The position numbers and the translations under genes were made by a program. Below, piece by piece: positions 1 through 64,000 of a stretch of DNA of 64,000 nucleotides. The stretch covers positions 1 to 64,000 of the IMG/VR virus record IMGVR_UViG_2912740531_000001. One strand, 5' to 3'. Source of the DNA: a virus. Taxonomy: Duplodnaviria > Caudoviricetes. Position 1 is the stretch's first letter; every line of letters begins with the position of its first letter. Under the pieces are notes generated by a model. The model ran no database searches, had not been told where the DNA came from, and was given only the letters and a program-made list of their open reading frames with translations.

Positions 1-1239
1 TCACGCCGCGTCGCGCATGGGCGATGGCTCGGGCCGTGAGGTCAGACTGGCGGCGAAAGCTCCATAAGTGTCGGCGTGGTCCTTCAACAGGTGGCTGTAC
101 GTACTGCGCAGCATCTCGACTGAGTCGCCTACCCACGCGGCCACGGTGTGCTCGGGGATTCTGTTCTGGAGGCACGTGGAGATGAAGGTGTGCCGGAGGT
201 CATGGAAGGTTGGAAGGTTCCCCTTCTCATCCTTGATCCCTAGCTTCCGCAGCGTGGGCTTCCACAGACATTCGTTGAAGTGGTTCTTGCAGAGGAGGGT
301 GTTGTGTGGCCCCCAGAAGAGGGCCTGTACCGAGCCACGCTGGCAGTCATCGATCTTCTGCTTGTGCTGCCACAGGACGTTTTGTGCGGCCCGCGGAGGG
401 TGGCGGTGCATGTGTTCGTTGAGGGTTTCTTGGAGATACGGGGGGATCGGAACGTCTTTCGTGGTGAGGCGCGGGCTCGTCTTGAGGCGGTCTATGAGCG
501 TGGGCTTGTGACGAGTCTCCTTGGTCTTGAGCACTTGGCGGTGAACGGTGAGCAGCCTTCTGTCTGTGTCGATGACGTCTGTGCACACGGCTAGCGCCTC
601 TGCTTGCCGGACGCCGCAGGCGAAGCCGAGCATCGGGATGGGACGGTAAGGCTCGGGAAACTCGTCATAGATTGCCCAGCACTCGTCTGGGGTGAAGACG
701 TACGACTCCGTCGCGCTTACGTAGGGTCCGGGGACCTCGTATGTGGGGTTGGCGGCGATCCTTCCGTTCTGGAGGGCGTCTCTGATAATCATCTTGAAGA
801 CCTTCCAGTGGCCTTCGGCCGTGCGGTTGGCGAGGTTCTTGTTGGCCTCCATCTCCTGGACCCAGACCTCTACTTGGGCCCGCTTGATGGTCCGCAGGCG
901 CTTGCTTCCCCAGCGAGGGTTGAGGTGTAGGCGAATAGACACCTCATAGTTCACGACGGTGCCTTCCTTGGCGCGGCGCCTGCTGAGCCAGTCGGCAGCC
1001 CACTCTTTGAAGGTCAGGGATGCTTCGGCAGGCTCCGGAGCTACGCCGCTAGCCATGTTGTCCAGAACGGCTTGCGCCTGAGCCTGGGTTATGCCAACTG
1101 ACTCGGGGATAGTGGCTCGTGTGCGGTTACCCTCGGCGTTCGTGAGGTTGTAGGACCAGCTATGGCCGCAGCCGCCCTTCTTGGGGCGGTTCTGGTCGGA
1201 GCAGTCGCACCGCTTGTAGACAGTGGGCTTGCGTGCCAC
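1..1239 (-). CDS. int: Tyrosine recombinase / phage integrase
   Basis: Catalytic motifs GVRQAE, FHDLRHTF and C-terminal TYSH; N-terminal arm-binding and SAM-like regions. Confidence 0.95.
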   Translation of the reverse strand: MARKPTVYKRCDCSDQNRPKKGGCGHSWSYNLTNAEGNRTRATIPESVGITQAQAQAVLDNMASGVAPEPAEASLTFKEWAADWLSRRRAKEGTVVNYEVSIRLHLNPRWGSKRLRTIKRAQVEVWVQEMEANKNLANRTAEGHWKVFKMIIRDALQNGRIAANPTYEVPGPYVSATESYVFTPDECWAIYDEFPEPYRPIPMLGFACGVRQAEALAVCTDVIDTDRRLLTVHRQVLKTKETRHKPTLIDRLKTSPRLTTKDVPIPPYLQETLNEHMHRHPPRAAQNVLWQHKQKIDDCQRGSVQALFWGPHNTLLCKNHFNECLWKPTLRKLGIKDEKGNLPTFHDLRHTFISTCLQNRIPEHTVAAWVGDSVEMLRSTYSHLLKDHADTYGAFAASLTSRPEPSPMRDAA

Positions 1240-1404
1240 GGGATACCTCTCGAGATTCAGTGGGTTCGCGGGTGACTCCCTGGCCAGGGGAGTTTGACTG
1301 TACGTAGGCGCAGCCGTGGCCGGTCAAGCCCGACGGGCGGGGGCTGGACGAGCGGTGATGGACCTTCTATTCGCGGCAATGGCACCTACGTCGGCGTGCG
1401 GGAT

Positions 1405-1590
1405 TCACTCCATGCGCGCTTCTATCCATGCCTCGAAATCGCGCTCCCGGACACGAAGAATGCGATCGCTGACACGTACGACGGGGATATCCCAGTTCCT
1501 GTAGTTGTCGAGCACCGTGCGCTTTGTGACTTCCATTCGCTCGGCAATCGTCTCGAAACTCAGCAATACGTTGGAGCCACCGCGAGCCAT
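1405..1590 (-). CDS. xis: Excisionase-like small HTH protein
   Basis: 61 aa, LLSFETIAERMEVTKRTV...IPVVRVSDRILRVRERDFEAWI pattern; directly upstream of int. Confidence 0.8.
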   Translation of the reverse strand: MARGGSNVLLSFETIAERMEVTKRTVLDNYRNWDIPVVRVSDRILRVRERDFEAWIEARME

Positions 1591-1674
1591 CGTCGTCCTT
1601 GCTTTCTCGTAGGTGTCCCCCGGCGGACCGATCCGGCCGGACGGAGCCGGTTGCGTTCCGCCCGGCACCGATAC

Positions 1675-1704
1675 GTACGTCGATCATCGGAATCTGTTAC
1701 ACCT
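1675..1704 (-). promoter_or_regulatory. ECF-type promoter 1 (xis-int)
   Basis: AGGTGTAAC-N16-CGTAC on the minus strand; same motif at 10592 and 62707. Confidence 0.7.
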
Positions 1705-2068
1705 CTGCGAGGCCCGCCGGTCTCCAGCGCGATGAAGTCGCTTCGTGGTGGTGACGGTTGGGATGGACGGGTTGCCCTCGAGATCGATGGCGGCGGGGTG
1801 GTGGCGTTCGTTGGGCATCGCAACATGGGCGCGGCAAATCGGGCGCACGGCCGGGGCGTCTGCGACGGCCGGGGCATACCCGCACCGCGTGGCAGCGAAG
1901 GTTGCGCGCCATCGCTGATCTGTTCGATGCGTTCTGTGACTGATTGGTTATGCTGCCTCGGTGCCGCATCGGAACGTGATCGTCCGTTGGTGGGGAGACC
2001 GTGGTGGTTGGTCCGAGGGCGGCGCTGTAGTTGATGACCACAGCACCGGCTTGGGGGGATAGCACGCC

Positions 2069-2737
2069 GTGACCGACATTCTGGAGGCCCTGGTCGCACG
2101 CGCCGTAGCAGGCGGGGACGACGGGGCTGACGCCATTGGGGCGTTATACGACGAGCTCAATGACACCGTGTACCACTGGGTGCGGTTCTACATCCGGGAC
2201 GGACACGTCGCGGAGGATTTGTGTCAGGAAGTGTGGCTGAAGGTCGCCCAGAACATCAGCAAGTACCGCGCGGGGACGTGTCTGCTGGCCTGGCTGCGCA
2301 CGATCACTAAGAACACCGCGCTTGACTACCTGCGCTCGGTGCAGCGGCGCCCCTCGGAAGTGCTGTACGCCGACCACCTTGAGCTCGACCGGCCGCGCTT
2401 CGATCAGAACCCGGAAGAGCACGCCGAACGGCGCGCACTGGCCCAGGCTGTTGCCTATCACCTGCAAAAATTGCGCCATGAGCAGCGGCAGGTCCTGATC
2501 CTGCGGTTCTTCGACGGGCTAACTCCGGGGCAGACTGCGCAGATCATGGGGAAGTCGGATGGCGCTGTCCGTACCCTCACGGTGCGAGCGCTGCGCAAGC
2601 TCGCCGCAGTCATGCCGGCAGGGGAGTCGTCTTCCGAATTGGTCGAAGAGCTGCTGTCGGCGGCAGCGGGCGGACATAGAGTTGTCGGAACACGGGTTGA
2701 TGCACGAGAGGCGAGGGTGCATGTCGCGACGCGCTGA
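2069..2737 (+). CDS. ECF sigma factor, BldN-like
   Basis: Region 2 (LYDELNDTVYHW...AEDLCQEVW...AWLRTITKN) and region 4 (VLILRFFDGLTPGQTAQIMGKSDGAVRTL) resemble Streptomyces BldN as recalled. TTA codon at 2144-2146. Confidence 0.9.
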   Translation: MTDILEALVARAVAGGDDGADAIGALYDELNDTVYHWVRFYIRDGHVAEDLCQEVWLKVAQNISKYRAGTCLLAWLRTITKNTALDYLRSVQRRPSEVLYADHLELDRPRFDQNPEEHAERRALAQAVAYHLQKLRHEQRQVLILRFFDGLTPGQTAQIMGKSDGAVRTLTVRALRKLAAVMPAGESSSELVEELLSAAAGGHRVVGTRVDAREARVHVATR

Positions 2738-3107
2738 CCAGAGTGAGCGCTTGGAGCGGGCGCTGGAAGGCGGGCCCATCCCTCATGATGAGGAGACCCG
2801 CCAGATGCTGGCTGCCGCGGGTGCACTGCATCCCGGCTACCAACGCAGTCCCTCGCGGGTGCGCGATGCCAGAGAGGCAATGCTCCGTGCGTACGCGCGT
2901 ACCCAGAACGCGCAGGAGACGCGGGAGGACGCGGGATCCGGTGACGGCCTGGACGAGCCGGAGCTTCATCGTGAGGAGATTGAACTGCCCGACGGTGGGC
3001 AGCTCGTGCTCACGGACATCGAAGACATCACACCGGAGCGTGCCCAGAAGATGGCCGACCGCGTCGCTCGCATCCTGAACAGCAAGGAAAGAGACCACCA
3101 GAGTTGA
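2721..3107 (+). CDS. Putative anti-sigma factor (RsbN N-terminus-like)
   Basis: ATG at 2721 overlaps the sigma 3' end. Helical N-terminus RRADQSERLERAL...MLAAAGAL...RVRDAREAML is reminiscent of anti-sigma domains. Confidence 0.55.
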   Translation: MSRRADQSERLERALEGGPIPHDEETRQMLAAAGALHPGYQRSPSRVRDAREAMLRAYARTQNAQETREDAGSGDGLDEPELHREEIELPDGGQLVLTDIEDITPERAQKMADRVARILNSKERDHQS

Positions 3108-3147
3108 GCAGCGCAATACCGGAGGGCTTCGGCGTCTGGGGGCAGCC

Positions 3148-4770
3148 ATGACCGAGTCGCAGCCTCGTGTCCGGATCCACATCTTCACTCCCGAGGACGA
3201 GGACGAGGACGACCTCACTGACCTGGGCCTCGTCAATGTTGGAGGCGAGCGCCTCCTGTTCCTGAAGCCTCAGAGCTTCGATTCGGCTGTTCGGCAGGTG
3301 CGTTCCGCATTGCCGGATCTCCCGCTGGAGCAGGTTGAGCGCTTGTTGCGCGAGCACCAGGAGTTCAAGGACTTCGAGGAACTGCTGGGGACGGCCAAGT
3401 CAGTTTCGCCCTTGGACATCACCCCTATGCTCGACGAGCCTCGCCTGCCGGGACGTCTGCGCGGCCGCACAAAACGATGGGTGATCGCTGCTGCGCTGGC
3501 GCCTGCGCTCGCGGGGAGTTGGGCACTGGGCTACTTCAGCGCCGGCAGCCCGGCAGGAACTTCAGCGAGTGTGCCGGACAAGAGCCCGTCGCCGAGTGCC
3601 ACCGACGCTTCGGCCGTGCGGCCCGCAGCGAAGCCGTTCGTCGGCCCGGAGTTCATGGACTTCTCCAAGGCTGGGCAGATCGACTGCAAGCCGATCGCCA
3701 ACCTCGAAGCGGAGTGCACGGACGCGGACGGCATGGTGATGTCGAGTAAGGCAGCGATCGGGCCGGACAGCACGATCTTCACCTTCTCGTACGGTTCGGA
3801 GCAGATAGGGCTGAGAATCTTCGGAGACGCGACCTACGCGGAGACGTGGGCCCGGCAGGACGGTACGACCGAGCTATACCCTAACCTCACCCGCTCCGGC
3901 CGGTACGTGCTCTGGGGCACGGACAAGAAGCGGTTGTCGGAGTACACGGAATTGCTCCAGGCCGCGAATGCTAGCTCCTCGACTAGACCGCACATGATGC
4001 GTTCGGCGGCACCGCTCCCGCCCCGTCTGGCCGCGCTCACCCTAGGCACCTTGGGGCTTGGCGAAGGGGACGTGGCGACCATCCTGCACTCGCCGCGCAG
4101 CGCGCCGCTCGCCGAGCCCGTACTCCTAGCTGCGCAAGCAGTGCTCGGTGTCCAAACAACCGTTCCGCGGTTCACGGGTGGCGATGACATCGTCGCGATT
4201 GCCGCCGGTCTTGATCGGCCGCCTGTGGTGTCCCCGGCCGAGCACACCACGGACATGGACCCCCCTACGGTCCCGATCGTGCCCCGGGGCACTCAGCCCA
4301 CGCCGATCGAGAACACCGAAGGGACGCAGCCGACTACGTCGACGCCGGCTCCTGCGGAAGAGCCGACCGCGGAAGGACCCCAGGCCGAGCAGCCGACATC
4401 AACGCCTGCTCCGGTCGAGTCAACAGCGCCGGAACAGTCCACACCTCCAGCAACGTCGGCCCCCGAGCCGTCGACTCCCCCGGCCTCCGATCCGGTCGAG
4501 GAGACGACTGCAGTCCCGGAGCCCACGGCTGTGGATGAGACCCAGACCGACGAAGGCTCCGGCCCGGTCGAGGAAACTCCGGCCGCCCCGGAGAGCCCGG
4601 CGCTGTCTGACGAGGGCTCAGCCCTGGTGGAGGAGACTCCGGCCCCCGTGGACCTGCCCGTGGATACCGCCGCTCCCACCGAGGAGCCGTCTCCCGCGGA
4701 TCCGAGCACGGGGCAGAGCGTGGACGACCTGCTGATCCTGGACTCGGCCTGGACGGTCGCAACCGCCTGA
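3148..4770 (+). CDS. Single-pass membrane protein with Pro/Thr/Glu-rich C-terminal tail
   Basis: TM-like WVIAAALAPALAGSWALGYF after basic residues; Cys pair in the external domain; low-complexity tail. Confidence 0.8.
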   Translation: MTESQPRVRIHIFTPEDEDEDDLTDLGLVNVGGERLLFLKPQSFDSAVRQVRSALPDLPLEQVERLLREHQEFKDFEELLGTAKSVSPLDITPMLDEPRLPGRLRGRTKRWVIAAALAPALAGSWALGYFSAGSPAGTSASVPDKSPSPSATDASAVRPAAKPFVGPEFMDFSKAGQIDCKPIANLEAECTDADGMVMSSKAAIGPDSTIFTFSYGSEQIGLRIFGDATYAETWARQDGTTELYPNLTRSGRYVLWGTDKKRLSEYTELLQAANASSSTRPHMMRSAAPLPPRLAALTLGTLGLGEGDVATILHSPRSAPLAEPVLLAAQAVLGVQTTVPRFTGGDDIVAIAAGLDRPPVVSPAEHTTDMDPPTVPIVPRGTQPTPIENTEGTQPTTSTPAPAEEPTAEGPQAEQPTSTPAPVESTAPEQSTPPATSAPEPSTPPASDPVEETTAVPEPTAVDETQTDEGSGPVEETPAAPESPALSDEGSALVEETPAPVDLPVDTAAPTEEPSPADPSTGQSVDDLLILDSAWTVATA

Positions 4771-4777
4771 ACAGCCA

Positions 4778-4809
4778 GAGGGGGCCCGGACTGATGTCCG
4801 GGCCCCCTC
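4778..4809. terminator. Hairpin between convergent genes
   Basis: GAGGGGGCCCGGAC-TGAT-GTCCGGGCCCCCTC perfect stem. Confidence 0.8.
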
Positions 4810-4821
4810 GGTGTACACGGG

Positions 4822-5274
4822 TCAGAACGGCGGTTCGTCCCGGTGCGGCGCGGCCCACGCGTCGTCGGCTGCGGGACGGTTGTGCACCGCGGCGGGGTGC
4901 TGCGCGCTGCCCCCAGTCTTGGTGACCTTCGCGGTGGCGTTGCGCAGGCTGGCTCCGACTTCCTCGACGTCCAGCTCGTAGACCGTGCGGTTGACGCCCT
5001 CACGGTCCTCGTAGGAGCGCTGCTTGAAGCGTCCCTGGACGATGACGCGCAAGCCCCGTATAAAGGACTCGGCGACGTTCTCGGCCGCCTGGCGCCACAC
5101 GGCGCAGGTAAGGAACAGGCTTTCGCCGTCCTTCCACCCGTTGGTCTGTCGGTCGAAGGTGCGTGGGGTGGAGGCGATGCGGAACTTGGCCACCGCGGCG
5201 CCGGAGGGGGTGAAGCGGAGTTCGGGGTCGTCGACCAGGTTCCCGACGACGGTGATGACGGTCTCGCCTGCCAC
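4822..5274 (-). CDS. ssb: Single-stranded DNA-binding protein
   Basis: [25 protein letters not shown] start and C-terminal DEPPF. Confidence 0.97.
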
Positions 5275-5329
5275 GGACAGGGCCTTTCAGGGTTGGGGCC
5301 GCCCGCGCGGGTGCGGGCGGCCGGGAAGG

Positions 5330-6388
5330 TCAGGCGAACAGGCGCTTCCAGGTCTCGGGCCCCGGGATGCCGTCGGCGTCGCTACCGGTCCAGCCCTGGG
5401 CACGCTGGAAGGCCTCGACGTTCTTGCGGTCGGCGTCGGACCACCTCGGGCCAGGTCCCTGGGTGTAGAACCTGCCGAAGCCCTTCCGGACGAGCTGCTG
5501 CCCGAGCAGGGTGACGCTCGCGTTGCTCTTGCCGGGCCCGAACTTGCCCCGGCCCGGGAACGGGGGCGTCGGCTTCGCCGTGACCTTGGACGGCAGGGTG
5601 CCCAGCAGCTTCTTGAGGGACGTCTTGCCGGGGACACCGTCCGCCGCCGTGCCGGAGTAGCCGAGGGACTCCTGGAAGTCCTGGTAGTTCAGGGTGTCGG
5701 CGTCCGTCCACGTGGGGCCCGGCCCGCTGGTGTAGTGCCTGCTGAACCCCTTCCTCACCAGGGCCTGGCCGACCTTGGTGACCTGAGTGCCCTTGGCGCC
5801 GTAGCCGTACGCCAGGCCGTTGATGGTGACCTGGTAGCGGGCGGCCCCGGAGCTCGAGCCGCTGCCCGGGAGAGAGCCGCCCGGGTCCGGCGCCGCGTCG
5901 TAGTCTCCGGCCGGCATGCCCGCCTGCACCCAGGTGTAGAGCCTGGTGCCGGGGCACGCGGTTGCGAACCCGTCGCGGTGACCGCGCTTGGCCAGCGTGC
6001 GTCCGGTCTTCCTGCACGCCTCCTCGTACAGGGCACGGCACGCGGCGAGCGCCTTGGCGCTGGGCGCCTGGTCGCCGCCGATGGCGATCTGGACACCGAT
6101 GCCGCTGATGTTGTGGTTGGGGCAGTGGGCGCCCTGCAGGGTCCAGCCCCGACCCTCGTAGATGTTCCCGGCCTGGTCGATGACGAAGTTGTAGCCGACG
6201 CCGGACCAGCCCTGGTTGATGTGCCCGGCCTCGATGGCGCGCATGATGGCGTAGCCGGTGCGGGTGATCGGGGTGCCGCCGTCGTAGTGGACGAAGAACT
6301 CGGTGCGCTTCGACAGCGAAACGGTGGCCGGGGCGCCGTTCCAGGGCTTAGCGCCCCAGGTGGCGCGAGAGATGATCTTGATGGTCAT
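5330..6388 (-). CDS. Endolysin: PGRP-like N-acetylmuramoyl-L-alanine amidase with two peptidoglycan-binding repeats
   Basis: HYDG, GYNFVI...YEGRGW, GAHC and GHRD..ATACPG motifs; duplicated C-terminal ...GPGPxWxDAD...FQ...ADGxPG repeats. Confidence 0.92.
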   Translation of the reverse strand: MTIKIISRATWGAKPWNGAPATVSLSKRTEFFVHYDGGTPITRTGYAIMRAIEAGHINQGWSGVGYNFVIDQAGNIYEGRGWTLQGAHCPNHNISGIGVQIAIGGDQAPSAKALAACRALYEEACRKTGRTLAKRGHRDGFATACPGTRLYTWVQAGMPAGDYDAAPDPGGSLPGSGSSSGAARYQVTINGLAYGYGAKGTQVTKVGQALVRKGFSRHYTSGPGPTWTDADTLNYQDFQESLGYSGTAADGVPGKTSLKKLLGTLPSKVTAKPTPPFPGRGKFGPGKSNASVTLLGQQLVRKGFGRFYTQGPGPRWSDADRKNVEAFQRAQGWTGSDADGIPGPETWKRLFA

Positions 6389-6428
6389 GGGGGGTGGTGC
6401 CTTCCGCTCTGGTGATCAAGTGGAGGGC

Positions 6429-6458
6429 ACCGTGCAGGGTGCGACTGGTTAACGTCGC
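6429..6458 (-). promoter_or_regulatory. Late-type promoter motif (endolysin)
   Basis: GCGACG-TTAAC..N18-CACGGT. Confidence 0.7.
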
Positions 6459-6528
6459 GTGCTGCGCCTACCGGCCTTGGAGAACACCGGTGCAGCGGTC
6501 ATTGGCTAGATTGATCTTGAGCGGTGGA

Positions 6529-6555
6529 AGGGCCCGTTATCGTGATACGGGCCCT
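6529..6555 (-). terminator. Hairpin downstream of the interrupted small gene
   Basis: AGGGCCCGT-N9-ACGGGCCCT. Confidence 0.6.
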
Positions 6556-6710
6556 TCGCGATCGGATGCTAGTCAGCGCTGGTGCTCGAACCAGAGGACT
6601 AGGTGTGCCGTCACATGAGGTTGGTGCCACGACCGCGATCACCGCGCAGCCGGTGCCCCGGTTTCCGGCTTTCCCCCTGCACTGCCGGGTCGGCTGGCTA
6701 CCGTCTTCGT

Positions 6711-7118
6711 ATGACGTGGTGGCAGGCGGCCCTTTGGGGCCTGGCCGGCGGAGGAGCGGCCTCGGTGCTGTCCTTCACGACGGCCGTAGTGTCGTCCGGG
6801 TACTCCTGGCCCTGGAGGAAGAAGATAGACGCCGGGGAACCGTCTGGGGAGTTGGGGCCGCGGCTGTTCGTGCTGGCCGCCGGGGCCGTGCTGGGCGCCG
6901 CGGTTGCGGCCGCCGCGCACGACCAGATCAGCGGCCCCTGGCCAGCCTTCATCTTCGGCGTCGGTGCCCCCGCCACACTCCGCGGCCTGCTCTCCGGCGT
7001 CGAGGTCGCCCCCCGCACCTACCCCGCGCCACCCCCTGGGCCCGCGTCGGCCTCGTCCGCGCCGCGCACGGCCCTGCCCGCCCCCGGCCCGGGAGAGGTC
7101 CGTGAAGACGCACCCTGA
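6711..7118 (+). CDS. Small multi-pass membrane protein
   Basis: Hydrophobic segments (WWQAALWGLAGG..., LFVLAAGAVLGAAVAAA, WPAFIFGVGA); overlaps the next gene. Confidence 0.7.
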   Translation: MTWWQAALWGLAGGGAASVLSFTTAVVSSGYSWPWRKKIDAGEPSGELGPRLFVLAAGAVLGAAVAAAAHDQISGPWPAFIFGVGAPATLRGLLSGVEVAPRTYPAPPPGPASASSAPRTALPAPGPGEVREDAP

Positions 7119-8037
7119 CACCCCGCTCGGCCGCATCGCGCTGGCCGCCCGCCCCGCCCGGCCGTGGCTGCACATCCGCGCCTCCCGCTGGTGGCGCCGT
7201 GTCCTGCTCGCCGCCGGCGCGCGGCAAGCGCCGTGGGCGGGGAAGAACTGGCGCGGCGCAGACCTGCGCGGCGCGGACCTGGCCGGCGTGGACCTGACCG
7301 ACGCGAACTTGACCCGCGTGTTCCTGAGCGGCGCGGACCTGACCTACGCGTTCCTGAGCGGCGCGAACCTGACCCACGCGGAAGTGCGCGGCGCGAACCT
7401 GAGCCACGCGGACGTGCGCGAAGCGAACCTGACCGACGCGGACCTGACCGATGCGGACCTGCGCAGCGCGAACCTGCGTGGCGCGAACCTGCCCCGTGCG
7501 TTCCTGCGTGGCGCGAACCTGCGCCGTGCGAACCTGGCCGACGTGGACCTGGCCGGCGCGAACCTGATCGACGCGAAGCTGCGCGGCGCGAACCTGCGCG
7601 GCGCGAACCTGACCCGCGCGAACCTGGACGGCGCGAACCTGAACGGCGCGAACCTGATCCGCGTGGACCTGCGCGGCGCGTTCCTGCGTGGCGCGAACCT
7701 GCCCCGTGCGTTCCTGAGCGGCGCGGACCTGACCCGCGCGGACCTGGACGGCGCGGACCTGGACGGCGCGGACCTGACCGACACGTACTTGACTGGCGCG
7801 AAACTGACCGGCGCGAACCTGCGCGGCGCGGACGTGAGCGGCGCGAACCTGGCCGACGTGAACCTGGCCGACGCGGACTTTGTGGATTTGACTTGGTCAG
7901 AGCAGACAATTTGGCCCGATACGCTTGCCGTGCAGATGCGGGCGCGCTCTGTACCGCTCGGGAGCGGCAAGTGGCGTGTGCAAGGGGCTGGCAACAGCGG
8001 AGCCGACCTGGAAGCACCGCCTCTGCCCATGCGTTGA
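7102..8037 (+). CDS. Pentapeptide repeat protein
   Basis: About 40 tandem A[DN]Lxx repeats (15 bp DNA period, ~7255-7880). Confidence 0.92.
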   Translation: MKTHPDTPLGRIALAARPARPWLHIRASRWWRRVLLAAGARQAPWAGKNWRGADLRGADLAGVDLTDANLTRVFLSGADLTYAFLSGANLTHAEVRGANLSHADVREANLTDADLTDADLRSANLRGANLPRAFLRGANLRRANLADVDLAGANLIDAKLRGANLRGANLTRANLDGANLNGANLIRVDLRGAFLRGANLPRAFLSGADLTRADLDGADLDGADLTDTYLTGAKLTGANLRGADVSGANLADVNLADADFVDLTWSEQTIWPDTLAVQMRARSVPLGSGKWRVQGAGNSGADLEAPPLPMR

Positions 8038-8971
8038 CGGCGACCACCACCGGCCTGTGACAGCCGAGACCGCGGCGTGCCCGCGTGCCGTGGCACCAAC
8101 CTCATGAGACGACACAACTGATACGGAGGCTGACGGCACCGCTACCGACGCCGTACGAGGCATCCCGGATCAAATTGCTCTTCACATCCTGGCCGTGCTG
8201 CGCAGCCTTCCGTGCAGCCCACACGCGCAGGCCTCGGATCCAACGCATCCATGGATGCGTTGGGGTGGGGGCATTGCTAGGCTTGCTCACGGTGTTCCCT
8301 TCACTTCCTTTCACTACCTGATTGGGTGGGGCATCACGCAGAGAGCCCCCTGACGCTGGCCTGAGAAACTCGCGTTATGGCGGGGCTCCTGCTGTTTCAG
8401 CAGTGTAGTGAGCGGCGAAGCCAGCGTGGTCAGTCGGCGTAACACAACTACCCTCTGCGCTCCTGACTGTGACGTTGCGTCACCTTTTTCGCGTTGATTC
8501 GCGACGCAACACGGCGGAACGCAGCTCTCCATACTTCTGCTGTGCGTCTCGTCACACTTGGCGGGGCCCTCCTCCTGTGGCGGGACGACGTACACCGTAG
8601 GGAGTCGGATCGGCCACCGCACAAAGCCGCCGCCACTCTCGGCCACCAGCTACCTTTTCGCACGTCACAGCGGGGGAGTAGCGGCGAGTTTCATCTAGTT
8701 ACCGCGAGGGAGCGAACTGAGGCCAACTAGAGCTAGGTAGGGTCAACTGCGGTTTTCCAGAATGGCTGAATCGCGTAGGAAAGCCTCATAGTGAGACCCC
8801 GGGGGTGACCGTGAACACCTCGTCTGCGTCCCACTCGCCGAGAACCTCGTCAAAGTGCCTGGATTCAGCATGTTTTCGCGGCGCCACGCGTACTCTGCCT
8901 CGCAGGCCTAGGCGTCGGGTCAGAAGACCGTTCGGGCGTCACAGAGCTGACCTGTCAATAGCGTCTCCTCG

Positions 8972-9616
8972 TCATCCGTCGACCACCTCGGCGTCGACGA
9001 CGTCGCCGTTCTCGAGCTGTGGCGGGTACTCCACCGCGAACAGGCTGCGGTCTAGGCGCTCTGCGAGGGCGGCCAGGTCGACGACCTGTTCCTCGGGGCC
9101 GACGGGTACGTCGCCCAGGCCGTTGATCTCGACCGCGACGACAGCGTCTTTGCCGTAGTGCTCGCGGTGCTGGCGCTCCAAATACCAGGCGTCGGCGCGC
9201 CAGTCGGGCGATGTGCGGTCCTCTACGGTCTCCTCGACGATCTCGCCGGTCACGGAGTCGCGGAACCGGCGGGTGGTGACCTTGGTGACGATGCCGCCGT
9301 CGGCGACGCGGCGGATGTTCATCATGGCGCGCGCGGCCGCCGTGGCGCGGGCGGTGCGGACTTTCTCGTACAGGGCTGCGTACTCCTCCTCGTCGGGGTC
9401 CGGGTCTTCGCCTGCCTCGCGGGCTTCGACTTCGGCGCGTCCGCGGGCCATCCACGCCAGGAAGCTCGAGCGGGAGACCCCGGCCATCTCGGCGGCCAGC
9501 TCGACGGCCACGCCCGTGCGCGAGGCGCCGACGAGGCGCGCCTCGACCTCTTCGGAGAGCAGGCGTGGGCGACCGCTGCGGCTCTGCGGCCGGCGTGCCT
9601 TGCGTCGGGTGGACAT
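8972..9616 (-). CDS. Terminase small subunit-like protein
   Basis: GRPRLL + HTH (AAEMAGVSRSSFLAW) and the DWRADAWYLER motif typical of TerS-like proteins. Confidence 0.7.
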   Translation of the reverse strand: MSTRRKARRPQSRSGRPRLLSEEVEARLVGASRTGVAVELAAEMAGVSRSSFLAWMARGRAEVEAREAGEDPDPDEEEYAALYEKVRTARATAAARAMMNIRRVADGGIVTKVTTRRFRDSVTGEIVEETVEDRTSPDWRADAWYLERQHREHYGKDAVVAVEINGLGDVPVGPEEQVVDLAALAERLDRSLFAVEYPPQLENGDVVDAEVVDG

Positions 9617-9636
9617 GGTGTTCCTCGGAGGGCGGG

Positions 9637-10275
9637 TCAGCGGCTGGAGGTGAACATGTGCCCGCACGCGGGGCACGTGGCGTGGGGAGCGCGGCCCTCG
9701 CCGTCGGGGCTGAGCTTGTCGCCGTCGCGTTCTCCGTCGTCGGGCAGGTGGAGCAGGGGCGTCTCGTCCTCGCGGCCGCCGCCGGGGAGGGTCTCGGGGT
9801 CGACCTGGCCGAGCATCTTGTCGATCTCTTCGTGCGGGATGGCTAGGGAGTCGAACAGCTCCGCCTCGTTGGTGGCTAGGTCCTCGAGGACCTCGGCGAG
9901 TTCGCGGGGGTCCCATCCGCCCTCGCCGGGCAGTCGGTTCAACTTGATGGCCAGGGCCTCGGCTTCGGCATCGTTCTTCGATGACCAGCCGCGCAGGATG
10001 GGAACGAGCCAGCCGCCGTCCTCGTCGATGGCGATGCCGCTCGGCGCGCGCATGCCGCGGGACTGCATCTCGATCAGGGACTCACGGCGGCCGTGGCCGT
10101 GGAGGGTTTGCTGGGTGCGCTCGTCGACGACTGGTATCTCCACTAGGCCGTGCATGTCGATCGACGCGATGATGAGCTCGAGTTCGTGCCGCTTCGGGTT
10201 ACGGGCCGCCGGTGTCAGGTCGGTGAGCGGCACGTAGGCGATGAAGCGCGGCGGCCTGGCGATCGTCTCGGTCAC
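9637..10275 (-). CDS. ParB/Srx-like N-terminal domain protein with C-terminal CxxC
   Basis: LTPAARNPKRH...SIDMHG..PVVDE...GHGR; C-terminal CPACGH; GTG start with RBS. Confidence 0.75.
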   Translation of the reverse strand: MTETIARPPRFIAYVPLTDLTPAARNPKRHELELIIASIDMHGLVEIPVVDERTQQTLHGHGRRESLIEMQSRGMRAPSGIAIDEDGGWLVPILRGWSSKNDAEAEALAIKLNRLPGEGGWDPRELAEVLEDLATNEAELFDSLAIPHEEIDKMLGQVDPETLPGGGREDETPLLHLPDDGERDGDKLSPDGEGRAPHATCPACGHMFTSSR

Positions 10276-10491
10276 GGCTGGTGCGGTCCTCTCCCATGCG
10301 TCGGTGTCCGGCAGCGGGAGAGGGCTGCGAGCCCGCGGACTCCTACCGCGGCGCCCCGCCTCGCAAGCGGGGCATGCCGTCATGGCCGGCCCTCACCCGC
10401 CGCCGGGCCGGTTCCGCCCTCGTACCGGATGGGGCGGAGCCGGAGCTCGGCCGCGTTCGGTGACGTCGCCGAATGCTGCAGAGCCGCAAGG

Positions 10492-10520
10492 AAGGTAGGA
10501 GGGCGCGCTGTTAGCGTCGC
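10492..10520 (-). promoter_or_regulatory. Late-type promoter motif (parB-terS)
   Basis: GCGACG-CTAAC..N17-TACCTT. Confidence 0.65.
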
Positions 10521-10591
10521 GTCCTCCACAAGGCGTTGCCCTGGGTGTACTATTCGGATCGGCTGGGAGAGCAACCCAGCTACCTGGGCCT

Positions 10592-10621
10592 AGGTGTAAC
10601 AAAAAGCGGCCGGCGGCGTAC
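10592..10621 (+). promoter_or_regulatory. ECF-type promoter 2 (replication operon)
   Basis: AGGTGTAAC-N16-CGTAC. Confidence 0.7.
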
Positions 10622-10704
10622 CTCAAAGCGACGCCCCGAGACACCCCGCCCGGGAGGACCAAAACCCTGGGCCACGGCGTCCGGGGAAAGAGAGGAACAC
10701 CCAG

Positions 10705-11307
10705 ATGTCGAACGACGTCGCCGACGGCACCCCGGTTGAGGAGCCGAAGGAGCTCCCCCTGCCGTCTCTTGCGCTGATTGGTGCGCTTGCCCGCGCCATG
10801 GAAGAGCATCAGGAGGTGGTCATCAAGCCGCGGAAGGACGCGCCGAAGGTGCCTCTGGTCGAGGGCTTCTTGAAGGAGAGGCGCAAGGACCTCGTCGTGG
10901 ATGTCGATGGCGTAGAGGTCGGGTACTACAAGGTCTCCACCACCAGGGACCGGTTCGAGGTGGCCGACCGGTCCGCGTTCGACGCCTACGCAGAGGGCAA
11001 GGGCGAGATCGACATCGTCATCACCGCGAAGCCTGCGTTCGAGAAGGCGGCGCTCAAGCACGCCACTGTCAGCCAGGAGACCGGCACCGTCTTCGACCGG
11101 CGGACCGGTGAGGAAATCCCCGGCGTCAAGTTCGTCCCGGGCGGGCAGCCCACTGGCAATGTCACCTGGACATGGAAGAAGCGCAATGGGGAGCCGGTCG
11201 GTAAGGACGTACTGCTGAGGGCTTACCGGGGCGGTCGACTCGACGAACTGCTGAAGGAGACGCCGGAGTTGCTGCCCACGAGGCAGCCCGGCGCGAGCGA
11301 CGAGTGA
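10705..11307 (+). CDS. Hypothetical phage early protein (weak Gam/Gp157-like C-terminal motif)
   Basis: RBS and GC3-rich codons; DRRTGEEIPGVKF motif. Confidence 0.7.
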   Translation: MSNDVADGTPVEEPKELPLPSLALIGALARAMEEHQEVVIKPRKDAPKVPLVEGFLKERRKDLVVDVDGVEVGYYKVSTTRDRFEVADRSAFDAYAEGKGEIDIVITAKPAFEKAALKHATVSQETGTVFDRRTGEEIPGVKFVPGGQPTGNVTWTWKKRNGEPVGKDVLLRAYRGGRLDELLKETPELLPTRQPGASDE

Positions 11308-11366
11308 CGACGGCCGCTTGGGTCCGGCCTCCTGCGGCCGGGCCCCTCTCCCCAGGAACCCAGACC

Positions 11367-11648
11367 ATGACCACGACTGCGACCGACCGGAGTCGGAACT
11401 TCTCCGACCGAGCGCACCGCATTCTTTTCGAGCTCGCCATGCATCCCGACGGCGAGTGGGTCGGCGTGACGTCCATCTACACCAGTCTCGGGCTGAACTC
11501 TCACGAGGTTCGCGGCGCCCTCACCGAACTGCGCAACGCGGGCATGGCCGAGAGGAAACGGCGCTACGTGCGCGACGAAAAGACCGGCCGCCGGACACAC
11601 CGCACCTACTTCCGCCTGACCGACACCACCAGCGAGGCATCCGCATGA
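11367..11648 (+). CDS. Small winged-helix DNA-binding protein
   Basis: SDRAHRILFEL...LGLNSHEVRGALTELRNAGMAER; ATGA-coupled to the next gene. Confidence 0.7.
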   Translation: MTTTATDRSRNFSDRAHRILFELAMHPDGEWVGVTSIYTSLGLNSHEVRGALTELRNAGMAERKRRYVRDEKTGRRTHRTYFRLTDTTSEASA

Positions 11649-12697
11649 CCAGCCGCCTAGCGAGCCCCACGGCGGTCCGTCACAACCGGCGTCGCCCCTA
11701 CTACGTCCACGTAGAGTCGACGACCGTCCGCAACACGCGCCTCAGCTACCGGGCGCTCGGGCTGTTGACCTATCTCCTCGATCAGAAGGAGGGGTGGCAG
11801 GTTCGGTCCGACCAACTCTCCAAAGGAGAGGGCCGCGAGGGACGTGAAGCCATACGGACCACGCTGCGCCTGCTCGCGGCTGAAGGCCACTACCGCCTCG
11901 AGCGGCGCCGACTGCGCAACGGCAAGGTAGTCATGGGCACGGCGGTGTCGGAGTATCCCGTGGAACAGTGGATCAAGGATCACGAGATTTTCAGCACCCA
12001 GAAGGATCCGGCCGTCCCCGTCGTCGAGCAGGAGGACGGCACGTTCTTCGTCGAGTACCCCGACGGCACCCTCGGCAGTGACGGGTTCGAGATCGACCCG
12101 TACGACGACGCGGAACCCCCCGCCGACCCGGAACCTGAGCCGGGTAAGGGCTTGGCTGAAGAGGAGCCACCCGCCGAGGAGCAGCAGCCCGCCACACCGC
12201 CGAAGAACGCCACCCGTACGCGACGCCCTCGCCGAACTCCAGCACAGAAGGCCGCCGATGACGCGAAGAAGGAGGCTGCAGCCAACCAGAAGGCCGAGGA
12301 GAAGGCTGCCCTGGACGCGGCCGCTGAGGAAGTCGCCAAGTGGTGGTGGGACGACGCCGAGAAGCACCTCGGCCCATTCGTCGGCAAGACGAACGGCTAC
12401 GTCGCCATGCGCGGCATGGTGAAAAAGGCGCTGGAGAAGGGCTACACCAAGCGGCAGTGCGCGGACGCCCTCCGGCACGCACGCAAACACCTACCAAGCG
12501 CGCAGCAGTGGCAGAACGCCCTTGGGGTCATCACCAACCGCATTGTTCCGAACCAGTCCAACGGGCGGGCCCCGTACAGCGACTCGGCGACCTGGGGCTA
12601 CCAGGGCGACGATCCGCCAAGCACGCCCGTCGGCACCACCAGCACCCCGGCAGACGACCTTGACGACGCCACCTTCGGCGTCCTCGCACGACCGTAA
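11645..12697 (+). CDS. Phage replication initiator (N-terminal wHTH)
   Basis: RLSYRALGLLTYLL...EGREAIRTTLRLL; lies upstream of a DnaC-like gene. Confidence 0.75.
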   Translation: MTSRLASPTAVRHNRRRPYYVHVESTTVRNTRLSYRALGLLTYLLDQKEGWQVRSDQLSKGEGREGREAIRTTLRLLAAEGHYRLERRRLRNGKVVMGTAVSEYPVEQWIKDHEIFSTQKDPAVPVVEQEDGTFFVEYPDGTLGSDGFEIDPYDDAEPPADPEPEPGKGLAEEEPPAEEQQPATPPKNATRTRRPRRTPAQKAADDAKKEAAANQKAEEKAALDAAAEEVAKWWWDDAEKHLGPFVGKTNGYVAMRGMVKKALEKGYTKRQCADALRHARKHLPSAQQWQNALGVITNRIVPNQSNGRAPYSDSATWGYQGDDPPSTPVGTTSTPADDLDDATFGVLARP

Positions 12698-12708
12698 GGA
12701 GCGCCACG

Positions 12709-13527
12709 ATGTCGGTCACCACGGACACCCGAGCCCCCGCTCCGGCGCGCGGCCTGAACGCCCTTGGAGATTTGAGCGCTCATCTCCTCGGTGTCCTCGA
12801 GCGCGGCGGCGCCGACATGTCCCAACTCGGCGTGCCCGCCCAGCCCGAGCCGGAGGACGGCCTCTGGGAAGACGTGGCCGTACCGCAGGCCCGCGCGCGG
12901 CGGAACATATGGCGGAACAGCATCCTCGATGCCTCGCACGACGAGTACCTGTCGTTTCGGCTCGACCACCTGGACGAGAACCAGAAGCCGAACACGCTTC
13001 GGAAGTGGCTCAAGTCGCTGGTGGAGGCTAAGAAGCTCGGTGCGCGGCCGTCGCACCTCAACCTGATCATGACGGGCAACATCGGCAGTGGGAAGACAGC
13101 CGGGGCAATAACGATCGGCAACGAGGCAGCGGAGCGGGGCCTGTGGACCCTGTTCGTCAAGCATGCCACCTACCTGACTTGGCGGCGCCCGGACTCTGCA
13201 CCACGCAACTTGAAGGCATGGGAGGTGCGCAAGCAGTTCGTGGAATGCGACCTGCTCATCCTCGACGAGCTTTGTGGCGAGATGGACATGACTGCCACCG
13301 AGTTCGCTCGCAGGGAGACCATCGACCTGATCGAATCCCGGATCGCGTCCGGTCGGCCCACGGCGTACACCACGAACCTGCGCAGCCGCAGGCAGCCGGG
13401 CAGTCAGGGCATGGGCGTGGTGGACATCCTGGGGGAGCGGCTGCTTTCCCGGCTCGAGTCCTCCGCCCACCTGGTGAAGGTCGTGGGCCCGGACAGGCGG
13501 AAGCCGGCGAAGCCGCTCGACTGGTGA
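12709..13527 (+). CDS. DnaC/IstB-like AAA+ helicase loader
   Basis: Walker A GNIGSGKT, Walker B LLILDEL, TTN, RLLSRL, GPDRR. Confidence 0.9.
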   Translation: MSVTTDTRAPAPARGLNALGDLSAHLLGVLERGGADMSQLGVPAQPEPEDGLWEDVAVPQARARRNIWRNSILDASHDEYLSFRLDHLDENQKPNTLRKWLKSLVEAKKLGARPSHLNLIMTGNIGSGKTAGAITIGNEAAERGLWTLFVKHATYLTWRRPDSAPRNLKAWEVRKQFVECDLLILDELCGEMDMTATEFARRETIDLIESRIASGRPTAYTTNLRSRRQPGSQGMGVVDILGERLLSRLESSAHLVKVVGPDRRKPAKPLDW

Positions 13528-13681
13528 CCACCGGAGCGAATAGGCCTATGTGTCCTGGAAACTGACGAGGTGGGAGTTGCAGACGCAGGCGCAAGAGGCG
13601 AAAGACGCTATATCGTTTAGTCGATCCGGAAGGCTATGAGCATACGCCGACCGGGGAGACCCGAACGAGAGGAAAGGTGTC

Positions 13682-14860
13682 TTGAAACGTCTGTCCGCCC
13701 GCTCAGACACGGATGAGGAGCCAAAAGCTCTCGATGACTCCGATGTACCGCCCCTCAGTGGCCGGGAGCGCTTTGGTGCTGGGCTGACCGCCCTGGGCGG
13801 GGCCGCCGTCGGAGGCCTCGGTTTCTATGCATCGTTCGACGCTGTGTCCAAGGCGGCCGCGTCCTGGGGCTTCACCGAACCGTGGGTCCTGCCCACCGCC
13901 ATCGACTCAGCCATCCCCGTCTTCACCGGGGCGTATCTCTTTCTCATCCGTATGGACATGCCGCTGTGGTGGGCGCGGCTCGTTCCCTGGGCCCTGAGCC
14001 TGGTCACCTGCGCGCTGAACGTCGCCTCCGGCGACTCCCTGTGGTCCAAGGTCGCCCACGGGGCCATGTCCCTGCTCTGGGTCGCCGTCTCCGAGATCGC
14101 CGCGCACACATACGCCGTCCGCATCGGCGCGGCCACCGGCCGCCGCCGGATGGACAAGGTGCGGCGGTCCCGTTGGTTTCTCGACCCTGTGGCCACCTTC
14201 CTGCTCTGGCGCCGCATGCAGTTGTGGGAGCTGTCGTCGTACGACAAGGCCCTCGAGCTCGAGCAGGAACGGCTCGAGTACCGGGCGCTGCTGCGTAGCA
14301 AGTTCGGTCGGGCCTGGCGCAGGAAGGCGCCCGTCGAATCGCTGCTTCCGCTGCAGCTCGTCCGCCACGGCCGCCCACTCAGGGAGACAGCCGCCGCCGG
14401 CCTGCTCGCAGCGGGCATCGAGCCCACAGGCATCTTCGCCTCAGCACCTGAGCCGCCCGTGCTTCCGGCCCCGGCCCTTCCGGTTCCGGGGGTGCCCGTC
14501 GTGCCCGCCCCGGCCAAGCCCCCGACTCCGTCCGTTCTGCCAGCCGTCAAAAAGCCCCGCCCCGTCGCGGTCACCGCGCCTGCGCAGCAGGGCGGCATCC
14601 CGCAGTGGAGTACCGAAGGTGAGCTGTACGAGATCATCAAGGACGTCATCGACAACGGCCGCCGGGACGTGTTCAACGGACCGCTGACCGGCAGGGCGAT
14701 CGGCCTGGTGCTCGGCAAGCACGAGGGCGAGGGGCGTAAGGTCCGTAGCCGCCTCATCAAGACCTATGCGGCGACGAAGGGCATCAGCATCCCGGACAAG
14801 GCCACCATGAACCAGGTCTTCGCCTTGTTTGGCCAAGCGCTGACGCCAGCCAACCCGTAG
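13682..14860 (+). CDS. DUF2637/SpdA-like membrane protein
   Basis: Four TMs with FYASFDAV...WVLPTAID; RWFLDPVATFLLWRRMQLWEL motif. Confidence 0.7.
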   Translation: MKRLSARSDTDEEPKALDDSDVPPLSGRERFGAGLTALGGAAVGGLGFYASFDAVSKAAASWGFTEPWVLPTAIDSAIPVFTGAYLFLIRMDMPLWWARLVPWALSLVTCALNVASGDSLWSKVAHGAMSLLWVAVSEIAAHTYAVRIGAATGRRRMDKVRRSRWFLDPVATFLLWRRMQLWELSSYDKALELEQERLEYRALLRSKFGRAWRRKAPVESLLPLQLVRHGRPLRETAAAGLLAAGIEPTGIFASAPEPPVLPAPALPVPGVPVVPAPAKPPTPSVLPAVKKPRPVAVTAPAQQGGIPQWSTEGELYEIIKDVIDNGRRDVFNGPLTGRAIGLVLGKHEGEGRKVRSRLIKTYAATKGISIPDKATMNQVFALFGQALTPANP

Positions 14861-14940
14861 GGCATCCTGCCCCTACCCGTACCGAAGCGGCGGGCTCCCC
14901 ACCTGGGGTGCCCGCCGCCTGCATGATCGGACCCTTCCAC

Positions 14941-15354
14941 ATGACACCGGAGATCCTGGCCCGGGTCGCTTCCGCTCGAGCGGCCCGTGACCTGTCCGAC
15001 CTCGCCCGGCAGGCTGTCGCGACGACCGCACAGACCGCCAGCCCGACGGAGCGCATCCGAGAGGCCCGCCGACTACGGGAGTTGGCCAACCAGGTTGTCG
15101 AACTGGTCGTGCTCGCCGAGGCCCTGGGCGGTGCGTCCTGGGAGGAGATCACGGATGCACTCGGCCGGCGGGAGCCGGGCACCGTGGAGCGGGAGTTCGC
15201 CGAGGACGTCGCCGAGTGGGGCGCCAAGACCGAGGAAGAGTTGGAGTGCGCGGCCGAGGGGCACGACGCCATTGACGAGTGGTACGCCCGGCATCGGGAG
15301 GACCAGGACCCGGAGCGCCCAGCTCCTGTTGCGGATCTTCTCAACAGGCATTGA
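14941..15354 (+). CDS. Hypothetical protein (GASWEEITDALG HTH-like)
   Basis: ORF with typical codon bias and an HTH-like motif. Confidence 0.65.
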   Translation: MTPEILARVASARAARDLSDLARQAVATTAQTASPTERIREARRLRELANQVVELVVLAEALGGASWEEITDALGRREPGTVEREFAEDVAEWGAKTEEELECAAEGHDAIDEWYARHREDQDPERPAPVADLLNRH

Positions 15355-15378
15355 GCTACCCGACCAGGCGGGTAGAAT
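15351..15378 (+). promoter_or_regulatory. Housekeeping-type promoter
   Basis: TTGAGC-N16-TAGAAT upstream of the AAA gene. Confidence 0.55.
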
Positions 15379-15474
15379 AGTAAGCCGATGTCAACGGCGA
15401 GAGGTTAAGCCCTCCACCGTTGCATCCTCCGCGGGAGAGCAACCCGGGGAACCACGAAGTGAGGGAACACCCAG

Positions 15475-17163
15475 ATGCCTGGTATCACCGCGCCTCAACG
15501 GCCGCGTACATCCCGGAAGCCGACCGGGCTGCCGAACCCGCCGATGATCCTCCTTGCGGGGGCTGAGAAGACCGGCAAGAGCCGTCTTGCTGCTGAGGGC
15601 ACCGCCTCCGAGTTGCTCGGTATGACCTTGTGGATCGAGATCGGGGGCTCGGAGGGAACCGCCGACTACTACGGCCGACTCCCCGGGGCCAACTACGAGA
15701 TCGTCAACCACGATGGCAGCTACCAGGACATCCTCGACGCCGTCCGTTGGGCCGTCGCCCAGCCGCCCGCCGTCGAGGGCAAGCGGAACATGATCGTGCT
15801 GGACAACTTCACGAACCTGTGGGACATGCTCAGCGACGAGCAGGCCCTTTACGCCCGGTGGAGGGCGGAGAAGAAGGCGAACGAGCAGCGCCGCCGCGGC
15901 CCCAACCCCGACCTCCCCGTCACCGTGGACCCCGACCTGTGGAACCGGGCGAAGGACCGGTGGGGCGAGATCCTGTGGCATCTGCGGCGGCACTCCGGCC
16001 CCGTGATCCTCATAGCCCGCCAGGAACTCGTCACCGCGTTCGAGAACGACAAGCCCACCCGGGACAAGACCCGCAAGACCAAGGCGGAGAAGAACCTCCC
16101 GGCCGCGGTCGACGCCATCGTTGAGCTCCACGCCCTGGGGGAGGCGTACCTGACTGGCGTCCGTACGCTGCACTGGGATGTCATGCCCGGCCAGAGCGAG
16201 CGGTTCGAGGATTTCAGCATCGACGCCCTGCTACGCCGCATGGGCTTCCAGGAGGCCGCCGCCGCTCGCCAGGTCACCGAGGCCCGGCCGGAGGCGTACC
16301 TGGACGAGCAGCAGAGGCAGCGCCCCCAGCAGAACCAGCAGCAGAGGCAGCGTCCCCCGCAGCAGAGGCAGGCTCCTGCCCAGCGGGGCGAGCGGCCGAA
16401 GCTGACCGGCGACCAGGCTGTCGAGCTGATTCGAAGGGCGCTCGCCGACGAGAGCAACCCGGAGGCCGAGCTGCAGGGCGTCCGGGAGACGTGGGGCATC
16501 GTCACCCTGCAGCAGATCCCAACCCGCACGCAGCAGTGGGGCGAGATGAGCGCGGACGACCTGATCACCCGCTCCCTCGCGTACGCCAAGGGTCGCGCCG
16601 AGTGGAAGCGGCAGCAGAGTGCCGATGGGCAGGCGGAGCAGACCTCGGCCCCGGCGGCGCCCCCGCCTGGCGCGGCCGCGGCGGACGGGGCCCGGGAGCA
16701 CCAGGTCCACGAGGAGTCGGAGCCGCCGGCCGACGACGACGCGCCCCCGCCGCCGGACCCGCAGGCAGAGGAGCCGCCGCTGGACGAGTCCCCGGAGGAC
16801 ACCAGCGCGGCCGAGGAGCCCCAGGACGTTCCCGCCGCCCGGCCTCCGGCTGTACCCCGCGCGCCCCGCAGGCCCCGGAACGAGGCCATCGCGCTCCGGG
16901 CGCTGAACGCCGAGGCGGACGTCCAGGCCCGGATCAAGATGATGACTGTGGGTGAACACCTCGAGCCGATCTCCGAGGCGGGCGACCCGCCCATGACCGT
17001 GCTCCGGGACTACCTCCAACAGCACCGGCCCGCGATCATCGCTCAGCTCGAGCAAGAGGGACACACGGAGCTCGCCGCCTACTACCGGAACGCCCCGACC
17101 GTCGACCCACAAATTCAGGAGAAGTTCGCCCCGTACTTCGCGGGCGCGCCCGCCGGGCAGTGA
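15475..17163 (+). CDS. AAA_24/Sak4-like ATPase (recombination/annealing) with long C-terminal extension
   Basis: Walker A GAEKTGKS, IVLDNFT, VILIAR. Confidence 0.78.
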   Translation: MPGITAPQRPRTSRKPTGLPNPPMILLAGAEKTGKSRLAAEGTASELLGMTLWIEIGGSEGTADYYGRLPGANYEIVNHDGSYQDILDAVRWAVAQPPAVEGKRNMIVLDNFTNLWDMLSDEQALYARWRAEKKANEQRRRGPNPDLPVTVDPDLWNRAKDRWGEILWHLRRHSGPVILIARQELVTAFENDKPTRDKTRKTKAEKNLPAAVDAIVELHALGEAYLTGVRTLHWDVMPGQSERFEDFSIDALLRRMGFQEAAAARQVTEARPEAYLDEQQRQRPQQNQQQRQRPPQQRQAPAQRGERPKLTGDQAVELIRRALADESNPEAELQGVRETWGIVTLQQIPTRTQQWGEMSADDLITRSLAYAKGRAEWKRQQSADGQAEQTSAPAAPPPGAAAADGAREHQVHEESEPPADDDAPPPPDPQAEEPPLDESPEDTSAAEEPQDVPAARPPAVPRAPRRPRNEAIALRALNAEADVQARIKMMTVGEHLEPISEAGDPPMTVLRDYLQQHRPAIIAQLEQEGHTELAAYYRNAPTVDPQIQEKFAPYFAGAPAGQ

Positions 17164-17496
17164 GGTGACGTGAGGTGACGCGCGCCCGACCTCCTTCGGG
17201 CGCGCCTCCCCGGCGTGCTTCCCCCTCCCACTCTCATCACCTCACCAGGGCGCGCCCGTGCTGCTCGCGCGCGCCCAGATCGTCCGCGCGCCGTTCCGCC
17301 CCTGCATCGCTTGTGTGCGCTCGGTCATTGACCGGGATGCCATACGGTCCGCGGGTGTTACGCCTTCTCCGTCCACCCCAGGAAAACCGTGCGACGGTGA
17401 GGCCGGGAGCGCAGGATCATGTTGTTCGAAGGGTCGTCCGAACCATCGAGACCCACGCCCCGACCAGGGCACGGCACGGCACGAAGGAACCTGATC

Positions 17497-18350
17497 ATGC
17501 GTCTGATCTTCATCGACGACAGCCGGCAGAGGAACTGCCCCCGCAAGGGCCTGGGAGACCTCGTCGCCCTCGGCGCCGTCAGCGTCCCCGAGAAGGCGAT
17601 CTCGCCGTTCGCCGAGTCCCTGCAGGAGATCAGGAACAATCTCGGCATCCCCGACGACGAGGAGCTCAAGTGGAAGCCGGCGAAGGGGAGCTTCCTGGCG
17701 ACCGCCGGGCGCGAACTCGTCACCCAGCTCCGCCGGCGCATGCTCCAGGCTGCGATTGATCACGAGATCCGGTCGATGGTGGTCATCCTGGACCACTCCG
17801 CGGCCTACACCGGACGCACGCTGGCCCAGGTCGGCCAGGAGATCCTCAAGTGGCTCTACGAGCGCATCACCATGCACCTGGGCGATAACGGGGAGATCGG
17901 CATCGTGATCGCGGACAAGCCTGGCGGCGGGCCAGCACAGGAGGGCAAGTGGCTCGCGGAAACACTCAAACTGACGAACGGCGGCACCGAGTACGTCAAG
18001 CCGGACAAGGTCGTACTGCCCATCGTCACGGCCCCAGCCACCACATTCCGCACCTGCAGCTTGCCGACCTCGTCGTCGCGGCGTCCACCGCGGCCGTCGC
18101 CGGCATCCCGGCCGGACTCGCCCTCAAGGACCTGCTCTATCCGCTCGCCCACCAGCACGGGCTCGGAGCCATCAACGGCGCCGGCGTCGTCATCTTCCCG
18201 GACCACCCCAACCTCTACTACTGGGCGTTCGGGGAGACGCTCTACGCGAGGCCGTCCTACATGATGGGCTACGACCTCCCGCGTCCCGAGAGCACGTACT
18301 TCGAGGACGACGGCCTTCAGGGCGAGACACCGGCCCCGTCGCCGGAGTGA
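17497..18350 (+). pseudogene. DUF3800-like (RNase H-fold) protein with a one-base frameshift near 18035
   Basis: N-terminal IFIDDS and ELKW; C-terminal S.HIPHLQLADLV continues in another frame after GCCCC at 18031-18035. Confidence 0.7.
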
Positions 18351-18464
18351 GAACGGTTCCGAGGAGGTCAACGGCATCGGGCGCCCGATAGGTGCGGCCG
18401 TCGCGGACCGAGCCTCGGGATGCCACCGTCGCGGTCATGGCACGGACGGCCCGATGTCAGTGCC

Positions 18465-19709
18465 ATGCCGCAGACTTGGAGGATGCACCGGAACGGCAGG
18501 CTGTTCAGCAGCGGGACTCTTCGCGACTATCTGCACAAGAATCTCCAGAAGATCACCCAGGCGGTCGACGCATGGGATCCCGAGAAGTTCCTGATAACGA
18601 CCGAGGCCGACGTCATCGAGGAACTGACGAACGCCTTCCGCATCGTGGTGCCCACGCTCGACCGCGAGGGCGTCGGGATCGAGCCGCTGAAGCAGGGCTA
18701 CGGAGTCGTCGAGAGACTCGGAGACTCCCTCAGGGTCGCCCAGAACACGGTCACACTGCTGGTTCCCTACACCGGAGACCGCGCCATCTTCGCCCTCCAG
18801 CCCAACCCCCACATGGAACCGGGACCACAGGGGACGGTGACCGACACGGAGGTCAGGCTCGCCTGGACCGGCCAGAGCACGGACCACGAATTCGTACGCC
18901 GAGCCCTGGACGAGAGGATCAGCGAGATCACGAAGTGTCTCGGCTGGGCGCGGGCCAACGTCAACGGCTACAACGCACAGATCGAGCAGGTGATCCCTCA
19001 GAGGGTGCATGCCCGCAAGCAGGCTCTTCTTGCCAGCAGGAACCTTGAGGCCTCGCTCGGGTTCCCGATCCGCAAGCGCACGGACGCCAAGACCTACGAG
19101 GTCCCGCTGGTCCGGAAGAAGATCAAGACGGAGTCCGCCGAGTCGTCCACGGACCCTTCGTTCAAGCCCGAGCATGTGCTCGCCGACGCGGACTACGAAG
19201 AGGCGCTGCGGGTCCTGAAGAACGCCCGTAATCAGCTGGAACGCTCACCCTCGCTGGCCGGCAAGCTCGACGAGGAGGAGATCCGGGATGTGTTGCTCCT
19301 GGCACTGAACTCCCAGTTCGAGGGCACGGCCGCGGGCGAGGTGTTCAACTTCAAGGGCAAGACCGACATCCTCATCCGGGTCGAGGACAGGCACGTGTTC
19401 ATCGGCGAGTGCAAGTTCTGGAAAGGCCCGAAGACCATCACCGACACGCTGAACCAGTTGCTCGGCTATCTGACCTGGCGGGACACCAAGGCGGCCGTGC
19501 TGTTGTTCGTCAGGGAGAAGGCGTTCTCCGAGATCGTCTCCAAGGCCCTGGGGAAGCTGGAGGAGCATCCCAACTTCAAGCGGCGGGGCTCGACCAACGA
19601 GTTCGGCACCCGCCATGACTTCGTCTTCCATGTCGATGGAGATCCGTCCCGCGAGGTCAAACTGGCCTTCCTTCCCTTCCACCTCCGCCAGGCCGACTCC
19701 GGCAGCTGA
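18465..19709 (+). CDS. PD-(D/E)XK nuclease-domain protein (candidate defence)
   Basis: C-terminal E..IRD...GE...GKTDILI...IGECKFW...QLLGY motif. Confidence 0.78.
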   Translation: MPQTWRMHRNGRLFSSGTLRDYLHKNLQKITQAVDAWDPEKFLITTEADVIEELTNAFRIVVPTLDREGVGIEPLKQGYGVVERLGDSLRVAQNTVTLLVPYTGDRAIFALQPNPHMEPGPQGTVTDTEVRLAWTGQSTDHEFVRRALDERISEITKCLGWARANVNGYNAQIEQVIPQRVHARKQALLASRNLEASLGFPIRKRTDAKTYEVPLVRKKIKTESAESSTDPSFKPEHVLADADYEEALRVLKNARNQLERSPSLAGKLDEEEIRDVLLLALNSQFEGTAAGEVFNFKGKTDILIRVEDRHVFIGECKFWKGPKTITDTLNQLLGYLTWRDTKAAVLLFVREKAFSEIVSKALGKLEEHPNFKRRGSTNEFGTRHDFVFHVDGDPSREVKLAFLPFHLRQADSGS

Positions 19710-19754
19710 GACGGGCACGGTCAACGGTCAGACACAAGCCCCGTTCACAACGTT

Positions 19755-20205
19755 CCCGGCGCGCCCGTGCCGTCCCCCGGGCGCGCCGATCCGCGCGCAC
19801 CCAGGCGCGCCTCGAGACCACGCGCCCTCACCCCGGCCGCGCCGCGCGCCAAAGCAGACGCGCCCTGGCGCGCGCCCTTGACCTGTACATTCCCGCAGGC
19901 GCGCCGCGCGCCTGATCGTGGCGCGGCTCGTCGAGCGCGGCCCCGGGAGATGACCGTGCGGGGCCCTGGTCGGCGCGCCTAGACGCGCGCGGGCTGCTCG
20001 AGGGTGAGCGCCCAGCGGCGCGGTGGGCCGCGCGGCCGCGCGCCGATCGACCGTTCCCGCACCGAGGACCGCGCCAGTCCCGCGCGCGGTCCAGCCTCCA
20101 GGCGCGCCCGGACATGACGAAGGGCGCGCCATCGGGCGCGCCCTGGGAGAGTGGACGATCGGTCGAGAGCGCGCCTACTGCGCGCCGGACCGGGCCGCGC
20201 GCCGG
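19755..20205. repeat. Largely non-coding CGCGCC-rich tract
   Basis: About 19 CGCGCC copies by hand count in 450 bp; a smaller cluster of 5 lies at 17178-17292. Confidence 0.75.
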
Positions 20206-20996
20206 ATGTCCCGACGGTCGCGGCGCTCCTGCTGCTTGGCGGCACGGTCCTCGCCGCGGACCTGGCGCAGGAGCGCGAGCAGTTCCTGGGGGTGGGCCTG
20301 GCCGAGGAGCTTGAGTGCCTGGAGCCGGTGGTTCGGCTCACTCGGCATCCGCCCCTGGCGTGCGTCCGCGTACTGCACGGCGTAGCGCAGGAACGAGGCC
20401 TCGGTCTGCACGCGCTGCCGGAAGCCTTCGACCCGGCGCCGGTGAGTGGTACGGCTCTCGCCGGGCGCCGGCTCGGGCATGAAGCCGGCCGGATCCTCGA
20501 GCATCAGGCGGCAGATGTCCGCCGTCCTCCTGGCTACTCTGTGTGAACGGAACGCGAGCTCCTCGACCCGTGGTGACGTCGGCTCGGGCACCGGCTCCCC
20601 GAGGACCAATCCAGTCCACCGATCGGAGAAGGCGTCATCGTCCAGTGCCGCCAGTTCCTTCGCATGCTCGTGGGCCAGGTCGTCGACGACGTCCTGGATC
20701 GGGCCCATGGCGGCCTTGATCGCCGCCCGCCACGGCGCGATACGGGCCTGCTGCTGCCGCTTGGTCTCCCCCTCCTGGAGGGGGTTGTAGGTCTTCGCTC
20801 GCCGCCCGGCCGTCTCGAGGGCGAGGAGCGTACGCGGGGCGAGCAGGGGCGAACTGAAGGCTTCGCCCTGGACATCCCGAGGGACCCGCCGGTCGGTGCC
20901 GCCCGTGACGTAGGCGACGACCCTGTCCATGAATGCGTCGTCGCTCAACCGGGACAGACGCTGGATCTCGGCCGCGACCTTCCGCGCATCAGCCAT
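20175..20996 (-). CDS. Hypothetical protein with an internal tandem duplication
   Basis: Two units L..L[SD]DDAF.DR...AF.S..[LV]A.RT...GE[ST]; RBS GGAGGAG upstream. Confidence 0.8.
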   Translation of the reverse strand: MADARKVAAEIQRLSRLSDDAFMDRVVAYVTGGTDRRVPRDVQGEAFSSPLLAPRTLLALETAGRRAKTYNPLQEGETKRQQQARIAPWRAAIKAAMGPIQDVVDDLAHEHAKELAALDDDAFSDRWTGLVLGEPVPEPTSPRVEELAFRSHRVARRTADICRLMLEDPAGFMPEPAPGESRTTHRRRVEGFRQRVQTEASFLRYAVQYADARQGRMPSEPNHRLQALKLLGQAHPQELLALLRQVRGEDRAAKQQERRDRRDIRRAARSGAQ

Positions 20997-21063
20997 AGGG
21001 GGTGCTCCTCCGTTTCGGGTAAGGCCCGTGCTCTCGGGCTCTGGGTGTGCCTGTAAACAGGGT

Positions 21064-21283
21064 GAGGTGGCCGCACGGTCGCGAAGAGGCGTAGCCGGAT
21101 CATCGCAGGAGCATCCGCTCCCCGGCCCCGAGTGCTCTACACGCACCCGGTTGATCGGCCCCGTCTTGGCCAAAGGCGACCACGGGCCGTAGGAACACCC
21201 TCTTCCGAGAGATGCGTGTCAGCCCATAAACCTTTGACCGGAGTCTCAGACGCGGTTCTTCGCGGCGGCAGTACGGCCACCTC
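21064..21283 (-). ncRNA. Candidate structured RNA, ~220 nt
   Basis: 5' and 3' ends pair (13 bp + 8 bp); several nested stems with G-U pairs; TACCAT lies 7 nt upstream. Confidence 0.6.
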
Positions 21284-21331
21284 GCTGCAGATGGTACCCG
21301 CCGGCCGGAGGACGGACGGGCGGCGTAGGCC

Positions 21332-21655
21332 TTACTCGGCCTGATGGGACGTCCTCTTGGTCGTCAGGGACTCGATCATCGGGGCGAGCTTGCTCGGCTT
21401 CCACACGAGGTCATAGCTCGTCTGGGAGGCAGCCAGTACACCCAGGATCGTGACCATGGTCAGCTTGCTGTGCTGGAACTGATCCCAGCCTCCAGCCGCC
21501 GCCACGGCGAAGACGCCGGCCACGAGCGAGACCACGACCGCGACAGCCTTCTTGTACTTCGCCGACCAGGCCGGGCGCTGCACGACCGCGGTGAGCAGCG
21601 GGAGCACAGCGCCGACCTGACCGCCGGTGGAGAGAGCTTCGAGCGTTGGAGACAT
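21332..21655 (-). CDS. Holin-like protein (3 TM)
   Basis: VLPLLTAVVQRPAWS..K.AVAVVVSLVAG pattern; at the end of the tail module. Confidence 0.75.
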   Translation of the reverse strand: MSPTLEALSTGGQVGAVLPLLTAVVQRPAWSAKYKKAVAVVVSLVAGVFAVAAAGGWDQFQHSKLTMVTILGVLAASQTSYDLVWKPSKLAPMIESLTTKRTSHQAE

Positions 21656-21691
21656 GGTGTTGCCCTTCATGCGGGATTACGTGACGGGCGG

Positions 21692-21721
21692 ACTGTGCGC
21701 GAGGTCGGTGCCTTACGTCGC
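21692..21721 (-). promoter_or_regulatory. Late-type promoter motif (holin)
   Basis: GCGACG-TAAGG..N18-CACAGT. Confidence 0.65.
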
Positions 21722-21729
21722 GTCCTGAG

Positions 21730-22110
21730 TCAGCCGCTGGACCCGTCGCCCAGGTCCTCGGCGATCTCCCGCGGCGGGGCAGGGGCGGGGCGCTCATAGA
21801 GCTTCACGACCAGGGCGCGGAGCTGGTGGATGTACTCGACGGCCGCGGCCTTCCAGCGCCTCCACTGCCGCTGTTCCTCCTCCAGACGTTCGACCCGGCT
21901 CTCGAGTGTGGCCACTCTGTCGAGCGTCTGCGCGTTCGTCGCGCGCTGCTGCTCGAGGAGCTGGGTGAAGCCCTGGGTCATGGTCTGTACCGAATCCACG
22001 GTGTCGGTCTTGCGCTGGTTCCCTCGGTACACCAGCCACGCCCCACCCAGCACGCCAGTCATGCCGAAGATCGGAGAGAGGACAGGCGCCAGAGAGGTGA
22101 GCAGCTCCAC
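21730..22110 (-). CDS. TM plus coiled-coil lysis-cassette protein
   Basis: N-terminal TM followed by heptad repeats; adjacent to the holin. Confidence 0.7.
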   Translation of the reverse strand: MELLTSLAPVLSPIFGMTGVLGGAWLVYRGNQRKTDTVDSVQTMTQGFTQLLEQQRATNAQTLDRVATLESRVERLEEEQRQWRRWKAAAVEYIHQLRALVVKLYERPAPAPPREIAEDLGDGSSG

Positions 22111-22192
22111 GGGGGCGCCTCCTCGGTCATCGGCCGTCGGTTGGGGTGCGCGGGAGCCGGGGCCCGAAGTCCCGCGGCTCCCCGCGACGATG

Positions 22193-22222
22193 ACGTTGGA
22201 GGAGGGTGGTGGTTAGCGTCGC
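22193..22222 (-). promoter_or_regulatory. Late-type promoter motif
   Basis: GCGACG-CTAAC..N18-CAACGT. Confidence 0.65.
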
Positions 22223-22235
22223 GTGCTGGCTGCCG

Positions 22236-23573
22236 TCAGACTCCGTCGATCAGGCGCTCGGCGAGGTACGGGGAGAAGGTGCCTGCCGGGGTGTTGTCGG
22301 GAGCGATGCCACACTGGCCGTCCGAGTCGCCGGGGTACTTGATCCACAGCAGGTACTCGGCTCCGCCGACGCCGACCGAGCTCGGGACTCCGAGACGGCG
22401 GCCGGCCGGGTTGCAGTAGTCGACGTGCTGCCCGTTGTCGTCCACCGCGCCGTTGCCGTTGCGGGCGGTGTCGATGACAAACTTCACGCCGGTCACGCCC
22501 GCGCTGGCGAGCTCGGTGACGACCTGGTGGCCGTAGCCGCAACTGATGTCGGTGGCGTCGAAGTTGCTCACGCCGATCGCGATGCGCTCCGTCGACGCGA
22601 TGCCGCCCTTGATGAGCCGGGCCGCCGTCTCCGCGGGCTTGAGCCACGTCGCGTTGCCGGCATCGAGGTAGGCCCGGACGAGCGGCTTGGCACCGAAGGC
22701 CTGCGCCGCGTAGGTCGACAGTTCATATCGCTTGTCGCGGGCCTCCTGGGTGGGCAGGGACTCGGCCTGGGCGAGGGAGTCGGGTTCGACGATGACGATG
22801 GCGGGCCGGTCCCCGATCCCGGCAACGAAGGCGTCGACCCACGCCTTGTACGCCTCGGGGGTGAGCGCACCGCCGTGGGACTCGCCACCGTTGTCCCGCC
22901 AGTACATGTTGTACGCGGCTAGGATGGGCACCTTCCCGGCCGCGGCCGCCGCGGACACGTACGCGTCGACGTCGGCCTGGATGTTCTGATTCCAGTCGCC
23001 GAACCACTTGGCTCCGGGGCGCCGGGCTATCGCGTTGCGGATCTTCGCGGCTCGCCCGTCGGTGGGGTTGAGGGCCAGCCACTTGAGTGCGTTGCTGTCG
23101 GGGTCGACGTAGAAGCCCTCTCGGACGGTCGACGTCGTCAGGCGGACCTCTGCGAGCGTGACGGTGACGGGCGTGCCCTGCCCCATCTGGAAGGACACCT
23201 GACCGGTGGTCGTGTCCAGGTCCGAGGTGAACGTGTAGACGAACGACGTGTCGACGGTGCCCAGGACGACGGTCTTGTCCAGGGCCGCAGTCCACGGGTC
23301 AGAGCCGAGGCCGACCTGGACGCGCAGCGAGGTGTTCACCTGGGAGGCGCGGGCGGTGAAGGTCAGGGTGTACGCGGCGCCCTTGCGCAGCACGATGCCG
23401 TCCTGCCCGAGCGGTGCGTCCCACAGGTTGACGGCGTCGGTCGTGGCGGTCGCGTCCATCCCGCCGGCGGAGCCCGCGGCGATGCTGACCTTGGCGGGGT
23501 CTCCCGCCCACCAAGAGGTGGTGCCGTTGCTGAAATCGTGGTTGCTGACGAGGTCGCCGTAGGTTCCGGCCAT
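22236..23573 (-). CDS. CBM4_9 + glycoside hydrolase family 6 (cellulase-like), no signal peptide
   Basis: CBM4-like N-terminus (LVSNHDFSNG..W, NLWDA, YTLTFTARA); GH6 motifs FYVDP, IVEPDSL, YLDAG, FVIDTARNG, CNP, WIKYPGDSDG. Confidence 0.9.
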   Translation of the reverse strand: MAGTYGDLVSNHDFSNGTTSWWAGDPAKVSIAAGSAGGMDATATTDAVNLWDAPLGQDGIVLRKGAAYTLTFTARASQVNTSLRVQVGLGSDPWTAALDKTVVLGTVDTSFVYTFTSDLDTTTGQVSFQMGQGTPVTVTLAEVRLTTSTVREGFYVDPDSNALKWLALNPTDGRAAKIRNAIARRPGAKWFGDWNQNIQADVDAYVSAAAAAGKVPILAAYNMYWRDNGGESHGGALTPEAYKAWVDAFVAGIGDRPAIVIVEPDSLAQAESLPTQEARDKRYELSTYAAQAFGAKPLVRAYLDAGNATWLKPAETAARLIKGGIASTERIAIGVSNFDATDISCGYGHQVVTELASAGVTGVKFVIDTARNGNGAVDDNGQHVDYCNPAGRRLGVPSSVGVGGAEYLLWIKYPGDSDGQCGIAPDNTPAGTFSPYLAERLIDGV

Positions 23574-23592
23574 GGGCGGGTGGTGCTCCTTG

Positions 23593-26049
23593 CTACTTGG
23601 TGAAGGTCACCCGCAACTTGGGCGGGTAGGTCTGGCCGGCGCCTCGGAAGATGCCGTAGTACGTGCGATTCGTGGTGTTGGGGTCGAGCGCGATTCCGCG
23701 CCATCGCGTCGAGTCGAAGACGCTGGTGATGTCGACCCACTTGCCTTGATTCCGGGCCCACGAAATGGTCTTGACCTCGCTGTCCGAGCTGAACGTTGCG
23801 GGTCGGGAGGTGTGTGGGTGGGCCTTGATGACGGCCTTGCCGCCGCTGGCGTAGTACCAGTGCTCGGCGTACAGGTAGACCTCAGCTTTGACGATCTTTG
23901 CGCCGGACAGGTCGGTGCCAAGTGCGGAGGGGAAGCCGATCAACGCGGACTGGATGCCGTTATTCGAGGAGTAGTAGCCCTGAACGCACTTGTTGCCGTA
24001 GTAGGCGTTGTAACCGGCGCGCTTGGCGTACGACCCGGACCACGAGGCCGTGTAGGTCTTTGTGTAGGTTTGCACGGGTTCGGCGGCGCTTCCGCCGCCG
24101 GTGTTGTATCCACCGGTGACGGGGATCTCCGGGCCGGTGTCCTCGATGTAGAAGACATTGCTGCGGCCGGTCGTGCTCAGCCCAAGGTCGAGGGTTTGCC
24201 CGCTGCTGCCGCCTGAGTTCTCGAAGGAGAGCAGCAGGCGGTGCAGACCGCCGCCGAGCGTGGTGCCGCTGGCGTTGTACTCCAAGCTGACTTGCTGGTA
24301 GCGGCCGGTGTGGGCGGGCGTGTGGATCGAGGTCTGGCGCAGCGTCGAGGTGATGGTGGGCTTCGAGGTGCCCCCGTCGCGCAGGTAGAGGCGGATCTCT
24401 CCGTCCGTGGCGTTGTCGAGGTTTGCGGTCGCTCGGAACACGACCCGGTAGAGGCGTCCGGCCTCGGCGGTGAACGGCAGCTCGTAGTAGCCCATTTCGC
24501 TGCCCGTTGCGGTGACCGTGGATGTGGGGTGTGCGCGCGCGACGATGCCCTTGGGGCCGGCACCGATCAGGGCGGAGACGGGATCGCCGCCTACGGTGAG
24601 GTCACCCGCGACGTTGAGGTCGGCGAAGTTGCCATTCCCCGCGGTGTCGATGGTTGCCACGGCGGTGCCGTCGGTGCGCAGGGTGAGGTACTGCGGCGCG
24701 CCAGTCACCAGAGCGACGGCTTCTTGCCCGGTTTCGTCGAACAGGCGCAGTCCCTGGGGGCCTACTTCGGCGCGGGCGCCGCCGATCGCGCGGCCGAAGA
24801 CCGGATGTACTTCCGCGTTGTCCCACACGGCCCATCCGCGGGTGGCGGCCGAGGCCTCCAGACACAGCACGGCCTGCGTGGTGCCGGTCGGGGCGGCGAC
24901 TTGCCCGGTGATGCGCTGCCATCGACCCGGCTCCGGTGTGGTCGTCTCCACCACGCCATAGCCGAGCACGGTGCCCGCTGCGCTCTCCCAGCGGGCGAGG
25001 ATCTTCACCGCCTGGGCGACGATGTCCTGCGAGACCAGTATGTCGACGCCGAGCCAGAGTTGCGTGCGGGACAGGACCGGGACCTTAGCCAACGGCAGTG
25101 TGAAGTATGTAGGGGTGTCGGCGGTCAAGTCGCAGTTGATGCCGACTCCGAAGCGGTTGCCGGGGGCCAGGGCCCAGGGCGCGCCGCCCGCGGCCACGAT
25201 GTTCGCGGTCGCCGCGGTCTCGAAGGATGGGTCGGGGATCAGGTTGGTGCCCTGGCCTACGGCAATGTGTTCGGGCGTGACGGCCCCGACGGACAGGTGC
25301 GTGGTGTTCACGGCCCCTGCGGCGATTTTGCCGGCGGTCACGGATTGCGCCTTTAGCTCTCGCGAGGAGATCGTGTCGGCGGCGATCTTCCCGGCGACCA
25401 CGGAGTTCGCGGCAAGCAGGTCCGCACCGATGGTCTCCCTGACCAGCTTGGATCCGGGTACGGACGCGTCCTTGAGCCACACGGCCAGGTCAAGCAGCGC
25501 GGACAGGTCGGGCCCGTCGACGGCGCGTGGGGTGCCGGCGACTACGGGCGAAGCCTGGCCGGTGATCTCCGCGGTATTTGCGGCGACGAGCCGCACGTAC
25601 ACGGTGTTATAGGCGGCGGTCGCCACGGTGACAGTGCCGCCCGCGGTGTTGCTGATCGTCGCCGCGAGCGTCGTTGCATCAGGAGCGAAGTTCTCGGTGA
25701 GGCCGATGTGCACTTGGATGCGAGCGAAGTCGCTGGGGGTGGCGTAGGCGTCTTCCCATTGCCCGTCCCAGGTGACGATCAGTCCGGCGAGTACCGGCTC
25801 GAGAACCGGTGCCGTGGGGGTGGGCGGCGGGGTGGAGTTGACCGCGACGACGGCCACCGCTCCGTCGTCCTGGACACCGACGGAGCCGCGCAGCACTCCG
25901 CCCTCGTCGTAGATGTCGAGGGAGCCGCCCTCGATGGAGGAGTAGCCGGCCTGCGCGGTGCGCTCTACGGCTTGTATCCGCCGCTCAAGGTCGGCCAGGA
26001 CCTGGGCGAGGCGCCGTGCGTCCGACTGGATGTCCAGAAAGTTGGCCAT
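23593..26049 (-). CDS. Tail fibre / receptor-binding protein
   Basis: FN3-like N-terminus, (I/V)xAxK(I/L) fibre repeats, CBM-like NLIPDPSFE domain, C-terminal PKLRVTFTK. Confidence 0.8.
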   Translation of the reverse strand: MANFLDIQSDARRLAQVLADLERRIQAVERTAQAGYSSIEGGSLDIYDEGGVLRGSVGVQDDGAVAVVAVNSTPPPTPTAPVLEPVLAGLIVTWDGQWEDAYATPSDFARIQVHIGLTENFAPDATTLAATISNTAGGTVTVATAAYNTVYVRLVAANTAEITGQASPVVAGTPRAVDGPDLSALLDLAVWLKDASVPGSKLVRETIGADLLAANSVVAGKIAADTISSRELKAQSVTAGKIAAGAVNTTHLSVGAVTPEHIAVGQGTNLIPDPSFETAATANIVAAGGAPWALAPGNRFGVGINCDLTADTPTYFTLPLAKVPVLSRTQLWLGVDILVSQDIVAQAVKILARWESAAGTVLGYGVVETTTPEPGRWQRITGQVAAPTGTTQAVLCLEASAATRGWAVWDNAEVHPVFGRAIGGARAEVGPQGLRLFDETGQEAVALVTGAPQYLTLRTDGTAVATIDTAGNGNFADLNVAGDLTVGGDPVSALIGAGPKGIVARAHPTSTVTATGSEMGYYELPFTAEAGRLYRVVFRATANLDNATDGEIRLYLRDGGTSKPTITSTLRQTSIHTPAHTGRYQQVSLEYNASGTTLGGGLHRLLLSFENSGGSSGQTLDLGLSTTGRSNVFYIEDTGPEIPVTGGYNTGGGSAAEPVQTYTKTYTASWSGSYAKRAGYNAYYGNKCVQGYYSSNNGIQSALIGFPSALGTDLSGAKIVKAEVYLYAEHWYYASGGKAVIKAHPHTSRPATFSSDSEVKTISWARNQGKWVDITSVFDSTRWRGIALDPNTTNRTYYGIFRGAGQTYPPKLRVTFTK

Positions 26050-26057
26050 GGGCGCGG

Positions 26058-26087
26058 ATGCTGGACGTTGGCCATGGTTAACGTCGC
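26058..26087 (-). promoter_or_regulatory. Late-type promoter motif (near-leaderless tail fibre)
   Basis: GCGACG-TTAAC..N18-CAGCAT, 8 nt before the ATG. Confidence 0.7.
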
Positions 26088-26115
26088 GCGCTGCCCGGCG
26101 AGGACATCCGCCGGG

Positions 26116-27330
26116 TTAGTAGTGGAAGCTGTCGGAGCGCTTCAGGAACAGGGTGCACAGGCCGTCTGCGCTGATTTCGTCGCTGACGATGCGGTGCCAC
26201 ACGTCGACGTCGCCGACCCATGGCACGTGTACTTGAACGCGGATGTCGTCGCCCAGGGCCCAGGAGCCCAACCGGGCGTTGGGGTGGTCGATGATCTGGA
26301 TGGCGGGGATCTGCAGGGCCTGTGTTCGGCCGGCCAACTCCTGAGTGCCCCGGGTGCGCAGCGACTTGTCCGACGACAGTGTCTTGTCGGCGACGGTGGC
26401 AACCCGTCGCAGGCGCCCGTCGTAGCGGTAGACCTGCGCCCGCTTCATCTTCCGGCCCTCGCCTTTGCCGAGCACGATGACTTCGTTGGCGTACTCGTCG
26501 CCCATGCCCTCGGGCTTGGCGATGGCTGCGATGTTCTCGCCGTCGGCGAATCGCAGGTCTTTGCGCTTCCTGCCGATCCGCGGCTTCCCCAGGATCAGCC
26601 GGTGCTGGATTTCGTTGCCGCTGCCGGTCCAGGCGTGCGTCTCCATCCAGTCGAATGGGGTGTCCCTGGCAAGGGCGTCGAGGGCTTGGCCACAGTCGGG
26701 GGCGTTCCACCAGGCGAGTTCCCACGGGTCGGAGCCGTCCGCGGCGCCCAGCTTCTCGCCCAGGTCGTGGGTGTCGACCTTGAGCCCGATGTTCCCGTAA
26801 GGGCGTGACTGGACGTGGCTCCAGATGTTCCGGAAGGCGTCGTACACGTCGATGCGAGGGCCGCCGTACGGCTTCGGCGGGGGTGGCACCCGCTGCTTCC
26901 CCTTTTGCCCGTCCACCCAGCCGTCATGGTTCTTGTCCTTGCCTGCATACGGGTCCTTGGGCGTGATCAATGCGCCGGAAATCATGTAGCTCTCGTACGG
27001 GATGCCCTGCGGGTAGGCGGAGAAGCCCTCGCAGTAGATGGAGGCCTTCGGCCCGTCGTACGCCGTTTTCGTGACGATGCCGCCCCACCGGATACGGCCG
27101 TCGATCTCCAGGTACAGCTTGGTACCCCACTCCTGCAGGATCGGCTTGCCGTCGGAACCGATCATGCGGGCGTACTCGGGTTCGATGGTGCCGTTCAACG
27201 ACCCCGGCCCGGACAGATCCCGTCTCGGGTTCGAGGCCAGAGCGAGGGGTACCTCCCAGTCCAGGATGGGCTCGGTGGCGGCCCGTCCCCCGCTGGCCCG
27301 CTGCGCGATGTACCGCCAGCCCGTCGGCAC
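26116..27330 (-). CDS. Minor tail / baseplate hub protein
   Basis: Position after the Dit-like genes; WGGIV and YANEVIVLGKGEG motifs. Confidence 0.78.
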   Translation of the reverse strand: MPTGWRYIAQRASGGRAATEPILDWEVPLALASNPRRDLSGPGSLNGTIEPEYARMIGSDGKPILQEWGTKLYLEIDGRIRWGGIVTKTAYDGPKASIYCEGFSAYPQGIPYESYMISGALITPKDPYAGKDKNHDGWVDGQKGKQRVPPPPKPYGGPRIDVYDAFRNIWSHVQSRPYGNIGLKVDTHDLGEKLGAADGSDPWELAWWNAPDCGQALDALARDTPFDWMETHAWTGSGNEIQHRLILGKPRIGRKRKDLRFADGENIAAIAKPEGMGDEYANEVIVLGKGEGRKMKRAQVYRYDGRLRRVATVADKTLSSDKSLRTRGTQELAGRTQALQIPAIQIIDHPNARLGSWALGDDIRVQVHVPWVGDVDVWHRIVSDEISADGLCTLFLKRSDSFHY

Positions 27331-27331
27331 C

Positions 27332-28306
27332 TCAGATCTCCTCGTCGTCCGGGGCCTCGACGAACTCGACGTCGGCGATGATCGACGTCCCGGCGTCCAC
27401 GGAGACGTCCCCCGTCTCCGCCTTGTACATGTAGGTCTGCAGGCGGAGGGTCTGCGTCGTGCCGCGCTTGGACGATGGCACGCTCATGTTGTCGGCCACC
27501 ACGACGGTTTGGCGGCGAATATTGGCGCCTTGGTCGTCATCAATGACTGTGTCCTGGCCAGGGTCCCCACCAAAGACGCTGTGCATCTTGGCGAAGACGT
27601 CAGCCCTGGTGAAGCGCAGGCCAGCCACGGTGACGACGATCTTCGCGCGGGTGGCCCACAGCGGCACGTCAATGTCCCAGCTCGCCACACCGGGCCAGTT
27701 GTGCCACTTGTTATCGGAGTAGCCGAGCGTGCTCAGTGACGTAGGGAAGACGGTGTAGAGGCGACGGTCCCGCCGCGGACTCACCATCGACCGCAGATCC
27801 TTGATCATGGCCTGAGTGATGGCGCTGGTGTTGGCCGGGATGTCGATACGGGCGAGCGCAATGGCGGAGTCCGATGCGCGCACTTGGCTGACGCGTGTTG
27901 TCGTGCGGGGCACGCCGCTGATGACCCGGGTGAAGATGTACGGTCCCACCGTCGGATCCGCTGGATTGGGCCACGTCTCCCCGAAGGAGTACGGGTTCTC
28001 GACCCGAGCCACGATGAGATCGGAGCGGGGAGATACCCCAGTCGCAGCGATGTCGACACTGTCGGCCGTCGGCAACCGCCCCGCGTACGCCTGATACGCC
28101 GCGCCGGCGGCCCGGTTCACGATGGCGCACGCCCCGGTCGTCACCTGCACTTCGGCCCCGGGAGAGGACAAGGCTCTCACTCGCAAGTCTCTGGAGCCGA
28201 CCACGCCCTCCGCCCCTCCGAACGCGGCGAACGCCAGCAGGCGCGCAACCTCCGAACTGTGCTGGGCGCCGCCCTCGGTGAACCACGGCACGCTGTCCCA
28301 CGCCAT
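27332..28306 (-). CDS. Minor tail protein
   Basis: PRSDLIVARVENP and ALARIDIPANTSAITQAMIKDLR, typical of actinophage tail proteins. Confidence 0.78.
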   Translation of the reverse strand: MAWDSVPWFTEGGAQHSSEVARLLAFAAFGGAEGVVGSRDLRVRALSSPGAEVQVTTGACAIVNRAAGAAYQAYAGRLPTADSVDIAATGVSPRSDLIVARVENPYSFGETWPNPADPTVGPYIFTRVISGVPRTTTRVSQVRASDSAIALARIDIPANTSAITQAMIKDLRSMVSPRRDRRLYTVFPTSLSTLGYSDNKWHNWPGVASWDIDVPLWATRAKIVVTVAGLRFTRADVFAKMHSVFGGDPGQDTVIDDDQGANIRRQTVVVADNMSVPSSKRGTTQTLRLQTYMYKAETGDVSVDAGTSIIADVEFVEAPDDEEI

Positions 28307-28342
28307 GACTGTCTACCTCCGCTGCTCGATGCTTGGCAGCGG

Positions 28343-28372
28343 AATGTGGCCAGAGCCGGGGGCTTGTGTCGC
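28343..28372 (-). promoter_or_regulatory. Late-type promoter motif
   Basis: GCGACA-CAAGC..N18-CACATT. Confidence 0.7.
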
Positions 28373-28383
28373 GCCGTCGAGGA

Positions 28384-29325
28384 TCACAGGTAGGCGTAGG
28401 CGTCCCGCCAGGCCACCGTCATGTAGGCCGTGCCGGTTGCGTCAGTGCCACGCAGCACAAAGTCCTGCGTGCCCAGGGGGAGTTTCATGTCCTTCAGCCG
28501 CGGCGTGCCGCGGGTGAGGAGGCCGGCCACCGAGGCGTTGCCGTTACGCAGCACGGTCCGTGCCCAGGGGCGGGTGTCAATCACGACGCGTTCACCGACT
28601 CCGAGGGTCAGGTCGAGTCCGGCCTTCCAACGGCCGACGACGTCACACACGGGATTCGTGATCGGGCCGTAGATCGTGATGACCGGCCAAGCGGGCTTCG
28701 TACCACCCACCGTGACTTCGCCAGCAACCTTCCCGGAGCCCTCCCCGGTCATCGTCAATGGCGTCGTGAGCGGCCCCACCAGGCCGTGGTGATCGGGTGG
28801 CACCAGATCGATGCGAACCTTCTGCTCGACATCGTCGTAGGCCGTGGAGTCCAGACATACAAACGTGCACACCACGGGTGTGTAGCCCTGCCGAGTCAGT
28901 TTCGATCCGGCCGGTGCCGCCTTCCGCGGGCGTCCGTAGAAGCGGCGGGCGCGGCCGCCCTGCGTGGTCCTGAGTACCGCTGGGGTGGCGAAGCGTCTAC
29001 GGACCGCTTCGGCGTCCCAGGCCTGCAGCATTGTTGACACGGCACTGAGGTTCGCATCGTGTCGCCCGAGCTGGGTCGGGGCCTCGTCGACAGCGTCCAC
29101 GCCCACCTCGAAGGTGATGGTGGCCTGGCCGCGGTAGTCCTGCCCGAGCCGGGCCCCGTCCTCCTGCGGCATGGGCACGTCGCCGGCGTCGACGTCGGCG
29201 TAGGTGATCTCGTACGGCTCGATCAGGTAGTAGCCGGACGCGATAGTGCCGAAGGTGAAGTTCGCGCCCGGGTGGACCTCGTTGGCGCTGTAGGAGAGGT
29301 TCCATTCGCCCTCACGCAGTGGCAT
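28384..29325 (-). CDS. Distal tail protein (Dit-like)
   Basis: Follows the tape measure; WPVITIYGPITNP and WRDAY motifs. Confidence 0.8.
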   Translation of the reverse strand: MPLREGEWNLSYSANEVHPGANFTFGTIASGYYLIEPYEITYADVDAGDVPMPQEDGARLGQDYRGQATITFEVGVDAVDEAPTQLGRHDANLSAVSTMLQAWDAEAVRRRFATPAVLRTTQGGRARRFYGRPRKAAPAGSKLTRQGYTPVVCTFVCLDSTAYDDVEQKVRIDLVPPDHHGLVGPLTTPLTMTGEGSGKVAGEVTVGGTKPAWPVITIYGPITNPVCDVVGRWKAGLDLTLGVGERVVIDTRPWARTVLRNGNASVAGLLTRGTPRLKDMKLPLGTQDFVLRGTDATGTAYMTVAWRDAYAYL

Positions 29326-32300
29326 GTGCACCTCCTCGACGGATACGGCGCAGCTCGAACAGGGCGCTGTTCAGGGCGTCGCCCGGAGTCATCGGGGCGC
29401 CGGTCATGGTCAGGTTGAGGTCACCGCCGACGAGTGCAGCGGCGGCCGGGGCGGTGCTCACCCGGGTGCGGGCTGCGCTTGCCGTGTTGGAGCTGCGGAC
29501 GGCACCGGAGGCGTACTGGCGCATGGCTCCCTGGGCGAAGTACACGACCTGGCCACCGAACATCTCCGCGACCCGCTGGAGGATGGCCTCGCTGCGCTTG
29601 CGTTTGCTGGGGGCCAGGGGGATGTACGCCTCGCCCTGTGTCTCCGGCTCATTCCATATGCGTATTTCACCCGGCTTTCCGATCTGTGCGATGTGCCGTT
29701 CGGCGCCGGCCGCGAATGCCTTGATCCGGCTGGCAGCCGCGCGGATGCCGCCGTTGGCGTAGTGGACGATGCCGCCGTCCGCATGCGTCCGCACAACGGA
29801 GGGCTTGCCTGACTCGCTGTACTGGACGGTGACGTGGATGGTGCGGCCGGTGAGTCCGTTGATGCGGTCCTGGATGCGCTGCACCTGGGCCAAGGGCGTG
29901 GCGTTGGGCGCCGTGATCTCGATCTTCTTGCCCTTGAGGTCCTTGACTTTGTAGCCGAGATCCTTGATTGCCTGCTGTGCTACCGCGGTCGGCGCTTCCA
30001 TCTTGAGCTTCTTGCCGGGCGGCAGACCGGCGACCTTGTCGCGGATCGCCTGGAGATCGCCGGTGGCCTGCCTGATGATCGCCTGGACGGTGACCTTCTT
30101 CTTGTTCGGGGCGGTGGCGATGTCCTTGGACAGGGCGGCGATGTTCACGCGCGCCCCGCCGGTCGGGGCCGTGACCGACACCTTCTTGCTGCCAGGAATC
30201 CGCTGCACGGTGAAGCCGAGGGCCGCGAGCTGTGCGCGCGCCTCGGCCGTGGGCGCCTTGATCTGTACGGCCTTGCCGGGCGGGAGGCTCTCCAGCTTGC
30301 TGCGCAGGCCGAGGACCTCGGCGGTTGCGGCCGGGATTCCCTGAGCGGTGACGAGGGTGGTGATGGTGTCCGGGATGAATCCCATCTGGTCGGCGAGTGC
30401 CTTGGCCTGGTCCTTGGGGATGCCCATGCTCGTGGCGAGTTCAATGGCCTTCGCACGGGCCCGCTCCATCGCCCCATTGCTCTGGTCCATGGCCTGGGAC
30501 ATCGGTATGAGGCCCTGCTCCCCGGCCTCCATCGCCCGGGTTGCCACGCCCAGCATGCTGTCGCGCAGCTCCTGGAGCTGCGTGTTGAGGGTCTGGCCAT
30601 TCCGGGAAGCGGTGTTGACCAGTCCGTCGGCGCCGACGAGGGCCTTCCCCCAGCCTTCGGCACGCGTGATGTTGCCCTTCATGGTGTCATCGACCTGGAG
30701 CATCACGGCGTTGAGCTGGGCCTGAGCGTCATGGAAGCTCTGCGTGTTGCCGTTGAGGGCATCCAGTGCCCGCTTGAGGGCATCGGTGCGTTCGTCTGCC
30801 GTCTTGGTCTTGTCACTGAAGGTCTGCACCGCGGCCTGCAGGCGGGTGTAGGAGTCCGTGCCGGTGGTGCCCGACTTGTTGATTGCGTCGGCGAGTTCCT
30901 TGTGCTTCTTCTGGCTCTCCTCGAGCTCACCCTTCACGGCGCCGAGGGCGTCCTTCGCGCGGATCGCGGCCAAGCCCTCGTCGTCCCACGACTGCGCAGC
31001 TCCCTGCGCCGTGGTGATCCACTCTTCGTGGTCGTCGGCTGTCTGCTGGAGCTGCTTCTGCAGCTCTCCGAGGGTCGTGCCCTGGCCGAGGTAGGCGTTC
31101 GTCAGCTCGCCGAGGCTGACGCCCGCCTTGCGCATCATGTCGACCAGCTTTCCCTTGCCGTCGGCGAGCTCCGTGTCCTGCAGGAGCTGCGCGGCCTGGG
31201 CGCGGACGTTCGCGTCGATCGCGCCGCCGGACGCGACCAGAGCATCGGTCAGGGACTTCACTCGTTCCTGGTGAGCCTGGGTGGCACGGGCGGCTTCTTC
31301 CTGCCGGGAGGCGAGGAGGCCGAGACCGATGGTGATGCCCGCGATGGCGAGACCGAGCGGACCACCCAGGGCGGACGTGATGCCGCCGATGGCCCTGGAG
31401 GCAACCCTGTTGGCTGCGCCGATCCCCCGCAGTGTGCCGGTCAGCCGGTTGCCCTGCGCGGCCGCGCCGGAGTACGCCAGGCCCATGCGCTGCCACATGG
31501 TGATCTGCGGGCCCATTACCCCGGCGCCCATGGTGCCGCGCATGGTGGTGCCGAGCGTGCGCACGGAGGTACCTGCGGCCGTGACCGAGGTGCCGAAGGA
31601 GCGCAGCATGCCGGCGACGCCGCTGATCACCTTCAGGGCGAGCATCGTGCCCAGGAACGTGGCCAGGACCGTGGTCGCCCCCGGGACGATGTTCATGATC
31701 GAGTTGAAGACCTCGAGTAGCCCGCTGAAGGCCAGGAGCAGTACACCGAGGCCGGTTCCGGCGGACGACAGGTTCCCGATCGCTGTGGCGATGTTCGAGA
31801 TGACGGAGATGAGCGCGGGCCCGACGGATTGACCGAGGGCGTTGAAGAAGGTGCCGAGGGCAGGCATCAACTCGGTTCTGATCTGTCGGACCAGGTCGAG
31901 GATTCCGCCGTCCCGCATGGACCGACCGAGCCCGCGCATGAGGTCCCCGAACAGGGCGTTGACCTCGTGGAAGACGGGCGCCGCGTCGCTGAAAAACTGC
32001 TCCATGGCGCGCTGGCCGGCGCCCGAGGTCGCCCAGCGCTCAAACCTCAGCATGCTGCCCTCGAGCCCGTCGAGCAGCGCGTTGCCGGTGTCCATGGCCG
32101 CGCGGCCGACACCACCGAGTCCCTTGATCAGGCTGCCGGTGGTCCGACCGAGCTGCGCGGCCTTGTCTCCCGCGTGGTCTAGGAACTTGGCGAGGCTGCC
32201 GGTCTCCCGGCCGGCCTGCACGGACGCCCGGAACCACTGCGTCAGTCGCTTGCCGCCCTTGGCGACCCGCTCAGTGAACGGCCCGGAAGCCACCAGGAAG

Positions 32301-33349
32301 TCCAGAGTGGCGCGGCCCATGTTGGCCAGGCCGTCCGTCATGTGGCTGATGACGCGGGAGTTGGTGCCCGCGATCGTCTTGAAGTCCCTGCGGAACGGAC
32401 CGGTCTGCATGAACTTCGCGCCGCGCTCCGCCAGAGACCCCATCTGGGAGGCCGAGTCGCCCAGGGCGTCCTCGAGGAGCGGGAACACCGACTTCGCCAG
32501 GGGCTTGATGTCGTCGGCGACCTTGCTGAAAAACCGCTCGCTGACGGCCATGCGGACCTTGCCCCACGCCACTTGCAGCGAGGACACCGCGGATACCGCC
32601 TCACGGGCCGAGGGAGAGAGCTTGTCCAGCGCCTCCTTGACCTTCTTCTGCTGCGCCTCGGTGACCTTGCCGTCCCGGGCGAGCATCTGCTGCGCCTTGA
32701 CCGACTCCTTGAGGGCGTCGCCGAAGCCCTTGAAGGCGACCGTCGTGCCGATCGCCGCGGTGGCGCCCGCTGTGATCAGGCCGGGTATCGCGCCGAGGAC
32801 ACCGACCGCGGGCGCGGCCGCGGAGACGAGGGCGGTCAGCCCGGCGCCGTACTGGCCGATGAGGGCGACCGCAGGCTGCAGCAGGGAGACGACGGCGCCG
32901 ACACCGAGCATGCGCAGGCCACGGCCGCGGCCCGGCAGGCGGAAGTTGACCGGGACGTTGACCGGGTTGCGGTCGGCTTCGCCCTGGGCGCCCGCGATGA
33001 GTCCGCGGAGTCGGCCGAGGAGTCCACCGCCCGAGCCGTCGCCGTCCCCGTCCGGGCGGACGGGGAGGTTCAGGTCGGCGTCGTCGATGCGTCGTCGGAT
33101 GCCGTCGAGGGAGGCGCGGAGCCGGTCCTCGTCGATCTCGACGCGGATCTTTGCGGTGACGCCCTTGGACGCCTCCTTGACCGCTTCCTTGAGCCGTCGC
33201 TTGAGGCCCTTGGAGTCGACCTCGACTTTGACCTTGGCGGCCAGACCTTCGGCGGCCGTCTCGACTGACGTGCGGAGCTTCTCCGCGAAGCCGGCCAGGT
33301 TGGCGACGACCGGAACTTCGAGACGCCCGGCCTGCAGGCCCTCAGCCAC
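29312..33349 (-). CDS. Tape measure protein
   Basis: 1345 aa, Ala/Gly-rich helical; C-terminal HADGG / EPETQGEAYIPL. Confidence 0.92.
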   Translation of the reverse strand: MAEGLQAGRLEVPVVANLAGFAEKLRTSVETAAEGLAAKVKVEVDSKGLKRRLKEAVKEASKGVTAKIRVEIDEDRLRASLDGIRRRIDDADLNLPVRPDGDGDGSGGGLLGRLRGLIAGAQGEADRNPVNVPVNFRLPGRGRGLRMLGVGAVVSLLQPAVALIGQYGAGLTALVSAAAPAVGVLGAIPGLITAGATAAIGTTVAFKGFGDALKESVKAQQMLARDGKVTEAQQKKVKEALDKLSPSAREAVSAVSSLQVAWGKVRMAVSERFFSKVADDIKPLAKSVFPLLEDALGDSASQMGSLAERGAKFMQTGPFRRDFKTIAGTNSRVISHMTDGLANMGRATLDFLVASGPFTERVAKGGKRLTQWFRASVQAGRETGSLAKFLDHAGDKAAQLGRTTGSLIKGLGGVGRAAMDTGNALLDGLEGSMLRFERWATSGAGQRAMEQFFSDAAPVFHEVNALFGDLMRGLGRSMRDGGILDLVRQIRTELMPALGTFFNALGQSVGPALISVISNIATAIGNLSSAGTGLGVLLLAFSGLLEVFNSIMNIVPGATTVLATFLGTMLALKVISGVAGMLRSFGTSVTAAGTSVRTLGTTMRGTMGAGVMGPQITMWQRMGLAYSGAAAQGNRLTGTLRGIGAANRVASRAIGGITSALGGPLGLAIAGITIGLGLLASRQEEAARATQAHQERVKSLTDALVASGGAIDANVRAQAAQLLQDTELADGKGKLVDMMRKAGVSLGELTNAYLGQGTTLGELQKQLQQTADDHEEWITTAQGAAQSWDDEGLAAIRAKDALGAVKGELEESQKKHKELADAINKSGTTGTDSYTRLQAAVQTFSDKTKTADERTDALKRALDALNGNTQSFHDAQAQLNAVMLQVDDTMKGNITRAEGWGKALVGADGLVNTASRNGQTLNTQLQELRDSMLGVATRAMEAGEQGLIPMSQAMDQSNGAMERARAKAIELATSMGIPKDQAKALADQMGFIPDTITTLVTAQGIPAATAEVLGLRSKLESLPPGKAVQIKAPTAEARAQLAALGFTVQRIPGSKKVSVTAPTGGARVNIAALSKDIATAPNKKKVTVQAIIRQATGDLQAIRDKVAGLPPGKKLKMEAPTAVAQQAIKDLGYKVKDLKGKKIEITAPNATPLAQVQRIQDRINGLTGRTIHVTVQYSESGKPSVVRTHADGGIVHYANGGIRAAASRIKAFAAGAERHIAQIGKPGEIRIWNEPETQGEAYIPLAPSKRKRSEAILQRVAEMFGGQVVYFAQGAMRQYASGAVRSSNTASAARTRVSTAPAAAALVGGDLNLTMTGAPMTPGDALNSALFELRRIRRGGAHATA

Positions 33350-33788
33350 TGCGGACCATTCCTCTCTGCATGGCCGCCATGAGCATTTGCCTGTGGCCGG
33401 TCATGCGGGGTGCCTGCGGTTCCGGGGTGGGCTGCTGCGGCCGGGGTGGGCTGCCGTGGCCGCTGCGCGTCGTGGTGCCGGAGCGCGGCGGGCGAACGAT
33501 GGTGGTGGGCTCCTCACGCCGTTTGTCGGCGGCGAGAATGCCGATCTCCTCGACGATCAGCGCCAGCAGCTCCAGGACGTTGTGCCAGCCGCCGAGCGGG
33601 GCGGACCGGACCCGGGAGTCGTCTGGGAGGCCGTCGACGAGGGAGATCAGTCGTCGGAGTCCAAGGAATGCGGGTTGTCCGGGACGAAGCCAGACGCGTC
33701 GGGCGTCGACTCCGTGGTAGTGGGAGAGGTCGGACTCGACGTCGCTCCAGCGGTCTCGGAGGAGTCGGCCGACCGAAAGAGCTTTCCC
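33342..33788 (-). CDS. Tail assembly chaperone frameshift extension (gpT-like)
   Basis: GGGAAAG slippery site at 33788-33782; the -1 frame is open to TGA at 33342 (...WSDVESDLSHYHGVD...LVDGLPDDSR). Confidence 0.8.
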   Translation of the reverse strand, partial: GKALSVGRLLRDRWSDVESDLSHYHGVDARRVWLRPGQPAFLGLRRLISLVDGLPDDSRVRSAPLGGWHNVLELLALIVEEIGILAADKRREEPTTIVRPPRSGTTTRSGHGSPPRPQQPTPEPQAPRMTGHRQMLMAAMQRGMVRSG

Positions 33789-34177
33789 AACTCCACCCCG
33801 TAGACGCGGGCCAGGCCGGTCGTCAGCCGGACGTAGTCGGGTACGGACGGCTTCCGCTTGAGGAAGTCCTCGGTCTGGTCCTCGAGGAGGATGGCGTACG
33901 TCTCGCGGATCGCCTCGAGGAACTTGCGTGGCAGGGACGGGCGCCGGAACAGGGCGTTGACGACGTCCTTGATGCCGGCGTCGCCGTCGGCGGAGTTGAT
34001 GACGTCGCCGAGGAGGCCGACCAGGTCCAGCTCGTCGGACAGGATCGGGTCGAGGGCCGCGGCCGGCAGCTCCGCCGGGAGGATGAACTGTTCGCCGCGG
34101 AACTTCACGGGGATGCCGTCGGGGTGCTGAACCTCGCGGCGTTCGGCGTCCAGGTCGATGACGAACGATGACGACAT
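33647..34177 (-). CDS. Tail assembly chaperone (gpG-like)
   Basis: Located between the major tail and tape measure genes; contains the slippery site. Confidence 0.85.
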   Translation of the reverse strand: MSSSFVIDLDAERREVQHPDGIPVKFRGEQFILPAELPAAALDPILSDELDLVGLLGDVINSADGDAGIKDVVNALFRRPSLPRKFLEAIRETYAILLEDQTEDFLKRKPSVPDYVRLTTGLARVYGVELGKLFRSADSSETAGATSSPTSPTTTESTPDASGFVPDNPHSLDSDD

Positions 34178-34232
34178 GTGCGTGACCTCTTCATGAGTGC
34201 GTAGCTGGGTTGCCGTGTTTGGCAGCGCGCGG

Positions 34233-34262
34233 ACAGTGGCAGCGCTGCGCGGCTTGTGTCGC
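34233..34262 (-). promoter_or_regulatory. Late-type promoter motif
   Basis: GCGACA-CAAGC..N18-CACTGT. Confidence 0.7.
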
Positions 34263-34317
34263 GGCGTGCGGCCGCCCTCGCCTCACGGCGCGAGGAAGGG
34301 GCGGCCGCAGGCCTGGG

Positions 34318-35151
34318 TCACGCGTAGGTGAAGCCGCCGGTCTTGGTGACGCTGCCGCCCGCGGTCGTGACGATCACGTCCTTGGCGCCGGAGGTGCTGG
34401 CCGGAGTGGTGACGGTGAGCTTGGTGTCGCTCTCGACCGTCAGGTCGGTACCGGCCGTGCCTCCGAAGGTCACGGCGGTCGCGGTGTCGAGGTCGGTTCC
34501 GACGATCATGACGGCAGTGCCGCCCGCGACCGGGCCCGTGCTCGGCGTCACGGTGGCGATGGTGGGCACCGGGGGTTGGAATGCCGGGTCGTCCGTCAGC
34601 ACGTACCACGGATCCGTGTCGTCGCCACCCTGGACGGCCAGGCGCAGCGGGAGCACGGACTCCTTGGTCTTGGCGAGATCCTTGGAGACGCCTTCCATCT
34701 GCATGGTGCGAGGGATGACGTAGCGGTAGTGCTTGCCGCCGTCGATGATCTCGATGCACCCGGCGATTTCAGTGCGGCCCCCGATGCGGGGCGGGGCGAA
34801 CTTGAAGTGCTTCGGGCCGCCCCCGGAGGGGGTGACGGCCGTGATGCGGCCGCCGCCGTACACCGCCCGGAAGTTCTTGCCGGACCACTGCTGCAGGTCC
34901 ACCTCGACGGTCGCGGCATCCGTCGTCTGGAAGGTCCGGGTGGGGTACGAGGACTGGGCGCTGCGGACCTGCTCGAAGTTCGGCTCAGAGTTGAACTTGA
35001 GCGAGTCTTCGGTGAACAGGCCGACTGTGTACCAGCCCGCGGGCATTGCCACCGTGGCATCGGCCGGGGCTGCCGTCCCGACGGGGGCCAGCCACAGGCG
35101 GCTGAGCTGAGGGATGAGAATCTCGTTGTTGTTCGTGGTCTCGCCAGCCAT
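34318..35151 (-). CDS. Major tail protein with C-terminal IPT/TIG domain
   Basis: LWLAPVGTAAP..GW..VG; C-terminal PTIATVTPSTGPVAGGT...GFTY. Confidence 0.88.
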   Translation of the reverse strand: MAGETTNNNEILIPQLSRLWLAPVGTAAPADATVAMPAGWYTVGLFTEDSLKFNSEPNFEQVRSAQSSYPTRTFQTTDAATVEVDLQQWSGKNFRAVYGGGRITAVTPSGGGPKHFKFAPPRIGGRTEIAGCIEIIDGGKHYRYVIPRTMQMEGVSKDLAKTKESVLPLRLAVQGGDDTDPWYVLTDDPAFQPPVPTIATVTPSTGPVAGGTAVMIVGTDLDTATAVTFGGTAGTDLTVESDTKLTVTTPASTSGAKDVIVTTAGGSVTKTGGFTYA

Positions 35152-35190
35152 GGCGGGCTTCTCCTTGGTGTCCGGTGCTAAGGCGCGGAC

Positions 35191-35220
35191 ACCTTGGAGA
35201 GCTGGGGTGGTTAACGTCGC
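35191..35220 (-). promoter_or_regulatory. Late-type promoter motif (major tail)
   Basis: GCGACG-TTAAC..N18-CAAGGT. Confidence 0.7.
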
Positions 35221-35224
35221 GTCG

Positions 35225-35653
35225 TCACGGGTGGAGGGTGACAGAGAGGTTCATGACCCACCTGGGTTGGCCGTCGACGAGGGGGCTCCACAGCAGCAGG
35301 CCCGACGGCTTGATGCCGCTGATGACCGGCCGGCCGGGGACATGGGGCGCCTCCCCCAGATCCTGCGCGGCCGCGGCGCACCGCAGCAGGATCTGCCGCA
35401 GTTCGGCCTTGCCCGGCCAGCCGCCGGGATCGCCGTACACCTCGAGCGTCACCTCCGGGGCGATGGCCCAATTCAGGTCCCGCAGGTCCCCGCCGGGGCC
35501 GTGGTCGATGCGCAGGTGCGGCCAGGGTGCCTCTTGGATTCCGGACACACGGCCGGGGCCGCCGAGCGCGTCGGCGACCGCCGGGTGTTCCTGCAGCCAG
35601 GCGAGGATCGCGGAGACCGGATCCGCGTCCGCCAGGGTGAGCTCGCTCATCAA
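35225..35653 (-). CDS. Tail terminator-like protein
   Basis: Position and size. Confidence 0.7.
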   Translation of the reverse strand: MMSELTLADADPVSAILAWLQEHPAVADALGGPGRVSGIQEAPWPHLRIDHGPGGDLRDLNWAIAPEVTLEVYGDPGGWPGKAELRQILLRCAAAAQDLGEAPHVPGRPVISGIKPSGLLLWSPLVDGQPRWVMNLSVTLHP

Positions 35654-35928
35654 ACCTGGGTGGCGTAGCCCTGGCCGTGCAGCCGGTGGGCGTAGTCCGG
35701 GGAGACGAGGAGCTCGGCGCCCGGCGGGTAGTCGGTGCCGTCGATAGCGTGGTGGTGCGCCAGGGTGACGGTGACCGGTTCGACGCCGGTGGGCAGGGCG
35801 GGGCCGACGACGTCCGGGTCCGGGGCCGGCCTGCGGGAGGGACGGGCCGGGGCAGCCCCGGAGACGTCCGCGGCGGACTCTTCCGCCGCGGCGTCCGCGG
35901 CGGGCTTCTTGGTGGTGTTCGTAGCCAT
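35650..35928 (-). CDS. Small virion-associated hypothetical protein
   Basis: ATG 7 nt after the -10 element; coupled to the next gene. Confidence 0.7.
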   Translation of the reverse strand: MATNTTKKPAADAAAEESAADVSGAAPARPSRRPAPDPDVVGPALPTGVEPVTVTLAHHHAIDGTDYPPGAELLVSPDYAHRLHGQGYATQV

Positions 35929-35935
35929 GGCGCGC

Positions 35936-35964
35936 ACTGTGCGCGCCCGGCCCGCTTGTGTCGC
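35936..35964 (-). promoter_or_regulatory. Late-type promoter motif (leaderless)
   Basis: GCGACA-CAAGC..N17-CACAGT. Confidence 0.7.
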
Positions 35965-35968
35965 GTCG

Positions 35969-36505
35969 TCAGCGGCGGGCGGCGACGATGGCGGCCGCGC
36001 GGGACATGAAGTGTGTGCCGTCGGCGCGCAGGTTGCCCGGGTAGACGGTGCCCACCTCGGCCTCGACAACCATGGGGGCCTGGACGGAGACGGTGACTGT
36101 AACCTTCTTCCCGGCGACGACCGGCTGCCCGGTGTTGATGTGCCGGGCGATGCCCTGCGGGTCCTTGTGCGCTCGGCAGCGGCAGTTCTTGAGGTTGGCG
36201 ACGGCCCGAGAGCTCTCGTCGAGCGGCTCGAGCATGTACGTCGTGGGGCCCACGCCGCGGTGCACCATGTCCCAGCGCATGGAGTCGATCGAGAAGCGCA
36301 GGTTCCCGGGGACTTCCTGCCCGTTGGCGGAGACGTGGGTGGGGCGGACCTTGTCGTCGCCCATGGTCACCCAGCGCTTGGTAGGCGGGGCCAGCCGCTT
36401 CGCCTCCACCTCGACCTGGTGGGCGATCCGCTGCACCGCGGGGGCCAGCATGCGGGCGAGCTGCTCCTCCAAGCCCTGCGCGGGGGTGAACTTCGCGTCA
36501 GCCAT
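35969..36505 (-). CDS. Neck / tail-completion protein with an internal MuF-like motif
   Basis: AKRLAP...EVGT frame with inserted WVTMGDDKVRPTH...NCRC. Confidence 0.7.
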   Translation of the reverse strand: MADAKFTPAQGLEEQLARMLAPAVQRIAHQVEVEAKRLAPPTKRWVTMGDDKVRPTHVSANGQEVPGNLRFSIDSMRWDMVHRGVGPTTYMLEPLDESSRAVANLKNCRCRAHKDPQGIARHINTGQPVVAGKKVTVTVSVQAPMVVEAEVGTVYPGNLRADGTHFMSRAAAIVAARR

Positions 36506-36846
36506 CACGGCACCTCGGGCGGGTTGAGCGTGGCAGTGGCCTGCACGTAATCGACATCCGGGACGCCGGGGACCGCGTGCTCGCGGGTGCTCGACAGCGT
36601 CCAGGACCGGCCGGTCTCGTCGGAGAGGGTGTCGCCCTCCTTGACCGGCCAGGCCTGCGGATCGAGCCGTACCGACCATGAACCGTCGGGCTGCTCGAGG
36701 ACCGACCCGGGCCAGGTGCCGCGCGGGGCCGGCTTCTGGTTGGGGTTCGGCGGTACGGGCACGCCGTTGGCGTCGCGCACCCAAGGGTGAGCGAGCACGT
36801 ACACCGTGAGCATGGCGTTCGGCAGCACGACGGCCACGGTCGTCAA
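36505..36846 (-). CDS. Head-tail adaptor / stopper-like protein
   Basis: Position and size. Confidence 0.65.
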   Translation of the reverse strand: MTTVAVVLPNAMLTVYVLAHPWVRDANGVPVPPNPNQKPAPRGTWPGSVLEQPDGSWSVRLDPQAWPVKEGDTLSDETGRSWTLSSTREHAVPGVPDVDYVQATATLNPPEVP

Positions 36847-36856
36847 CTCTCTTTCG

Positions 36857-37714
36857 TCAGCGGCCGCGGCTCGAGGAGTACGGCCACGGCGGGCGGGCGG
36901 GCTGGTTCAGCGGCGCGAACAGGCGGCGCTTCCACCGGGACAGGCTGTCGAGGGTGGGTAGGGCGCCGGCCTGGCCGGTGGTCGGCTCGGACTCGTAGGA
37001 GATCGACTGTCCCTCCGCACTGACGGAGGACACGCGGCGCCCCTGGGAACCCACGCCGCCGGGGCGGTTGCGTTCGGACTCCGCGGCGTGCGTGGTCACG
37101 TACCTGACGACAGGGTCGATCGCGGCACCGTCGAATCCGACGAGGAAGTCAACGTCGTAGGTGCCATCTCCGCGCGGGCGGTAGGCGGAGACCTGCACCA
37201 GGTCGTCGGCCTCGAACGGCCACGACTTGGGATCCCCCAGGTCCTCGTCGCGGTGCCAGTAGGGGGTGAGGGCGGTGCGAGTGACGAGCTGGGGGATGGC
37301 GGGCTGGCCGAGGTAGGCGACGACGTCGGCCTGCGCCTTCCGGATGGCGGTCAGCAGGTCGTCGCGTTGTTCCGCGTCGAGCGGCAGGGGAACGCCGAGT
37401 TCCTTGGCAACCGCTTCGGGGGAGGTGACGAGACCCAGCCCGAGGGGCAAGTCCAGGCGTACGGACTGGTCCTTGACGGGCTGGGTGCCCTCGCTCGGGG
37501 TGAAGGTGACGGTGGCCCAGTAACGGCTGGGCGGCACGTCAGGCAGCGCGAACCGGTACACCCCGGCGCGCAGCCGGGTGGCTGGTCCCACTTCCGCCAC
37601 AAGGGTGGAGCGGTCCGGTCCGTCGTACAGGGACAGGCTGGTGACCTGCCCTCCGGCCGGTTCGGGGTCGTAGTGCGCCCCGCCGTACATGGGCTTGTGG
37701 TCGTAGGTCGACAC
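36857..37714 (-). CDS. Head-tail connector protein
   Basis: AQADVVAYLG and SVSAEGQSISY motifs; GTG start with RBS. Confidence 0.72.
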   Translation of the reverse strand: MSTYDHKPMYGGAHYDPEPAGGQVTSLSLYDGPDRSTLVAEVGPATRLRAGVYRFALPDVPPSRYWATVTFTPSEGTQPVKDQSVRLDLPLGLGLVTSPEAVAKELGVPLPLDAEQRDDLLTAIRKAQADVVAYLGQPAIPQLVTRTALTPYWHRDEDLGDPKSWPFEADDLVQVSAYRPRGDGTYDVDFLVGFDGAAIDPVVRYVTTHAAESERNRPGGVGSQGRRVSSVSAEGQSISYESEPTTGQAGALPTLDSLSRWKRRLFAPLNQPARPPWPYSSSRGR

Positions 37715-37725
37715 CCCGGGCTCCC

Positions 37726-38310
37726 TTACTGCTGGGTGGTCGCGTCGGCCTGGGAGGCGAGTCGCGCGGCCTGGGCTTCCAGGCGCTCCCGGATTCGCGC
37801 GGCGACGCTCTCGGAGACATGGGCGCCCGCGGGCTGCAGGAGGCGGTGAACTGGGTTGCGGTGTGGTCCGAGGAACGTCTTCTCGACCAGGCGCACGGTG
37901 CACACGAGGGTGGAGCCGTACGGGGTGAGGGGCACGAACACGGAGTCCACGTCGGCCGGGGGTTCCTTGGTCGCGTCGTCGATGATGACCTCGGCGAGGT
38001 TCTCGTCGTCGGGGATGACCTCGGTCGGGGTGGCGTATGAGGGCGCCTCCGGGGCTGCCGGGGGTTCCTGGACGGCCGGCGGCTCGAGCGGAGCGGCGTC
38101 GGGCGCCTTCGGAGTGGCGTCGGCGGCCGGTGTCGACTCCTCGGGCTCCTGGGCAGTCGGGGCGGTCTCGTCGGTGGTCGCTGCACTGGCGTCCCCGGCG
38201 GGGGCGGTCGCCTTCGCCGGGGCGCCGGCCGTCGTGGTGGCCTCGGCGGTGGAGTCGGCAGCGGTGTTCTTGGTGGCCGCGGTCTTGCGAGTGCGGGCGG
38301 TGCCTGCCAT
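37726..38310 (-). CDS. Hypothetical protein, Ala/Thr/Pro-rich N-terminus
   Basis: RBS and codon bias. Confidence 0.75.
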   Translation of the reverse strand: MAGTARTRKTAATKNTAADSTAEATTTAGAPAKATAPAGDASAATTDETAPTAQEPEESTPAADATPKAPDAAPLEPPAVQEPPAAPEAPSYATPTEVIPDDENLAEVIIDDATKEPPADVDSVFVPLTPYGSTLVCTVRLVEKTFLGPHRNPVHRLLQPAGAHVSESVAARIRERLEAQAARLASQADATTQQ

Positions 38311-38351
38311 GAGTGGCTCTCCCTCTCGGGGTTGTGGTCCGGACGGCGCGT

Positions 38352-38381
38352 ACCCTGCACGGCCGCGCGCGCTTGTGTCGC
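38352..38381 (-). promoter_or_regulatory. Late-type promoter motif
   Basis: GCGACA-CAAGC..N18-CAGGGT. Confidence 0.7.
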
Positions 38382-38417
38382 GCGCTGCGCTGGTTACCTC
38401 GAGAGGTTGTGTGAGCA

Positions 38418-38455
38418 GTGGAAAGCCCCGGGGTGCAGCCCTCGGGGCTTTCCAC
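38418..38455 (-). terminator. Intrinsic terminator hairpin
   Basis: GTGGAAAGCCCCG...CGGGGCTTTCCAC. Confidence 0.8.
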
Positions 38456-38464
38456 CGTCAGGTA

Positions 38465-38929
38465 TCAGGAGTAGGTGAAGCCTCCCGTCTTGGTGACGTT
38501 GCCGGTGTCGGCCGCGACGACGACGTTGACGGCACCTGCCGCACCTGCGGGGGTCTTGACTTGCAACTCGGTCGCGGAGATGACCTTGAGCTCGGTGCCC
38601 GGTGTCGCGCCGAAGTTGACCGCGGAGACCCCGTCGAGCCGGGTGCCCGTAATGGTGATGGTGGTCCTGCCCGCGGCTGGGCCGGTCGTCGGCGTGATGG
38701 TGGTGACCGTGGCGGCGGGGTCGAAGTGTCGGTCGGTCTGGGACTGGGGGACGACGGTCCCGGCCTGGTAGAGCAGGTGGCGCCGGGAGCCCTCGGGTCT
38801 GCCGTCGCCGGGCCCGTAGGCCTTGGTCTCGTATACGTCCTCGCTGAGGCGCATGGGGGTGTCGCTGGCGGGGACTGCGGGGAACGCGGACTGCTCGATG
38901 CGTGTCCCGTCTTCCTTGTAGAGGCCCAT
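38465..38929 (-). CDS. IPT/TIG (Ig-like) domain protein, probable decoration protein
   Basis: C-terminal ATVTTITPTTGPAAG...VTKTGGFTYS, paralogous to the major tail domain. Confidence 0.82.
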   Translation of the reverse strand: MGLYKEDGTRIEQSAFPAVPASDTPMRLSEDVYETKAYGPGDGRPEGSRRHLLYQAGTVVPQSQTDRHFDPAATVTTITPTTGPAAGRTTITITGTRLDGVSAVNFGATPGTELKVISATELQVKTPAGAAGAVNVVVAADTGNVTKTGGFTYS

Positions 38930-38960
38930 GGAATCCTTCCTGGGGTCGAGTGGCCGGCGA

Positions 38961-38990
38961 AGGATGGGGCACGGGGGTCGCTTGGGTCGC
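38961..38990 (-). promoter_or_regulatory. Late-type promoter motif
   Basis: GCGACC-CAAGC..N18-CATCCT. Confidence 0.6.
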
Positions 38991-39011
38991 GTACTCGCTG
39001 GGGAGCGGGGA

Positions 39012-39040
39012 ACTTGCCCAATTGGGCAAGAACGATCTTG
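39012..39040. repeat. 29 bp element with an 18 bp perfect palindrome, copy 1
   Basis: ACTTGCCCAATTGGGCAAGAACGATCTTG; inverted copy at 45872-45900 (28/29). Confidence 0.85.
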
Positions 39041-39057
39041 ATGTGCCCCCGAGGCGG

Positions 39058-39798
39058 CTACGGCCGTCCGCCCCTGAACTGCTTGCCGGGGCCACGACGT
39101 CGCGCGTCCTGTTCCCGCTGCAGTTCGCTGAACCGTTTGTCGCCCTGCTTCTTCTTGAGGTGCTTGATGTTGTTCGCAGGGATGCCAACCTTCTGCGGGC
39201 CGAGCACGGACACCAAGCACCCCTCATCGGCCCGGGAGGTGTACCCGGCCTCGGTGAGGGAGTCCGCGTCGGGGAAGATGTCGACGTGCCGCTCGATGGT
39301 CACGTCGACCAGGTGGTCCTCGCGGCCCCCGAGTGAGTACACCCACTTGAAGTTCTCCGGCGGGTCAGGCTCCACGACGTCCCGGAACAGAGAAACGCTC
39401 TTGGTGTACGCGTAGAACTTCACGCCCGGCGCGGCCCGCATCACGCGCATCCACGCCTCGGTGTACTCCGTGGAGAAGAAGTCGCCGGCGTCGTGACAGC
39501 GAACCCACCGGCCTTGGTACCGCTTGTGCTGGAGTTCCGCGGTCATCTGCGCTTCCCAGCCGGGCAGATCGTCGAGCAGCATCATCAGATTCGCCTCGTG
39601 GCGCGCCTTGACGCCCGCGAACCGGTAGGCGCCCTGCCGCGCGTAGCAGAGCTGCGCGCAGATCCCCGCAGACGGGCACGTGTTGTAGGTGCGGCCGTCC
39701 GGCAGGGTCCCGGCCCACGCCGGGATGGACCAGTTCCATATGCCCTGTCGCCGCAGGTCTGTGTTCTGGGTGAGTAGCCACCGTGGTTTGTCAGTCAT
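39058..39798 (-). CDS. Gp88-like protein (CxxxxxCxxxC Fe-S / radical-SAM-like)
   Basis: TCPSAGICAQLCYA, RCHDAGDFF, FYAYTK. Confidence 0.78.
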   Translation of the reverse strand: MTDKPRWLLTQNTDLRRQGIWNWSIPAWAGTLPDGRTYNTCPSAGICAQLCYARQGAYRFAGVKARHEANLMMLLDDLPGWEAQMTAELQHKRYQGRWVRCHDAGDFFSTEYTEAWMRVMRAAPGVKFYAYTKSVSLFRDVVEPDPPENFKWVYSLGGREDHLVDVTIERHVDIFPDADSLTEAGYTSRADEGCLVSVLGPQKVGIPANNIKHLKKKQGDKRFSELQREQDARRRGPGKQFRGGRP

Positions 39799-39804
39799 GC
39801 CCGG

Positions 39805-39834
39805 ACCGTGGAGTTCTGGGATGGCTTGCGTCGC
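39805..39834 (-). promoter_or_regulatory. Late-type promoter motif (leaderless)
   Basis: GCGACG-CAAGC..N18-CACGGT, 6 nt before the ATG. Confidence 0.7.
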
Positions 39835-39836
39835 GC

Positions 39837-41084
39837 TCAGAGGATCCGCAGGTCGTCCCAGCCCTCGGGGCCGACGCTGAACACCAACAGGCCGGAAGTC
39901 GAGACCTCCCCGGAGCGGACGGCGTACCAGTCGCTGCCGTTGTCGAGGGTGGGGGCCTGGATCCACAGCCTCCCGTTGCCCATCTGCTGCGCGCGGAAGT
40001 GGTGGTAGTGGCCCGTGATCAGGATGTCGGCGTCCGCGACAGGCTGGCGGCCGAAGGTCTGCCCCCTCCACCAGTCGCCAGCTTTCTCAGGCCGCGGGTA
40101 CTGGTGGCCGTGAGCCAGGCCTACGATGCGCCCGGCGATGTCGAGCGACACGGTGTCCCGCCACCGCTCCGGCATCACGAACGAGACGTGCCCGTAGGCG
40201 TCCTGGTTGCGGGCGTAGGCGTCGGCCACCTGGGACATGACCTCGATGCCCCAGTCGTCGACGGGCGGGCCGACGGCGTCCTTCCCGCGACGAACACGGC
40301 CGTGGTTGCTGCCGCACGTCGCGGCGACGACACGGGCGAACTTCCCGGCGAGGCGGTCCAGGCCCTCGAAGGTGACGCGGCGGTGGACGCGGATCATCTC
40401 GGTCAGGGTCAAGTCGTTGGTGAACGCCTGCTGCGTCGTGTTCTCGAAGCCTTCGACACAATCTCCGGCGTCGGCCCAGTAGGCGACGGACGGGGCGCGG
40501 CCGACGGCCTTGAGATCGCGGATGTGGTCGTCCAGCTTGTCGAACCGGTCGGCGACCCGGGCGATGAGCTCCGGAGTGCCGCCGTCGCGGCCCACCTTCC
40601 CGGCCTGGGCGTCGGCGTACACCACGACCAGGGCGCGCTCCGCGGTGTCGACGGCGGCGCGCGGCTTCCGGCGGCGGCGCATCGCGTCCCGTACGAGGGC
40701 GTCGACGTCGCCGGCGGACATCCACGCGGGCTCGGCCGGTTCGATGACGTACCGGCAGCGCCACACGGCGCGGGTGACGGCGTCCTCGCCCTGGGCGTCG
40801 CGGTGCCAGGCGGCCGGGTCGTGCTTGGCCTCGACGAGGCGGACGCGGAAACCGTCGGGGATGGTCAGCCCCATCTCCTCTACGCGCTTGCGCAGCTCGT
40901 CGTCACCGGCCGGTGGCTTGTCGGCGGGCGGGGCGGTGACGACCATCGTGCCGCTCGGCTCGTAGCGCACCCCGCTCTCCCAGCCGCGAGGAACGGCCGG
41001 TTGGAGCCGCTGGGTCTGCGCGGGCTGGCTCTGTTCATGGGAGGCAGGCTCGAGGAGCGCCTGCAGCTCGTTGTTCAGGGTCAT
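39837..41084 (-). CDS. Calcineurin-like metallophosphoesterase
   Basis: DAQAG, GDCVEG, SNHG, HGH and GHYHH motifs. Confidence 0.85.
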   Translation of the reverse strand: MTLNNELQALLEPASHEQSQPAQTQRLQPAVPRGWESGVRYEPSGTMVVTAPPADKPPAGDDELRKRVEEMGLTIPDGFRVRLVEAKHDPAAWHRDAQGEDAVTRAVWRCRYVIEPAEPAWMSAGDVDALVRDAMRRRRKPRAAVDTAERALVVVYADAQAGKVGRDGGTPELIARVADRFDKLDDHIRDLKAVGRAPSVAYWADAGDCVEGFENTTQQAFTNDLTLTEMIRVHRRVTFEGLDRLAGKFARVVAATCGSNHGRVRRGKDAVGPPVDDWGIEVMSQVADAYARNQDAYGHVSFVMPERWRDTVSLDIAGRIVGLAHGHQYPRPEKAGDWWRGQTFGRQPVADADILITGHYHHFRAQQMGNGRLWIQAPTLDNGSDWYAVRSGEVSTSGLLVFSVGPEGWDDLRIL

Positions 41085-41356
41085 CGCTCGCACCGGCATC
41101 CGTTGGGCTTCCCACGTCGTCGGTGCCGATTGACGGTGTAGGCCGTGACGGCGTCGCCGTACCGGCTGAGGGTCTCGGCGATAGCCGTGGCGGAGACACT
41201 GGCCGAGTCCAGCACCGCGCGGAGGGATGCGGCCACGTCGGCATCTGCGGCTTCCAGGAGCGCGCCGACGCTGCAGCGGGGGCCTCGATGAGCGGCGGGA
41301 GCGCCCGCAAGCGCGTCCAACTCCTGAGCGAGGCCTATGGGTTGTTTCTCGATCAC
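41081..41356 (-). CDS. Small HTH / Zn-binding hypothetical protein
   Basis: GPRCSV...AIAETL...TVNRHRR...CRC; ATGA-coupled to the phosphoesterase. Confidence 0.7.
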   Translation of the reverse strand: MIEKQPIGLAQELDALAGAPAAHRGPRCSVGALLEAADADVAASLRAVLDSASVSATAIAETLSRYGDAVTAYTVNRHRRRGKPNGCRCER

Positions 41357-41438
41357 CAGCGTCCTCCGTCGTCGTGACTGTGGTACGTGGGAGGGGGCGC
41401 GCCCGTGGCCCGGGTGCACCCCCTCACCCCCGTCCGGA

Positions 41439-42734
41439 TCACGGGGCCGGCGTGGTCCAGGTGCCGATGACGAAGCTCTCCGGCCGCGGAACCTCGAGCG
41501 CCAGGCGCTCGTCGGCGCGGAACGTGATGAGGCCCTGCTCGTAGTTGATGCCGTTCTCCGACGAGACGGTCACGGAGACGTTCTCGCGGTCGTGGAGCTG
41601 CGCGCCGAGACCGAACGCGCCGATGAGGAAGTCGGTGTCGGCCATCGCGGTCGTCTCGACGACGTTGAGGCGCCACACCTTCTTCTCGGCGCCGATCGCG
41701 ACGGCGATGGCGACGCGGAAGGCGCCGTTCTTGTCCTCCTCGACCTCCACGTGCTCCCACATCGTGGGCGACAGGACGATGCCGGTCGGGTCGTATTCGG
41801 CCAGCAGCGCCCTGGTGATCGCGCGCCGAATCTGGACGCTGTACTGGTCGGTCGCGAGACCGGTGTACTGCTGGACGCCCGGCGTGTTGTAGATGCCGGT
41901 GATGGACTGGCCGTCGCCGATGCTGTGCAGAAGGTCCCAGTCCTCGGCGTACTTGACGCCCTCCACCATGCGTGTGTTGATGAAGGTCTTGAGCCTGGGT
42001 TCGTCGCTGAGGATGTTCTTGTGCGCATCGAGCAGGTGCGCGACCTCGGCCACCGGGTACATCACCGGGGTCAGCGTGAGCTTCGACCGTGGGGCGCGGC
42101 CCCAGGTGTCGGTGTCCGCCCCGGTCGCCGGCGACGTGCCGTCCGCGGCGTACCGCTCCTTGATCTGCTTGGCGCTGTTCGTCCAGCCGGTCTCTCGCGC
42201 GCCGTACAGGACGGCGTTCTTGGTCGTGCTCTTCGGGAACAGGTCCCTGATGTGGAACTTCCTGAAGGGCCTTTCGGCGATGCCGAGGTTCTGCGCGGAG
42301 CCGAGGACCTGGTGGGTCACCGTGCCCGCGGACAGGGAGAAGATGGACTTCCCCTCGATGTCGGCGCGGATGTACGGCTTGTCACGGAACCCTGCCTGCG
42401 TGGCGTTCTGGTAGGAGGCGGACTCGACGAACAGGTCGCCGAGGGACTTCTCCTCGATGCCGGGACGCTGGCCGTAGTGGGTGGCCGCGGCCGGCGGGTT
42501 CTCCGGGGCCTCGAGGTACTGCTTGATCTCGACCAGGCCCTGCTCGGCGTCGATCAGGCTCTTGATCTCCGCGGCCTCGGCAGAGACCTTCTTGAAGGCC
42601 TTCGCCTGCTCGCTGGAGACGACGAACTGACCGCCGTCCTCGACCTTGAAGGTCTGGCTGATGCGCTCGGCCTCGGCGGACTTGACCTGGAGCGCCTTCT
42701 GCAGCTCCTCGATACGTGTGGTGGTGGCGGGCAT
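41439..42734 (-). CDS. Major capsid protein (HK97 fold)
   Basis: N-terminal coiled-coil delta domain; C-terminal ITFRADERLALEVPRPESFV. Confidence 0.92.
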   Translation of the reverse strand: MPATTTRIEELQKALQVKSAEAERISQTFKVEDGGQFVVSSEQAKAFKKVSAEAAEIKSLIDAEQGLVEIKQYLEAPENPPAAATHYGQRPGIEEKSLGDLFVESASYQNATQAGFRDKPYIRADIEGKSIFSLSAGTVTHQVLGSAQNLGIAERPFRKFHIRDLFPKSTTKNAVLYGARETGWTNSAKQIKERYAADGTSPATGADTDTWGRAPRSKLTLTPVMYPVAEVAHLLDAHKNILSDEPRLKTFINTRMVEGVKYAEDWDLLHSIGDGQSITGIYNTPGVQQYTGLATDQYSVQIRRAITRALLAEYDPTGIVLSPTMWEHVEVEEDKNGAFRVAIAVAIGAEKKVWRLNVVETTAMADTDFLIGAFGLGAQLHDRENVSVTVSSENGINYEQGLITFRADERLALEVPRPESFVIGTWTTPAP

Positions 42735-42817
42735 TTGGGGTGCTCTCCCTGATGCTGGGGGCGGTTGACGTGCGTCGCTCGCCCGGCCAGCACCGGGACG
42801 CCTCAACGCGAGGCGGA

Positions 42818-42847
42818 ATGGAAAGGGGAGACTGGGGTTAACGTCGC
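42818..42847 (-). promoter_or_regulatory. Late-type promoter motif (capsid; deviant -10)
   Basis: GCGACG-TTAAC..N18-TTCCAT. Confidence 0.6.
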
Positions 42848-42958
42848 GTGCTGCCCGCTCGGGACGTCAAGAGTGGGCAGCACATGGGGTTTGACCTGCT
42901 GTTTTGTTGTCAGCGGTGCGGGAGCTCCGCGGGTTGGGTCCGGGTTGGGGGGTGCAAC

Positions 42959-44899
42959 TCAGCTCCGTATCAGGGCGAGTGCGGCCTTCACTTCGTCGGC
43001 GTCCATGCGCACGGTGTCCTCCGGTGCGCGGGCCGGCTCCGCGCCCTCGTGGTCCACGTCGTCTTCTCCGTCGTCGACGTCGCCGAAGGCGTCTTCGTCC
43101 CACAGGGCCAGTCCGAGCGGGGTGGCGGCCGCCGTACGCTCCGCAGGTGCGGCGTCGTCTTCGTCGGCGGCGATGTCGAGTCCCTTGGCGGACAGGGCCG
43201 CGATCAGGTCGCGTACCTTGTCGCGAACCTCCTCGAACTGCTCCGGGTCCGCGGTGCTGCTGCTGACGCGGGCGGTGGCGTCGGCAAGCGTCTCCACGGT
43301 GGGCTGGACGACCCGGGCGTCGACGTCTTCGGCCTCGGTGGCTGCTCGGTGGGCGGTGGTGCCCTCCGGTACGACGATGGTGGCAAGTTCGACGGGCTGC
43401 GGCTTCTCCAGGGTGATGTCACCGGTGGCCGTGACCGTGTACGGAATCGCGTAGTGGCTGCTGCGTCGCTCGGTCGCCCCGTCTTCGCTGTGCACGGAGA
43501 CGATGACGCGGTCCGGATAGGTGCCCTCGATGCACGTCCAGGTGCCGCCGTCCTGGTCGAGGAGTTCCCGGACCTTGTCGGAGAGGCGGGAGCGGAACTG
43601 TTCCTGCGACTCGGGCATGGGCTTGGGGGACATGGCGAGAGCCTCCAGGTGGGCGATGTGCTTGCTCTTGGCCTCGATGACCGTGGAGCGGGCGGACTTG
43701 TGCTCGATGCGAGGCAGGGCGCGGGCGGCCTGTACGGCGGCGCGCGCGGACTTCTTCTCGGTGGAGGTCACGCCGTCCCGGGTGGCGTTGATGATGCCCT
43801 CGAGGACGTTCTCGGAGATGGGACGGGTCGGCTTCGGTGCCGGGCCCTGCGGGAGGGCGGCGCCGGCCAGGAGCTCCAACGGAGTTTCGCGGCACTCAGG
43901 CCGCAGAAGCGCCATGTCGGGGAGGGCAGTGATCGGCCACCAGGCCGTGACCTCCGTCGCGTCGCCCTTGGGGTCATCGGGGTTGGCGATGCGGCGTTCG
44001 TCGTGCGGCACGTTGATCGGCACGGAATCCTCGGTCGGGACGACCGCGACGAAGCCCCGGTAGATGCCGTTCGGGGCCGTCCAGGAGCCGATGACGCTTG
44101 CAGTGCCGGGCAGGGTCGAGCCGGTCTCCTCTCCCCACTCGCGTACCGCGGCCGTGAGGGGGTCTTCTCCGTCTTCCCTGTGTCCGCCGGGGAACTCCCA
44201 CATTCCCGCGGCCGGATCGTCCTCGTCGAGCGTGCGCTGGATCATCAGCACGCGTCCGGTATCGGCGGCCTTCACGACCAGGCCCGCGACTTTGATGGCG
44301 TCCTTGCCCTTCGACGAGGCGACGACGTCGATCTCGACATGGGAAGGCGTGGTCTTGTACTCGAGGCCGTCGTGCCCGCCGGTGGCGGACTTCACCTCGA
44401 GGCTGCGCGTCAGGGGGTGCGCTCCGTGCAGAACGGGCGATACCTCGTACAGGTCCAGGTGGTGGATGACGCGGACTCCGTCACCGCGCAGGGACGCCTC
44501 TCCTTCTCGTACGCGGTAGCCGATGGAGAACGCGGCCTGCCCGTGCTCATGCCACTGCTTGACCTGCTCGTAGGCGTCACGGCCCTGGCGGGTGCGCAGG
44601 TTGTAGATCACGGTGGCGACGAGGGCGCCGGCCTCGGCGGGCCAGTCGGGGATGTCGGCGAATCGAGGGTCGCCGGGCATCCACTCCTCGCACGCGGCGA
44701 CGACGCCGACGGGATCCTTCCACCCGTGATGCCAGACTGATTTGACGGGGCGTGAGGCCAAGGTGCGGGTGAAGGCGCCGGGCAGGACGAGGTCATTGAC
44801 CTCGTCCACCACGCCGGTGACGGCATAGATTGCCCGGCTGGTGCCTCGCTGGGTGGTGCTGGGGCGTGCGGATCTGGTGGGTGGAGCAGCGCTCGGCAC
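42959..44899 (-). CDS. HK97-type prohead protease fused to a Nudix hydrolase
   Basis: D.V.PGAF, WHH, FSIGY, LYEVSPV..GA; Nudix box GGHREDGEDPLTAAVREWGEETG. Confidence 0.9.
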   Translation of the reverse strand: MPSAAPPTRSARPSTTQRGTSRAIYAVTGVVDEVNDLVLPGAFTRTLASRPVKSVWHHGWKDPVGVVAACEEWMPGDPRFADIPDWPAEAGALVATVIYNLRTRQGRDAYEQVKQWHEHGQAAFSIGYRVREGEASLRGDGVRVIHHLDLYEVSPVLHGAHPLTRSLEVKSATGGHDGLEYKTTPSHVEIDVVASSKGKDAIKVAGLVVKAADTGRVLMIQRTLDEDDPAAGMWEFPGGHREDGEDPLTAAVREWGEETGSTLPGTASVIGSWTAPNGIYRGFVAVVPTEDSVPINVPHDERRIANPDDPKGDATEVTAWWPITALPDMALLRPECRETPLELLAGAALPQGPAPKPTRPISENVLEGIINATRDGVTSTEKKSARAAVQAARALPRIEHKSARSTVIEAKSKHIAHLEALAMSPKPMPESQEQFRSRLSDKVRELLDQDGGTWTCIEGTYPDRVIVSVHSEDGATERRSSHYAIPYTVTATGDITLEKPQPVELATIVVPEGTTAHRAATEAEDVDARVVQPTVETLADATARVSSSTADPEQFEEVRDKVRDLIAALSAKGLDIAADEDDAAPAERTAAATPLGLALWDEDAFGDVDDGEDDVDHEGAEPARAPEDTVRMDADEVKAALALIRS

Positions 44900-44938
44900 G
44901 GCGGGAAACCTCCGGCGGTGGACAGTGGGCCGCCGGGC

Positions 44939-44968
44939 ACCGTGCCGTTCGCGTCTGCCTAGTGTCCT
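44939..44968 (-). promoter_or_regulatory. Late-type promoter motif (protease)
   Basis: AGGACA-CTAGG..N18-CACGGT. Confidence 0.6.
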
Positions 44969-45168
44969 GTGCTGGCCACGGGCTGGAGCGGCCGCTGCTC
45001 AGCTTCGGAGCGGGCCATGGACCAACCGCGGTTCCAGTAGCGGTATCCGAACTGCTCCTCGGCGTTGCCGTACATGTTGTACGGGCAGGCGTCGGAGGGG
45101 TCTCCGGCCTCGTACGCGGCCTTGCCTTCGTTGAGCCGGTCCTGGAAGGTCTGGCGGTCGAGCTGCAC
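44959..45168 (-). CDS. Rmf/CrpP-fold small protein
   Basis: EG.AAYEAG...CPY...W.RGW pattern. Confidence 0.65.
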   Translation of the reverse strand: MQLDRQTFQDRLNEGKAAYEAGDPSDACPYNMYGNAEEQFGYRYWNRGWSMARSEAEQRPLQPVASTGH

Positions 45169-45180
45169 TCTCGGCTCTCC

Positions 45181-45810
45181 TTACTGGCTCGCGAACATCG
45201 GGTCTTGCACGCCGCGGTCTTCGGGCGGGGCCTGGCCGCCTGGGGCTGCCGGGTCGGTCGTGCCGTCTCCCCCTTCGGGGCCGTGCGATCGGGTCATCTG
45301 CGCCCCGTCCACGTCGATGGCCCACGCATCAGGGTCTGTGTAGCGCCACATCTGGCCCGTGGAGTCACGCACCCATCCGGTCAGTGTGCCGTCCGGGGCC
45401 TGGTCGAGCCAAGCCTGTTCCCCATCGCTGCCGGTGTACGCGGCGAAGGCGTTCTCTGGGTCGGTCTCGTCGCCCTCGTCGTACATGTCTCCGGCCCAGG
45501 GGCGGGAGTCGTCGTCGGGCAGTTCCGGGGCCGCGCCCGGGTCCTCTCCGACGCCTTCTCCCTCCGGTGGCGTGTCCGTTGCCGGAGGCGCAGCGTGGTC
45601 CTCCGCCGGTGCGGCGGGGGCCGCGGTCGGGTCCTCGGGCAGGTCCTCCACCGCGGGGTCTTCGGAGGGGTCGTTGTCGGAGACGCCGGGGCCGGCCGTC
45701 TCGAGTGAGGCCTCTTCGGTGCCCGCGGTGTCCTCGTTCTCGTCGTCTTCCTCCCCGAAAGGCTTGCCGCCCTGGGGGAGAGCCTTGATGGCGAATCCGT
45801 ATCTGGTCAC
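45181..45810 (-). CDS. Highly acidic hypothetical head-module protein
   Basis: Asp/Glu/Pro-rich with a Trp-rich core; GTG 6 nt after the -10 element. Confidence 0.72.
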   Translation of the reverse strand: MTRYGFAIKALPQGGKPFGEEDDENEDTAGTEEASLETAGPGVSDNDPSEDPAVEDLPEDPTAAPAAPAEDHAAPPATDTPPEGEGVGEDPGAAPELPDDDSRPWAGDMYDEGDETDPENAFAAYTGSDGEQAWLDQAPDGTLTGWVRDSTGQMWRYTDPDAWAIDVDGAQMTRSHGPEGGDGTTDPAAPGGQAPPEDRGVQDPMFASQ

Positions 45811-45816
45811 GTGCGG

Positions 45817-45847
45817 AGCATGCGCACGGGGGAGCGGCTTGTGTCGC
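45817..45847 (-). promoter_or_regulatory. Late-type promoter motif (leaderless)
   Basis: GCGACA-CAAGC..N19-CATGCT. Confidence 0.65.
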
Positions 45848-45860
45848 CGCCACCGCCCTC

Positions 45861-46178
45861 TCACCCTCTACCAAGATCATTCTTGCCCAATTGGGCAAGT
45901 CCGCCGGATCGGCTCCCCGGTACGCGCACCTGCCTCGGCACGCTCCCGCTCTCCTCGATGACGTTGGTGTACTCGCGGAGGACCGCGAGGACGGACGCCT
46001 CGTCGCCCCCGGCAACGGCCGTCATGGGGCCGGTCGGTGACAGGGCGACGGTCTCGCCCAGGTGGAGCTCCACCAGGGCCGCGGTCCGGTACGACCCGAT
46101 CACCGGGCGGTCAGCCCGCCCGGTGATCTGCACTGTGTAGGTCGCACCGTCGTCGAACGAGCCGGTGACGGTGAGCAC
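45861..46178 (-). CDS. Small hypothetical protein following the giant gene
   Basis: RBS AGGAGG directly after the giant gene's stop codon. Confidence 0.72.
   Translation of the reverse strand: MLTVTGSFDDGATYTVQITGRADRPVIGSYRTAALVELHLGETVALSPTGPMTAVAGGDEASVLAVLREYTNVIEESGSVPRQVRVPGSRSGGLAQLGKNDLGRG
45872..45900. repeat. 29 bp element with an 18 bp perfect palindrome, copy 2
   Basis: CAAGATCATTCTTGCCCAATTGGGCAAGT. Confidence 0.85.
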
Positions 46179-46189
46179 TGCATGCCTCC

Positions 46190-49100
46190 TTATCGAGTGG
46201 CCATCAGGCCCAGGAGGAACGCCCGCAGGTCGTCGTCCTGGTACCAGTCGCCGTTAAACATGGCCTGAACGGACCGCGCGAGACTGTCACCGGTCTCCGG
46301 TTGCGTCTGCTGCCGCCGCAGGAGTCGGTCCAGTGCGCTGCGCCGCATGCGGCGGGCGCCGGGCCGGCCGGTGTGCGTCCTGGTGAACCAGAACGCGCGC
46401 TGCGCGGCGTCCAGGTCGCCGAGGTGGCGGGCGAAGTGCTGCGCCAGGGCGTGCCCGGCGGTGCCCAGTCCTTCGTCGGCCAGGTCGGCGACAGTGATCC
46501 GCTGTCCCTCCGGCTCGTAGCGGCCCTGCGTGCCGTCGACGGCCGTCAGGCGGCGCGACTCGGGGGTGTTGAGCCACGCCCGAGGGATAAGGCGCTGCAC
46601 GCCCCGTACGGCCCGTTCGGCGTCCGGGTTGGTGTCCGGGCCGAACACGATCGCGGCGTTGCCTTCGGGGCCCATGTCGCGGATGTCGGCAAGGGCTGCG
46701 GCGACGGCGTCGGGGACCGCGGCGGCGTACCGGGCCCGCAGGCCGGCGTACTCCCGGCGGGCGGCCGTCAACTCCATGCGGGCCGCGTCGATCTCGACCT
46801 CGAGGTCCGGGTCATCCGGGATGGTCGAGCCGCTGCGGGCCGCCTGCAGGTTGACCAGGCGCCGCTCGCTGGTGGCCACGTAGTCGTCAGCGTGCTGCAG
46901 CGTGGCGTGCGGGTCGTCGCCGAAGTCGTCGCCGAGGGCTGCGGACAGACGGCGGGTCACGTCCTGGTCGACGTCGCTGCCGGCCGCCCGCAGGGCCGCC
47001 ATGTGGCGGAGCGCGGTCAGGCCGGGGCCACCGTCGGCCGCCCGGTCCGGCGCCCACTGGATACGGTCTGACCGGTCCGGGAGCCGTCCGGCTGCGAGCC
47101 GTCCCCACGTCGTCGGGCGCCGGAAGGTGACGCGCTGCTGCGCCTGCCCGAACCGCCCCGGTTCCGGCATCAGTCCGGCCCAATGAGAGATCCGCGCCGC
47201 CAGCGATTCGCCGTCCGCGTCGGGCAGGTTCACCGCACGGTGCAGACGCGCCAGGCGGCGTGACTCCGGCCACTGCCGGACACGGCGGACCATACGGCCG
47301 AGGAATGCCCGCAGGCGGGCCAGGCGCTCCCGTGCAGTGCTGTACTTCTCGGCGATCTTTCGTGCTCCGGCCTTCACTAGTTCCGCGAGGCGCTTGGTCA
47401 TGCGGATCAGGAGAGCAACGATCCGAGCGAGGAGGCCCGGCTGTCGGCCGGCGTCCGGGGACGCCGCGGCGACCCGGGCGGCGATCCGGCGGGCCGTGGC
47501 CTGCCGGGAACCGGCCATGTGCTGGGTGAGGATGCGGGCGATCCGCTCGGCGTCGCCCGGGTCCACGCCCGCGGCCTGGAGCTGCTGCAGGAGCGCGTTC
47601 ACCGCGTCGTCGGCGTGCCCCGTGACCGCCTGCGTGACGTCCGGGTCGGAGTCGGGATCCGTCGTGGACGGTCGACCCGCCACCTGGTCAGGGATGAGAC
47701 GCAGTAGGTCCCGTGCGCGGGCCGCCAGGTCCTCGTCGCTCTCGTCGGGGAGCGGCTCGAGGTCGTTGATGGTGCGCAGGGCTGCCCGCACGGTGTCCGT
47801 GTGCGCCTGCTCGCGGGTGTCGCGGAGACGCCGCTGGGCGGCGGCCCGGTCTCGTCCGGTGATGCCCGCGGCGTCGAGCGCGGCGGCCGCGTGGCGTCGG
47901 GTCGCCTGGCGGGCATCGCTCAGGGCCTCCGGGGTGAGGCGCTGGGCGATCTGCTCGCGCAGGGCATGGATGTCACCGGGCGGCTCCGTGCCCGCTGTGG
48001 CCTCGTCGATGATGCGCGCGGCCAGGCTGCGGGCGTGGTCGCTGACGATCCGGTCGACGTCGGCCTGCTGCACCTGGTTGGGATCGCGGGGCGTACCAAC
48101 CGGCGGGAGGGCCGGGGTGGGCCGGTTCCGGTCGTAGACGTTCACCGTACGGCCGTTGTGCAGACCGAAGTCGTGGACGTTGCCCTCCTCGTCCATGCCC
48201 GTGAGCTGCGTCCACCAGCCGTTGCGCTGCGGCTCGCCGATGATCGTCAGCCGCCGGTGGCCATTGAACTGGTAGCCGGTCCGGCTCACGGGCGCGTCGA
48301 TGACGTCGCCGTCTCGCAGGCTTCCCGGGCGGACCCGGGCGACGGGCACCGAGGGTTCGTCCGGCGAGCTCAAGGTGTCCGGGGTAGCCGGAGTGGTCGG
48401 GGCGTCCGGGGTGGTGTCCGTGTCGTCGACGTCGGGCGGGGTGACGGGGTCCGGCTCGGCCTCGGGGAGCTGCCACACGGGCATCGCCCCGTGGACGACG
48501 CGACGCCGCCACTGCTGGTTCTCCTGATCCTCCAGGAGGAAGCTGCGCACGCCGCCGGGGCCGTCTTCGGCGTCGATGATGCGGAAGACACGCACCTGGT
48601 CGCCGCGGCGCTCGTCGGGCATGGCCACCAGGTCGCCATCCCCAACCTGAGCGGCGTTCGACGGGCGAGGCCGGTCGAGGCCCTCGGGCGGGGTACGGCC
48701 GGCGGCTCGGTCGAGGTGGTCCGCGGCCCGCAGAGCGGCGCGGCCCTCGAGAGTCGACGGGTCCGCGGCCGCGCGCAGTTGGGTGGCGAGTGCCGAGGCC
48801 TGCTCCGGGGTGACGGGCAGATCCGCGGTGATACGTACGGCGGCCTGGTGGGCGTCGGGGTTGTCCTCCGGGCCGTCGGCGTGGTCGCCGATGACGTCCC
48901 GGTCGCCCGCGGTGAGGTCCGGGTCGACGGTCGGGCCGGTTACCGGCTCCACCGTGTAAGGCGCGGGGTGCACAGTCAGGTCGTCGGCCGGTCGGGGGGC
49001 ATCGTCCGGACCGAGCTCCGGGGCGCCGCCGTCCGGGCCCTGGGCGCGAGGCAGTACCGCGCGGGCATCGACGTCGATCTCGCCCATCTCGCCCGTCGTG

Positions 49101-52100
49101 GTGTCGGCGTATTGCAGGGTGACGCGGTCTCCGTCTCTGCTGGGCTCACCGGTGATCGCGACGGTGGCGAGGTGGCCGTCGAGGTCCAGGACCACGACGT
49201 CGCCGTCCTTGAGGTCCGCGGCCGCGGGCTCGTCGATGCCGGTCACCGGTTCCGGGGCGTCGTCGCGCACCTCGCCGGTGACGCGAAGGTCTCCGGCGCT
49301 GCGGGTGATGGTGCCGTCGGCCGTGGTGATGGTGACGGTGTCTCCATCGACGTCGTCGACGGGGCCGAGGAGGGCCCCGTCGTTGTCACTGACGACGCTC
49401 TGCGTGGTCACCCGGTGCCCGTCGGCGGTCCAGCCGTCGGGGCGCTGCCCGTAGGTGACGGTGACCGTCGTCGGCGAGACCGCGGTGTCGTCGTTGCCGT
49501 CGGACCAGTGCACCGAAACGGTGGTGTCGGTGGCGCCGGTGACGGTTCCCCCACGGTCGTCGGTGCTGGTGACGGTGCTGCCGGGGAACAGACCACGGCC
49601 CCCGCCGTCGGTGGGGATCTGGTCGGGCAGGTCGCCCGAGCGGAGCGCGGCCTGGGCACCGCTGGCCGGGGACCCGGGCACAACGTCGTCCGGCGCCTCG
49701 GCGCGCGCCGCGGTCGCGTTGACCGATGTGTAGACGTTTCCGCTGGCGCCGGTGCCATCCGGGTTTTCCGTGACCCAGGTACGCCACATCTGATCGGTGC
49801 GACCGCGGCGGGTGACGTCGACCAGCACGGGCCCTTGGTGGACGTACCCGGCGCGCTGGACGGGACGGCCGTTCTTGGTGGTGCCGTTCATGCGGACCAT
49901 GTCACCGGGCACGAGGTCCTCGACTCGGGCCCAGTGTGCGGGCTGTCCGCCGATCGGCTCAGGGTCGGGCTCCGGCTCGGGCTCCGCCGGCGGACGGACG
50001 GTGTCCTCTGGATCCTTGACGGGCTCCGGCGTCGGCACCGCGGGGGACGGCGTGGTGCCGTCGCCCTGCGGCTCGTCCTCGGCGCGGGGCCGCTCGGTGT
50101 CGCTGTCCGGCCCGCCGAGGCCCTCGAGGAGGCGGCGGGCCCAGAAGGCGCGCGCGTCAAGGTCGTTGAGGACGTCGCGCTGCTCTCCTCCTCGCTGAGT
50201 GTCGGGCAGGAGGCCACGCAGCCATGCGAAGTCGTCGCGCGCCTGGACTAGGTCGTCCCTCAAGTCCCCGCTGGGCGACCGCTGGTCACGGAAGGCGTCG
50301 ACCGTGCCGGTCAGCCGCTCATAGCGGGCGCGCGCCTCCGGATTGTTGCGGAGGGACTCCGGCAGTTCCGGCAGCTCCCGCGTCATGCCCGCCAGGTGCA
50401 CGGTCACGGTGTCCCACACGTCGTCGCTGGGGTTCGCCGGGTCCGCGGGGCCGTCCTGCAGGGCGCGGATGACCAGGTTGGCGATGGCCGTGTCACGGCT
50501 CTGGGAACGGCTGTTCAGGTCGTGATCCAGGCCGAAGAACGGGTGGGCGTCCCACACCGGTTCGCGGTCGGGGTCGGACCGGTAGAGGTTGGAGATGGTG
50601 CCGATCTGCTGGCCGTCGAGCCACACGGACTCGGATTCGCCTGCAGGGCGCAACTCGGCCCGGTCAGCGAACTCCTTCATCCGGTCATGTCCGCCGAACC
50701 GGAATGCGGCGTCTTCCTCGCTCTCGACATCCGCGGGGTTGAACGGCGGCGGCGGGGTGACGTCATCGGCCGTGAAGGGGGCCGTGTCGTCCGGGGCGCC
50801 GCTCTCGGTTTCGGCCGCGCGGCGCTGCTCCTCCTCGAACAGGTCTCGGTCTCTGCGGTCTCCGTCGCGGCGTGACTGCTTGAACTGTGCGAACGTCTGG
50901 CGGCCGCCGTTGTTGTCGAACCACTCCTGCAGTTCCTCGCTCGCGTACTGCCTCCACCGGTCGCGCGCCGACAGGCTGCCACCGGAGAACAGCTCTCGCT
51001 CGTCGAAGGGCAGAGCGCCGAACTTGTACTCGCGCTTGAAGAAGTAGCCGTTCGTGAAGTCGACAGCCTGGCGGTAGCGGGCCTCGTCCCAATCGGCGAA
51101 CTCGGCACGCAAGACACGGTCGGCCTCCCGCTGCCGGTACTGCGGATACGTGAGCCGGCCGTGGCCGACGTTCTCGTCATCGCCGTCGATCCAGAGGTTC
51201 AGCTCAGGCGAGGCCAGTTCCTTCGCGCGCTTGTTGCTGTACTTGGTGCCGGAGAACACGGCGCGCGGATCAATGCCCTGGGCCTCGGCCTCGGAGCTGA
51301 GCATGCGCCCACCAGTGGCCTCCATGGCTGCCTGGAAACGCTCCTCATCGAGGGCGTCGAACTCTCGGCGCAAGCGTCCGGGGGCGGCCGAAGCGGGCTG
51401 CGTGACGTCCGTGTCGCCGAAGCCGAGGGCCTCATCCATGGCACGGCCGCGGCGCTCCGCCTCTTCGGCGTCCGCCGGCGGAGTGTCCGGTACGGCAGCA
51501 CGGATCCGCTCGTCGACGTAGCCGTCGCGGCGGTCCATCTCCGCCATGACGCGCAGTTCGTCATCCGGGCCCAGGCCCTGCCGGTAGGCGGCCTCGAGCT
51601 CCGGGTCGCTCAGGGTGGAGAGGTCCTCGGGCAGGGTGAACGCACCGCTGCGCTCCTGCTCGTAGTCGTCCTGCACTGCGCGGAGCGCTTGGGGGAGGCT
51701 GCGGCCTTCCCCATCACGCCACGCGAGCGCGCTAGCCGGGCCCCACGGCTGGTGCCAGTCGAATGGGTCGCCGTTGCGGTCGGTTATCTCCTCGAACCGC
51801 CCGGCGAGGGTCCGCGCCTCTTCGGGGTCGTCCGAAGTCAGGGTGAGGCCGGGCAGGTTGGTGCCGTTGCGGGCCTGGGCGAAGCGCCACACGGTGGAGC
51901 CGTCGGCCTGCGGCTCGGGGTACACCGCCAGACCGCCCTCGGGCGACAGAGCGAGGCCTTCCCGGTCCGCCAACTCGGCCAGGTGGGAACGCCGCTCGGG
52001 GGTGTCCTCGGCCGCTGTGAGGTCCTCTCCGGTCCGCCAGGCGTTCCGCAGGGAGTCAACGTCGCGGTGACGGGAGCGGCGGGATCGGCCACCGTCACGG

Positions 52101-55100
52101 TTGCCGGAGGAACCGCTGCCGCCCTCGCCGCCGTCCCCGGTCGCGTCGGGGACGTTGAAGTCCGGCAGGTTCAGGTGCGGCAGGCCGGGCCCACCCGGAC
52201 CGCCACCGCCGGGGCCGCCGTTGCCGCCACGGTCACGGCGGCGACGCCGACGCCTGCGCCGCTTCTCGTCGTCTTCGTCGCCCTCCGGGGCGTCCTGGTC
52301 GTTGTCCTCGCTCTCCGGGCCGTCGCCCTCGCCGCTGCTCGAGTCGTTGCTGTCGTCGCCGTCGGGCGTGCCTGCGTCGCCGCCGTCGGGCTCGCCATCA
52401 GGGTCGGCCGCACCGCCGTCGAGATCGCCGTCGCGGTTCCGCTGGCGGCGCTCCTCGTCGTCCTGGTCGTCGTTCTGCTGCTCGTCCTCCTCGCCCTCCT
52501 GGGCGCCCCCGTCCGTCGCCTCGTTGCGGTTGTCGTCGTCCTGGCCGTCGTTGGACGCGCCGTCGGTGCTGCGGTCGTCGTCCTGGCCGTCGGGGTCGTC
52601 GCCGCGGCGTTCATCGCTGTCGTCCTGCTCACCGCGAGCGATACGTGCAGCGCGGCGGAATCGATCGGCGGCGAGCTCACCCTGCGGGCCTGCGAGCTCA
52701 TACTGCTCGGCGAGCGCGTCGATCCGGTCTGCGATGTCGCGGAGCTCCGCATCCCGATCTTCGGATGAGTCGGCGCGGTCGAGACGGTCGACGAGCTCCT
52801 GCATCTCCGGCAGCGACTCGCCGCCCACGGCGTTCATGCCCTCGCCGAACAGGCCCTGCGCCCGGCCGGCACGGTCGTCGTCGTTCGGGCCGTCCAGGTC
52901 CGGGCCGTTGTCGGGGCCGTCAGCGTTTCCGTCGGTGTTCTGGAAGTCCGGATACCGAAGGTCGCGCTCGGCCTTCATGCGGGCTGCGGTGGCCCACGAC
53001 CTGGTCCTGCGCGTCTCGTACGGCAGCTCAAGGTCCGGGTCGTCGAACTGGCTCTCCAGCCACGCGGCCTCGTCGCGGATCTGGCGGAGGTCGCCCTGCA
53101 GATCGTCCGTCTCGCCCCGGCTGACGCGCTGGATGAGGTCCTGCAAACGCTGGATGCGCTCCGGGTCCTGTAGGCCTTCCCTGCTCTGGAGGGTGGCGAT
53201 GTCGTCGCCGATGTCGGCCATGCGGGCGCGGAGTTCGTGCCGCCATGCCGGCGTCGGCTCCGGCCGCGTACGGTCGCTGGCCCACGCGAAGGTGTCGTCG
53301 GGGTGGCTCAGGAAGACGGGGCTGATGTCCGAGCGGGAGCCGTCGAGATTGGAGACGGACAGGACCATCGTCCCGTTGTCGTTCCGGCTCACGCTGTTCA
53401 CGCGGACCGGCTGCCTCCAGCCCACGGGGTACGGGCGGCCGTTCCCGTCCTGCCGCGTGATCGGCACGCGGATGACGTCGTTCTCGGCCACGTCGTCGCG
53501 GTCGCCGAGGGCCCACCCCTCGGGTGCCTCGCTGCGGGCCTGCTCCCGCCGGGCGTCTTCGTCGGCGTTCTCACGGCGGACGTCGCGGTTGCGGACGAGC
53601 GCGGCCACGGCCTCCGCGCGTCTCGCGTAGGAGTCGGGGGAATCCTGCCCGTCAGCGTTGGTGTACCGCCACTTGCGAGCGAGTTGGCTGACGGTGCCGG
53701 CGTCCTCGCCGTCGACGGTCACCGGGTACGAGCCGTCATCGTTCCGCTTGCCGATCTCGGCCCGCGCGAGCGCTTCGGCCCGCTCCTGCTTCTTCTTCTC
53801 CTTCTTCTCACGGTCCCGGCGGGCGTTGTCGCGATTGCGCTGCTCCTCGTGCAGCTTGCCGCGGCGGCTGGCGACAGGGGAGAGCGCGAGCATGGCGTTG
53901 CCCTGAATGCGCGGGCCTTCCCCGGTGCGCGAGACGTGCCGGTTCTGCCACGCCTGCAGCTCCTCGAGCTCGGCCTGGATGTCCTCGTCGGTCATGTCCG
54001 CCGGCGACGTGTCCCGGATCGGCGCGTCGGGCGCCGTGGCGCTGTCGGCCGTGTCCCTGTCCTCGGACTGCCCCGGGCGCTGCCAGGCGTCCCACTGCTC
54101 GGGGGTGAACCGCTCCACGAGGCCACGGGGCGGCATGGTGACGGTGTGCTGGGTCGGGTCGCCGGGCTCCCACTGCTGCCGGTCGTCGTTCCAGCGTCGC
54201 GACTGGTAGGTGACGAGAGTGCGGCCCTGGTCCCCGGACGCAGAGGCGGCCCGCCCCTTGAAGGTGCCGTAGTACGGGGCAAGGCTGCGGTCGCGGTCGG
54301 CAGGGTTCTCGGCGTCGAACCGGACGAGGTCGCCATCGCGGATGTCCCACGGGTGGAACAAGGTCCCGCCGTTGGGGCCGTCGCCCTGGGGCTCCGGTTC
54401 CCGCTCGGGCAGCGCGGCGAGCGCGCGGTCGAGGTCCTGGCCCAAGTCGAACAGACCGGCCCGGACGGACTGCGCCTCGTCGGACTCGGGCAGGAGGTCC
54501 CGAGTCAGTCGTCCCGCGACGTAGTCGAGCTGTTCGCGGACGCGCCGCAGGTCCTCGCGGGCGTCGCCGGTCGGCGGGTCTCCGGCGAGGATCCCATCGA
54601 GGGACTCGCGGATCTTGGCGTAGTCGCCGCGGATACGACGGACGTCGTCCTTGTGCTGCCGGGACAGGCCCGTGAGGTTCGGCAGGGGCGGGAGCTCGGG
54701 CAGACGGTCGAGGACGGTGCGGGCGGTCTCCGTCTCGTCTCCCGGAGTGTCCGAGGTCTCGGGGCCGTCAGAGCCTTCCGCGGTACCGGGGGCCTCGGGG
54801 GTGTCCGGGGTGCCGTTGGTGATGAGGTCCGGCGTGCCGAACTCGTCAGTCGGCCGGGGCGCGTTCGGGTCCGCGGTCGGGGCCGGACGCTCGTCCTGGC
54901 CGAAATCGTCCGGGGTCATCTGCGTCCACGGCAGGCCATCGCCGGCGTCGCTTGGCTCCCGGTCCGGCACTATGCCGGGCTTGGCCGTGCCGAAGGTGGC
55001 GTCGGTGCGGGGCACTTCGAGCTCGACGTCCTCGTCACCGCTGCGGCCGGTGATTAGGACCTGGCCCATGTCACCGCGGCGGATCTCGGAGACCTCTAGC

Positions 55101-58100
55101 GGCTCCGACCAGCCGGTCACGACGCGTCGACGGTTGTCTTCCGAGCGGCCCAGCTCGGGCACACGGATGGTGTCGTCCGGCTGCACGTCGTCCCACGCCG
55201 AGTGCTTCCAGCCCTCACCGGCCCGCTCATTGCGGGCGTCGGTGAGCTTGTTGAGCGCGGTGATGGCGGCCGCGCGAGTCTTGTACCGCTCACTGGTCGG
55301 GGTCCGGCCGTCGCGGTCGACGAACAGCCACTTCCCCTTCTTCTCCTGGTAGACGATCCCGATGGGTGCACCGTCTCGGCCCTGGACCTGCTCAGCCTTC
55401 TTCGCGGCCAGCGCGGCAGGGTCACGGACGAGGCTGGCCAGGGCCCGGCGGTGCGACTCGTCGCGTCGGCGCGCAAAGTTCCGTTCGGACCGAGCGGTGG
55501 TCAGGGCGTGGATGCGGGCGCTGACCTGCCGACGCACGGTCCGGGCCGCCGGATCGTTGCCCTCGGGGAGGGTGGCGCCCTCAAGGTGTGCCAACTCCGC
55601 CGCGATCTGGTCGTCCCGCATGGTCTTGGGGTCGGTGGCTCCCGGGCGGGGCGTGCCGTCGTCGGCAGGCTCGTCGAACATCGTCCTGATCTCGCCGCCG
55701 CGGCGGCGGGCGAGGACGCTGTCGTACGGAGTGGGCCCGCGGCCCTGCAGGCGCAGGTTCTTCGGGCCAATGGAGTCGACGGTGTCCCAGGAACGGCCGG
55801 TCCACACTTCGTCGCCCGGCAGGAAGTCGGTGACCGCCCAGGTCCCCGCCGGGGCGAAGTAGTGCCCCTGGAGCTGCTCGAGCTGCTCCTCGGAGAGCTC
55901 CGGCTTCTCGGTCGACTCTTCCGGGGCCTGGTAGGCGACATTCCGCCCGTCCAGCCACTCCTTGAGTCGACGCACCTTGTCCTCGCGGCGGGACAGCGTC
56001 ATGTTGCTGGGCAGGTAGAAGAACCGGGGTTGTGTCCTGTCCCGGCTGGCCTTGAATCCCAGGCTTCGCAGCACCGCGAACTCTTCGTCGCTGACCATGC
56101 CGTTCGGCGTGGGGAAGCGAACGACGGTCCCGGTGCCGCTGTGGTCGATGGTGACCTGGTTGGGGGCCGCGGCAGGCTCGGCGGCCGCCGGGGCATCGGC
56201 ATCGCTCGGTGCGTCGGCAGCGTCCGGGGCCGGGGCCTCGGCCTCCGGCGTCTCGCCCGCCGGGGAGTCCGCGGACGGGGCGGCGCCCTCGGGGGCGTCT
56301 GTCTCGGGTACTTCGGGAGCGTCCTCGTCCGGGTGCAGTACGCGCAGTTCTCGGTCCGCGGCGAGGAAGTGCTCGCCACCGTTCTCGTCGACGACGCGGA
56401 TACGGCCTCGGGGGGTACGCAGCGGCGGCTCCGCCACGGTGTGCGTGCGCCCCTGAGTGTCGACGAACCGGTCTCCCTCCTCGAAGTCCATCGGCTTGCG
56501 GGACTGCGGGGGGCGCAGCTTGCTCGTGTCGCGGCCCTCGGCGTCGGCGAACATGTCCGGCGTGCCAAAGGGATCGTCGGCCTGGTCGTCCGGGTTGTTC
56601 GGGTCGGCCACGAACTGCTGCTGTTCCTCCGGGCCGACGTCGAACAGGCCGCCGGGCTCCTCCGCGGGCGCCTTCGGCTTGGGCTTCGGCTCCTCCTTCG
56701 GCTTCCGGCCGGCGCGGCGGGCCTCCTCCGCCTCGAGGACTCGCAGGCGGGTGCGGTCGACGCCGGACAGCTCGCCGCCGTTGGCCATCTCCCGCTCCAT
56801 CAGGGAGACGATCTCGTCGCGGATCTCCCCGTCGTCCATAGAGGACGGGGCTTTGGAACCTTCGGGGCGTACCGCGTCGATCTGCGGGGACACCTCGTCG
56901 GGGGTGAGGGTGACGGTGGTGTTCGCCTCCGGGGCGTCAGGTTGGGGGACGTCCGGCTTCGGGGCGTCGGACTCGGCCGCCGTACGCTTCCGCTTCTTCT
57001 CCGTGATTGCGCGGGAGTCGGCCTCGAACCGGTCGGCGTTGTCGTCCAGGCCCTCCTCGAGCCGGTGCAGCGCCTTTGCCAGGTCCTGCGTGACGCCCTC
57101 GGTGTCCAGCTCGTGGAGAGCGGTCAGGGCGCCATGCATCGCGTCGGCGTTCTCCTGGTAGCCGTCAGTGCCCTTTGGGGTGTCCGTGACGTTCTGCATG
57201 TGCTGGGCCAGGGTGCGGAATTCCTCCGGCGCTCCGTCCGGCCACTGCTGCTCGGCGAGCTCGTTGACCTTGCCCCAGTCGCTGAGGACGCGCGCGGCCG
57301 CCCGCTTGGCGTCGCCACTGTTGGGGTGCTGCTGCGTGCGGTCGGGGACGTCGCGGAGAACATCCTCCGGCCGCCGGCGGGCCTTGGGTACTACGGTCAG
57401 TGTGTCGCCGGGGCGCGTGCCGAACTGGTCGATCTCGCCGCGGCCGCCGAGGTTGCGGGTGGTGAAGGTGCGGCCGCCCTGGTAGCGGTCGATACGCCCG
57501 ACCACGTGCCCAAACTCCCCGCGTGCAATGACGTCCCCGACCCGGACGCGGTCGGCACGGAGTTCCTCGGGCGTGAAGCCATCGGTGTGCCCGGACACGG
57601 CGACCTGGCTCGGCATACGCAGGACACGTGCGGTGTCCCCGGACACCATCACCTTGCCGTCCGGGCCAGTCAGCGTGACGTCCACCAGGGGAGCGCCACG
57701 GGTCCCCGGGCCCCCCGAGAACGTGGGGGCAACGGTGCCCTCAACGGTGACCGTTCCCGGCTTGGGCTGATTCCGAGTGCTCATCGGCCACTCGATGTCG
57801 CTGCTGGAGACGGTGACCTTGACGCGGTCGCCGGGCTTGAGGGCCTCACGACTGACCGGCGCGGCCGAACCAGCGTCTGCGGCCGGGGCCACAGGCTCGG
57901 ACGGCCGTGGACGCGCGGCCGCGGGCTTCTTCGCCGCGGGCTTCTTCTTGCTGCTGTCGAACTCCTGGCGAGCCCGCTCGATCGCGGCCCGAATGTTCTC
58001 ACCCCTGCTGGACTGCCACGTCCGGGCTACCTCGTCCAGGTTCGGGTCGGTGAAGTCGAACACTCGACTGTCAGGGCCGAGACCGTCACCCGTACCCGAA

Positions 58101-58924
58101 CGCACGTGACGATCAAGGAAGTAGGCGAAGCTGCTGGCCTCGTTGCGGTCCTTGAAGTCGCCTGCCATGTCCATGCGCTGGCCGGTCCCAATGGCGGTCA
58201 GGTACCAGCGACGGGTTGTGTCGTCGCGGAGGGCGAGCAGCCTGCCATTCGCGGTGGCCTGCAGTTCCTTCTCGACGGCCAGGTGCCGCAGGAACGTGGC
58301 CATGGCGGGCTTTTGACCGGGGTGCTCAGCGAGCTGCAGAAGGTGCCGACGGACAGCAGCGATGTCTTTGAACCGGTGGTTTCCAGGCGAGTTGATCAGC
58401 CGATTAGGCAGGTGATCGATGTCAACGACCTCGGGCTGGTCATCGTCGTCGTCGGGTCCGTCTCCGTCGTCGTCACCGATGGGGCGGCCCTGATCGTCGG
58501 TGTTGTGTGGATCGTTGGGGGTGTCGGGGTCCCCGTCGTCGTCCCGGCGCAGGCCGTTGCCGCGGCGCGGGTCCTTCGTGCGCCGCTCGTCCTCGGCAAC
58601 GACCTTGTCCTCGTTGTCCGTGGGCGCGGTGCCGTCGGGCCGGGCAACCATGGACACCCACTTGGCGCTGGTGGTGTGCCGTCGGCCGCGGAACTCGTTC
58701 GGGCCACTCTGGTCCTGGACGAGGACGCGGTCGTTGGGAAGCGCACGGACAACGCGTGCGAGCTTGCCACCCCACAAGCGAACCGTTCCGCCGGTCTCGA
58801 TAAACCTGCCCTTGCTGTCGCGTGGGTGCAGGGCGGGGTTCCACTTACGGCGGGCAGCCTTGACCTCGAGGTCGTCACTCAGGTCCTGCAACTCAGCGTG
58901 CGCAGCAGCGGGGCGATTCAGCAT
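46190..58924 (-). CDS. Giant (~4244 aa) multidomain head-module protein
   Basis: Uninterrupted 12.7 kb ORF with GC3 bias; N-terminal WNPALHPRDSKGRF; many repeated modules; ATG at 58924 lies 7 nt after the -10 element. Confidence 0.9.
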   Translation of the reverse strand: MLNRPAAAHAELQDLSDDLEVKAARRKWNPALHPRDSKGRFIETGGTVRLWGGKLARVVRALPNDRVLVQDQSGPNEFRGRRHTTSAKWVSMVARPDGTAPTDNEDKVVAEDERRTKDPRRGNGLRRDDDGDPDTPNDPHNTDDQGRPIGDDDGDGPDDDDDQPEVVDIDHLPNRLINSPGNHRFKDIAAVRRHLLQLAEHPGQKPAMATFLRHLAVEKELQATANGRLLALRDDTTRRWYLTAIGTGQRMDMAGDFKDRNEASSFAYFLDRHVRSGTGDGLGPDSRVFDFTDPNLDEVARTWQSSRGENIRAAIERARQEFDSSKKKPAAKKPAAARPRPSEPVAPAADAGSAAPVSREALKPGDRVKVTVSSSDIEWPMSTRNQPKPGTVTVEGTVAPTFSGGPGTRGAPLVDVTLTGPDGKVMVSGDTARVLRMPSQVAVSGHTDGFTPEELRADRVRVGDVIARGEFGHVVGRIDRYQGGRTFTTRNLGGRGEIDQFGTRPGDTLTVVPKARRRPEDVLRDVPDRTQQHPNSGDAKRAAARVLSDWGKVNELAEQQWPDGAPEEFRTLAQHMQNVTDTPKGTDGYQENADAMHGALTALHELDTEGVTQDLAKALHRLEEGLDDNADRFEADSRAITEKKRKRTAAESDAPKPDVPQPDAPEANTTVTLTPDEVSPQIDAVRPEGSKAPSSMDDGEIRDEIVSLMEREMANGGELSGVDRTRLRVLEAEEARRAGRKPKEEPKPKPKAPAEEPGGLFDVGPEEQQQFVADPNNPDDQADDPFGTPDMFADAEGRDTSKLRPPQSRKPMDFEEGDRFVDTQGRTHTVAEPPLRTPRGRIRVVDENGGEHFLAADRELRVLHPDEDAPEVPETDAPEGAAPSADSPAGETPEAEAPAPDAADAPSDADAPAAAEPAAAPNQVTIDHSGTGTVVRFPTPNGMVSDEEFAVLRSLGFKASRDRTQPRFFYLPSNMTLSRREDKVRRLKEWLDGRNVAYQAPEESTEKPELSEEQLEQLQGHYFAPAGTWAVTDFLPGDEVWTGRSWDTVDSIGPKNLRLQGRGPTPYDSVLARRRGGEIRTMFDEPADDGTPRPGATDPKTMRDDQIAAELAHLEGATLPEGNDPAARTVRRQVSARIHALTTARSERNFARRRDESHRRALASLVRDPAALAAKKAEQVQGRDGAPIGIVYQEKKGKWLFVDRDGRTPTSERYKTRAAAITALNKLTDARNERAGEGWKHSAWDDVQPDDTIRVPELGRSEDNRRRVVTGWSEPLEVSEIRRGDMGQVLITGRSGDEDVELEVPRTDATFGTAKPGIVPDREPSDAGDGLPWTQMTPDDFGQDERPAPTADPNAPRPTDEFGTPDLITNGTPDTPEAPGTAEGSDGPETSDTPGDETETARTVLDRLPELPPLPNLTGLSRQHKDDVRRIRGDYAKIRESLDGILAGDPPTGDAREDLRRVREQLDYVAGRLTRDLLPESDEAQSVRAGLFDLGQDLDRALAALPEREPEPQGDGPNGGTLFHPWDIRDGDLVRFDAENPADRDRSLAPYYGTFKGRAASASGDQGRTLVTYQSRRWNDDRQQWEPGDPTQHTVTMPPRGLVERFTPEQWDAWQRPGQSEDRDTADSATAPDAPIRDTSPADMTDEDIQAELEELQAWQNRHVSRTGEGPRIQGNAMLALSPVASRRGKLHEEQRNRDNARRDREKKEKKKQERAEALARAEIGKRNDDGSYPVTVDGEDAGTVSQLARKWRYTNADGQDSPDSYARRAEAVAALVRNRDVRRENADEDARREQARSEAPEGWALGDRDDVAENDVIRVPITRQDGNGRPYPVGWRQPVRVNSVSRNDNGTMVLSVSNLDGSRSDISPVFLSHPDDTFAWASDRTRPEPTPAWRHELRARMADIGDDIATLQSREGLQDPERIQRLQDLIQRVSRGETDDLQGDLRQIRDEAAWLESQFDDPDLELPYETRRTRSWATAARMKAERDLRYPDFQNTDGNADGPDNGPDLDGPNDDDRAGRAQGLFGEGMNAVGGESLPEMQELVDRLDRADSSEDRDAELRDIADRIDALAEQYELAGPQGELAADRFRRAARIARGEQDDSDERRGDDPDGQDDDRSTDGASNDGQDDDNRNEATDGGAQEGEEDEQQNDDQDDEERRQRNRDGDLDGGAADPDGEPDGGDAGTPDGDDSNDSSSGEGDGPESEDNDQDAPEGDEDDEKRRRRRRRRRDRGGNGGPGGGGPGGPGLPHLNLPDFNVPDATGDGGEGGSGSSGNRDGGRSRRSRHRDVDSLRNAWRTGEDLTAAEDTPERRSHLAELADREGLALSPEGGLAVYPEPQADGSTVWRFAQARNGTNLPGLTLTSDDPEEARTLAGRFEEITDRNGDPFDWHQPWGPASALAWRDGEGRSLPQALRAVQDDYEQERSGAFTLPEDLSTLSDPELEAAYRQGLGPDDELRVMAEMDRRDGYVDERIRAAVPDTPPADAEEAERRGRAMDEALGFGDTDVTQPASAAPGRLRREFDALDEERFQAAMEATGGRMLSSEAEAQGIDPRAVFSGTKYSNKRAKELASPELNLWIDGDDENVGHGRLTYPQYRQREADRVLRAEFADWDEARYRQAVDFTNGYFFKREYKFGALPFDERELFSGGSLSARDRWRQYASEELQEWFDNNGGRQTFAQFKQSRRDGDRRDRDLFEEEQRRAAETESGAPDDTAPFTADDVTPPPPFNPADVESEEDAAFRFGGHDRMKEFADRAELRPAGESESVWLDGQQIGTISNLYRSDPDREPVWDAHPFFGLDHDLNSRSQSRDTAIANLVIRALQDGPADPANPSDDVWDTVTVHLAGMTRELPELPESLRNNPEARARYERLTGTVDAFRDQRSPSGDLRDDLVQARDDFAWLRGLLPDTQRGGEQRDVLNDLDARAFWARRLLEGLGGPDSDTERPRAEDEPQGDGTTPSPAVPTPEPVKDPEDTVRPPAEPEPEPDPEPIGGQPAHWARVEDLVPGDMVRMNGTTKNGRPVQRAGYVHQGPVLVDVTRRGRTDQMWRTWVTENPDGTGASGNVYTSVNATAARAEAPDDVVPGSPASGAQAALRSGDLPDQIPTDGGGRGLFPGSTVTSTDDRGGTVTGATDTTVSVHWSDGNDDTAVSPTTVTVTYGQRPDGWTADGHRVTTQSVVSDNDGALLGPVDDVDGDTVTITTADGTITRSAGDLRVTGEVRDDAPEPVTGIDEPAAADLKDGDVVVLDLDGHLATVAITGEPSRDGDRVTLQYADTTTGEMGEIDVDARAVLPRAQGPDGGAPELGPDDAPRPADDLTVHPAPYTVEPVTGPTVDPDLTAGDRDVIGDHADGPEDNPDAHQAAVRITADLPVTPEQASALATQLRAAADPSTLEGRAALRAADHLDRAAGRTPPEGLDRPRPSNAAQVGDGDLVAMPDERRGDQVRVFRIIDAEDGPGGVRSFLLEDQENQQWRRRVVHGAMPVWQLPEAEPDPVTPPDVDDTDTTPDAPTTPATPDTLSSPDEPSVPVARVRPGSLRDGDVIDAPVSRTGYQFNGHRRLTIIGEPQRNGWWTQLTGMDEEGNVHDFGLHNGRTVNVYDRNRPTPALPPVGTPRDPNQVQQADVDRIVSDHARSLAARIIDEATAGTEPPGDIHALREQIAQRLTPEALSDARQATRRHAAAALDAAGITGRDRAAAQRRLRDTREQAHTDTVRAALRTINDLEPLPDESDEDLAARARDLLRLIPDQVAGRPSTTDPDSDPDVTQAVTGHADDAVNALLQQLQAAGVDPGDAERIARILTQHMAGSRQATARRIAARVAAASPDAGRQPGLLARIVALLIRMTKRLAELVKAGARKIAEKYSTARERLARLRAFLGRMVRRVRQWPESRRLARLHRAVNLPDADGESLAARISHWAGLMPEPGRFGQAQQRVTFRRPTTWGRLAAGRLPDRSDRIQWAPDRAADGGPGLTALRHMAALRAAGSDVDQDVTRRLSAALGDDFGDDPHATLQHADDYVATSERRLVNLQAARSGSTIPDDPDLEVEIDAARMELTAARREYAGLRARYAAAVPDAVAAALADIRDMGPEGNAAIVFGPDTNPDAERAVRGVQRLIPRAWLNTPESRRLTAVDGTQGRYEPEGQRITVADLADEGLGTAGHALAQHFARHLGDLDAAQRAFWFTRTHTGRPGARRMRRSALDRLLRRQQTQPETGDSLARSVQAMFNGDWYQDDDLRAFLLGLMATR

Positions 58925-58931
58925 GCCGCGG

Positions 58932-58961
58932 ACCATGCACACCGGAGGTGGTTAGCGTCGC
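58932..58961 (-). promoter_or_regulatory. Late-type promoter motif (leaderless giant gene)
   Basis: GCGACG-CTAAC..N18-CATGGT. Confidence 0.7.
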
Positions 58962-58996
58962 GCCGTGCTGATCGGGCGCGACGCCGTGATCGCGGC

Positions 58997-59248
58997 TTAC
59001 ATGGTCTCGGTGAGGATGTGCAGCAGGAACCACGCCGCGCCTCCGCCCAGAATGACGGTGAACAGCGCGCGGCCCGCCTTGGAGCTGCGGATCCGGAACA
59101 GCTTGCGGGTGTTCTCGCTGAGCGTGTCGTCGTCCTTCTTGTTGAATAGCGCGATGGCCTCGTAGACGAAGAAGAACGCCGTCCATGAGCCCCAGAGAAG
59201 TGCGCTGGTGTTCCTGCGGATGAAGGCGAGGGTGCGTCTCACAGTCAC
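58997..59248 (-). CDS. Small two-TM protein
   Basis: W...FFFVYEAIAL...DTLSENTR...WFLLH; GTGA overlap with the portal stop codon. Confidence 0.72.
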   Translation of the reverse strand: MTVRRTLAFIRRNTSALLWGSWTAFFFVYEAIALFNKKDDDTLSENTRKLFRIRSSKAGRALFTVILGGGAAWFLLHILTETM

Positions 59249-61707
59249 TCCTTGGGGCCGGTGTCGTAGTGCAGGCGGCAACGGCAGTTGATGGTCAGGG
59301 CGATCGGAGCGAAGGGGTCGCCGGGGTACCGGAGCTGGGCGCCGTCGATCTCGTACGGGGTACCAACGGGCAGGGTTTTGCCGTGCAGTGCCTTGTGCGC
59401 GGGCCGTACGCGGTCGTCCTGGCGCGTGATCCACGTCCGGACGACTCCGGGCCCGGCACTCTCCGCCGCGGCGTCAGCGGCCCCGTTGATGGTCGACACG
59501 GCGCACGTCTCCGCGATCCGTTCGACCCAGCCGAGTCCGGCGCGCTCGTAGAACCGGCCGACCGTCCGCTCCAGGTCCTCGAGCCTGAGCTCCGCCTCCG
59601 GGATGGTCTGGAGACTGCGCAGTTCCTCGGCCAGGTCGCCGAGCAGCGCGGCTACGGCCTGGCCGGCGTACAGCGCGGTGATGAGAGCAGAGGCGACGGC
59701 AGTCGAGGGAGCCGTGTCGGTGCCGGCGATGGCCTGGCCGAGCCTGCGGGCTGTGGTGGTCGCGGCCTGCTGCAGGATCGGGGCGAGGGTGTTCGTCGTC
59801 TCCTCTTCCCAGCGGGCCGCACTGACGACGCGGTCTTCGTCGATATTCGCGTCGCCGACCCGGGTGTCGTTCTCGTTCTCCGGCTCCCAGAACCGCGTGT
59901 ACTTGCGGATCTTCGGCGCGCGGAGCCGGGCGATGATGACCCCCTGCTGGCGTGCCAGAAGCGCAGTGAGGGCTGCCTGTATGGCCATGGAGAGGGCGTC
60001 GAAGTCGGTGTCGGTGACCTCGAAGCCCTCGACGGGCAGTGCCTTGGTCTCGAGATGGGCGCGCGCCTTCTCGACGTCCTCGGCGGCGGGGCCGGACTCG
60101 GGCTGGATGGTGGTGGCGAGGGCACGCGCCACATCGCCGGCAGCGTCTCCCGGGGCGGCTTCGGTGACTTCGGCGCGCGCCGCGGCAACGTCATCGGCCG
60201 CGGTCAGGGCCGGGCCGGAAGGCAGCTCGAGGGGCGCCTGCCCGCGGGCCATGGCAACGTCGTCAGCGGCGGTCGGGGCCAGTTCGAGTGCGCGGGCCTC
60301 GGCGACCGCCGCGGCGGCGGACTGGTCCCCGCCTGCTGCGGGCAGTGCGGCGTTCGGGTCGGCTCCAAGGCCGCCGCCGGCACCGGGTTCCGGGGCGAGG
60401 CCGAGCGCGGCGGCGTCCTGGTCGTTGGCCGGGACGGGGGCCTTCTGCGGGCTGATCCACAGGGCGCGGGACTGAGGAACGTTGAACCTGGGGCGCCCGG
60501 CGATGTCGCGGTACTCGTCGATGGTGATCAGACCCGCCTCGAACTCCTTGCGGGCCTCCTCGCGGGCCTGACGGCGGGGGAACTCGAGGGCCTGCACACC
60601 GCTGGTGTCGAAGCGGATCACCCAGTCGTCGGACAGTTCCGGGTCGAACGCCGACGCGATGAGGTTGAGGTGGGGCAGTTCGGTGTGGTCCCAGAAGTTC
60701 CACTCTTCGCGGTCGGCGTTGTTGAACGTCCGCTCGGAGGCGTTTCCGATGACGCTCTCGTAGACGCCGAACGAGGAGAGGATCTCGTTCTTCGCAGTGC
60801 TGGACAGCGTCTCGTAGGCCATCTCTCGCGGGCGGGCGGAGGTGTCGACGTAGGTAACACCACCGGGTCCTGTCCCGACGAGGGTGAGCTGCCCGGCATT
60901 GTGCGCGCCCGGGGCGAGGCGCTTCTGGATTCGCTCGACTTCGTTGGCGTCGACGCCGTCCAGGTCGATGCCGACGATGCCGCCGGGGCGGCCGTCGTTG
61001 TCGATAAAGCTGATGTTGTATGTGCGGGCCTTCACGTCCAGGTCGACCGACAGCCCGGCGGCCTCGAGCGGGGTCACGCCGCAGAAAGGATCGGTCGGGT
61101 GTGGATCACGCAGCCAGATGACGTACTTCGGCTTGAGCTCCCGGATGCTCCCGTTGTAATCCGTGAACTCGAAGTGCTTCACGTAGCTGGCGTTCTCGTC
61201 GTCCGGGATGATCTGGACGCGATCCGGTGGTAGCAGGTCAAGCCTGACCAGGACTCCGCCGCGGCTGTAGGTCTTCTCGATGAACACGCCCTTTTTGCTG
61301 AGTAGCAACTGGGCGCTGAGTCGCTTCTTGAAGACGTCGCCGGTCTCCAAGGGGTTGGCCTGCTTGTTCAGCAGCTTCAACAGCGGGTGGTCCTGGAGGA
61401 CTTCCTCGAACTGCCGCTCGTCGCCGCCGCGGCCGATCTGCACCGGCAGGGTGGAGGCGTGCTTGCTGATCGCCTCGACGCTCTTGAAGGTCCAGATGGA
61501 GCGTTCGTAGCCCTCGATGATGACGCGCTCGAGGTCCCAGCCGTCCGCGCGGCCGGGGGTGCCCCACACGTTCGTGACGCCGGCGTACGACATGGACGTG
61601 TAGACGCCCCCGGCGAGGAGGTCCTTAGTCTCCGCGGGTGCGGACGGCGGCTCGGCTGTTCTGGGGGCGAGTAGCCCGCGGAGAGTGGGGAGGAACTGGC
61701 GGGGCAT
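59245..61707 (-). CDS. HK97-type portal protein fused to a C-terminal MuF-like domain
   Basis: HPLLKLLNKQANP, GVTPLEAA, N.GRPGG, ILSSFGV, GLITIDEYR; C-terminal WITRQDDRVRPAH...YPGDP...INCRC. Confidence 0.92.
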   Translation of the reverse strand: MPRQFLPTLRGLLAPRTAEPPSAPAETKDLLAGGVYTSMSYAGVTNVWGTPGRADGWDLERVIIEGYERSIWTFKSVEAISKHASTLPVQIGRGGDERQFEEVLQDHPLLKLLNKQANPLETGDVFKKRLSAQLLLSKKGVFIEKTYSRGGVLVRLDLLPPDRVQIIPDDENASYVKHFEFTDYNGSIRELKPKYVIWLRDPHPTDPFCGVTPLEAAGLSVDLDVKARTYNISFIDNDGRPGGIVGIDLDGVDANEVERIQKRLAPGAHNAGQLTLVGTGPGGVTYVDTSARPREMAYETLSSTAKNEILSSFGVYESVIGNASERTFNNADREEWNFWDHTELPHLNLIASAFDPELSDDWVIRFDTSGVQALEFPRRQAREEARKEFEAGLITIDEYRDIAGRPRFNVPQSRALWISPQKAPVPANDQDAAALGLAPEPGAGGGLGADPNAALPAAGGDQSAAAAVAEARALELAPTAADDVAMARGQAPLELPSGPALTAADDVAAARAEVTEAAPGDAAGDVARALATTIQPESGPAAEDVEKARAHLETKALPVEGFEVTDTDFDALSMAIQAALTALLARQQGVIIARLRAPKIRKYTRFWEPENENDTRVGDANIDEDRVVSAARWEEETTNTLAPILQQAATTTARRLGQAIAGTDTAPSTAVASALITALYAGQAVAALLGDLAEELRSLQTIPEAELRLEDLERTVGRFYERAGLGWVERIAETCAVSTINGAADAAAESAGPGVVRTWITRQDDRVRPAHKALHGKTLPVGTPYEIDGAQLRYPGDPFAPIALTINCRCRLHYDTGPKE

Positions 61708-62054
61708 CAGGCCCCCTCGGACTCACGGCCGGTGGTGAGCGCCAGGCCAGCCGCAGTCACTGCGAGGGCGACGCCGATCCAGCCGAGGGGCACGCATAGC
61801 GCGAACGCGCAGCCGGTCAGACCGCTGTAACCGACGCCAACGGCTGTCCAGCGCAGGATGTGGGCAGCGCGTGAGGCGTCGGGCTTGGGGGCGATCAGCA
61901 GGCCCGTGGCGAGGATCCCGCCCATGGCGGCGGAGAGGCCTGCGGCCCAGTGGAGTGCGCCCAGCGCCACAAGGACACCGAGCACGCCGAAGGCGGTGAG
62001 GCACAGACCGGCGGCTTCGCGGGCGAGGGCCCTGGAGGTTCGCTGAGTAGTCAC
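61707..62054 (-). CDS. Small multi-TM protein upstream of the portal
   Basis: Four hydrophobic segments; GTG 7 nt after the -10 element. Confidence 0.72.
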   Translation of the reverse strand: MTTQRTSRALAREAAGLCLTAFGVLGVLVALGALHWAAGLSAAMGGILATGLLIAPKPDASRAAHILRWTAVGVGYSGLTGCAFALCVPLGWIGVALAVTAAGLALTTGRESEGA

Positions 62055-62061
62055 GCCGCGC

Positions 62062-62091
62062 ACCATGAACAGCGGGCGGCGCTAGTGTCGC
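62062..62091 (-). promoter_or_regulatory. Late-type promoter motif (portal operon, leaderless)
   Basis: GCGACA-CTAGC..N18-CATGGT. Confidence 0.7.
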
Positions 62092-62098
62092 GTGCTGC

Positions 62099-62623
62099 TC
62101 AGCGCTTGGGGCGGGAGACCCCGGACATGTAGGCGCTGATGCCGCGCCGGTTGATCGTGCCGCCGGGGATGATCCGCGCGTTGGGTGGCGGGGTGGGGAT
62201 CTTCCGCTTCGCACGCTGGGTCTTGTCCCCGCCGATCAGATGGCTATTGTCGATCTTGGCGGCGCAGTCATCGCCCTTGACCTCGTCGTACGGCCGACGG
62301 CAGCCCTTGCAATAGACCTCGAGCGCGTCGACGCGCTGTCCCTCGGTGGCTTTGAACGAGCCGCGGTAGTCGGCGACGCTCGCGATCTTCGGCGTGACCT
62401 CGACCTCGGCGGCCACAACCCAGACGTGGGAGAGGTCCGGCGCTTCGGGTTCGGCGGCGGGCTCCGATGGGGGAGTGGTCTGCTGCTCGGGTGTGGGCCC
62501 CGGCGTGGCGGCCGGGGGCGCGACCGGCTGGGAGTCCGGCTCGGGTTCGAGCCAGGCGAAAAGGCTGTCCTGCAGATGGGAGCGGCCGGTCTCGGGCGAG
62601 AGGGGGGCTGTCGCGGTCGTCAC
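62099..62623 (-). CDS. Hypothetical protein with a CxxC...C...H putative Zn site
   Basis: YCKGCRRPY...DCAA...HLIGG and a basic C-terminus; RBS GGAGGA. Confidence 0.75.
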   Translation of the reverse strand: MTTATAPLSPETGRSHLQDSLFAWLEPEPDSQPVAPPAATPGPTPEQQTTPPSEPAAEPEAPDLSHVWVVAAEVEVTPKIASVADYRGSFKATEGQRVDALEVYCKGCRRPYDEVKGDDCAAKIDNSHLIGGDKTQRAKRKIPTPPPNARIIPGGTINRRGISAYMSGVSRPKR

Positions 62624-62677
62624 CGTTCCTCCGGATCACTGCGGGGTTGACGTAAAGTGCAACCCCCTTCACTGCCG

Positions 62678-62707
62678 GAACGCCAACGGCCGTGTTCTGT
62701 TACACCT
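62678..62707 (-). promoter_or_regulatory. ECF-type promoter 3
   Basis: AGGTGTAAC-N16-CGTTC. Confidence 0.65.
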
Positions 62708-62741
62708 GCAGCCCGACGCACCGGAGTGCGCCGGGCACATG

Positions 62742-63257
62742 TCATTGAGACGCGAGCTCGGCGGGATACGAATTCTGCACAACACCGTCTTCCAGGTAGA
62801 CGGTCTCGTCGATGGCAAGTGCCTGCAGAGCGAAAAGGACCCGCGGCCTCGCCATAGTGGGCAGCCGGCTAATGACGACATCAGTGGGCAACACACGCAG
62901 CTCCCCACGCGGATCTCGGTAGGTGAGCGGGGTAACGTCACCGCGGGACATGGAAGCGGTCGCGAGGACGTGTGTGATGACCTTCCGCCGCCGCATCTGC
63001 TTCTGGTCCAGCACGACGCGCCGCAGAACAGGGATTCCGCTCATTGCGCCACCTAGAACGTGCTGGGCTGCCTGCCACGGACTCTCTCCCACGTGGACGG
63101 CGTCGACGGGTAACACGATGCTGCCCAGGGTCTCGGCCACCAGCAAGCAATCAGCCCCGACCGGGACGAGGAGCTGAACGCCGACCACCGGCGGCCGCCA
63201 GTTCTCGTATCCACCGCGACGGCGTGCCGCAGGTATCGCAGCCGTGGCCGGCATCAC
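62742..63257 (-). CDS. Degenerate Nudix-fold protein
   Basis: LP...V..GESPWQAA remnant lacking REUXEE; TTA codon at 63113-63111. Confidence 0.55.
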   Translation of the reverse strand: MMPATAAIPAARRRGGYENWRPPVVGVQLLVPVGADCLLVAETLGSIVLPVDAVHVGESPWQAAQHVLGGAMSGIPVLRRVVLDQKQMRRRKVITHVLATASMSRGDVTPLTYRDPRGELRVLPTDVVISRLPTMARPRVLFALQALAIDETVYLEDGVVQNSYPAELASQ

Positions 63258-64000
63258 GCCGGATCGCCTTGTACTGCGGCCACGATCTCATCGAGATGCC
63301 GCGGCTGGCTGGTGCTGGGAATGGGCACCACGTGCGGGCCCTGGCCCAGAAGCCAGTGCAGAGGAGCAGCGGGCCCGTACGCCCGAGCCAAGTTTCCGGC
63401 GGCGAGCGGCCTGTAGGCCACGTAAGGGATGCTGAGATCCTGACACACCTCCACGACGGGATCGTCGCGGTCGATCTTGTTGAGGACGTTCTGCACCGCG
63501 GCGACCGGCTGATCCTTGAGCACCCTGCCGAGGTCCTCGGGTGTGACCTTCGACAGGCCGATGTGCCCGATCTTCCCCTCGTCCTGCATGGCCTGCATGA
63601 CGGCGATCTGGTCGTCGAGGGCCACCTCGGGGTCGATGCGGTGCAGGTAGCACAGCTCCAGCCGGTCGACCTTCAGGCGGCACAGGCTGGCCTCGACGCA
63701 CGCTCGCAGGTAGAAGGGGTTGCCGAGGGGCACCCACTGGCCTGGAGCGGGGCGGACCAGTCCGACCTTCGTGGCGATCAGTACGTGTTCCGGGTACGGG
63801 TAGAGCGCGTCCCGGATCAGGTGCTCGACGGTGTGGGGGCCGTACGCGTCGGCGGTGTCGATGTGGCTGATGCCGTGGGTGTGCACGGCGTGGCGGAGGA
63901 CGCTGAGCGCAGTGTCGCGGTCCGTGGGGTCGCCCCAGGTTCCGGGGCCGGTCAGGCGCATGGTGCCAAACCCGAGCCGGGACACCGTCTTCCCAGCGAT
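63254..64000 (-). CDS. Aldo/keto reductase (5' end beyond the window)
   Basis: RLGFGTMRL, IDTADAYG, IATKVG, YLHRID, GKIGHIGLS. Confidence 0.92.
   Translation of the reverse strand: MAGKTVSRLGFGTMRLTGPGTWGDPTDRDTALSVLRHAVHTHGISHIDTADAYGPHTVEHLIRDALYPYPEHVLIATKVGLVRPAPGQWVPLGNPFYLRACVEASLCRLKVDRLELCYLHRIDPEVALDDQIAVMQAMQDEGKIGHIGLSKVTPEDLGRVLKDQPVAAVQNVLNKIDRDDPVVEVCQDLSIPYVAYRPLAAGNLARAYGPAAPLHWLLGQGPHVVPIPSTSQPRHLDEIVAAVQGDPA

Follow-up and report, generated by a model that had tools for sequence, protein, structure and literature searches.

The window analysed here, a stretch of 64,000 nucleotides, is the left half of a ~124-kb Streptomyces prophage that is collinear with phage Gilgamesh. 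The prophage resides in a host genome of 9,959,088 bases, extends 60 kb past the window end and has a 144-bp att repeat in direct orientation (97.9% identity) at window positions -694..-551 and 123398..123541. The last gene on the attL side encodes a tyrosine integrase of 412 aa (1..1239, minus strand; Phage_integrase, 1.5e-8), and it is preceded by xis, which encodes an excisionase of 61 aa (1405..1590, minus strand; HTH_17, 5.4e-4; TIGR01764, 7.8e-5; phrog_66). Divergent from xis-int lie three genes on the plus strand, as described in a first-pass annotation of this DNA. These encode an ECF sigma factor of 222 aa (2069..2737; Sigma70_r2, 2.8e-16; Sigma70_r4, 5.1e-12), a small acidic protein of 128 aa (2721..3107), the gene of which overlaps that of the sigma factor by 17 nt, and a single-pass membrane protein of 540 aa (3148..4770) with one hydrophobic span at about 112-135. 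Between this operon and the convergent ssb gene, a perfect 11-bp GC-rich hairpin can be read from the sequence (4781..4806), which is likely a two-way terminator.

Related Streptomyces temperate phages have sizes of ~105-130 kb; some are integrated, and others are apparently plasmid-like and seem to occur as ~125-kb separate replicons. We compared the prophage with 39 related Streptomyces loci, 25 of the integrated and 14 of the plasmid type. The sigma gene is kept in all 39 of them. The small gene occurs at the same overlap offset in 39/39 loci and in Gilgamesh, and the membrane gene follows it downstream in 37 (gp90 in Gilgamesh). Of the 25 integrated-type loci, 24 have an integrase homologue 5' of the sigma gene, and xis-int is absent from all 14 plasmid-type loci. 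Further regulators are encoded by the prophage, a GntR-type protein among them.

The phage sigma factor forms a clade of its own near BldN

The sigma factor consists of regions 2 and 4 only, carries a conserved C-terminal extension of ~40 aa and reaches 99.6 bits on the ECF superfamily model TIGR02937 (cut-off 42.9). Its best named family is BldN (TIGR02952), with 106.2 bits against a cut-off of 206.45, whereas the host's own BldN scores 263 bits on the same model; the NCBIfam ShbA model comes third with 85.5 bits (cut-off 209). The nearest structure is also BldN (best solved chain 6dxo_A, 109.6 bits; next chain 78.8 bits), and so is the nearest host paralogue, with 36% identity and similar region-4 helices. 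BldN is made as a longer precursor with an N-terminal extension. The phage protein has no extension of this type, the alignment beginning at phage residue 8 and at residue 83 of host BldN. In a tree of 25 phage and 33 host sequences, the phage sigma factors form one clade (100/95) inside a group (97/96) that also holds host BldN and five other host ECF sigma factors and whose internal branching order is not settled by the tree. The product of 2069-2737, described on first pass as a BldN-like ECF sigma factor, is thus an ECF sigma factor with BldN as nearest family, structure and host paralogue, but it belongs to a separate phage clade and falls outside the BldN family cut-off.

Four predicted promoters of one type are exclusive to the prophage

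The motif AGGTGTAAC-N16-CGTWC had been reported to occur three times, in intergenic and gene-facing positions. We found exactly these three matches in the window, at 1675-1704 (minus strand), 10592-10621 (plus strand) and 62678-62707 (minus strand), all intergenic, and none in 100 dinucleotide-preserving shuffles. The whole genome of 9,959,088 bases likewise contains three matches, every one inside the window, and the same holds for the shorter GTGTAAC-N16-CGT. A fourth site of CGTAAC type (AGGCGTAAC...CGTAC; 91007-91036, minus strand) is located 27 kb beyond the window, ahead of the large terminase gene terL. In a weight-matrix scan of the genome, the four prophage sites reached 41.6-45.0 bits and the next best place 18.2 bits; the matrix was built from 7 sites, and the scan is circular as regards these four but informative for the remaining genome. 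The four promoters share the form AGGYGTAACARA-N13-CGTWC, and all of them have the AAC-containing -35 box and the CGT-containing -10 box that are the mark of ECF promoters. Every site points towards the next gene, with a distance to the start codon of 55-85 nt at three sites and of about 300 nt at terL. Alignments of the relatives' sites, comprising 25 and 33 distinct sequences, displayed invariant boxes and variable spacers. Gilgamesh possesses three orthologous sites and no other that scores at least 14 bits.

The consensus given for BldN promoters is CGTAAC-N16-CGTTGA (PMC2375139), and the ShbA promoter is given as CGTAAC-N16-CGATGA (PMC12019637). As far as these accounts go, the core YGTAAC-N16-CGT is common to both and equals that of the phage sites, in agreement with the BldN-like architecture that had been pointed out on first pass. 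Host BldN or a ShbA/SigD-like factor might read the four promoters and thereby make excision and replication depend on aerial growth or growth phase, with the phage sigma factor merely reinforcing or mimicking the host factor. The shared core, the presence of CGTAAC at two of the four sites and the similarity of the phage protein to host BldN in the region-4 helix would fit such a role. However, the phage sites have extra invariant bases, namely AGG upstream, ACARA after the -35 box and AC after CGT, and the boxes extended in this manner are found nowhere else in the host genome. Their -10 box is CGTAC or CGTTC and not CGTTGA or CGATGA; elsewhere in the host there is one exact site each of the CGTTGA and the CGATGA type. 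The phages have also retained a sigma gene of their own in 39/39 relatives, and its TTA codon, a possible link to bldA, has persisted in just 2 of 20 relatives. We therefore regard control of the four promoters by a host sigma factor as quite improbable.

The repeated element may also be considered as an operator for a DNA-binding regulator, such as one of the winged-helix proteins, with a merely coincidental likeness to ECF promoters. Its low number of four copies would be compatible with this, as would a palindromic flank, CCCAGCTACCTGGG, that is strongly conserved immediately upstream of the replication-operon site. No such conserved flank is present upstream of the xis-type sites, though, and the element has two parts, invariant boxes whose spacing is constant at 16 nt while the spacer sequence between them varies. 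It is always aimed at the next gene, at the distances given above, and it is built exactly like the promoters of the nearest sigma family. An operator thus appears very improbable to us, and we infer that the phage ECF sigma factor reads the four promoters.

The predicted promoters precede excision, replication, morphogenesis and terminase genes

The promoter facing xis-int (1675..1704, minus strand) has the -35 element GGTGTAACAGA, a GTAAC-to-CGT spacing of 16 nt and the -10 element CGTAC; it is found in 25/25 integrated-type and in 0/14 plasmid-type loci. The adjoining 5' leader of xis (1591..1674, minus strand; GTGCCGG..AACCGGCTCC.TCCGGCCGG) is conserved in sequence across the relatives, and its predicted stems display a compensatory change in only 1 of 17 pairs. 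A longer xis reading frame extends to a GTG at 1668. As this frame runs into a stop after three codons in most relatives, and as 12 of 13 aligned leaders retain the ATG at 1590 and its AAGGA, the true start of xis is most likely the ATG at 1590 and not the GTG at 1668.

The second promoter (10592..10621, plus strand; orthologous Gilgamesh site at 79639-79668) is retained in 11 of the 25 integrated-type and 12 of the 14 plasmid-type loci, and a GTCAC variant of it occurs in 11 of 12 further loci. The operon downstream (10705..17163, plus strand), collinear with Gilgamesh gp83-77, encodes a Gam-like protein, a winged-helix protein, a replication-initiator-like DNA binder, a DnaC-like loader, a DUF2637 membrane protein and a Sak4-like ATPase (phrog_2205, 4.5e-6; phrog_1456, 3.7e-10; phrog_4707, 7.8e-7; phrog_50, 1.9e-22; phrog_124, 3.1e-6; IstB_IS21, 5.1e-8; DUF2637, 1.4e-11). 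The DnaC-like loader (1.9e-22) and the replication-initiator-like and Sak4-like matches justify the earlier label of a replication operon, and recombination functions can be added to it.

The third promoter (62678..62707, minus strand; orthologous Gilgamesh site at 28108-28137, before gp44), which had been placed in front of a CxxC protein, heads the morphogenesis arm. The first gene behind it (62099..62623, minus strand) encodes a 174-aa protein that has a CxxC motif, ends in a basic tail and is 69% identical to the Gilgamesh gp44 region; no informative family was found for it, the only match being phrog_12041 at 0.0059. This gene is followed by a promoter of the late class at about 62062-62091. 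This second class of phage promoters has 16 copies in the prophage and serves virion genes; 16 of its 18 genome matches are inside the prophage, and Gilgamesh contains 15 matches. As most virion and lysis genes use the second class, the sigma factor would represent a middle tier and not a late factor.

Autoregulation from a promoter of their own type is usual, not universal, among ECF sigma factors. A sigma-type site facing the sigma gene was found neither in the window nor in any of the 39 loci, and another holoenzyme must hence start transcription of this gene. Aligning 26 upstream regions revealed a conserved block 60-150 nt 5' of the sigma gene (1920..2005, plus strand), which does not belong to the sigma-type sites and has no second copy in the prophage; its GGTTATGCT recurs ahead of Gilgamesh gp92. 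A promoter scan detected no sigma-70 consensus in the block. The sigma operon may have its promoter or an operator here.

The small protein is a candidate anti-sigma factor

Homologues of the small protein fall into 106 clusters, all of them from Streptomyces. Its predicted layout comprises three N-terminal helices (2-15, 24-35 and 44-62 in the model; mean pLDDT 75, pTM 0.31), a conserved acidic linker and a beta-hairpin with a helix, and it has no hydrophobic span. The anti-sigma domain of RsbN (residues 1-91) is described as a set of three helices with flexible linkers between them (PMC6101532), and within the bounds of that description the small phage protein resembles it in topology only. 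Sequence similarity to host RsbN was not detected by hhalign (probability 0.2%), and a Foldseek search against the PDB, for which the extended helical model is a poor query, returned nothing at E <= 0.001. With its three-helix model and the conserved overlap of its gene with the sigma gene, the small protein is a candidate anti-sigma factor, which would most likely hold the sigma factor inactive.

For the membrane protein, the model suggests a cytoplasmic N-domain (8-79), an extracytoplasmic alpha/beta domain (175-340), which is modelled confidently, and a tail rich in Pro, Thr and Glu; the fold search gave no clear match (best Z 4.3). Its succession of a cytoplasmic N-terminal part (about 110 residues), a domain on the outside and a tail of low complexity is reminiscent of the layout of full-length RsbN. 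RsbN, however, fuses its anti-sigma domain to the transmembrane helix and the outside domain, whereas the phage uses two separate genes.

A repressor candidate is located at attR

According to the first-pass annotation, the window contains no recognisable CI/XRE repressor, and the prophage switch is built on the sigma module rather than on a CI repressor. The first statement was not contradicted among the 25 leading of 56 families listed in a scan that took in 115 proteins of the prophage with lengths of 45-450 aa, including 44 encoded in the window. The second is not supported, as an XRE-like HTH gene, a gene for an ImmA/IrrE-like HExxH protease and a MAB_1171c-type membrane gene are present at the attR end, outside the window and, in the circular form, about 5 kb from the sigma gene. 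Gilgamesh gp98-100 have the same order. The XRE-like protein (209 aa) and the HExxH protein of the prophage reached no Pfam, PHROG or NCBIfam model. Atlas neighbours of the former at 0.94-0.96 carry HTH_3 or HTH_31, and those of the latter, which has the motif HEAWH, are named IrrE/ImmA at 0.92-0.95; Gilgamesh gp98 matches HTH_3 at 3.7e-4, below the cut-off. A MAB_1171c-type membrane gene is present at the corresponding distance in 5/5 integrated relatives. It is adjoined by an HTH-like ORF in 5/5 (HTH_31 at 0.049 in one of the five) and by an HExxH ORF in 4/5; three of the four HExxH proteins scanned reach about 21 bits (E about 3e-4) on Peptidase_M78, whose cut-off is 22. MAB_1171c genes are not confined to this position in these genomes, so that the three attR genes may serve something other than phage immunity. 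Two AACGATCGTT-like palindromes are located only upstream of the HTH gene itself and none near the sigma gene, so that no link between the attR module and the sigma operon was found. A CI-type repressor outside the window, named on first pass as an argument against the sigma-based switch should it control induction, thus has a candidate here, which may exert such control.

These results also bear on whether the sigma factor, the small protein and the membrane protein could by themselves constitute a lysis-lysogeny switch without CI, in which the lysogen would produce the sigma factor, keep it in check through the anti-sigma factor and release it upon a membrane-sensed or developmental signal. 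The conservation of the translationally coupled unit in 39/39 loci, its position divergent from xis-int, the induction functions served by all four sigma-type promoters and the confident extracytoplasmic domain of the membrane protein agree with this, as does the finding of no operator shared by the HTH and sigma regions. Against it stand the XRE-like HTH and ImmA/IrrE-like protease genes at attR, which recur in Gilgamesh and, in the numbers given above, in the integrated relatives, the other regulators of the element including the GntR-type protein, and the sigma operon's lack of a positive feedback promoter. We consider a switch formed by these three genes alone to be unlikely.

Discussion

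Sigma-type promoters precede excision, replication and packaging genes, and the sigma factor therefore probably launches the lytic programme. We favour, as fairly probable, a model in which the sigma factor is the dedicated activator of a four-promoter phage regulon and the middle tier of a cascade, with a putative anti-sigma factor at its side and a repressor upstream. The XRE-like repressor and the ImmA/IrrE-like protease next to attR would most likely maintain lysogeny at the higher level. Another holoenzyme would start transcription of the sigma gene, whose product, translationally coupled to the three-helix protein, would most likely be kept inactive by it, and the 540-aa membrane protein may anchor or sense. 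Once active, the sigma factor would act at the promoters of xis-int, the replication/recombination operon, the first gene of the morphogenesis arm and terL, and the prophage would excise, replicate and begin its late programme. Of the earlier overall reading, the ECF sigma factor with conserved excision and replication promoters persists in this model, but the absence of a CI-type repressor does not.

In what the cited accounts describe, the phage module shares with BldN-RsbN an ECF sigma factor of regions 2 and 4 only, GTAAC-N16-CGT promoters and a partner gene adjoining the sigma gene; it differs in its -10 box (CGTAC/CGTTC instead of CGTTGA). The phage sigma factor is furthermore phage-encoded, lies below the family cut-off and lacks the N-terminal extension, and its predicted targets are excision, replication and packaging genes, whereas those of BldN are chaplin, rodlin and bldM genes. 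ShbA (ECF40, SigD) resembles it in the -35 element and spacing of its promoters and in a very small regulon, the targets named in the part of the source drawn on here being only hrdB and shbA (PMC12019637). By the same source ShbA is autoregulated, unlike the phage sigma gene, and uses a distinct -10 box; the phage protein also remains far under the ShbA cut-off. Sigma cascades have been described for the middle and late sigma factors of Bacillus phage SPO1 and for T4 gp55 (PMC13401047, PMC2988020), in which, as portrayed there, a viral sigma factor redirects the host core polymerase to phage-specific promoters and gives a temporal tier, as we propose here. SPO1 and T4 are lytic, and their sigma factors are not of the ECF type, whereas the phage described here is temperate, includes xis-int in the regulon and encodes its ECF sigma factor together with a coupled putative anti-sigma factor and a membrane protein.

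The putative XRE-type HTH gene directly adjoining an HExxH ImmA/IrrE-like gene near int and att resembles ImmR-ImmA. Pairs of a repressor and a metalloprotease comprise ImmR-ImmA of ICEBs1, those of the phage phi105 type and DdrO-IrrE. In pairs of the ImmR-ImmA type, the repressor binds to lytic promoters and undergoes cleavage upon induction. The pair of the prophage differs in that it reaches no curated model, is always followed by a MAB_1171c-family membrane gene and has no operator link to lytic genes that we could find. In pSAM2 of Streptomyces ambofaciens, the activator Pra and the repressor KorSA control the repSA-xis-int operon. There, too, one dedicated, repressor-held activator switches on replication and excision of a Streptomyces integrative element, but Pra is not a sigma factor, and pSAM2 is an 11-kb conjugative element and not a phage.

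To our knowledge, switches of temperate phages have almost always been described as repressor circuits. Here, the executive lytic step, comprising excision, replication, the first morphogenesis gene and the terminase, has apparently been given to a phage-owned ECF sigma factor, which provides a testable model of a sigma tier wired into lysogeny. It is conceivable, if doubtful, that the ~105-130-kb Streptomyces phage family uses the ECF unit as its induction trigger, the anti-sigma function being split between a soluble three-helix inhibitor and a sensor in the membrane and the regulon comprising four promoters of its own. A membrane-sensed envelope or developmental signal would then decide on excision and replication, beside or above a conventional repressor. 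Should the membrane protein truly be a sensor, a virus would here be employing ECF signal transduction. The sigma factor and its promoters, perhaps together with the anti-sigma factor, may also serve as an orthogonal pair for Streptomyces engineering. The arrangement is conserved in more than 100 Streptomyces elements and offers an entry point to little-studied, very large actinophages, which seem to occur as ~125-kb separate replicons as well as integrated prophages.

The sigma module lies in a Gilgamesh-like Streptomyces prophage

The window covers the left half of a ~124-kb prophage (coordinates throughout are those of the window and become negative or exceed 64,000 outside it). The prophage ends are marked by a 144-bp direct repeat with 97.9% identity (-694..-551 and 123398..123541), and the sequence they enclose is collinear with the genome of the 129-kb Streptomyces phage Gilgamesh, in circularly permuted order. 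With its 3' end, a host ORF of 771 aa (-2847..-532, plus strand) overlaps the repeat; integration thus appears to target the terminus of a protein-coding gene, the phage supplying a replacement end.

The gene layout described in the first-pass annotation was confirmed: integrase (1-1239) and excisionase, divergent from an ECF sigma factor gene (2069-2737), an overlapping small ORF and the gene of a single-pass membrane protein. The products of the latter three correspond to Gilgamesh gp92, gp91 and gp90 (60, 61 and 46% identity, respectively), and their homologues formed more than 100 clusters, in every case from Streptomyces. The closer homologues reside on chromosome-sized contigs, and many of the more distant ones on contigs that measure 124-132 kb, of which one bears a plasmid label. 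Many relatives whose sigma factors are 55-65% identical are of this second kind; they lack xis-int beside the sigma gene, and ParA/ParB-like genes are present in Gilgamesh. Taken together, these features would allow for two prophage lifestyles, and the family may occur in both integrated and plasmid-like prophage forms. The literature searched contained no description of this phage sigma system or of Gilgamesh.

A promoter-like motif is confined to the prophage and conserved among its relatives

The first-pass annotation had reported three copies of AGGTGTAAC-N16-CGTWC, and exactly these were recovered in the window (1675-1704, minus strand; 10592-10621, plus strand; 62678-62707, minus strand), with no match in 100 shuffles and none outside the window in the 9.96-Mb genome. 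A fourth copy, starting AGGCGTAAC, is located on the minus strand 27 kb beyond the window end (91007-91036). Using a weight matrix built from seven sites, the four copies scored 41.6-45.0 bits and the best other genome position 18.2 bits; as the matrix was trained on the scored sites, it is the emptiness of the remaining genome that counts as evidence here. Gilgamesh possesses exactly three sites, orthologous to three of the four in the prophage: one before gp83 (replication operon), one before gp44 (head of the morphogenesis arm) and one at the right genome end, which faces the large terminase gene, terL, across the ends. Gilgamesh terL and its promoter are thus on opposite sides of the physical genome ends (prophage counterpart at 90708-91036), so that promoter and gene would be joined only in DNA that is circular, concatemeric or in the prophage state.

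Conservation was assessed in 39 related Streptomyces loci. A site facing xis occurs in each of the 25 integrated-type loci, where it lies 400-650 bp upstream of the sigma gene on the other strand. No such site was found in the 14 plasmid-type loci, which also lack xis and int; both genes are present in 24/25 integrated-type loci. The site of the replication operon occurs in 12 of the 14 plasmid-type and 11 of the 25 integrated-type loci. An exact match is missing from 14 integrated-type loci; of these, 12 were checked, 11 of which carry GTCAC in place of GTAAC; the other two end short of the operon. Within the sites, GGTGT(A/C)ACA and CGTAC show little or no variation, in contrast to the variable spacer (25 and 33 distinct sequences); upstream of the xis sites the flank is not conserved. 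Promoters of the host ECF sigma factors BldN and ShbA are laid out as CGTAAC-N16-CGTTGA (PMC2375139) and CGTAAC-N16-CGATGA (PMC12019637), and the phage sites share with these the layout YGTAAC-N16-CGT. Judged by its sequence, distribution and conservation, the AGGTGTAAC-N16-CGTWC motif is promoter-like.

The -35 box of the replication-operon promoter is immediately preceded by a strongly conserved flank (10560-10591) with the palindrome CCCAGCTACCTGGG. Nearly all of 33 distinct sequences share this flank, and the palindrome could be an operator or a hairpin. A predicted tRNA-Arg (anticodon GCG; 10326-10400, minus strand) separates a ParB-like gene from the sigma-type promoter of this operon.

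The sites precede genes for excision, replication and the late start

The xis site is positioned 85 nt upstream of the conserved xis ATG, and the second site 84 nt upstream of an operon encoding a Gam-like protein, a replication-initiator-like DNA binder, a DnaC-like loader (1.9e-22) and a Sak4-like ATPase. The third is found 55 nt upstream of the first gene of the morphogenesis arm, which encodes a CxxC protein of 174 aa, and the fourth ~300 nt upstream of the large terminase gene. Comparative evidence strongly supports the reading in which the phage sigma factor would fire excision, replication and the onset of the late programme, and it is the dependence on the sigma factor itself that we infer.

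The xis leader of ~80 nt (1591-1674, minus strand) is itself highly conserved in sequence. Its predicted stems show a compensatory change in 1 of 17 pairs, and we accordingly make no claim of a conserved RNA structure; the leader could be a protein-binding or regulatory one.

The sigma factor groups with BldN and forms a separate phage clade

The sigma factor passed the ECF superfamily model with 99.6 bits (cut-off 42.9). BldN is its best named family, but the score of 106 bits stays below the cut-off of 206, compared to 263 bits for host BldN. Aligned over 177 residues, the two proteins are 36% identical, and their region-4 recognition helices are similar. Among solved chains, the family profile matched 6dxo_A best (109.6 bits; next 78.8), which we take to be the BldN-RsbN entry. 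A tree built from 25 phage-family and 33 host ECF sequences placed the phage proteins in a single clade (support 100/95), inside a 97/96 group that also includes host BldN plus five further sigma factors of the host, within which the branching order is not supported. The profile and phylogenetic placement of 2069-2737 thus retains the description as an ECF factor with BldN as nearest named family, but sets it apart as a phage clade rather than a member of the BldN family. The phage sigma family also has a conserved C-terminal extension of ~40 residues after region 4.

With regard to its own expression, no sigma-type promoter faces the sigma gene in this prophage or any relative examined. Upstream of the gene, a different conserved block is present at 1920-2005, in which no LexA-type or PafBC-type box was seen by eye, and a sigma-70 consensus scan of 1240-3200 revealed no promoter. 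Codon 26 of the sigma gene is TTA (2144-2146), which is kept in 2 of 20 relatives (TTG in 13, CTG in 4, GTG in 1). As so few relatives keep it, a link to bldA is not a family trait, and we rejected bldA gating as a family feature; the codon looks like a synonymous variant, not a conserved bldA gate.

The small protein and the membrane protein accompany the sigma factor

The small gene (2721-3107, plus strand; 128-aa ORF) overlaps the sigma gene by 17 nt in 39/39 loci and in Gilgamesh, and the membrane protein gene (3148-4770, plus strand) follows in 37/39. The module of sigma factor, small protein and membrane protein is shared across the relatives in this 39-locus comparison and, by this gene order, can be regarded as a family trait. 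A perfect 11-bp hairpin at 4781-4806 separates the sigma operon from the convergent ssb gene.

The structural model of the small protein (mean pLDDT 75) consists of helices 2-15, 24-35 and 44-62 joined by linkers, with a conserved acidic linker, and of a beta-hairpin plus helix. The anti-sigma domain of RsbN, the BldN anti-sigma factor, is described in PMC6101532 as three helices with flexible linkers, which the predicted three-helix layout of the small protein resembles. An hhalign alignment with host RsbN reached a probability of 0.2%, the sequence profile had no match in the PDB below E 0.086, and the model none in Foldseek at E <= 0.001.

The 540-aa membrane protein is modelled with a small cytoplasmic domain (8-79), one hydrophobic span, a confidently predicted outside domain (175-340, pLDDT ~90) and a disordered proline-rich tail. 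Foldseek returned no PDB match at E <= 0.001. A wide structure search gave weak START/Bet v1-like and PknH-sensor hits, and a fold assignment to either was dismissed since the best Z score of 4.3 is at noise level.

A candidate repressor-protease pair adjoins the sigma region in the circular map

The first-pass annotation had proposed that the switch is built on the sigma module rather than on a CI repressor. This contrast cannot be upheld, because a repressor-protease candidate is located next door in the circular map. Next to attR, the far prophage end outside the window, three minus-strand genes (118725-121201; genome position ~4073670-4076146) encode a 209-aa protein with an XRE-like HTH (120572-121201), a 202-aa protein with an HEAWH motif, ImmA/IrrE-like, whose gene overlaps the former (119967-120575), and a MAB_1171c/DUF6545 membrane protein (118725-119882). 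In the circular form, this set is ~5 kb from the sigma gene.

Neither the 209-aa nor the 202-aa protein matched any curated model, and comparison of both with PDB sequences yielded nothing useful. Among language-model neighbours, those of the 209-aa protein have HTH_3 or HTH_31 domains (0.94-0.96), and for the 202-aa protein the neighbours bear names of IrrE/ImmA-type peptidases (0.92-0.95). The order recurs in Gilgamesh gp98-gp100, with HTH_3 (3.7e-4), an annotated metalloprotease and DUF6545 (4e-20). In 5/5 integrated relatives tested, the strand opposite to the sigma gene carries a MAB_1171c-family gene at a distance of 98-125 kb, and further members of this family are found at other places in these genomes; upstream of the gene at this distance we found an HTH-like ORF in 5/5 and an HExxH ORF in 4/5, three of the four HExxH proteins matching Peptidase_M78 just under the cut-off (E ~3e-4). 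With the 209-aa HTH protein as query, a counterpart was detected in one of the five relatives; so strong a divergence would fit an immunity function. On these sequence likenesses, the XRE-like HTH and ImmA/IrrE-like proteins are a candidate repressor-protease pair.

The region upstream of the HTH gene contains two AACGATCGTT-like palindromes (121271 and 121294); none is near the sigma gene, and no operators common to both regions were found. A six-frame HTH_31 genome scan gave no match within the prophage among the 150 of 577 candidates scored. A short GntR-type regulator (124 aa; 96572-96946, outside the window; PF00392 5.1e-17 in a batch scan, assigned to this ORF by reading its sequence) is encoded between two membrane-protein genes (96173-97710, minus strand) and is YtrA-like by eye.

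Virion genes are preceded by a second promoter-like motif

A second motif, GCGACRYWARS-N10-16-CAnn[GCT]T, was matched 18 times in the host genome and 15 times in Gilgamesh, with 16 of the host genome matches falling inside the prophage. The prophage matches, which span 6429-62091 in the window (e.g. 6458, 22222, 35220, 58961 and 62091) and continue beyond it (87917, 94199, 100552 and 107382), nearly all precede virion, lysis or small downstream genes. Candidate factors for reading this motif are the gp44-like CxxC protein and two HTH proteins encoded in the replication operon. This argues that the virion genes have a promoter class of their own and, at the level of sequence, places the sigma factor in the middle tier of a cascade. 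The site at 62678-62707 had been considered as promoter of the entire portal-to-tail arm, a reading dropped after the second class was examined.

Two pentapeptide-repeat proteins (6711-8037, plus strand, and 78154-78834; Pentapeptide 3.7e-72 and Pentapeptide_3 6.5e-21) are encoded where Gilgamesh has other genes, and are probably cargo.

What the first reader, a model, noticed from the sequence alone, without database searches (positions are those of the whole stretch)
6573..8290. Recombinase-less 1.5 kb insert with 28 bp inverted repeats and a GG core precisely splits a small gene
Seen: TGTGCCGTCACATGAGGTTGGTGCCACG (6604-6631) is inverted at 8089-8116 (26/28). GG flanks both ends (6602-6603 and 8125-8126), and the right IR is 8 bp subterminal. 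Removing the segment plus one GG restores a 64 aa ORF ending GAVSLLVLWFEHQR*, followed by a hairpin. The cargo is only a membrane protein and a pentapeptide-repeat protein. Known: dinucleotide cores are used by serine recombinases/IS607 and by IS110/IS1111 (the latter with subterminal IRs). Inference: a non-autonomous cassette mobilised in trans, possibly excisable and so acting as a gene switch.
Basis: partly seen in the sequence, partly recalled or inferred. Interest (0 to 1): 0.72.

Follow-up and report, generated by a model that had tools for sequence, protein, structure and literature searches.

The report
Transposase-less IS481 cargo cassette in prophage
A 1.5-kb piece of mobile DNA that has lost its own transposase and carries a membrane-protein plus pentapeptide-repeat gene pair has landed inside a small conserved gene of a Streptomyces prophage; it is a new example of a known kind of element, not a new recombination system.

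Summary
Window 6604-8116 is bracketed by 28-nt inverted repeats (26/28; none expected by chance). Deleting 1523 bp rejoins a 72-codon minus-strand ORF. That ORF is real: a full HMMER search found small homologues, and 19 of 19 uninterrupted Streptomyces copies examined end with the same C-terminal motif and length, followed by a hairpin.

The repeats are the TGT...ACA ends of an IS481-family (DDE) element. The same repeats bracket other cargos in about 24 actinomycete genomes and 10 large plasmids. Relatives still carry an IS481 transposase, one of them intact, and show perfect 6-bp NCTAGN target duplications. The "GG core" is the last two bases of the target hexamer ACTAGG. The "8-bp subterminal" stretch is the right-hand copy of that hexamer, now 10 nt long.

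The insert is therefore a mobile insertion cassette derived from an IS481-type cargo transposon. It sits in a Gilgamesh-like prophage between the terS and lysin A genes. No cognate transposase lies in this genome; a 49%-identical IS481-family IS is present in nine copies. Nothing supports reversible excision as a gene switch. Verdict: new member of a known kind, modest interest.

The parts
6604..8116 (+). Whole cassette (1513 bp): IRL, leader, two cargo genes, spacer, IRR; no transposase
   Evidence: repeats; no transposase; 81% identical copy in G207 covering window 6596-8061
6604..6631 (+). Left terminal inverted repeat, TGTGCCGTCACATGAGGTTGGTGCCACG
   Evidence: same 28-mer at element ends in 24 actinomycete loci, with unrelated DNA outside it; 24/28 to the IRL of the transposase-bearing relative L100
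8089..8116 (-). Right terminal inverted repeat (26/28 to the left one). Read outward it spells ...VAPTS-stop, the relic C-terminus of the ancestral transposase
   Evidence: (ORF fragments ending ...VAPTS at repeats of relatives)
6598..6603 (+). Left target-site copy ACTAGG (NCTAGN)
   Evidence: 13 of 31 left flanks have exact CTAG, 24 of 31 at least 3 of 4
8117..8126 (+).
   Evidence: the expectation comes from 6-bp duplications in relatives
6632..6710 (+). 79-nt leader between IRL and the first cargo gene; conserved in the G207 copy; presumed cargo promoter region (inferred)
   Evidence: no sigma-70 consensus found
6711..7118 (+). Cargo gene 1: 135-aa membrane-type protein of unknown family
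   Evidence: GC3 0.85-0.93 in this frame; 88% aa identity in G207; adjacent to the PRP gene in 5 genomes
7102..8037 (+). Cargo gene 2: 311-aa pentapeptide-repeat protein; its GTG start overlaps gene 1 by 17 nt
   Evidence: PF00805, 238 bits; Qnr model 87 bits, below the 240 cut-off
8126..8314 (-). 5' part (63 codons) of the interrupted small gene
6573..6602 (-). 3' part (9 codons plus stop) of the interrupted small gene
   Evidence: codon-by-codon match to the tails of homologues
6535..6565 (-). Hairpin after the small gene's stop (terminator-like); the same layout is seen in homologues
6466..8974 (.). 2.5-kb variable block between terS and the lysin A leader: small gene with its surroundings plus the cassette. 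Absent from related phages
5330..6388 (-). Context: lysin A gene of the Gilgamesh-like prophage
8975..9616 (-). Context: terminase small subunit gene

Best explanation
Window 6604-8116 is a mobile insertion cassette: the transposase-less derivative of an IS481-family (DDE) cargo transposon. Such elements consist of IRL, passenger genes, transposase and IRR. They insert at NCTAGN and duplicate that hexamer. Here the transposase is gone and two nearly identical IRL-type ends bracket a translationally coupled gene pair, a membrane protein and a pentapeptide-repeat protein. The pair exists as an ordinary chromosomal operon in other Streptomyces. The cassette inserted at a CCTAGT (plus strand ACTAGG) created by a CTA leucine codon in the C-terminal tail of a small conserved gene. 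That gene lies in a variable block between terS and lysin A of a Gilgamesh-like prophage. The insertion cut off the last 9 codons. Shown: the ends, the family relationship, the target hexamer and the interrupted gene. Inferred: that it arrived by IS481-type transposition supplied in trans; that it is now stranded, because no cognate transposase is in this genome; and that the cargo is expressed from its own leader as a prophage passenger ('moron').
For: (1) The repeats are real and terminal. (2) An exact 18-nt repeat core occurs in 32 loci of 185,579 species genomes. In 24 actinomycete loci the full 28-mer is conserved while the DNA outside it differs. (3) A second arm was found in 8 of these loci, bracketing unrelated cargos without a transposase: MerR plus methyltransferase, TetR plus MFS, and hypothetical genes. 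The MerR-methyltransferase cassette is 93.6-95.7% identical in 6 species with 6 different flanks. (4) Flanking hexamers match at 5-6 of 6 in 6 of these 8. (5) L029 and L035 keep decayed IS481-type transposase remnants next to the repeat. (6) The top 7 tblastn places for that remnant, found among 150 further genomes, gave 6 elements laid out IRL-cargo-transposase-IRR. Five of them have perfect 6-bp duplications (GCTAGG, GCTAAC, CCTAGG, CCTAGA, GCTAGC). L100 has an intact 356-aa transposase (NF033577, 329 bits against a cut-off of 224). Its IRL is 24/28 identical to the window's, whereas L100's own two ends share only 20/28. (7) Published IS481-family elements show TGT-type repeats, NCTAGN hexamer repeats and cargo genes (PMC6794481 and PMC2516522, passages). 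(8) The interrupted gene is real, and the reconstructed tail matches homologues in length and residues. (9) The cargo pair is adjacent and overlapping in 5 other genomes without repeats.
Against: The right-hand target copy is ACTGATACGG, not ACTAGG: 3 of 6 in register and 4 nt too long, although the repeats themselves differ at only 2 of 28. No orthologous empty site was found in Gilgamesh, in 19 IMG/VR relatives or in 60 relatives of the host. The only other copy of this cargo cassette (G207) has a left repeat but no right repeat and no transposase within 13.6 kb. No repeat-like sequence occurs elsewhere in the host genome at up to 6 substitutions. In 5 other host genomes the repeats occur only once as a pair, so there is no sign of amplification. 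No autonomous element with identical repeats was found. Trans-mobilisation is inferred, not shown.
Confidence: 0.87

Rival explanations
1. One reading: a cassette moved by a site-specific recombinase that crosses over at a GG dinucleotide core (serine recombinase/IS607-like, or IS110/IS1111-like with a subterminal repeat). It would be excisable and act as a reversible switch of the small gene.
For: GG lies at 6602-6603 and 8125-8126, and deleting the DNA between them plus one GG restores the gene exactly.
Against: In relatives the repeats are terminal and are flanked by 6-bp NCTAGN duplications, not by a conserved dinucleotide. Relatives encode IS481-family DDE transposases, and no serine or DEDD enzyme was seen. 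The left GG is simply the end of ACTAGG. No recombinase lies in the window's element. No empty site or second copy was found.
Confidence: 0.03
2. The cassette is still active here: the nine-copy resident IS481-family IS of the host genome supplies a transposase that recognises the cassette ends.
For: The host has 9 identical copies of a 1081-bp IS481-family IS. Eight of the 9 have perfect NCTAGN duplications, so the IS was recently active. Its ends share 18-20 of 28 positions with the cassette ends, including the TGT tip and the inner GAGGTTGGTGnCACG block. The IS's own two ends share only 21/28.
Against: Its transposase is only 49% identical to the L100-type enzyme. The outer half of the repeats differs. 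There is only one copy of the cassette in the genome. Nothing was tested.
Confidence: 0.15
3. The cassette never transposed into the phage. It hit the small gene in a chromosome or plasmid, and the phage later captured the whole ~2.5-kb block (small gene plus cassette) by illegitimate recombination at the terS-lysin A hotspot.
For: The whole block 6466-8974 is missing from related phages. 11 of 19 have terS followed by the lysin leader within 122 nt, and others hold different inserts of 0.5-1 kb. Homologues of the small gene are chromosomal, often near chromosome ends. These repeats were found in 0 of 50,697 phage records and in 0 IMG/VR contigs.
Against: Nothing decides the order of events. 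The block's flanks have no match in 400 + 60 genomes searched. This rival concerns history only and leaves the identity of the element unchanged.
Confidence: 0.35

Closest known systems
TnRErm46 / ISRe46 of Rhodococcus equi (IS481-family cargo transposon; PMC6794481, passages read)
   Same: Actinobacterial. Repeat of the same type (published TGTTGCGGGTCATGACGTTG against TGTGCCGTCnCATGAGGTTGG here). NCTAGN hexamer target and duplication. Cargo (a regulator plus membrane or enzyme genes) placed between IRL and a transposase at the right end, as in relatives L100, L099, L096 and L029.
   Different: The window's element has no transposase at all, is 1.5 kb rather than 6.9 kb, carries no resistance gene, has two IRL-type ends, and sits in a prophage.
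Mobile insertion cassettes: MIC231 of Bacillus cereus, mic-qnrD and the qnrS2 MIC (PMC3913671 passages read; PMC2600179 and PMC5444012 abstracts in search listings)
   Same: Two inverted repeats bracket passenger genes, no transposase is inside, and movement is presumed to be in trans. mic-qnrD is 1,519 bp and also carries a pentapeptide-repeat gene.
   Different: Different IS families (IS231/IS4 for MIC231; unknown for the qnr MICs), different hosts and 2-bp duplications. The pentapeptide protein here fails the Qnr model (87 bits against a cut-off of 240).
IS481 and ISLxc2 (PMC2516522, passages read)
   Same: TGT-type repeats (ISLxc2: TGTGTTTCTCAGGGACGTTGGT), NCTAGN duplication, and a transposase reading frame that ends in the repeat or target.
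   Different: Those are plain ~1.1-kb insertion sequences with a transposase and no cargo.

Membership tests
IS481 family (as a derivative) | Terminal inverted repeats beginning 5'-TGT and ending ACA-3' | tested here: met
   6604 TGTG... and ...CACA 8116. Published IS481-family repeats are of the same form (PMC6794481, PMC2516522, PMC10045372, passages).
IS481 family (as a derivative) | 6-bp target duplication NCTAGN | tested here: inconclusive
   Window: left ACTAGG fits; the right copy reads ACTGATACGG. Relatives: perfect in 5 of 6 transposase-associated elements; 5-6 of 6 positions in 6 of 8 transposase-less ones.
IS481 family (as a derivative) | IS481-family DDE transposase gene (NF033577; rve/rve_3 with LZ_Tnp_IS481) | tested here: not met
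   None in the element or the window. Present and intact in relative L100 with 24/28-identical IRL. Decayed in L029 and L035. Hence a derivative, not an autonomous member.
IS481 family (as a derivative) | Transposase frame terminating inside the right repeat or target | tested here: met
   Present as a relic. Both repeats read outward as ...VAPTS-stop, the C-terminus seen on transposase remnants of relatives.
Mobile insertion cassette (MIC) | Two inverted repeats bracketing non-transposase genes, with no transposase inside or nearby | tested here: met
   The nearest IS481-family copy in the genome is about 537 kb away. Definition from PMC3913671 (passage).
Mobile insertion cassette (MIC) | Target-site duplication showing transposition | tested here: inconclusive
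   See the hexamer row above. The target hexamer within the interrupted gene is clear, but the right copy is altered.
Mobile insertion cassette (MIC) | Mobilised in trans by a cognate transposase | not testable with these tools
   Indirect only: the sister MerR-methyltransferase cassette is at 6 different sites in 6 species at 94-96% identity.
IS110/IS1111 | DEDD transposase; subterminal or absent repeats; usually no target duplication (features recalled, from no call) | tested here: not met
   No such gene here or in relatives. Repeats are terminal, and 6-bp duplications are present in relatives.
IS607 / serine-recombinase elements | Serine recombinase gene and crossover at a dinucleotide core (features recalled, from no call) | tested here: not met
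   No serine recombinase in the element, the window's cargo or the relatives. Flanks are hexamers, not a conserved dinucleotide.
Qnr/MfpA-type pentapeptide-repeat proteins (cargo) | Score above the curated cut-off of the Qnr or MfpA models | tested here: not met
   Qnr 87 bits against 240; MfpA 69 against 360. Generic PF00805 is met at 238 bits.

The most novel reading that the evidence does not exclude
Streptomyces and its relatives harbour an unannotated subgroup of IS481-family elements that works as a shuttle for small two-gene modules. These are usually a regulator plus an effector: MerR-methyltransferase, TetR-MFS, TetR-SDR, WYL-glyoxalase, an ECF sigma factor, a DNA methylase. The transposase-less cassettes would still be moved in trans, would sit on chromosomes and giant linear plasmids, and, as here, can board a 129-kb-class temperate phage that could carry them between hosts. 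The membrane-protein/pentapeptide-repeat pair would then give the lysogen a selectable trait, for example shielding a DNA-binding enzyme such as gyrase or blocking superinfection.
Probability: 0.2. Interest if true: 0.55.

Novelty: new member of a known kind. Interest (0 to 1): 0.35.

Why it matters
The finding puts a name and a mechanism on an insert that looked like a new recombination system. It also exposes a set of IS481-derived cargo cassettes that genome annotation does not flag: on plasmid NZ_CP109116 the sister cassette is annotated only as a MerR regulator and a methyltransferase. These cassettes show how small gene modules can travel among Streptomyces chromosomes, linear plasmids and, in this one case, a prophage. 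In the collections searched this is the only instance of these repeats in a phage context. It also documents a conserved, previously unnamed small-protein family, found in 22 of 400 genomes, one member of which was knocked out by the insertion. None of this challenges current understanding of transposition.

Tried and rejected
(1) My own interim reading that the split ORF was not a gene. It rested on no tblastn hit in phages, no hit in the word-indexed protein search, GC3 of only 0.67-0.72, and the fact that every deletion model gives junction-spanning ORFs on both strands. The exhaustive HMMER search overturned it, and homologues themselves have GC3 of 0.67-0.93.

(2) Orthologous empty site: not found in Gilgamesh, in 60 relatives of the host, in 400 Streptomyces genomes at DNA level, or in 19 IMG/VR relatives.

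(3) Autonomous partner with identical repeats: not found. None of the 24 exact-core loci has an intact transposase. No further repeat copies occur in the host genome or in 5 other host genomes, apart from one extra arm in G429.

(4) Right end of the G207 copy: no repeat and no transposase within 13.6 kb.

(5) Sequencing runs to look for excision or expression: none was listed.

(6) Sigma-70-type promoter scan of 6380-9000: 0 sites. This is uninformative for Streptomyces.

(7) Function of the membrane protein: no Pfam or NCBIfam family, no phage homologue, and only 'hypothetical' clusters in the Atlas at scores below 0.9.

(8) Remnants of the ECF-sigma / 222-aa genes that precede the small gene in some genomes: none in the window.

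(9) Earlier notes of this scan: nothing on record.

(10) Literature: searches found no description of IS481-derived transposase-less cassettes in Streptomyces in the held library. ISfinder and TnCentral could not be consulted.
Full report
**Observation.** TGTGCCGTCACATGAGGTTGGTGCCACG at 6604-6631 recurs inverted at 8089-8116 with 2 mismatches. No such pair arose in 100 shuffles, and the pairing extends to 31 nt at 90%. GG stands at 6602-6603 and 8125-8126. Between the repeats lie two plus-strand genes with strong third-position GC:
- 6711-7118 encodes a 135-aa protein with three hydrophobic stretches and no family.
- 7102-8037 encodes a 311-aa pentapeptide-repeat protein (PF00805, 238 bits). 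Its GTG start overlaps the first gene by 17 nt.

No transposase or recombinase is in the element or anywhere in the window.

**Context.** The window is G000:C1:3954946-4018945 of a 9.96-Mb single-contig Streptomyces genome. From 4711 to at least 50000 it is collinear, at 81-84% identity, with bases 42025-84072 of the 129-kb Streptomyces phage Gilgamesh, so this is a Gilgamesh-like prophage. The insert lies between lysin A (5330-6388, minus strand) and the small terminase subunit (8975-9616, minus strand). Homology to Gilgamesh stops at 6459 and resumes at 8974.

Among 19 related IMG/VR contigs:
- 11 have terS followed by the conserved lysin leader within 122 nt.
- 3 have 0.5-0.7 kb of other DNA there.
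- 5 show no leader match.
- None matches window 6466-6603 or 8117-8826.

The whole 2.5 kb from 6466 to 8974 is therefore a variable block at a hotspot.

**What the repeats are.** The exact 18-nt core was scanned across one genome for each of 185,579 species. It gave 32 loci. In 24 of them (21 Streptomyces, plus Spirillospora, Nocardia and Crossiella) the whole 28-mer is conserved and begins with TGT, while the DNA outside it is unrelated and usually reads nCTAGn. The other 8 have only the core and look like chance.

A second, inverted arm was found in 8 of the 24. It defines elements of 0.8-2.6 kb with different cargos and no working transposase:
- MerR regulator plus methyltransferase (L043, L048, L049, L051; truncated in L028 and L038).
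- TetR plus MFS transporter (L033).
- TetR plus short-chain dehydrogenase plus a frameshifted transposase remnant (L029).
- Hypothetical genes (L025, L041).

The MerR-methyltransferase cassette is 93.6-95.7% identical across six species and has six different flanks. The flanking hexamers agree at 6/6 (L041, L051), 5/6 (L025, L043, L048, L049), 3/6 (L033) and 1/6 (L029). The same repeat also occurs on 10 large Streptomyces plasmids. On a 594-kb linear plasmid the cassette is annotated only as a MerR regulator and a methyltransferase. It occurs in none of 50,697 phage records, and the exact core is in no IMG/VR contig.

**The enzyme family.** The remnant in L029 scores best against the IS481-family transposase model. 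It was used as a query against 150 further Streptomyces genomes, and 19 had matches at E <= 1e-30. I fetched about 12 kb around each of the top seven places. Six show the layout IRL, cargo, transposase, IRR:

| Locus | Length | Flanking hexamers | Transposase |
|---|---|---|---|
| L100 | 2867 bp | GCTAGG / GCTAGG | intact, 356 aa |
| L099 | 2275 bp | GCTAAC / GCTAAC | two aligned pieces |
| L097 | 2090 bp | CCTAGG / CCTAGG | truncated |
| L095 | 2114 bp | CCTAGA / CCTAGA | partial |
| L096 | 2570 bp | GCTAGC / GCTAGC | two aligned pieces |
| L101 | 2249 bp | no agreement (right arm poorly defined) | partial |

In the seventh locus, L098, no IRL was found. L100 carries an intact 356-aa IS481-family transposase (NF033577, 329 bits against a cut-off of 224; rve, rve_3 and LZ_Tnp_IS481 domains) and a DNA methylase as cargo. 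Other cargos are a WYL regulator plus a glyoxalase-type protein, and an ECF sigma factor. The window's repeats are 23-24/28 identical to L100's IRL and 21-23/28 to its IRR, whereas L100's own two ends share 20/28.

Published IS481-family elements of actinobacteria have just these properties:
- TnRErm46 has the repeat TGTTGCGGGTCATGACGTTG, NCTAGN hexamer direct repeats with CTAG as the target, and cargo genes ahead of the transposase (PMC6794481, passages read).
- ISLxc2 has TGTGTTTCTCAGGGACGTTGGT with NCTAGN (PMC2516522, passages read).

Read outward, the window's repeats spell ...VAPTS-stop. The same ending is seen on transposase remnants of relatives, so they carry a relic of the transposase C-terminus.

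**The interrupted gene.** At first I judged the small ORF doubtful, for four reasons:
- No hit in phages.
- No hit in the word-indexed protein search.
- GC3 of only about 0.7.
- Junction-spanning ORFs on both strands under any of three deletion models.

The exhaustive HMMER search reversed this. The 70-aa 5' fragment matches small proteins of 68-97 aa (65% identity, E 6e-13) and one 183-aa call. All end with GSGAVS followed by ten residues of the pattern L/I-L-I-V/L-W-W/F-E-N/H-R-H. The alignment breaks off in the window exactly after GSGAVSL. A profile search found uninterrupted copies in 22 of 400 other Streptomyces genomes. In all 19 loci inspected the tail has the same length, and a strongly folding stretch follows the stop.

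Codon by codon, the window's 5' part (ending at 8126) and 3' part (6602 down to the stop at 6573) line up with those genes. The gene is therefore real and has been cut nine codons before its stop. The hairpin at 6535-6565 (z = -4.0) belongs to it.

**Reading the junction.** At the break the window uses a CTA leucine codon where relatives have CTC or CTG. That creates CCTAGT on the minus strand, which is ACTAGG on the plus strand: an NCTAGN site. The left flank of the cassette is exactly ACTAGG (6598-6603). After the right repeat one expects ACTAGG and then the gene. What is there is ACTGATACGG (8117-8126) and then the gene. The '8-bp subterminal' stretch is that copy carrying 4 extra nt.

This also explains why 1523 bp must be removed to restore the frame, rather than the 1519 bp of element plus one hexamer. 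I cannot explain the 4 extra nt. The repeats have diverged at only 2 of 28 positions, so ordinary point decay is an unlikely cause. A repair scar at the element end is one possibility, and it is pure inference.

**Origin of the cargo.** The membrane-protein/pentapeptide pair is adjacent and overlapping in five other genomes among the 19 loci examined, with 60-88% and 48-65% amino-acid identity. In four of them the homology starts only about 15 nt before the first gene and no repeat is present, so the pair is an ordinary operon that was captured.

The fifth, G207, has the closest copy: 81% nucleotide identity over window 6596-8061. It has the left repeat and the same ACTAGG flank, but no right repeat and no transposase within 13.6 kb. 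ACTAGG also flanks L043, so the shared flank is probably a matter of target preference.

The pentapeptide protein fails the curated Qnr and MfpA models. Its function and that of its partner are unknown. Pentapeptide-repeat genes (qnrD, qnrS2) have been reported inside mobile insertion cassettes before, one of them 1,519 bp long (PMC3913671, passages read).

**Present activity.** The host genome contains no other sequence within 6 substitutions of the repeats and no L100-type transposase. It does hold nine identical copies of a 1081-bp IS481-family IS (NF033577, 320 bits). Eight of the nine have perfect NCTAGN duplications. That transposase is 49% identical to L100's, and its ends share 18-20/28 with the cassette's. 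Cross-mobilisation is conceivable but unsupported. I put it at 0.15 and consider the cassette most likely stranded. No public sequencing run could be listed to look for excision products.

**Verdict.** The proposed mechanism is replaced by a well-supported one: an IS481-family, transposase-less mobile insertion cassette. The 'gene switch' idea has no support. This is a new member of a known kind. Its modest added value is that it reveals an unannotated set of IS481-derived cargo elements in Streptomyces and gives one example inside a prophage.

Noticed in passing
window 8117-8126: The right-hand copy of the target hexamer is 10 nt (ACTGATACGG) instead of ACTAGG, although the adjacent repeats differ at only 2 of 28 positions. 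Possibly a repair scar at the element end; unexplained.
   Followed up: partly
window 6389-6470: A leader of about 75 nt upstream of lysin A is conserved in most of the 19 related phage contigs. It has the form CAGCACGCGACGTTAACC...CCTGCACGGTGCCCTCCAC...GGAGGGCAC, with a stem-loop just before the ATG.
   Followed up: no
window 6466-8974; L001 2623-3655; L102-L120: The terS-lysin A junction is an insertion hotspot in this phage group. It holds 0-122 nt in 11 relatives, 0.5-0.7 kb in 3, two genes (gp86, gp87) in Gilgamesh, and 2.5 kb here.
   Followed up: partly
G000:C1, e.g. 585564-586644 (L069): The host carries nine identical copies of a 1081-bp IS481-family insertion sequence. Eight of the nine have perfect NCTAGN duplications, which points to recent activity.
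   Followed up: yes
L126, L138, L140, L134 (and G149, G314, G174 near chromosome ends): The small-protein family (about 65-75 aa, tail GSGAVTLLILWWETRH, terminator hairpin) is found in 22 of 400 Streptomyces genomes. In L126, L138 and L140 it is the third gene after an ECF-type sigma factor and a conserved ~222-aa protein; L134 has the ~222-aa protein, with any sigma gene beyond the fetched stretch. In G149 it lies in both chromosome ends. No Pfam family was found for the window's copy.
   Followed up: partly
window 8240-8263: A perfect 24-nt palindrome (CCAACGCATCCATGGATGCGTTGG; z -5.3 on the plus strand, -3.5 on the minus strand) lies inside the small gene, over the conserved THPWMRW codons.
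   Followed up: no
L005 2887-2892 (G207): In G207 the TAG of the NCTAGN hexamer next to the left repeat is the stop codon of the upstream ORF, which is open for its last ~54 codons and frameshifted further up. The same arrangement is published for TnRErm46 and parB (PMC6794481).
   Followed up: partly
L028 about 2969-3018 (oriented): One MerR-methyltransferase cassette has a partial tandem duplication of the repeat (two GAGGTTGGTGCCACG blocks 22 nt apart) and is truncated at about 900 bp.
   Followed up: no
window 7161-7900: The pentapeptide-repeat gene is a very regular 15-nt periodic array at the DNA level (35 overlapping copies reported). Its protein has diverged far more from the G207 copy (65%) than the partner membrane protein has (88%).
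   Followed up: no
L122 (NZ_CP109116.1 96780-98054): The sister MerR-methyltransferase cassette sits on a 594-kb linear plasmid and is annotated only as two ordinary genes. Elements of this type are invisible in current annotation.
   Followed up: partly
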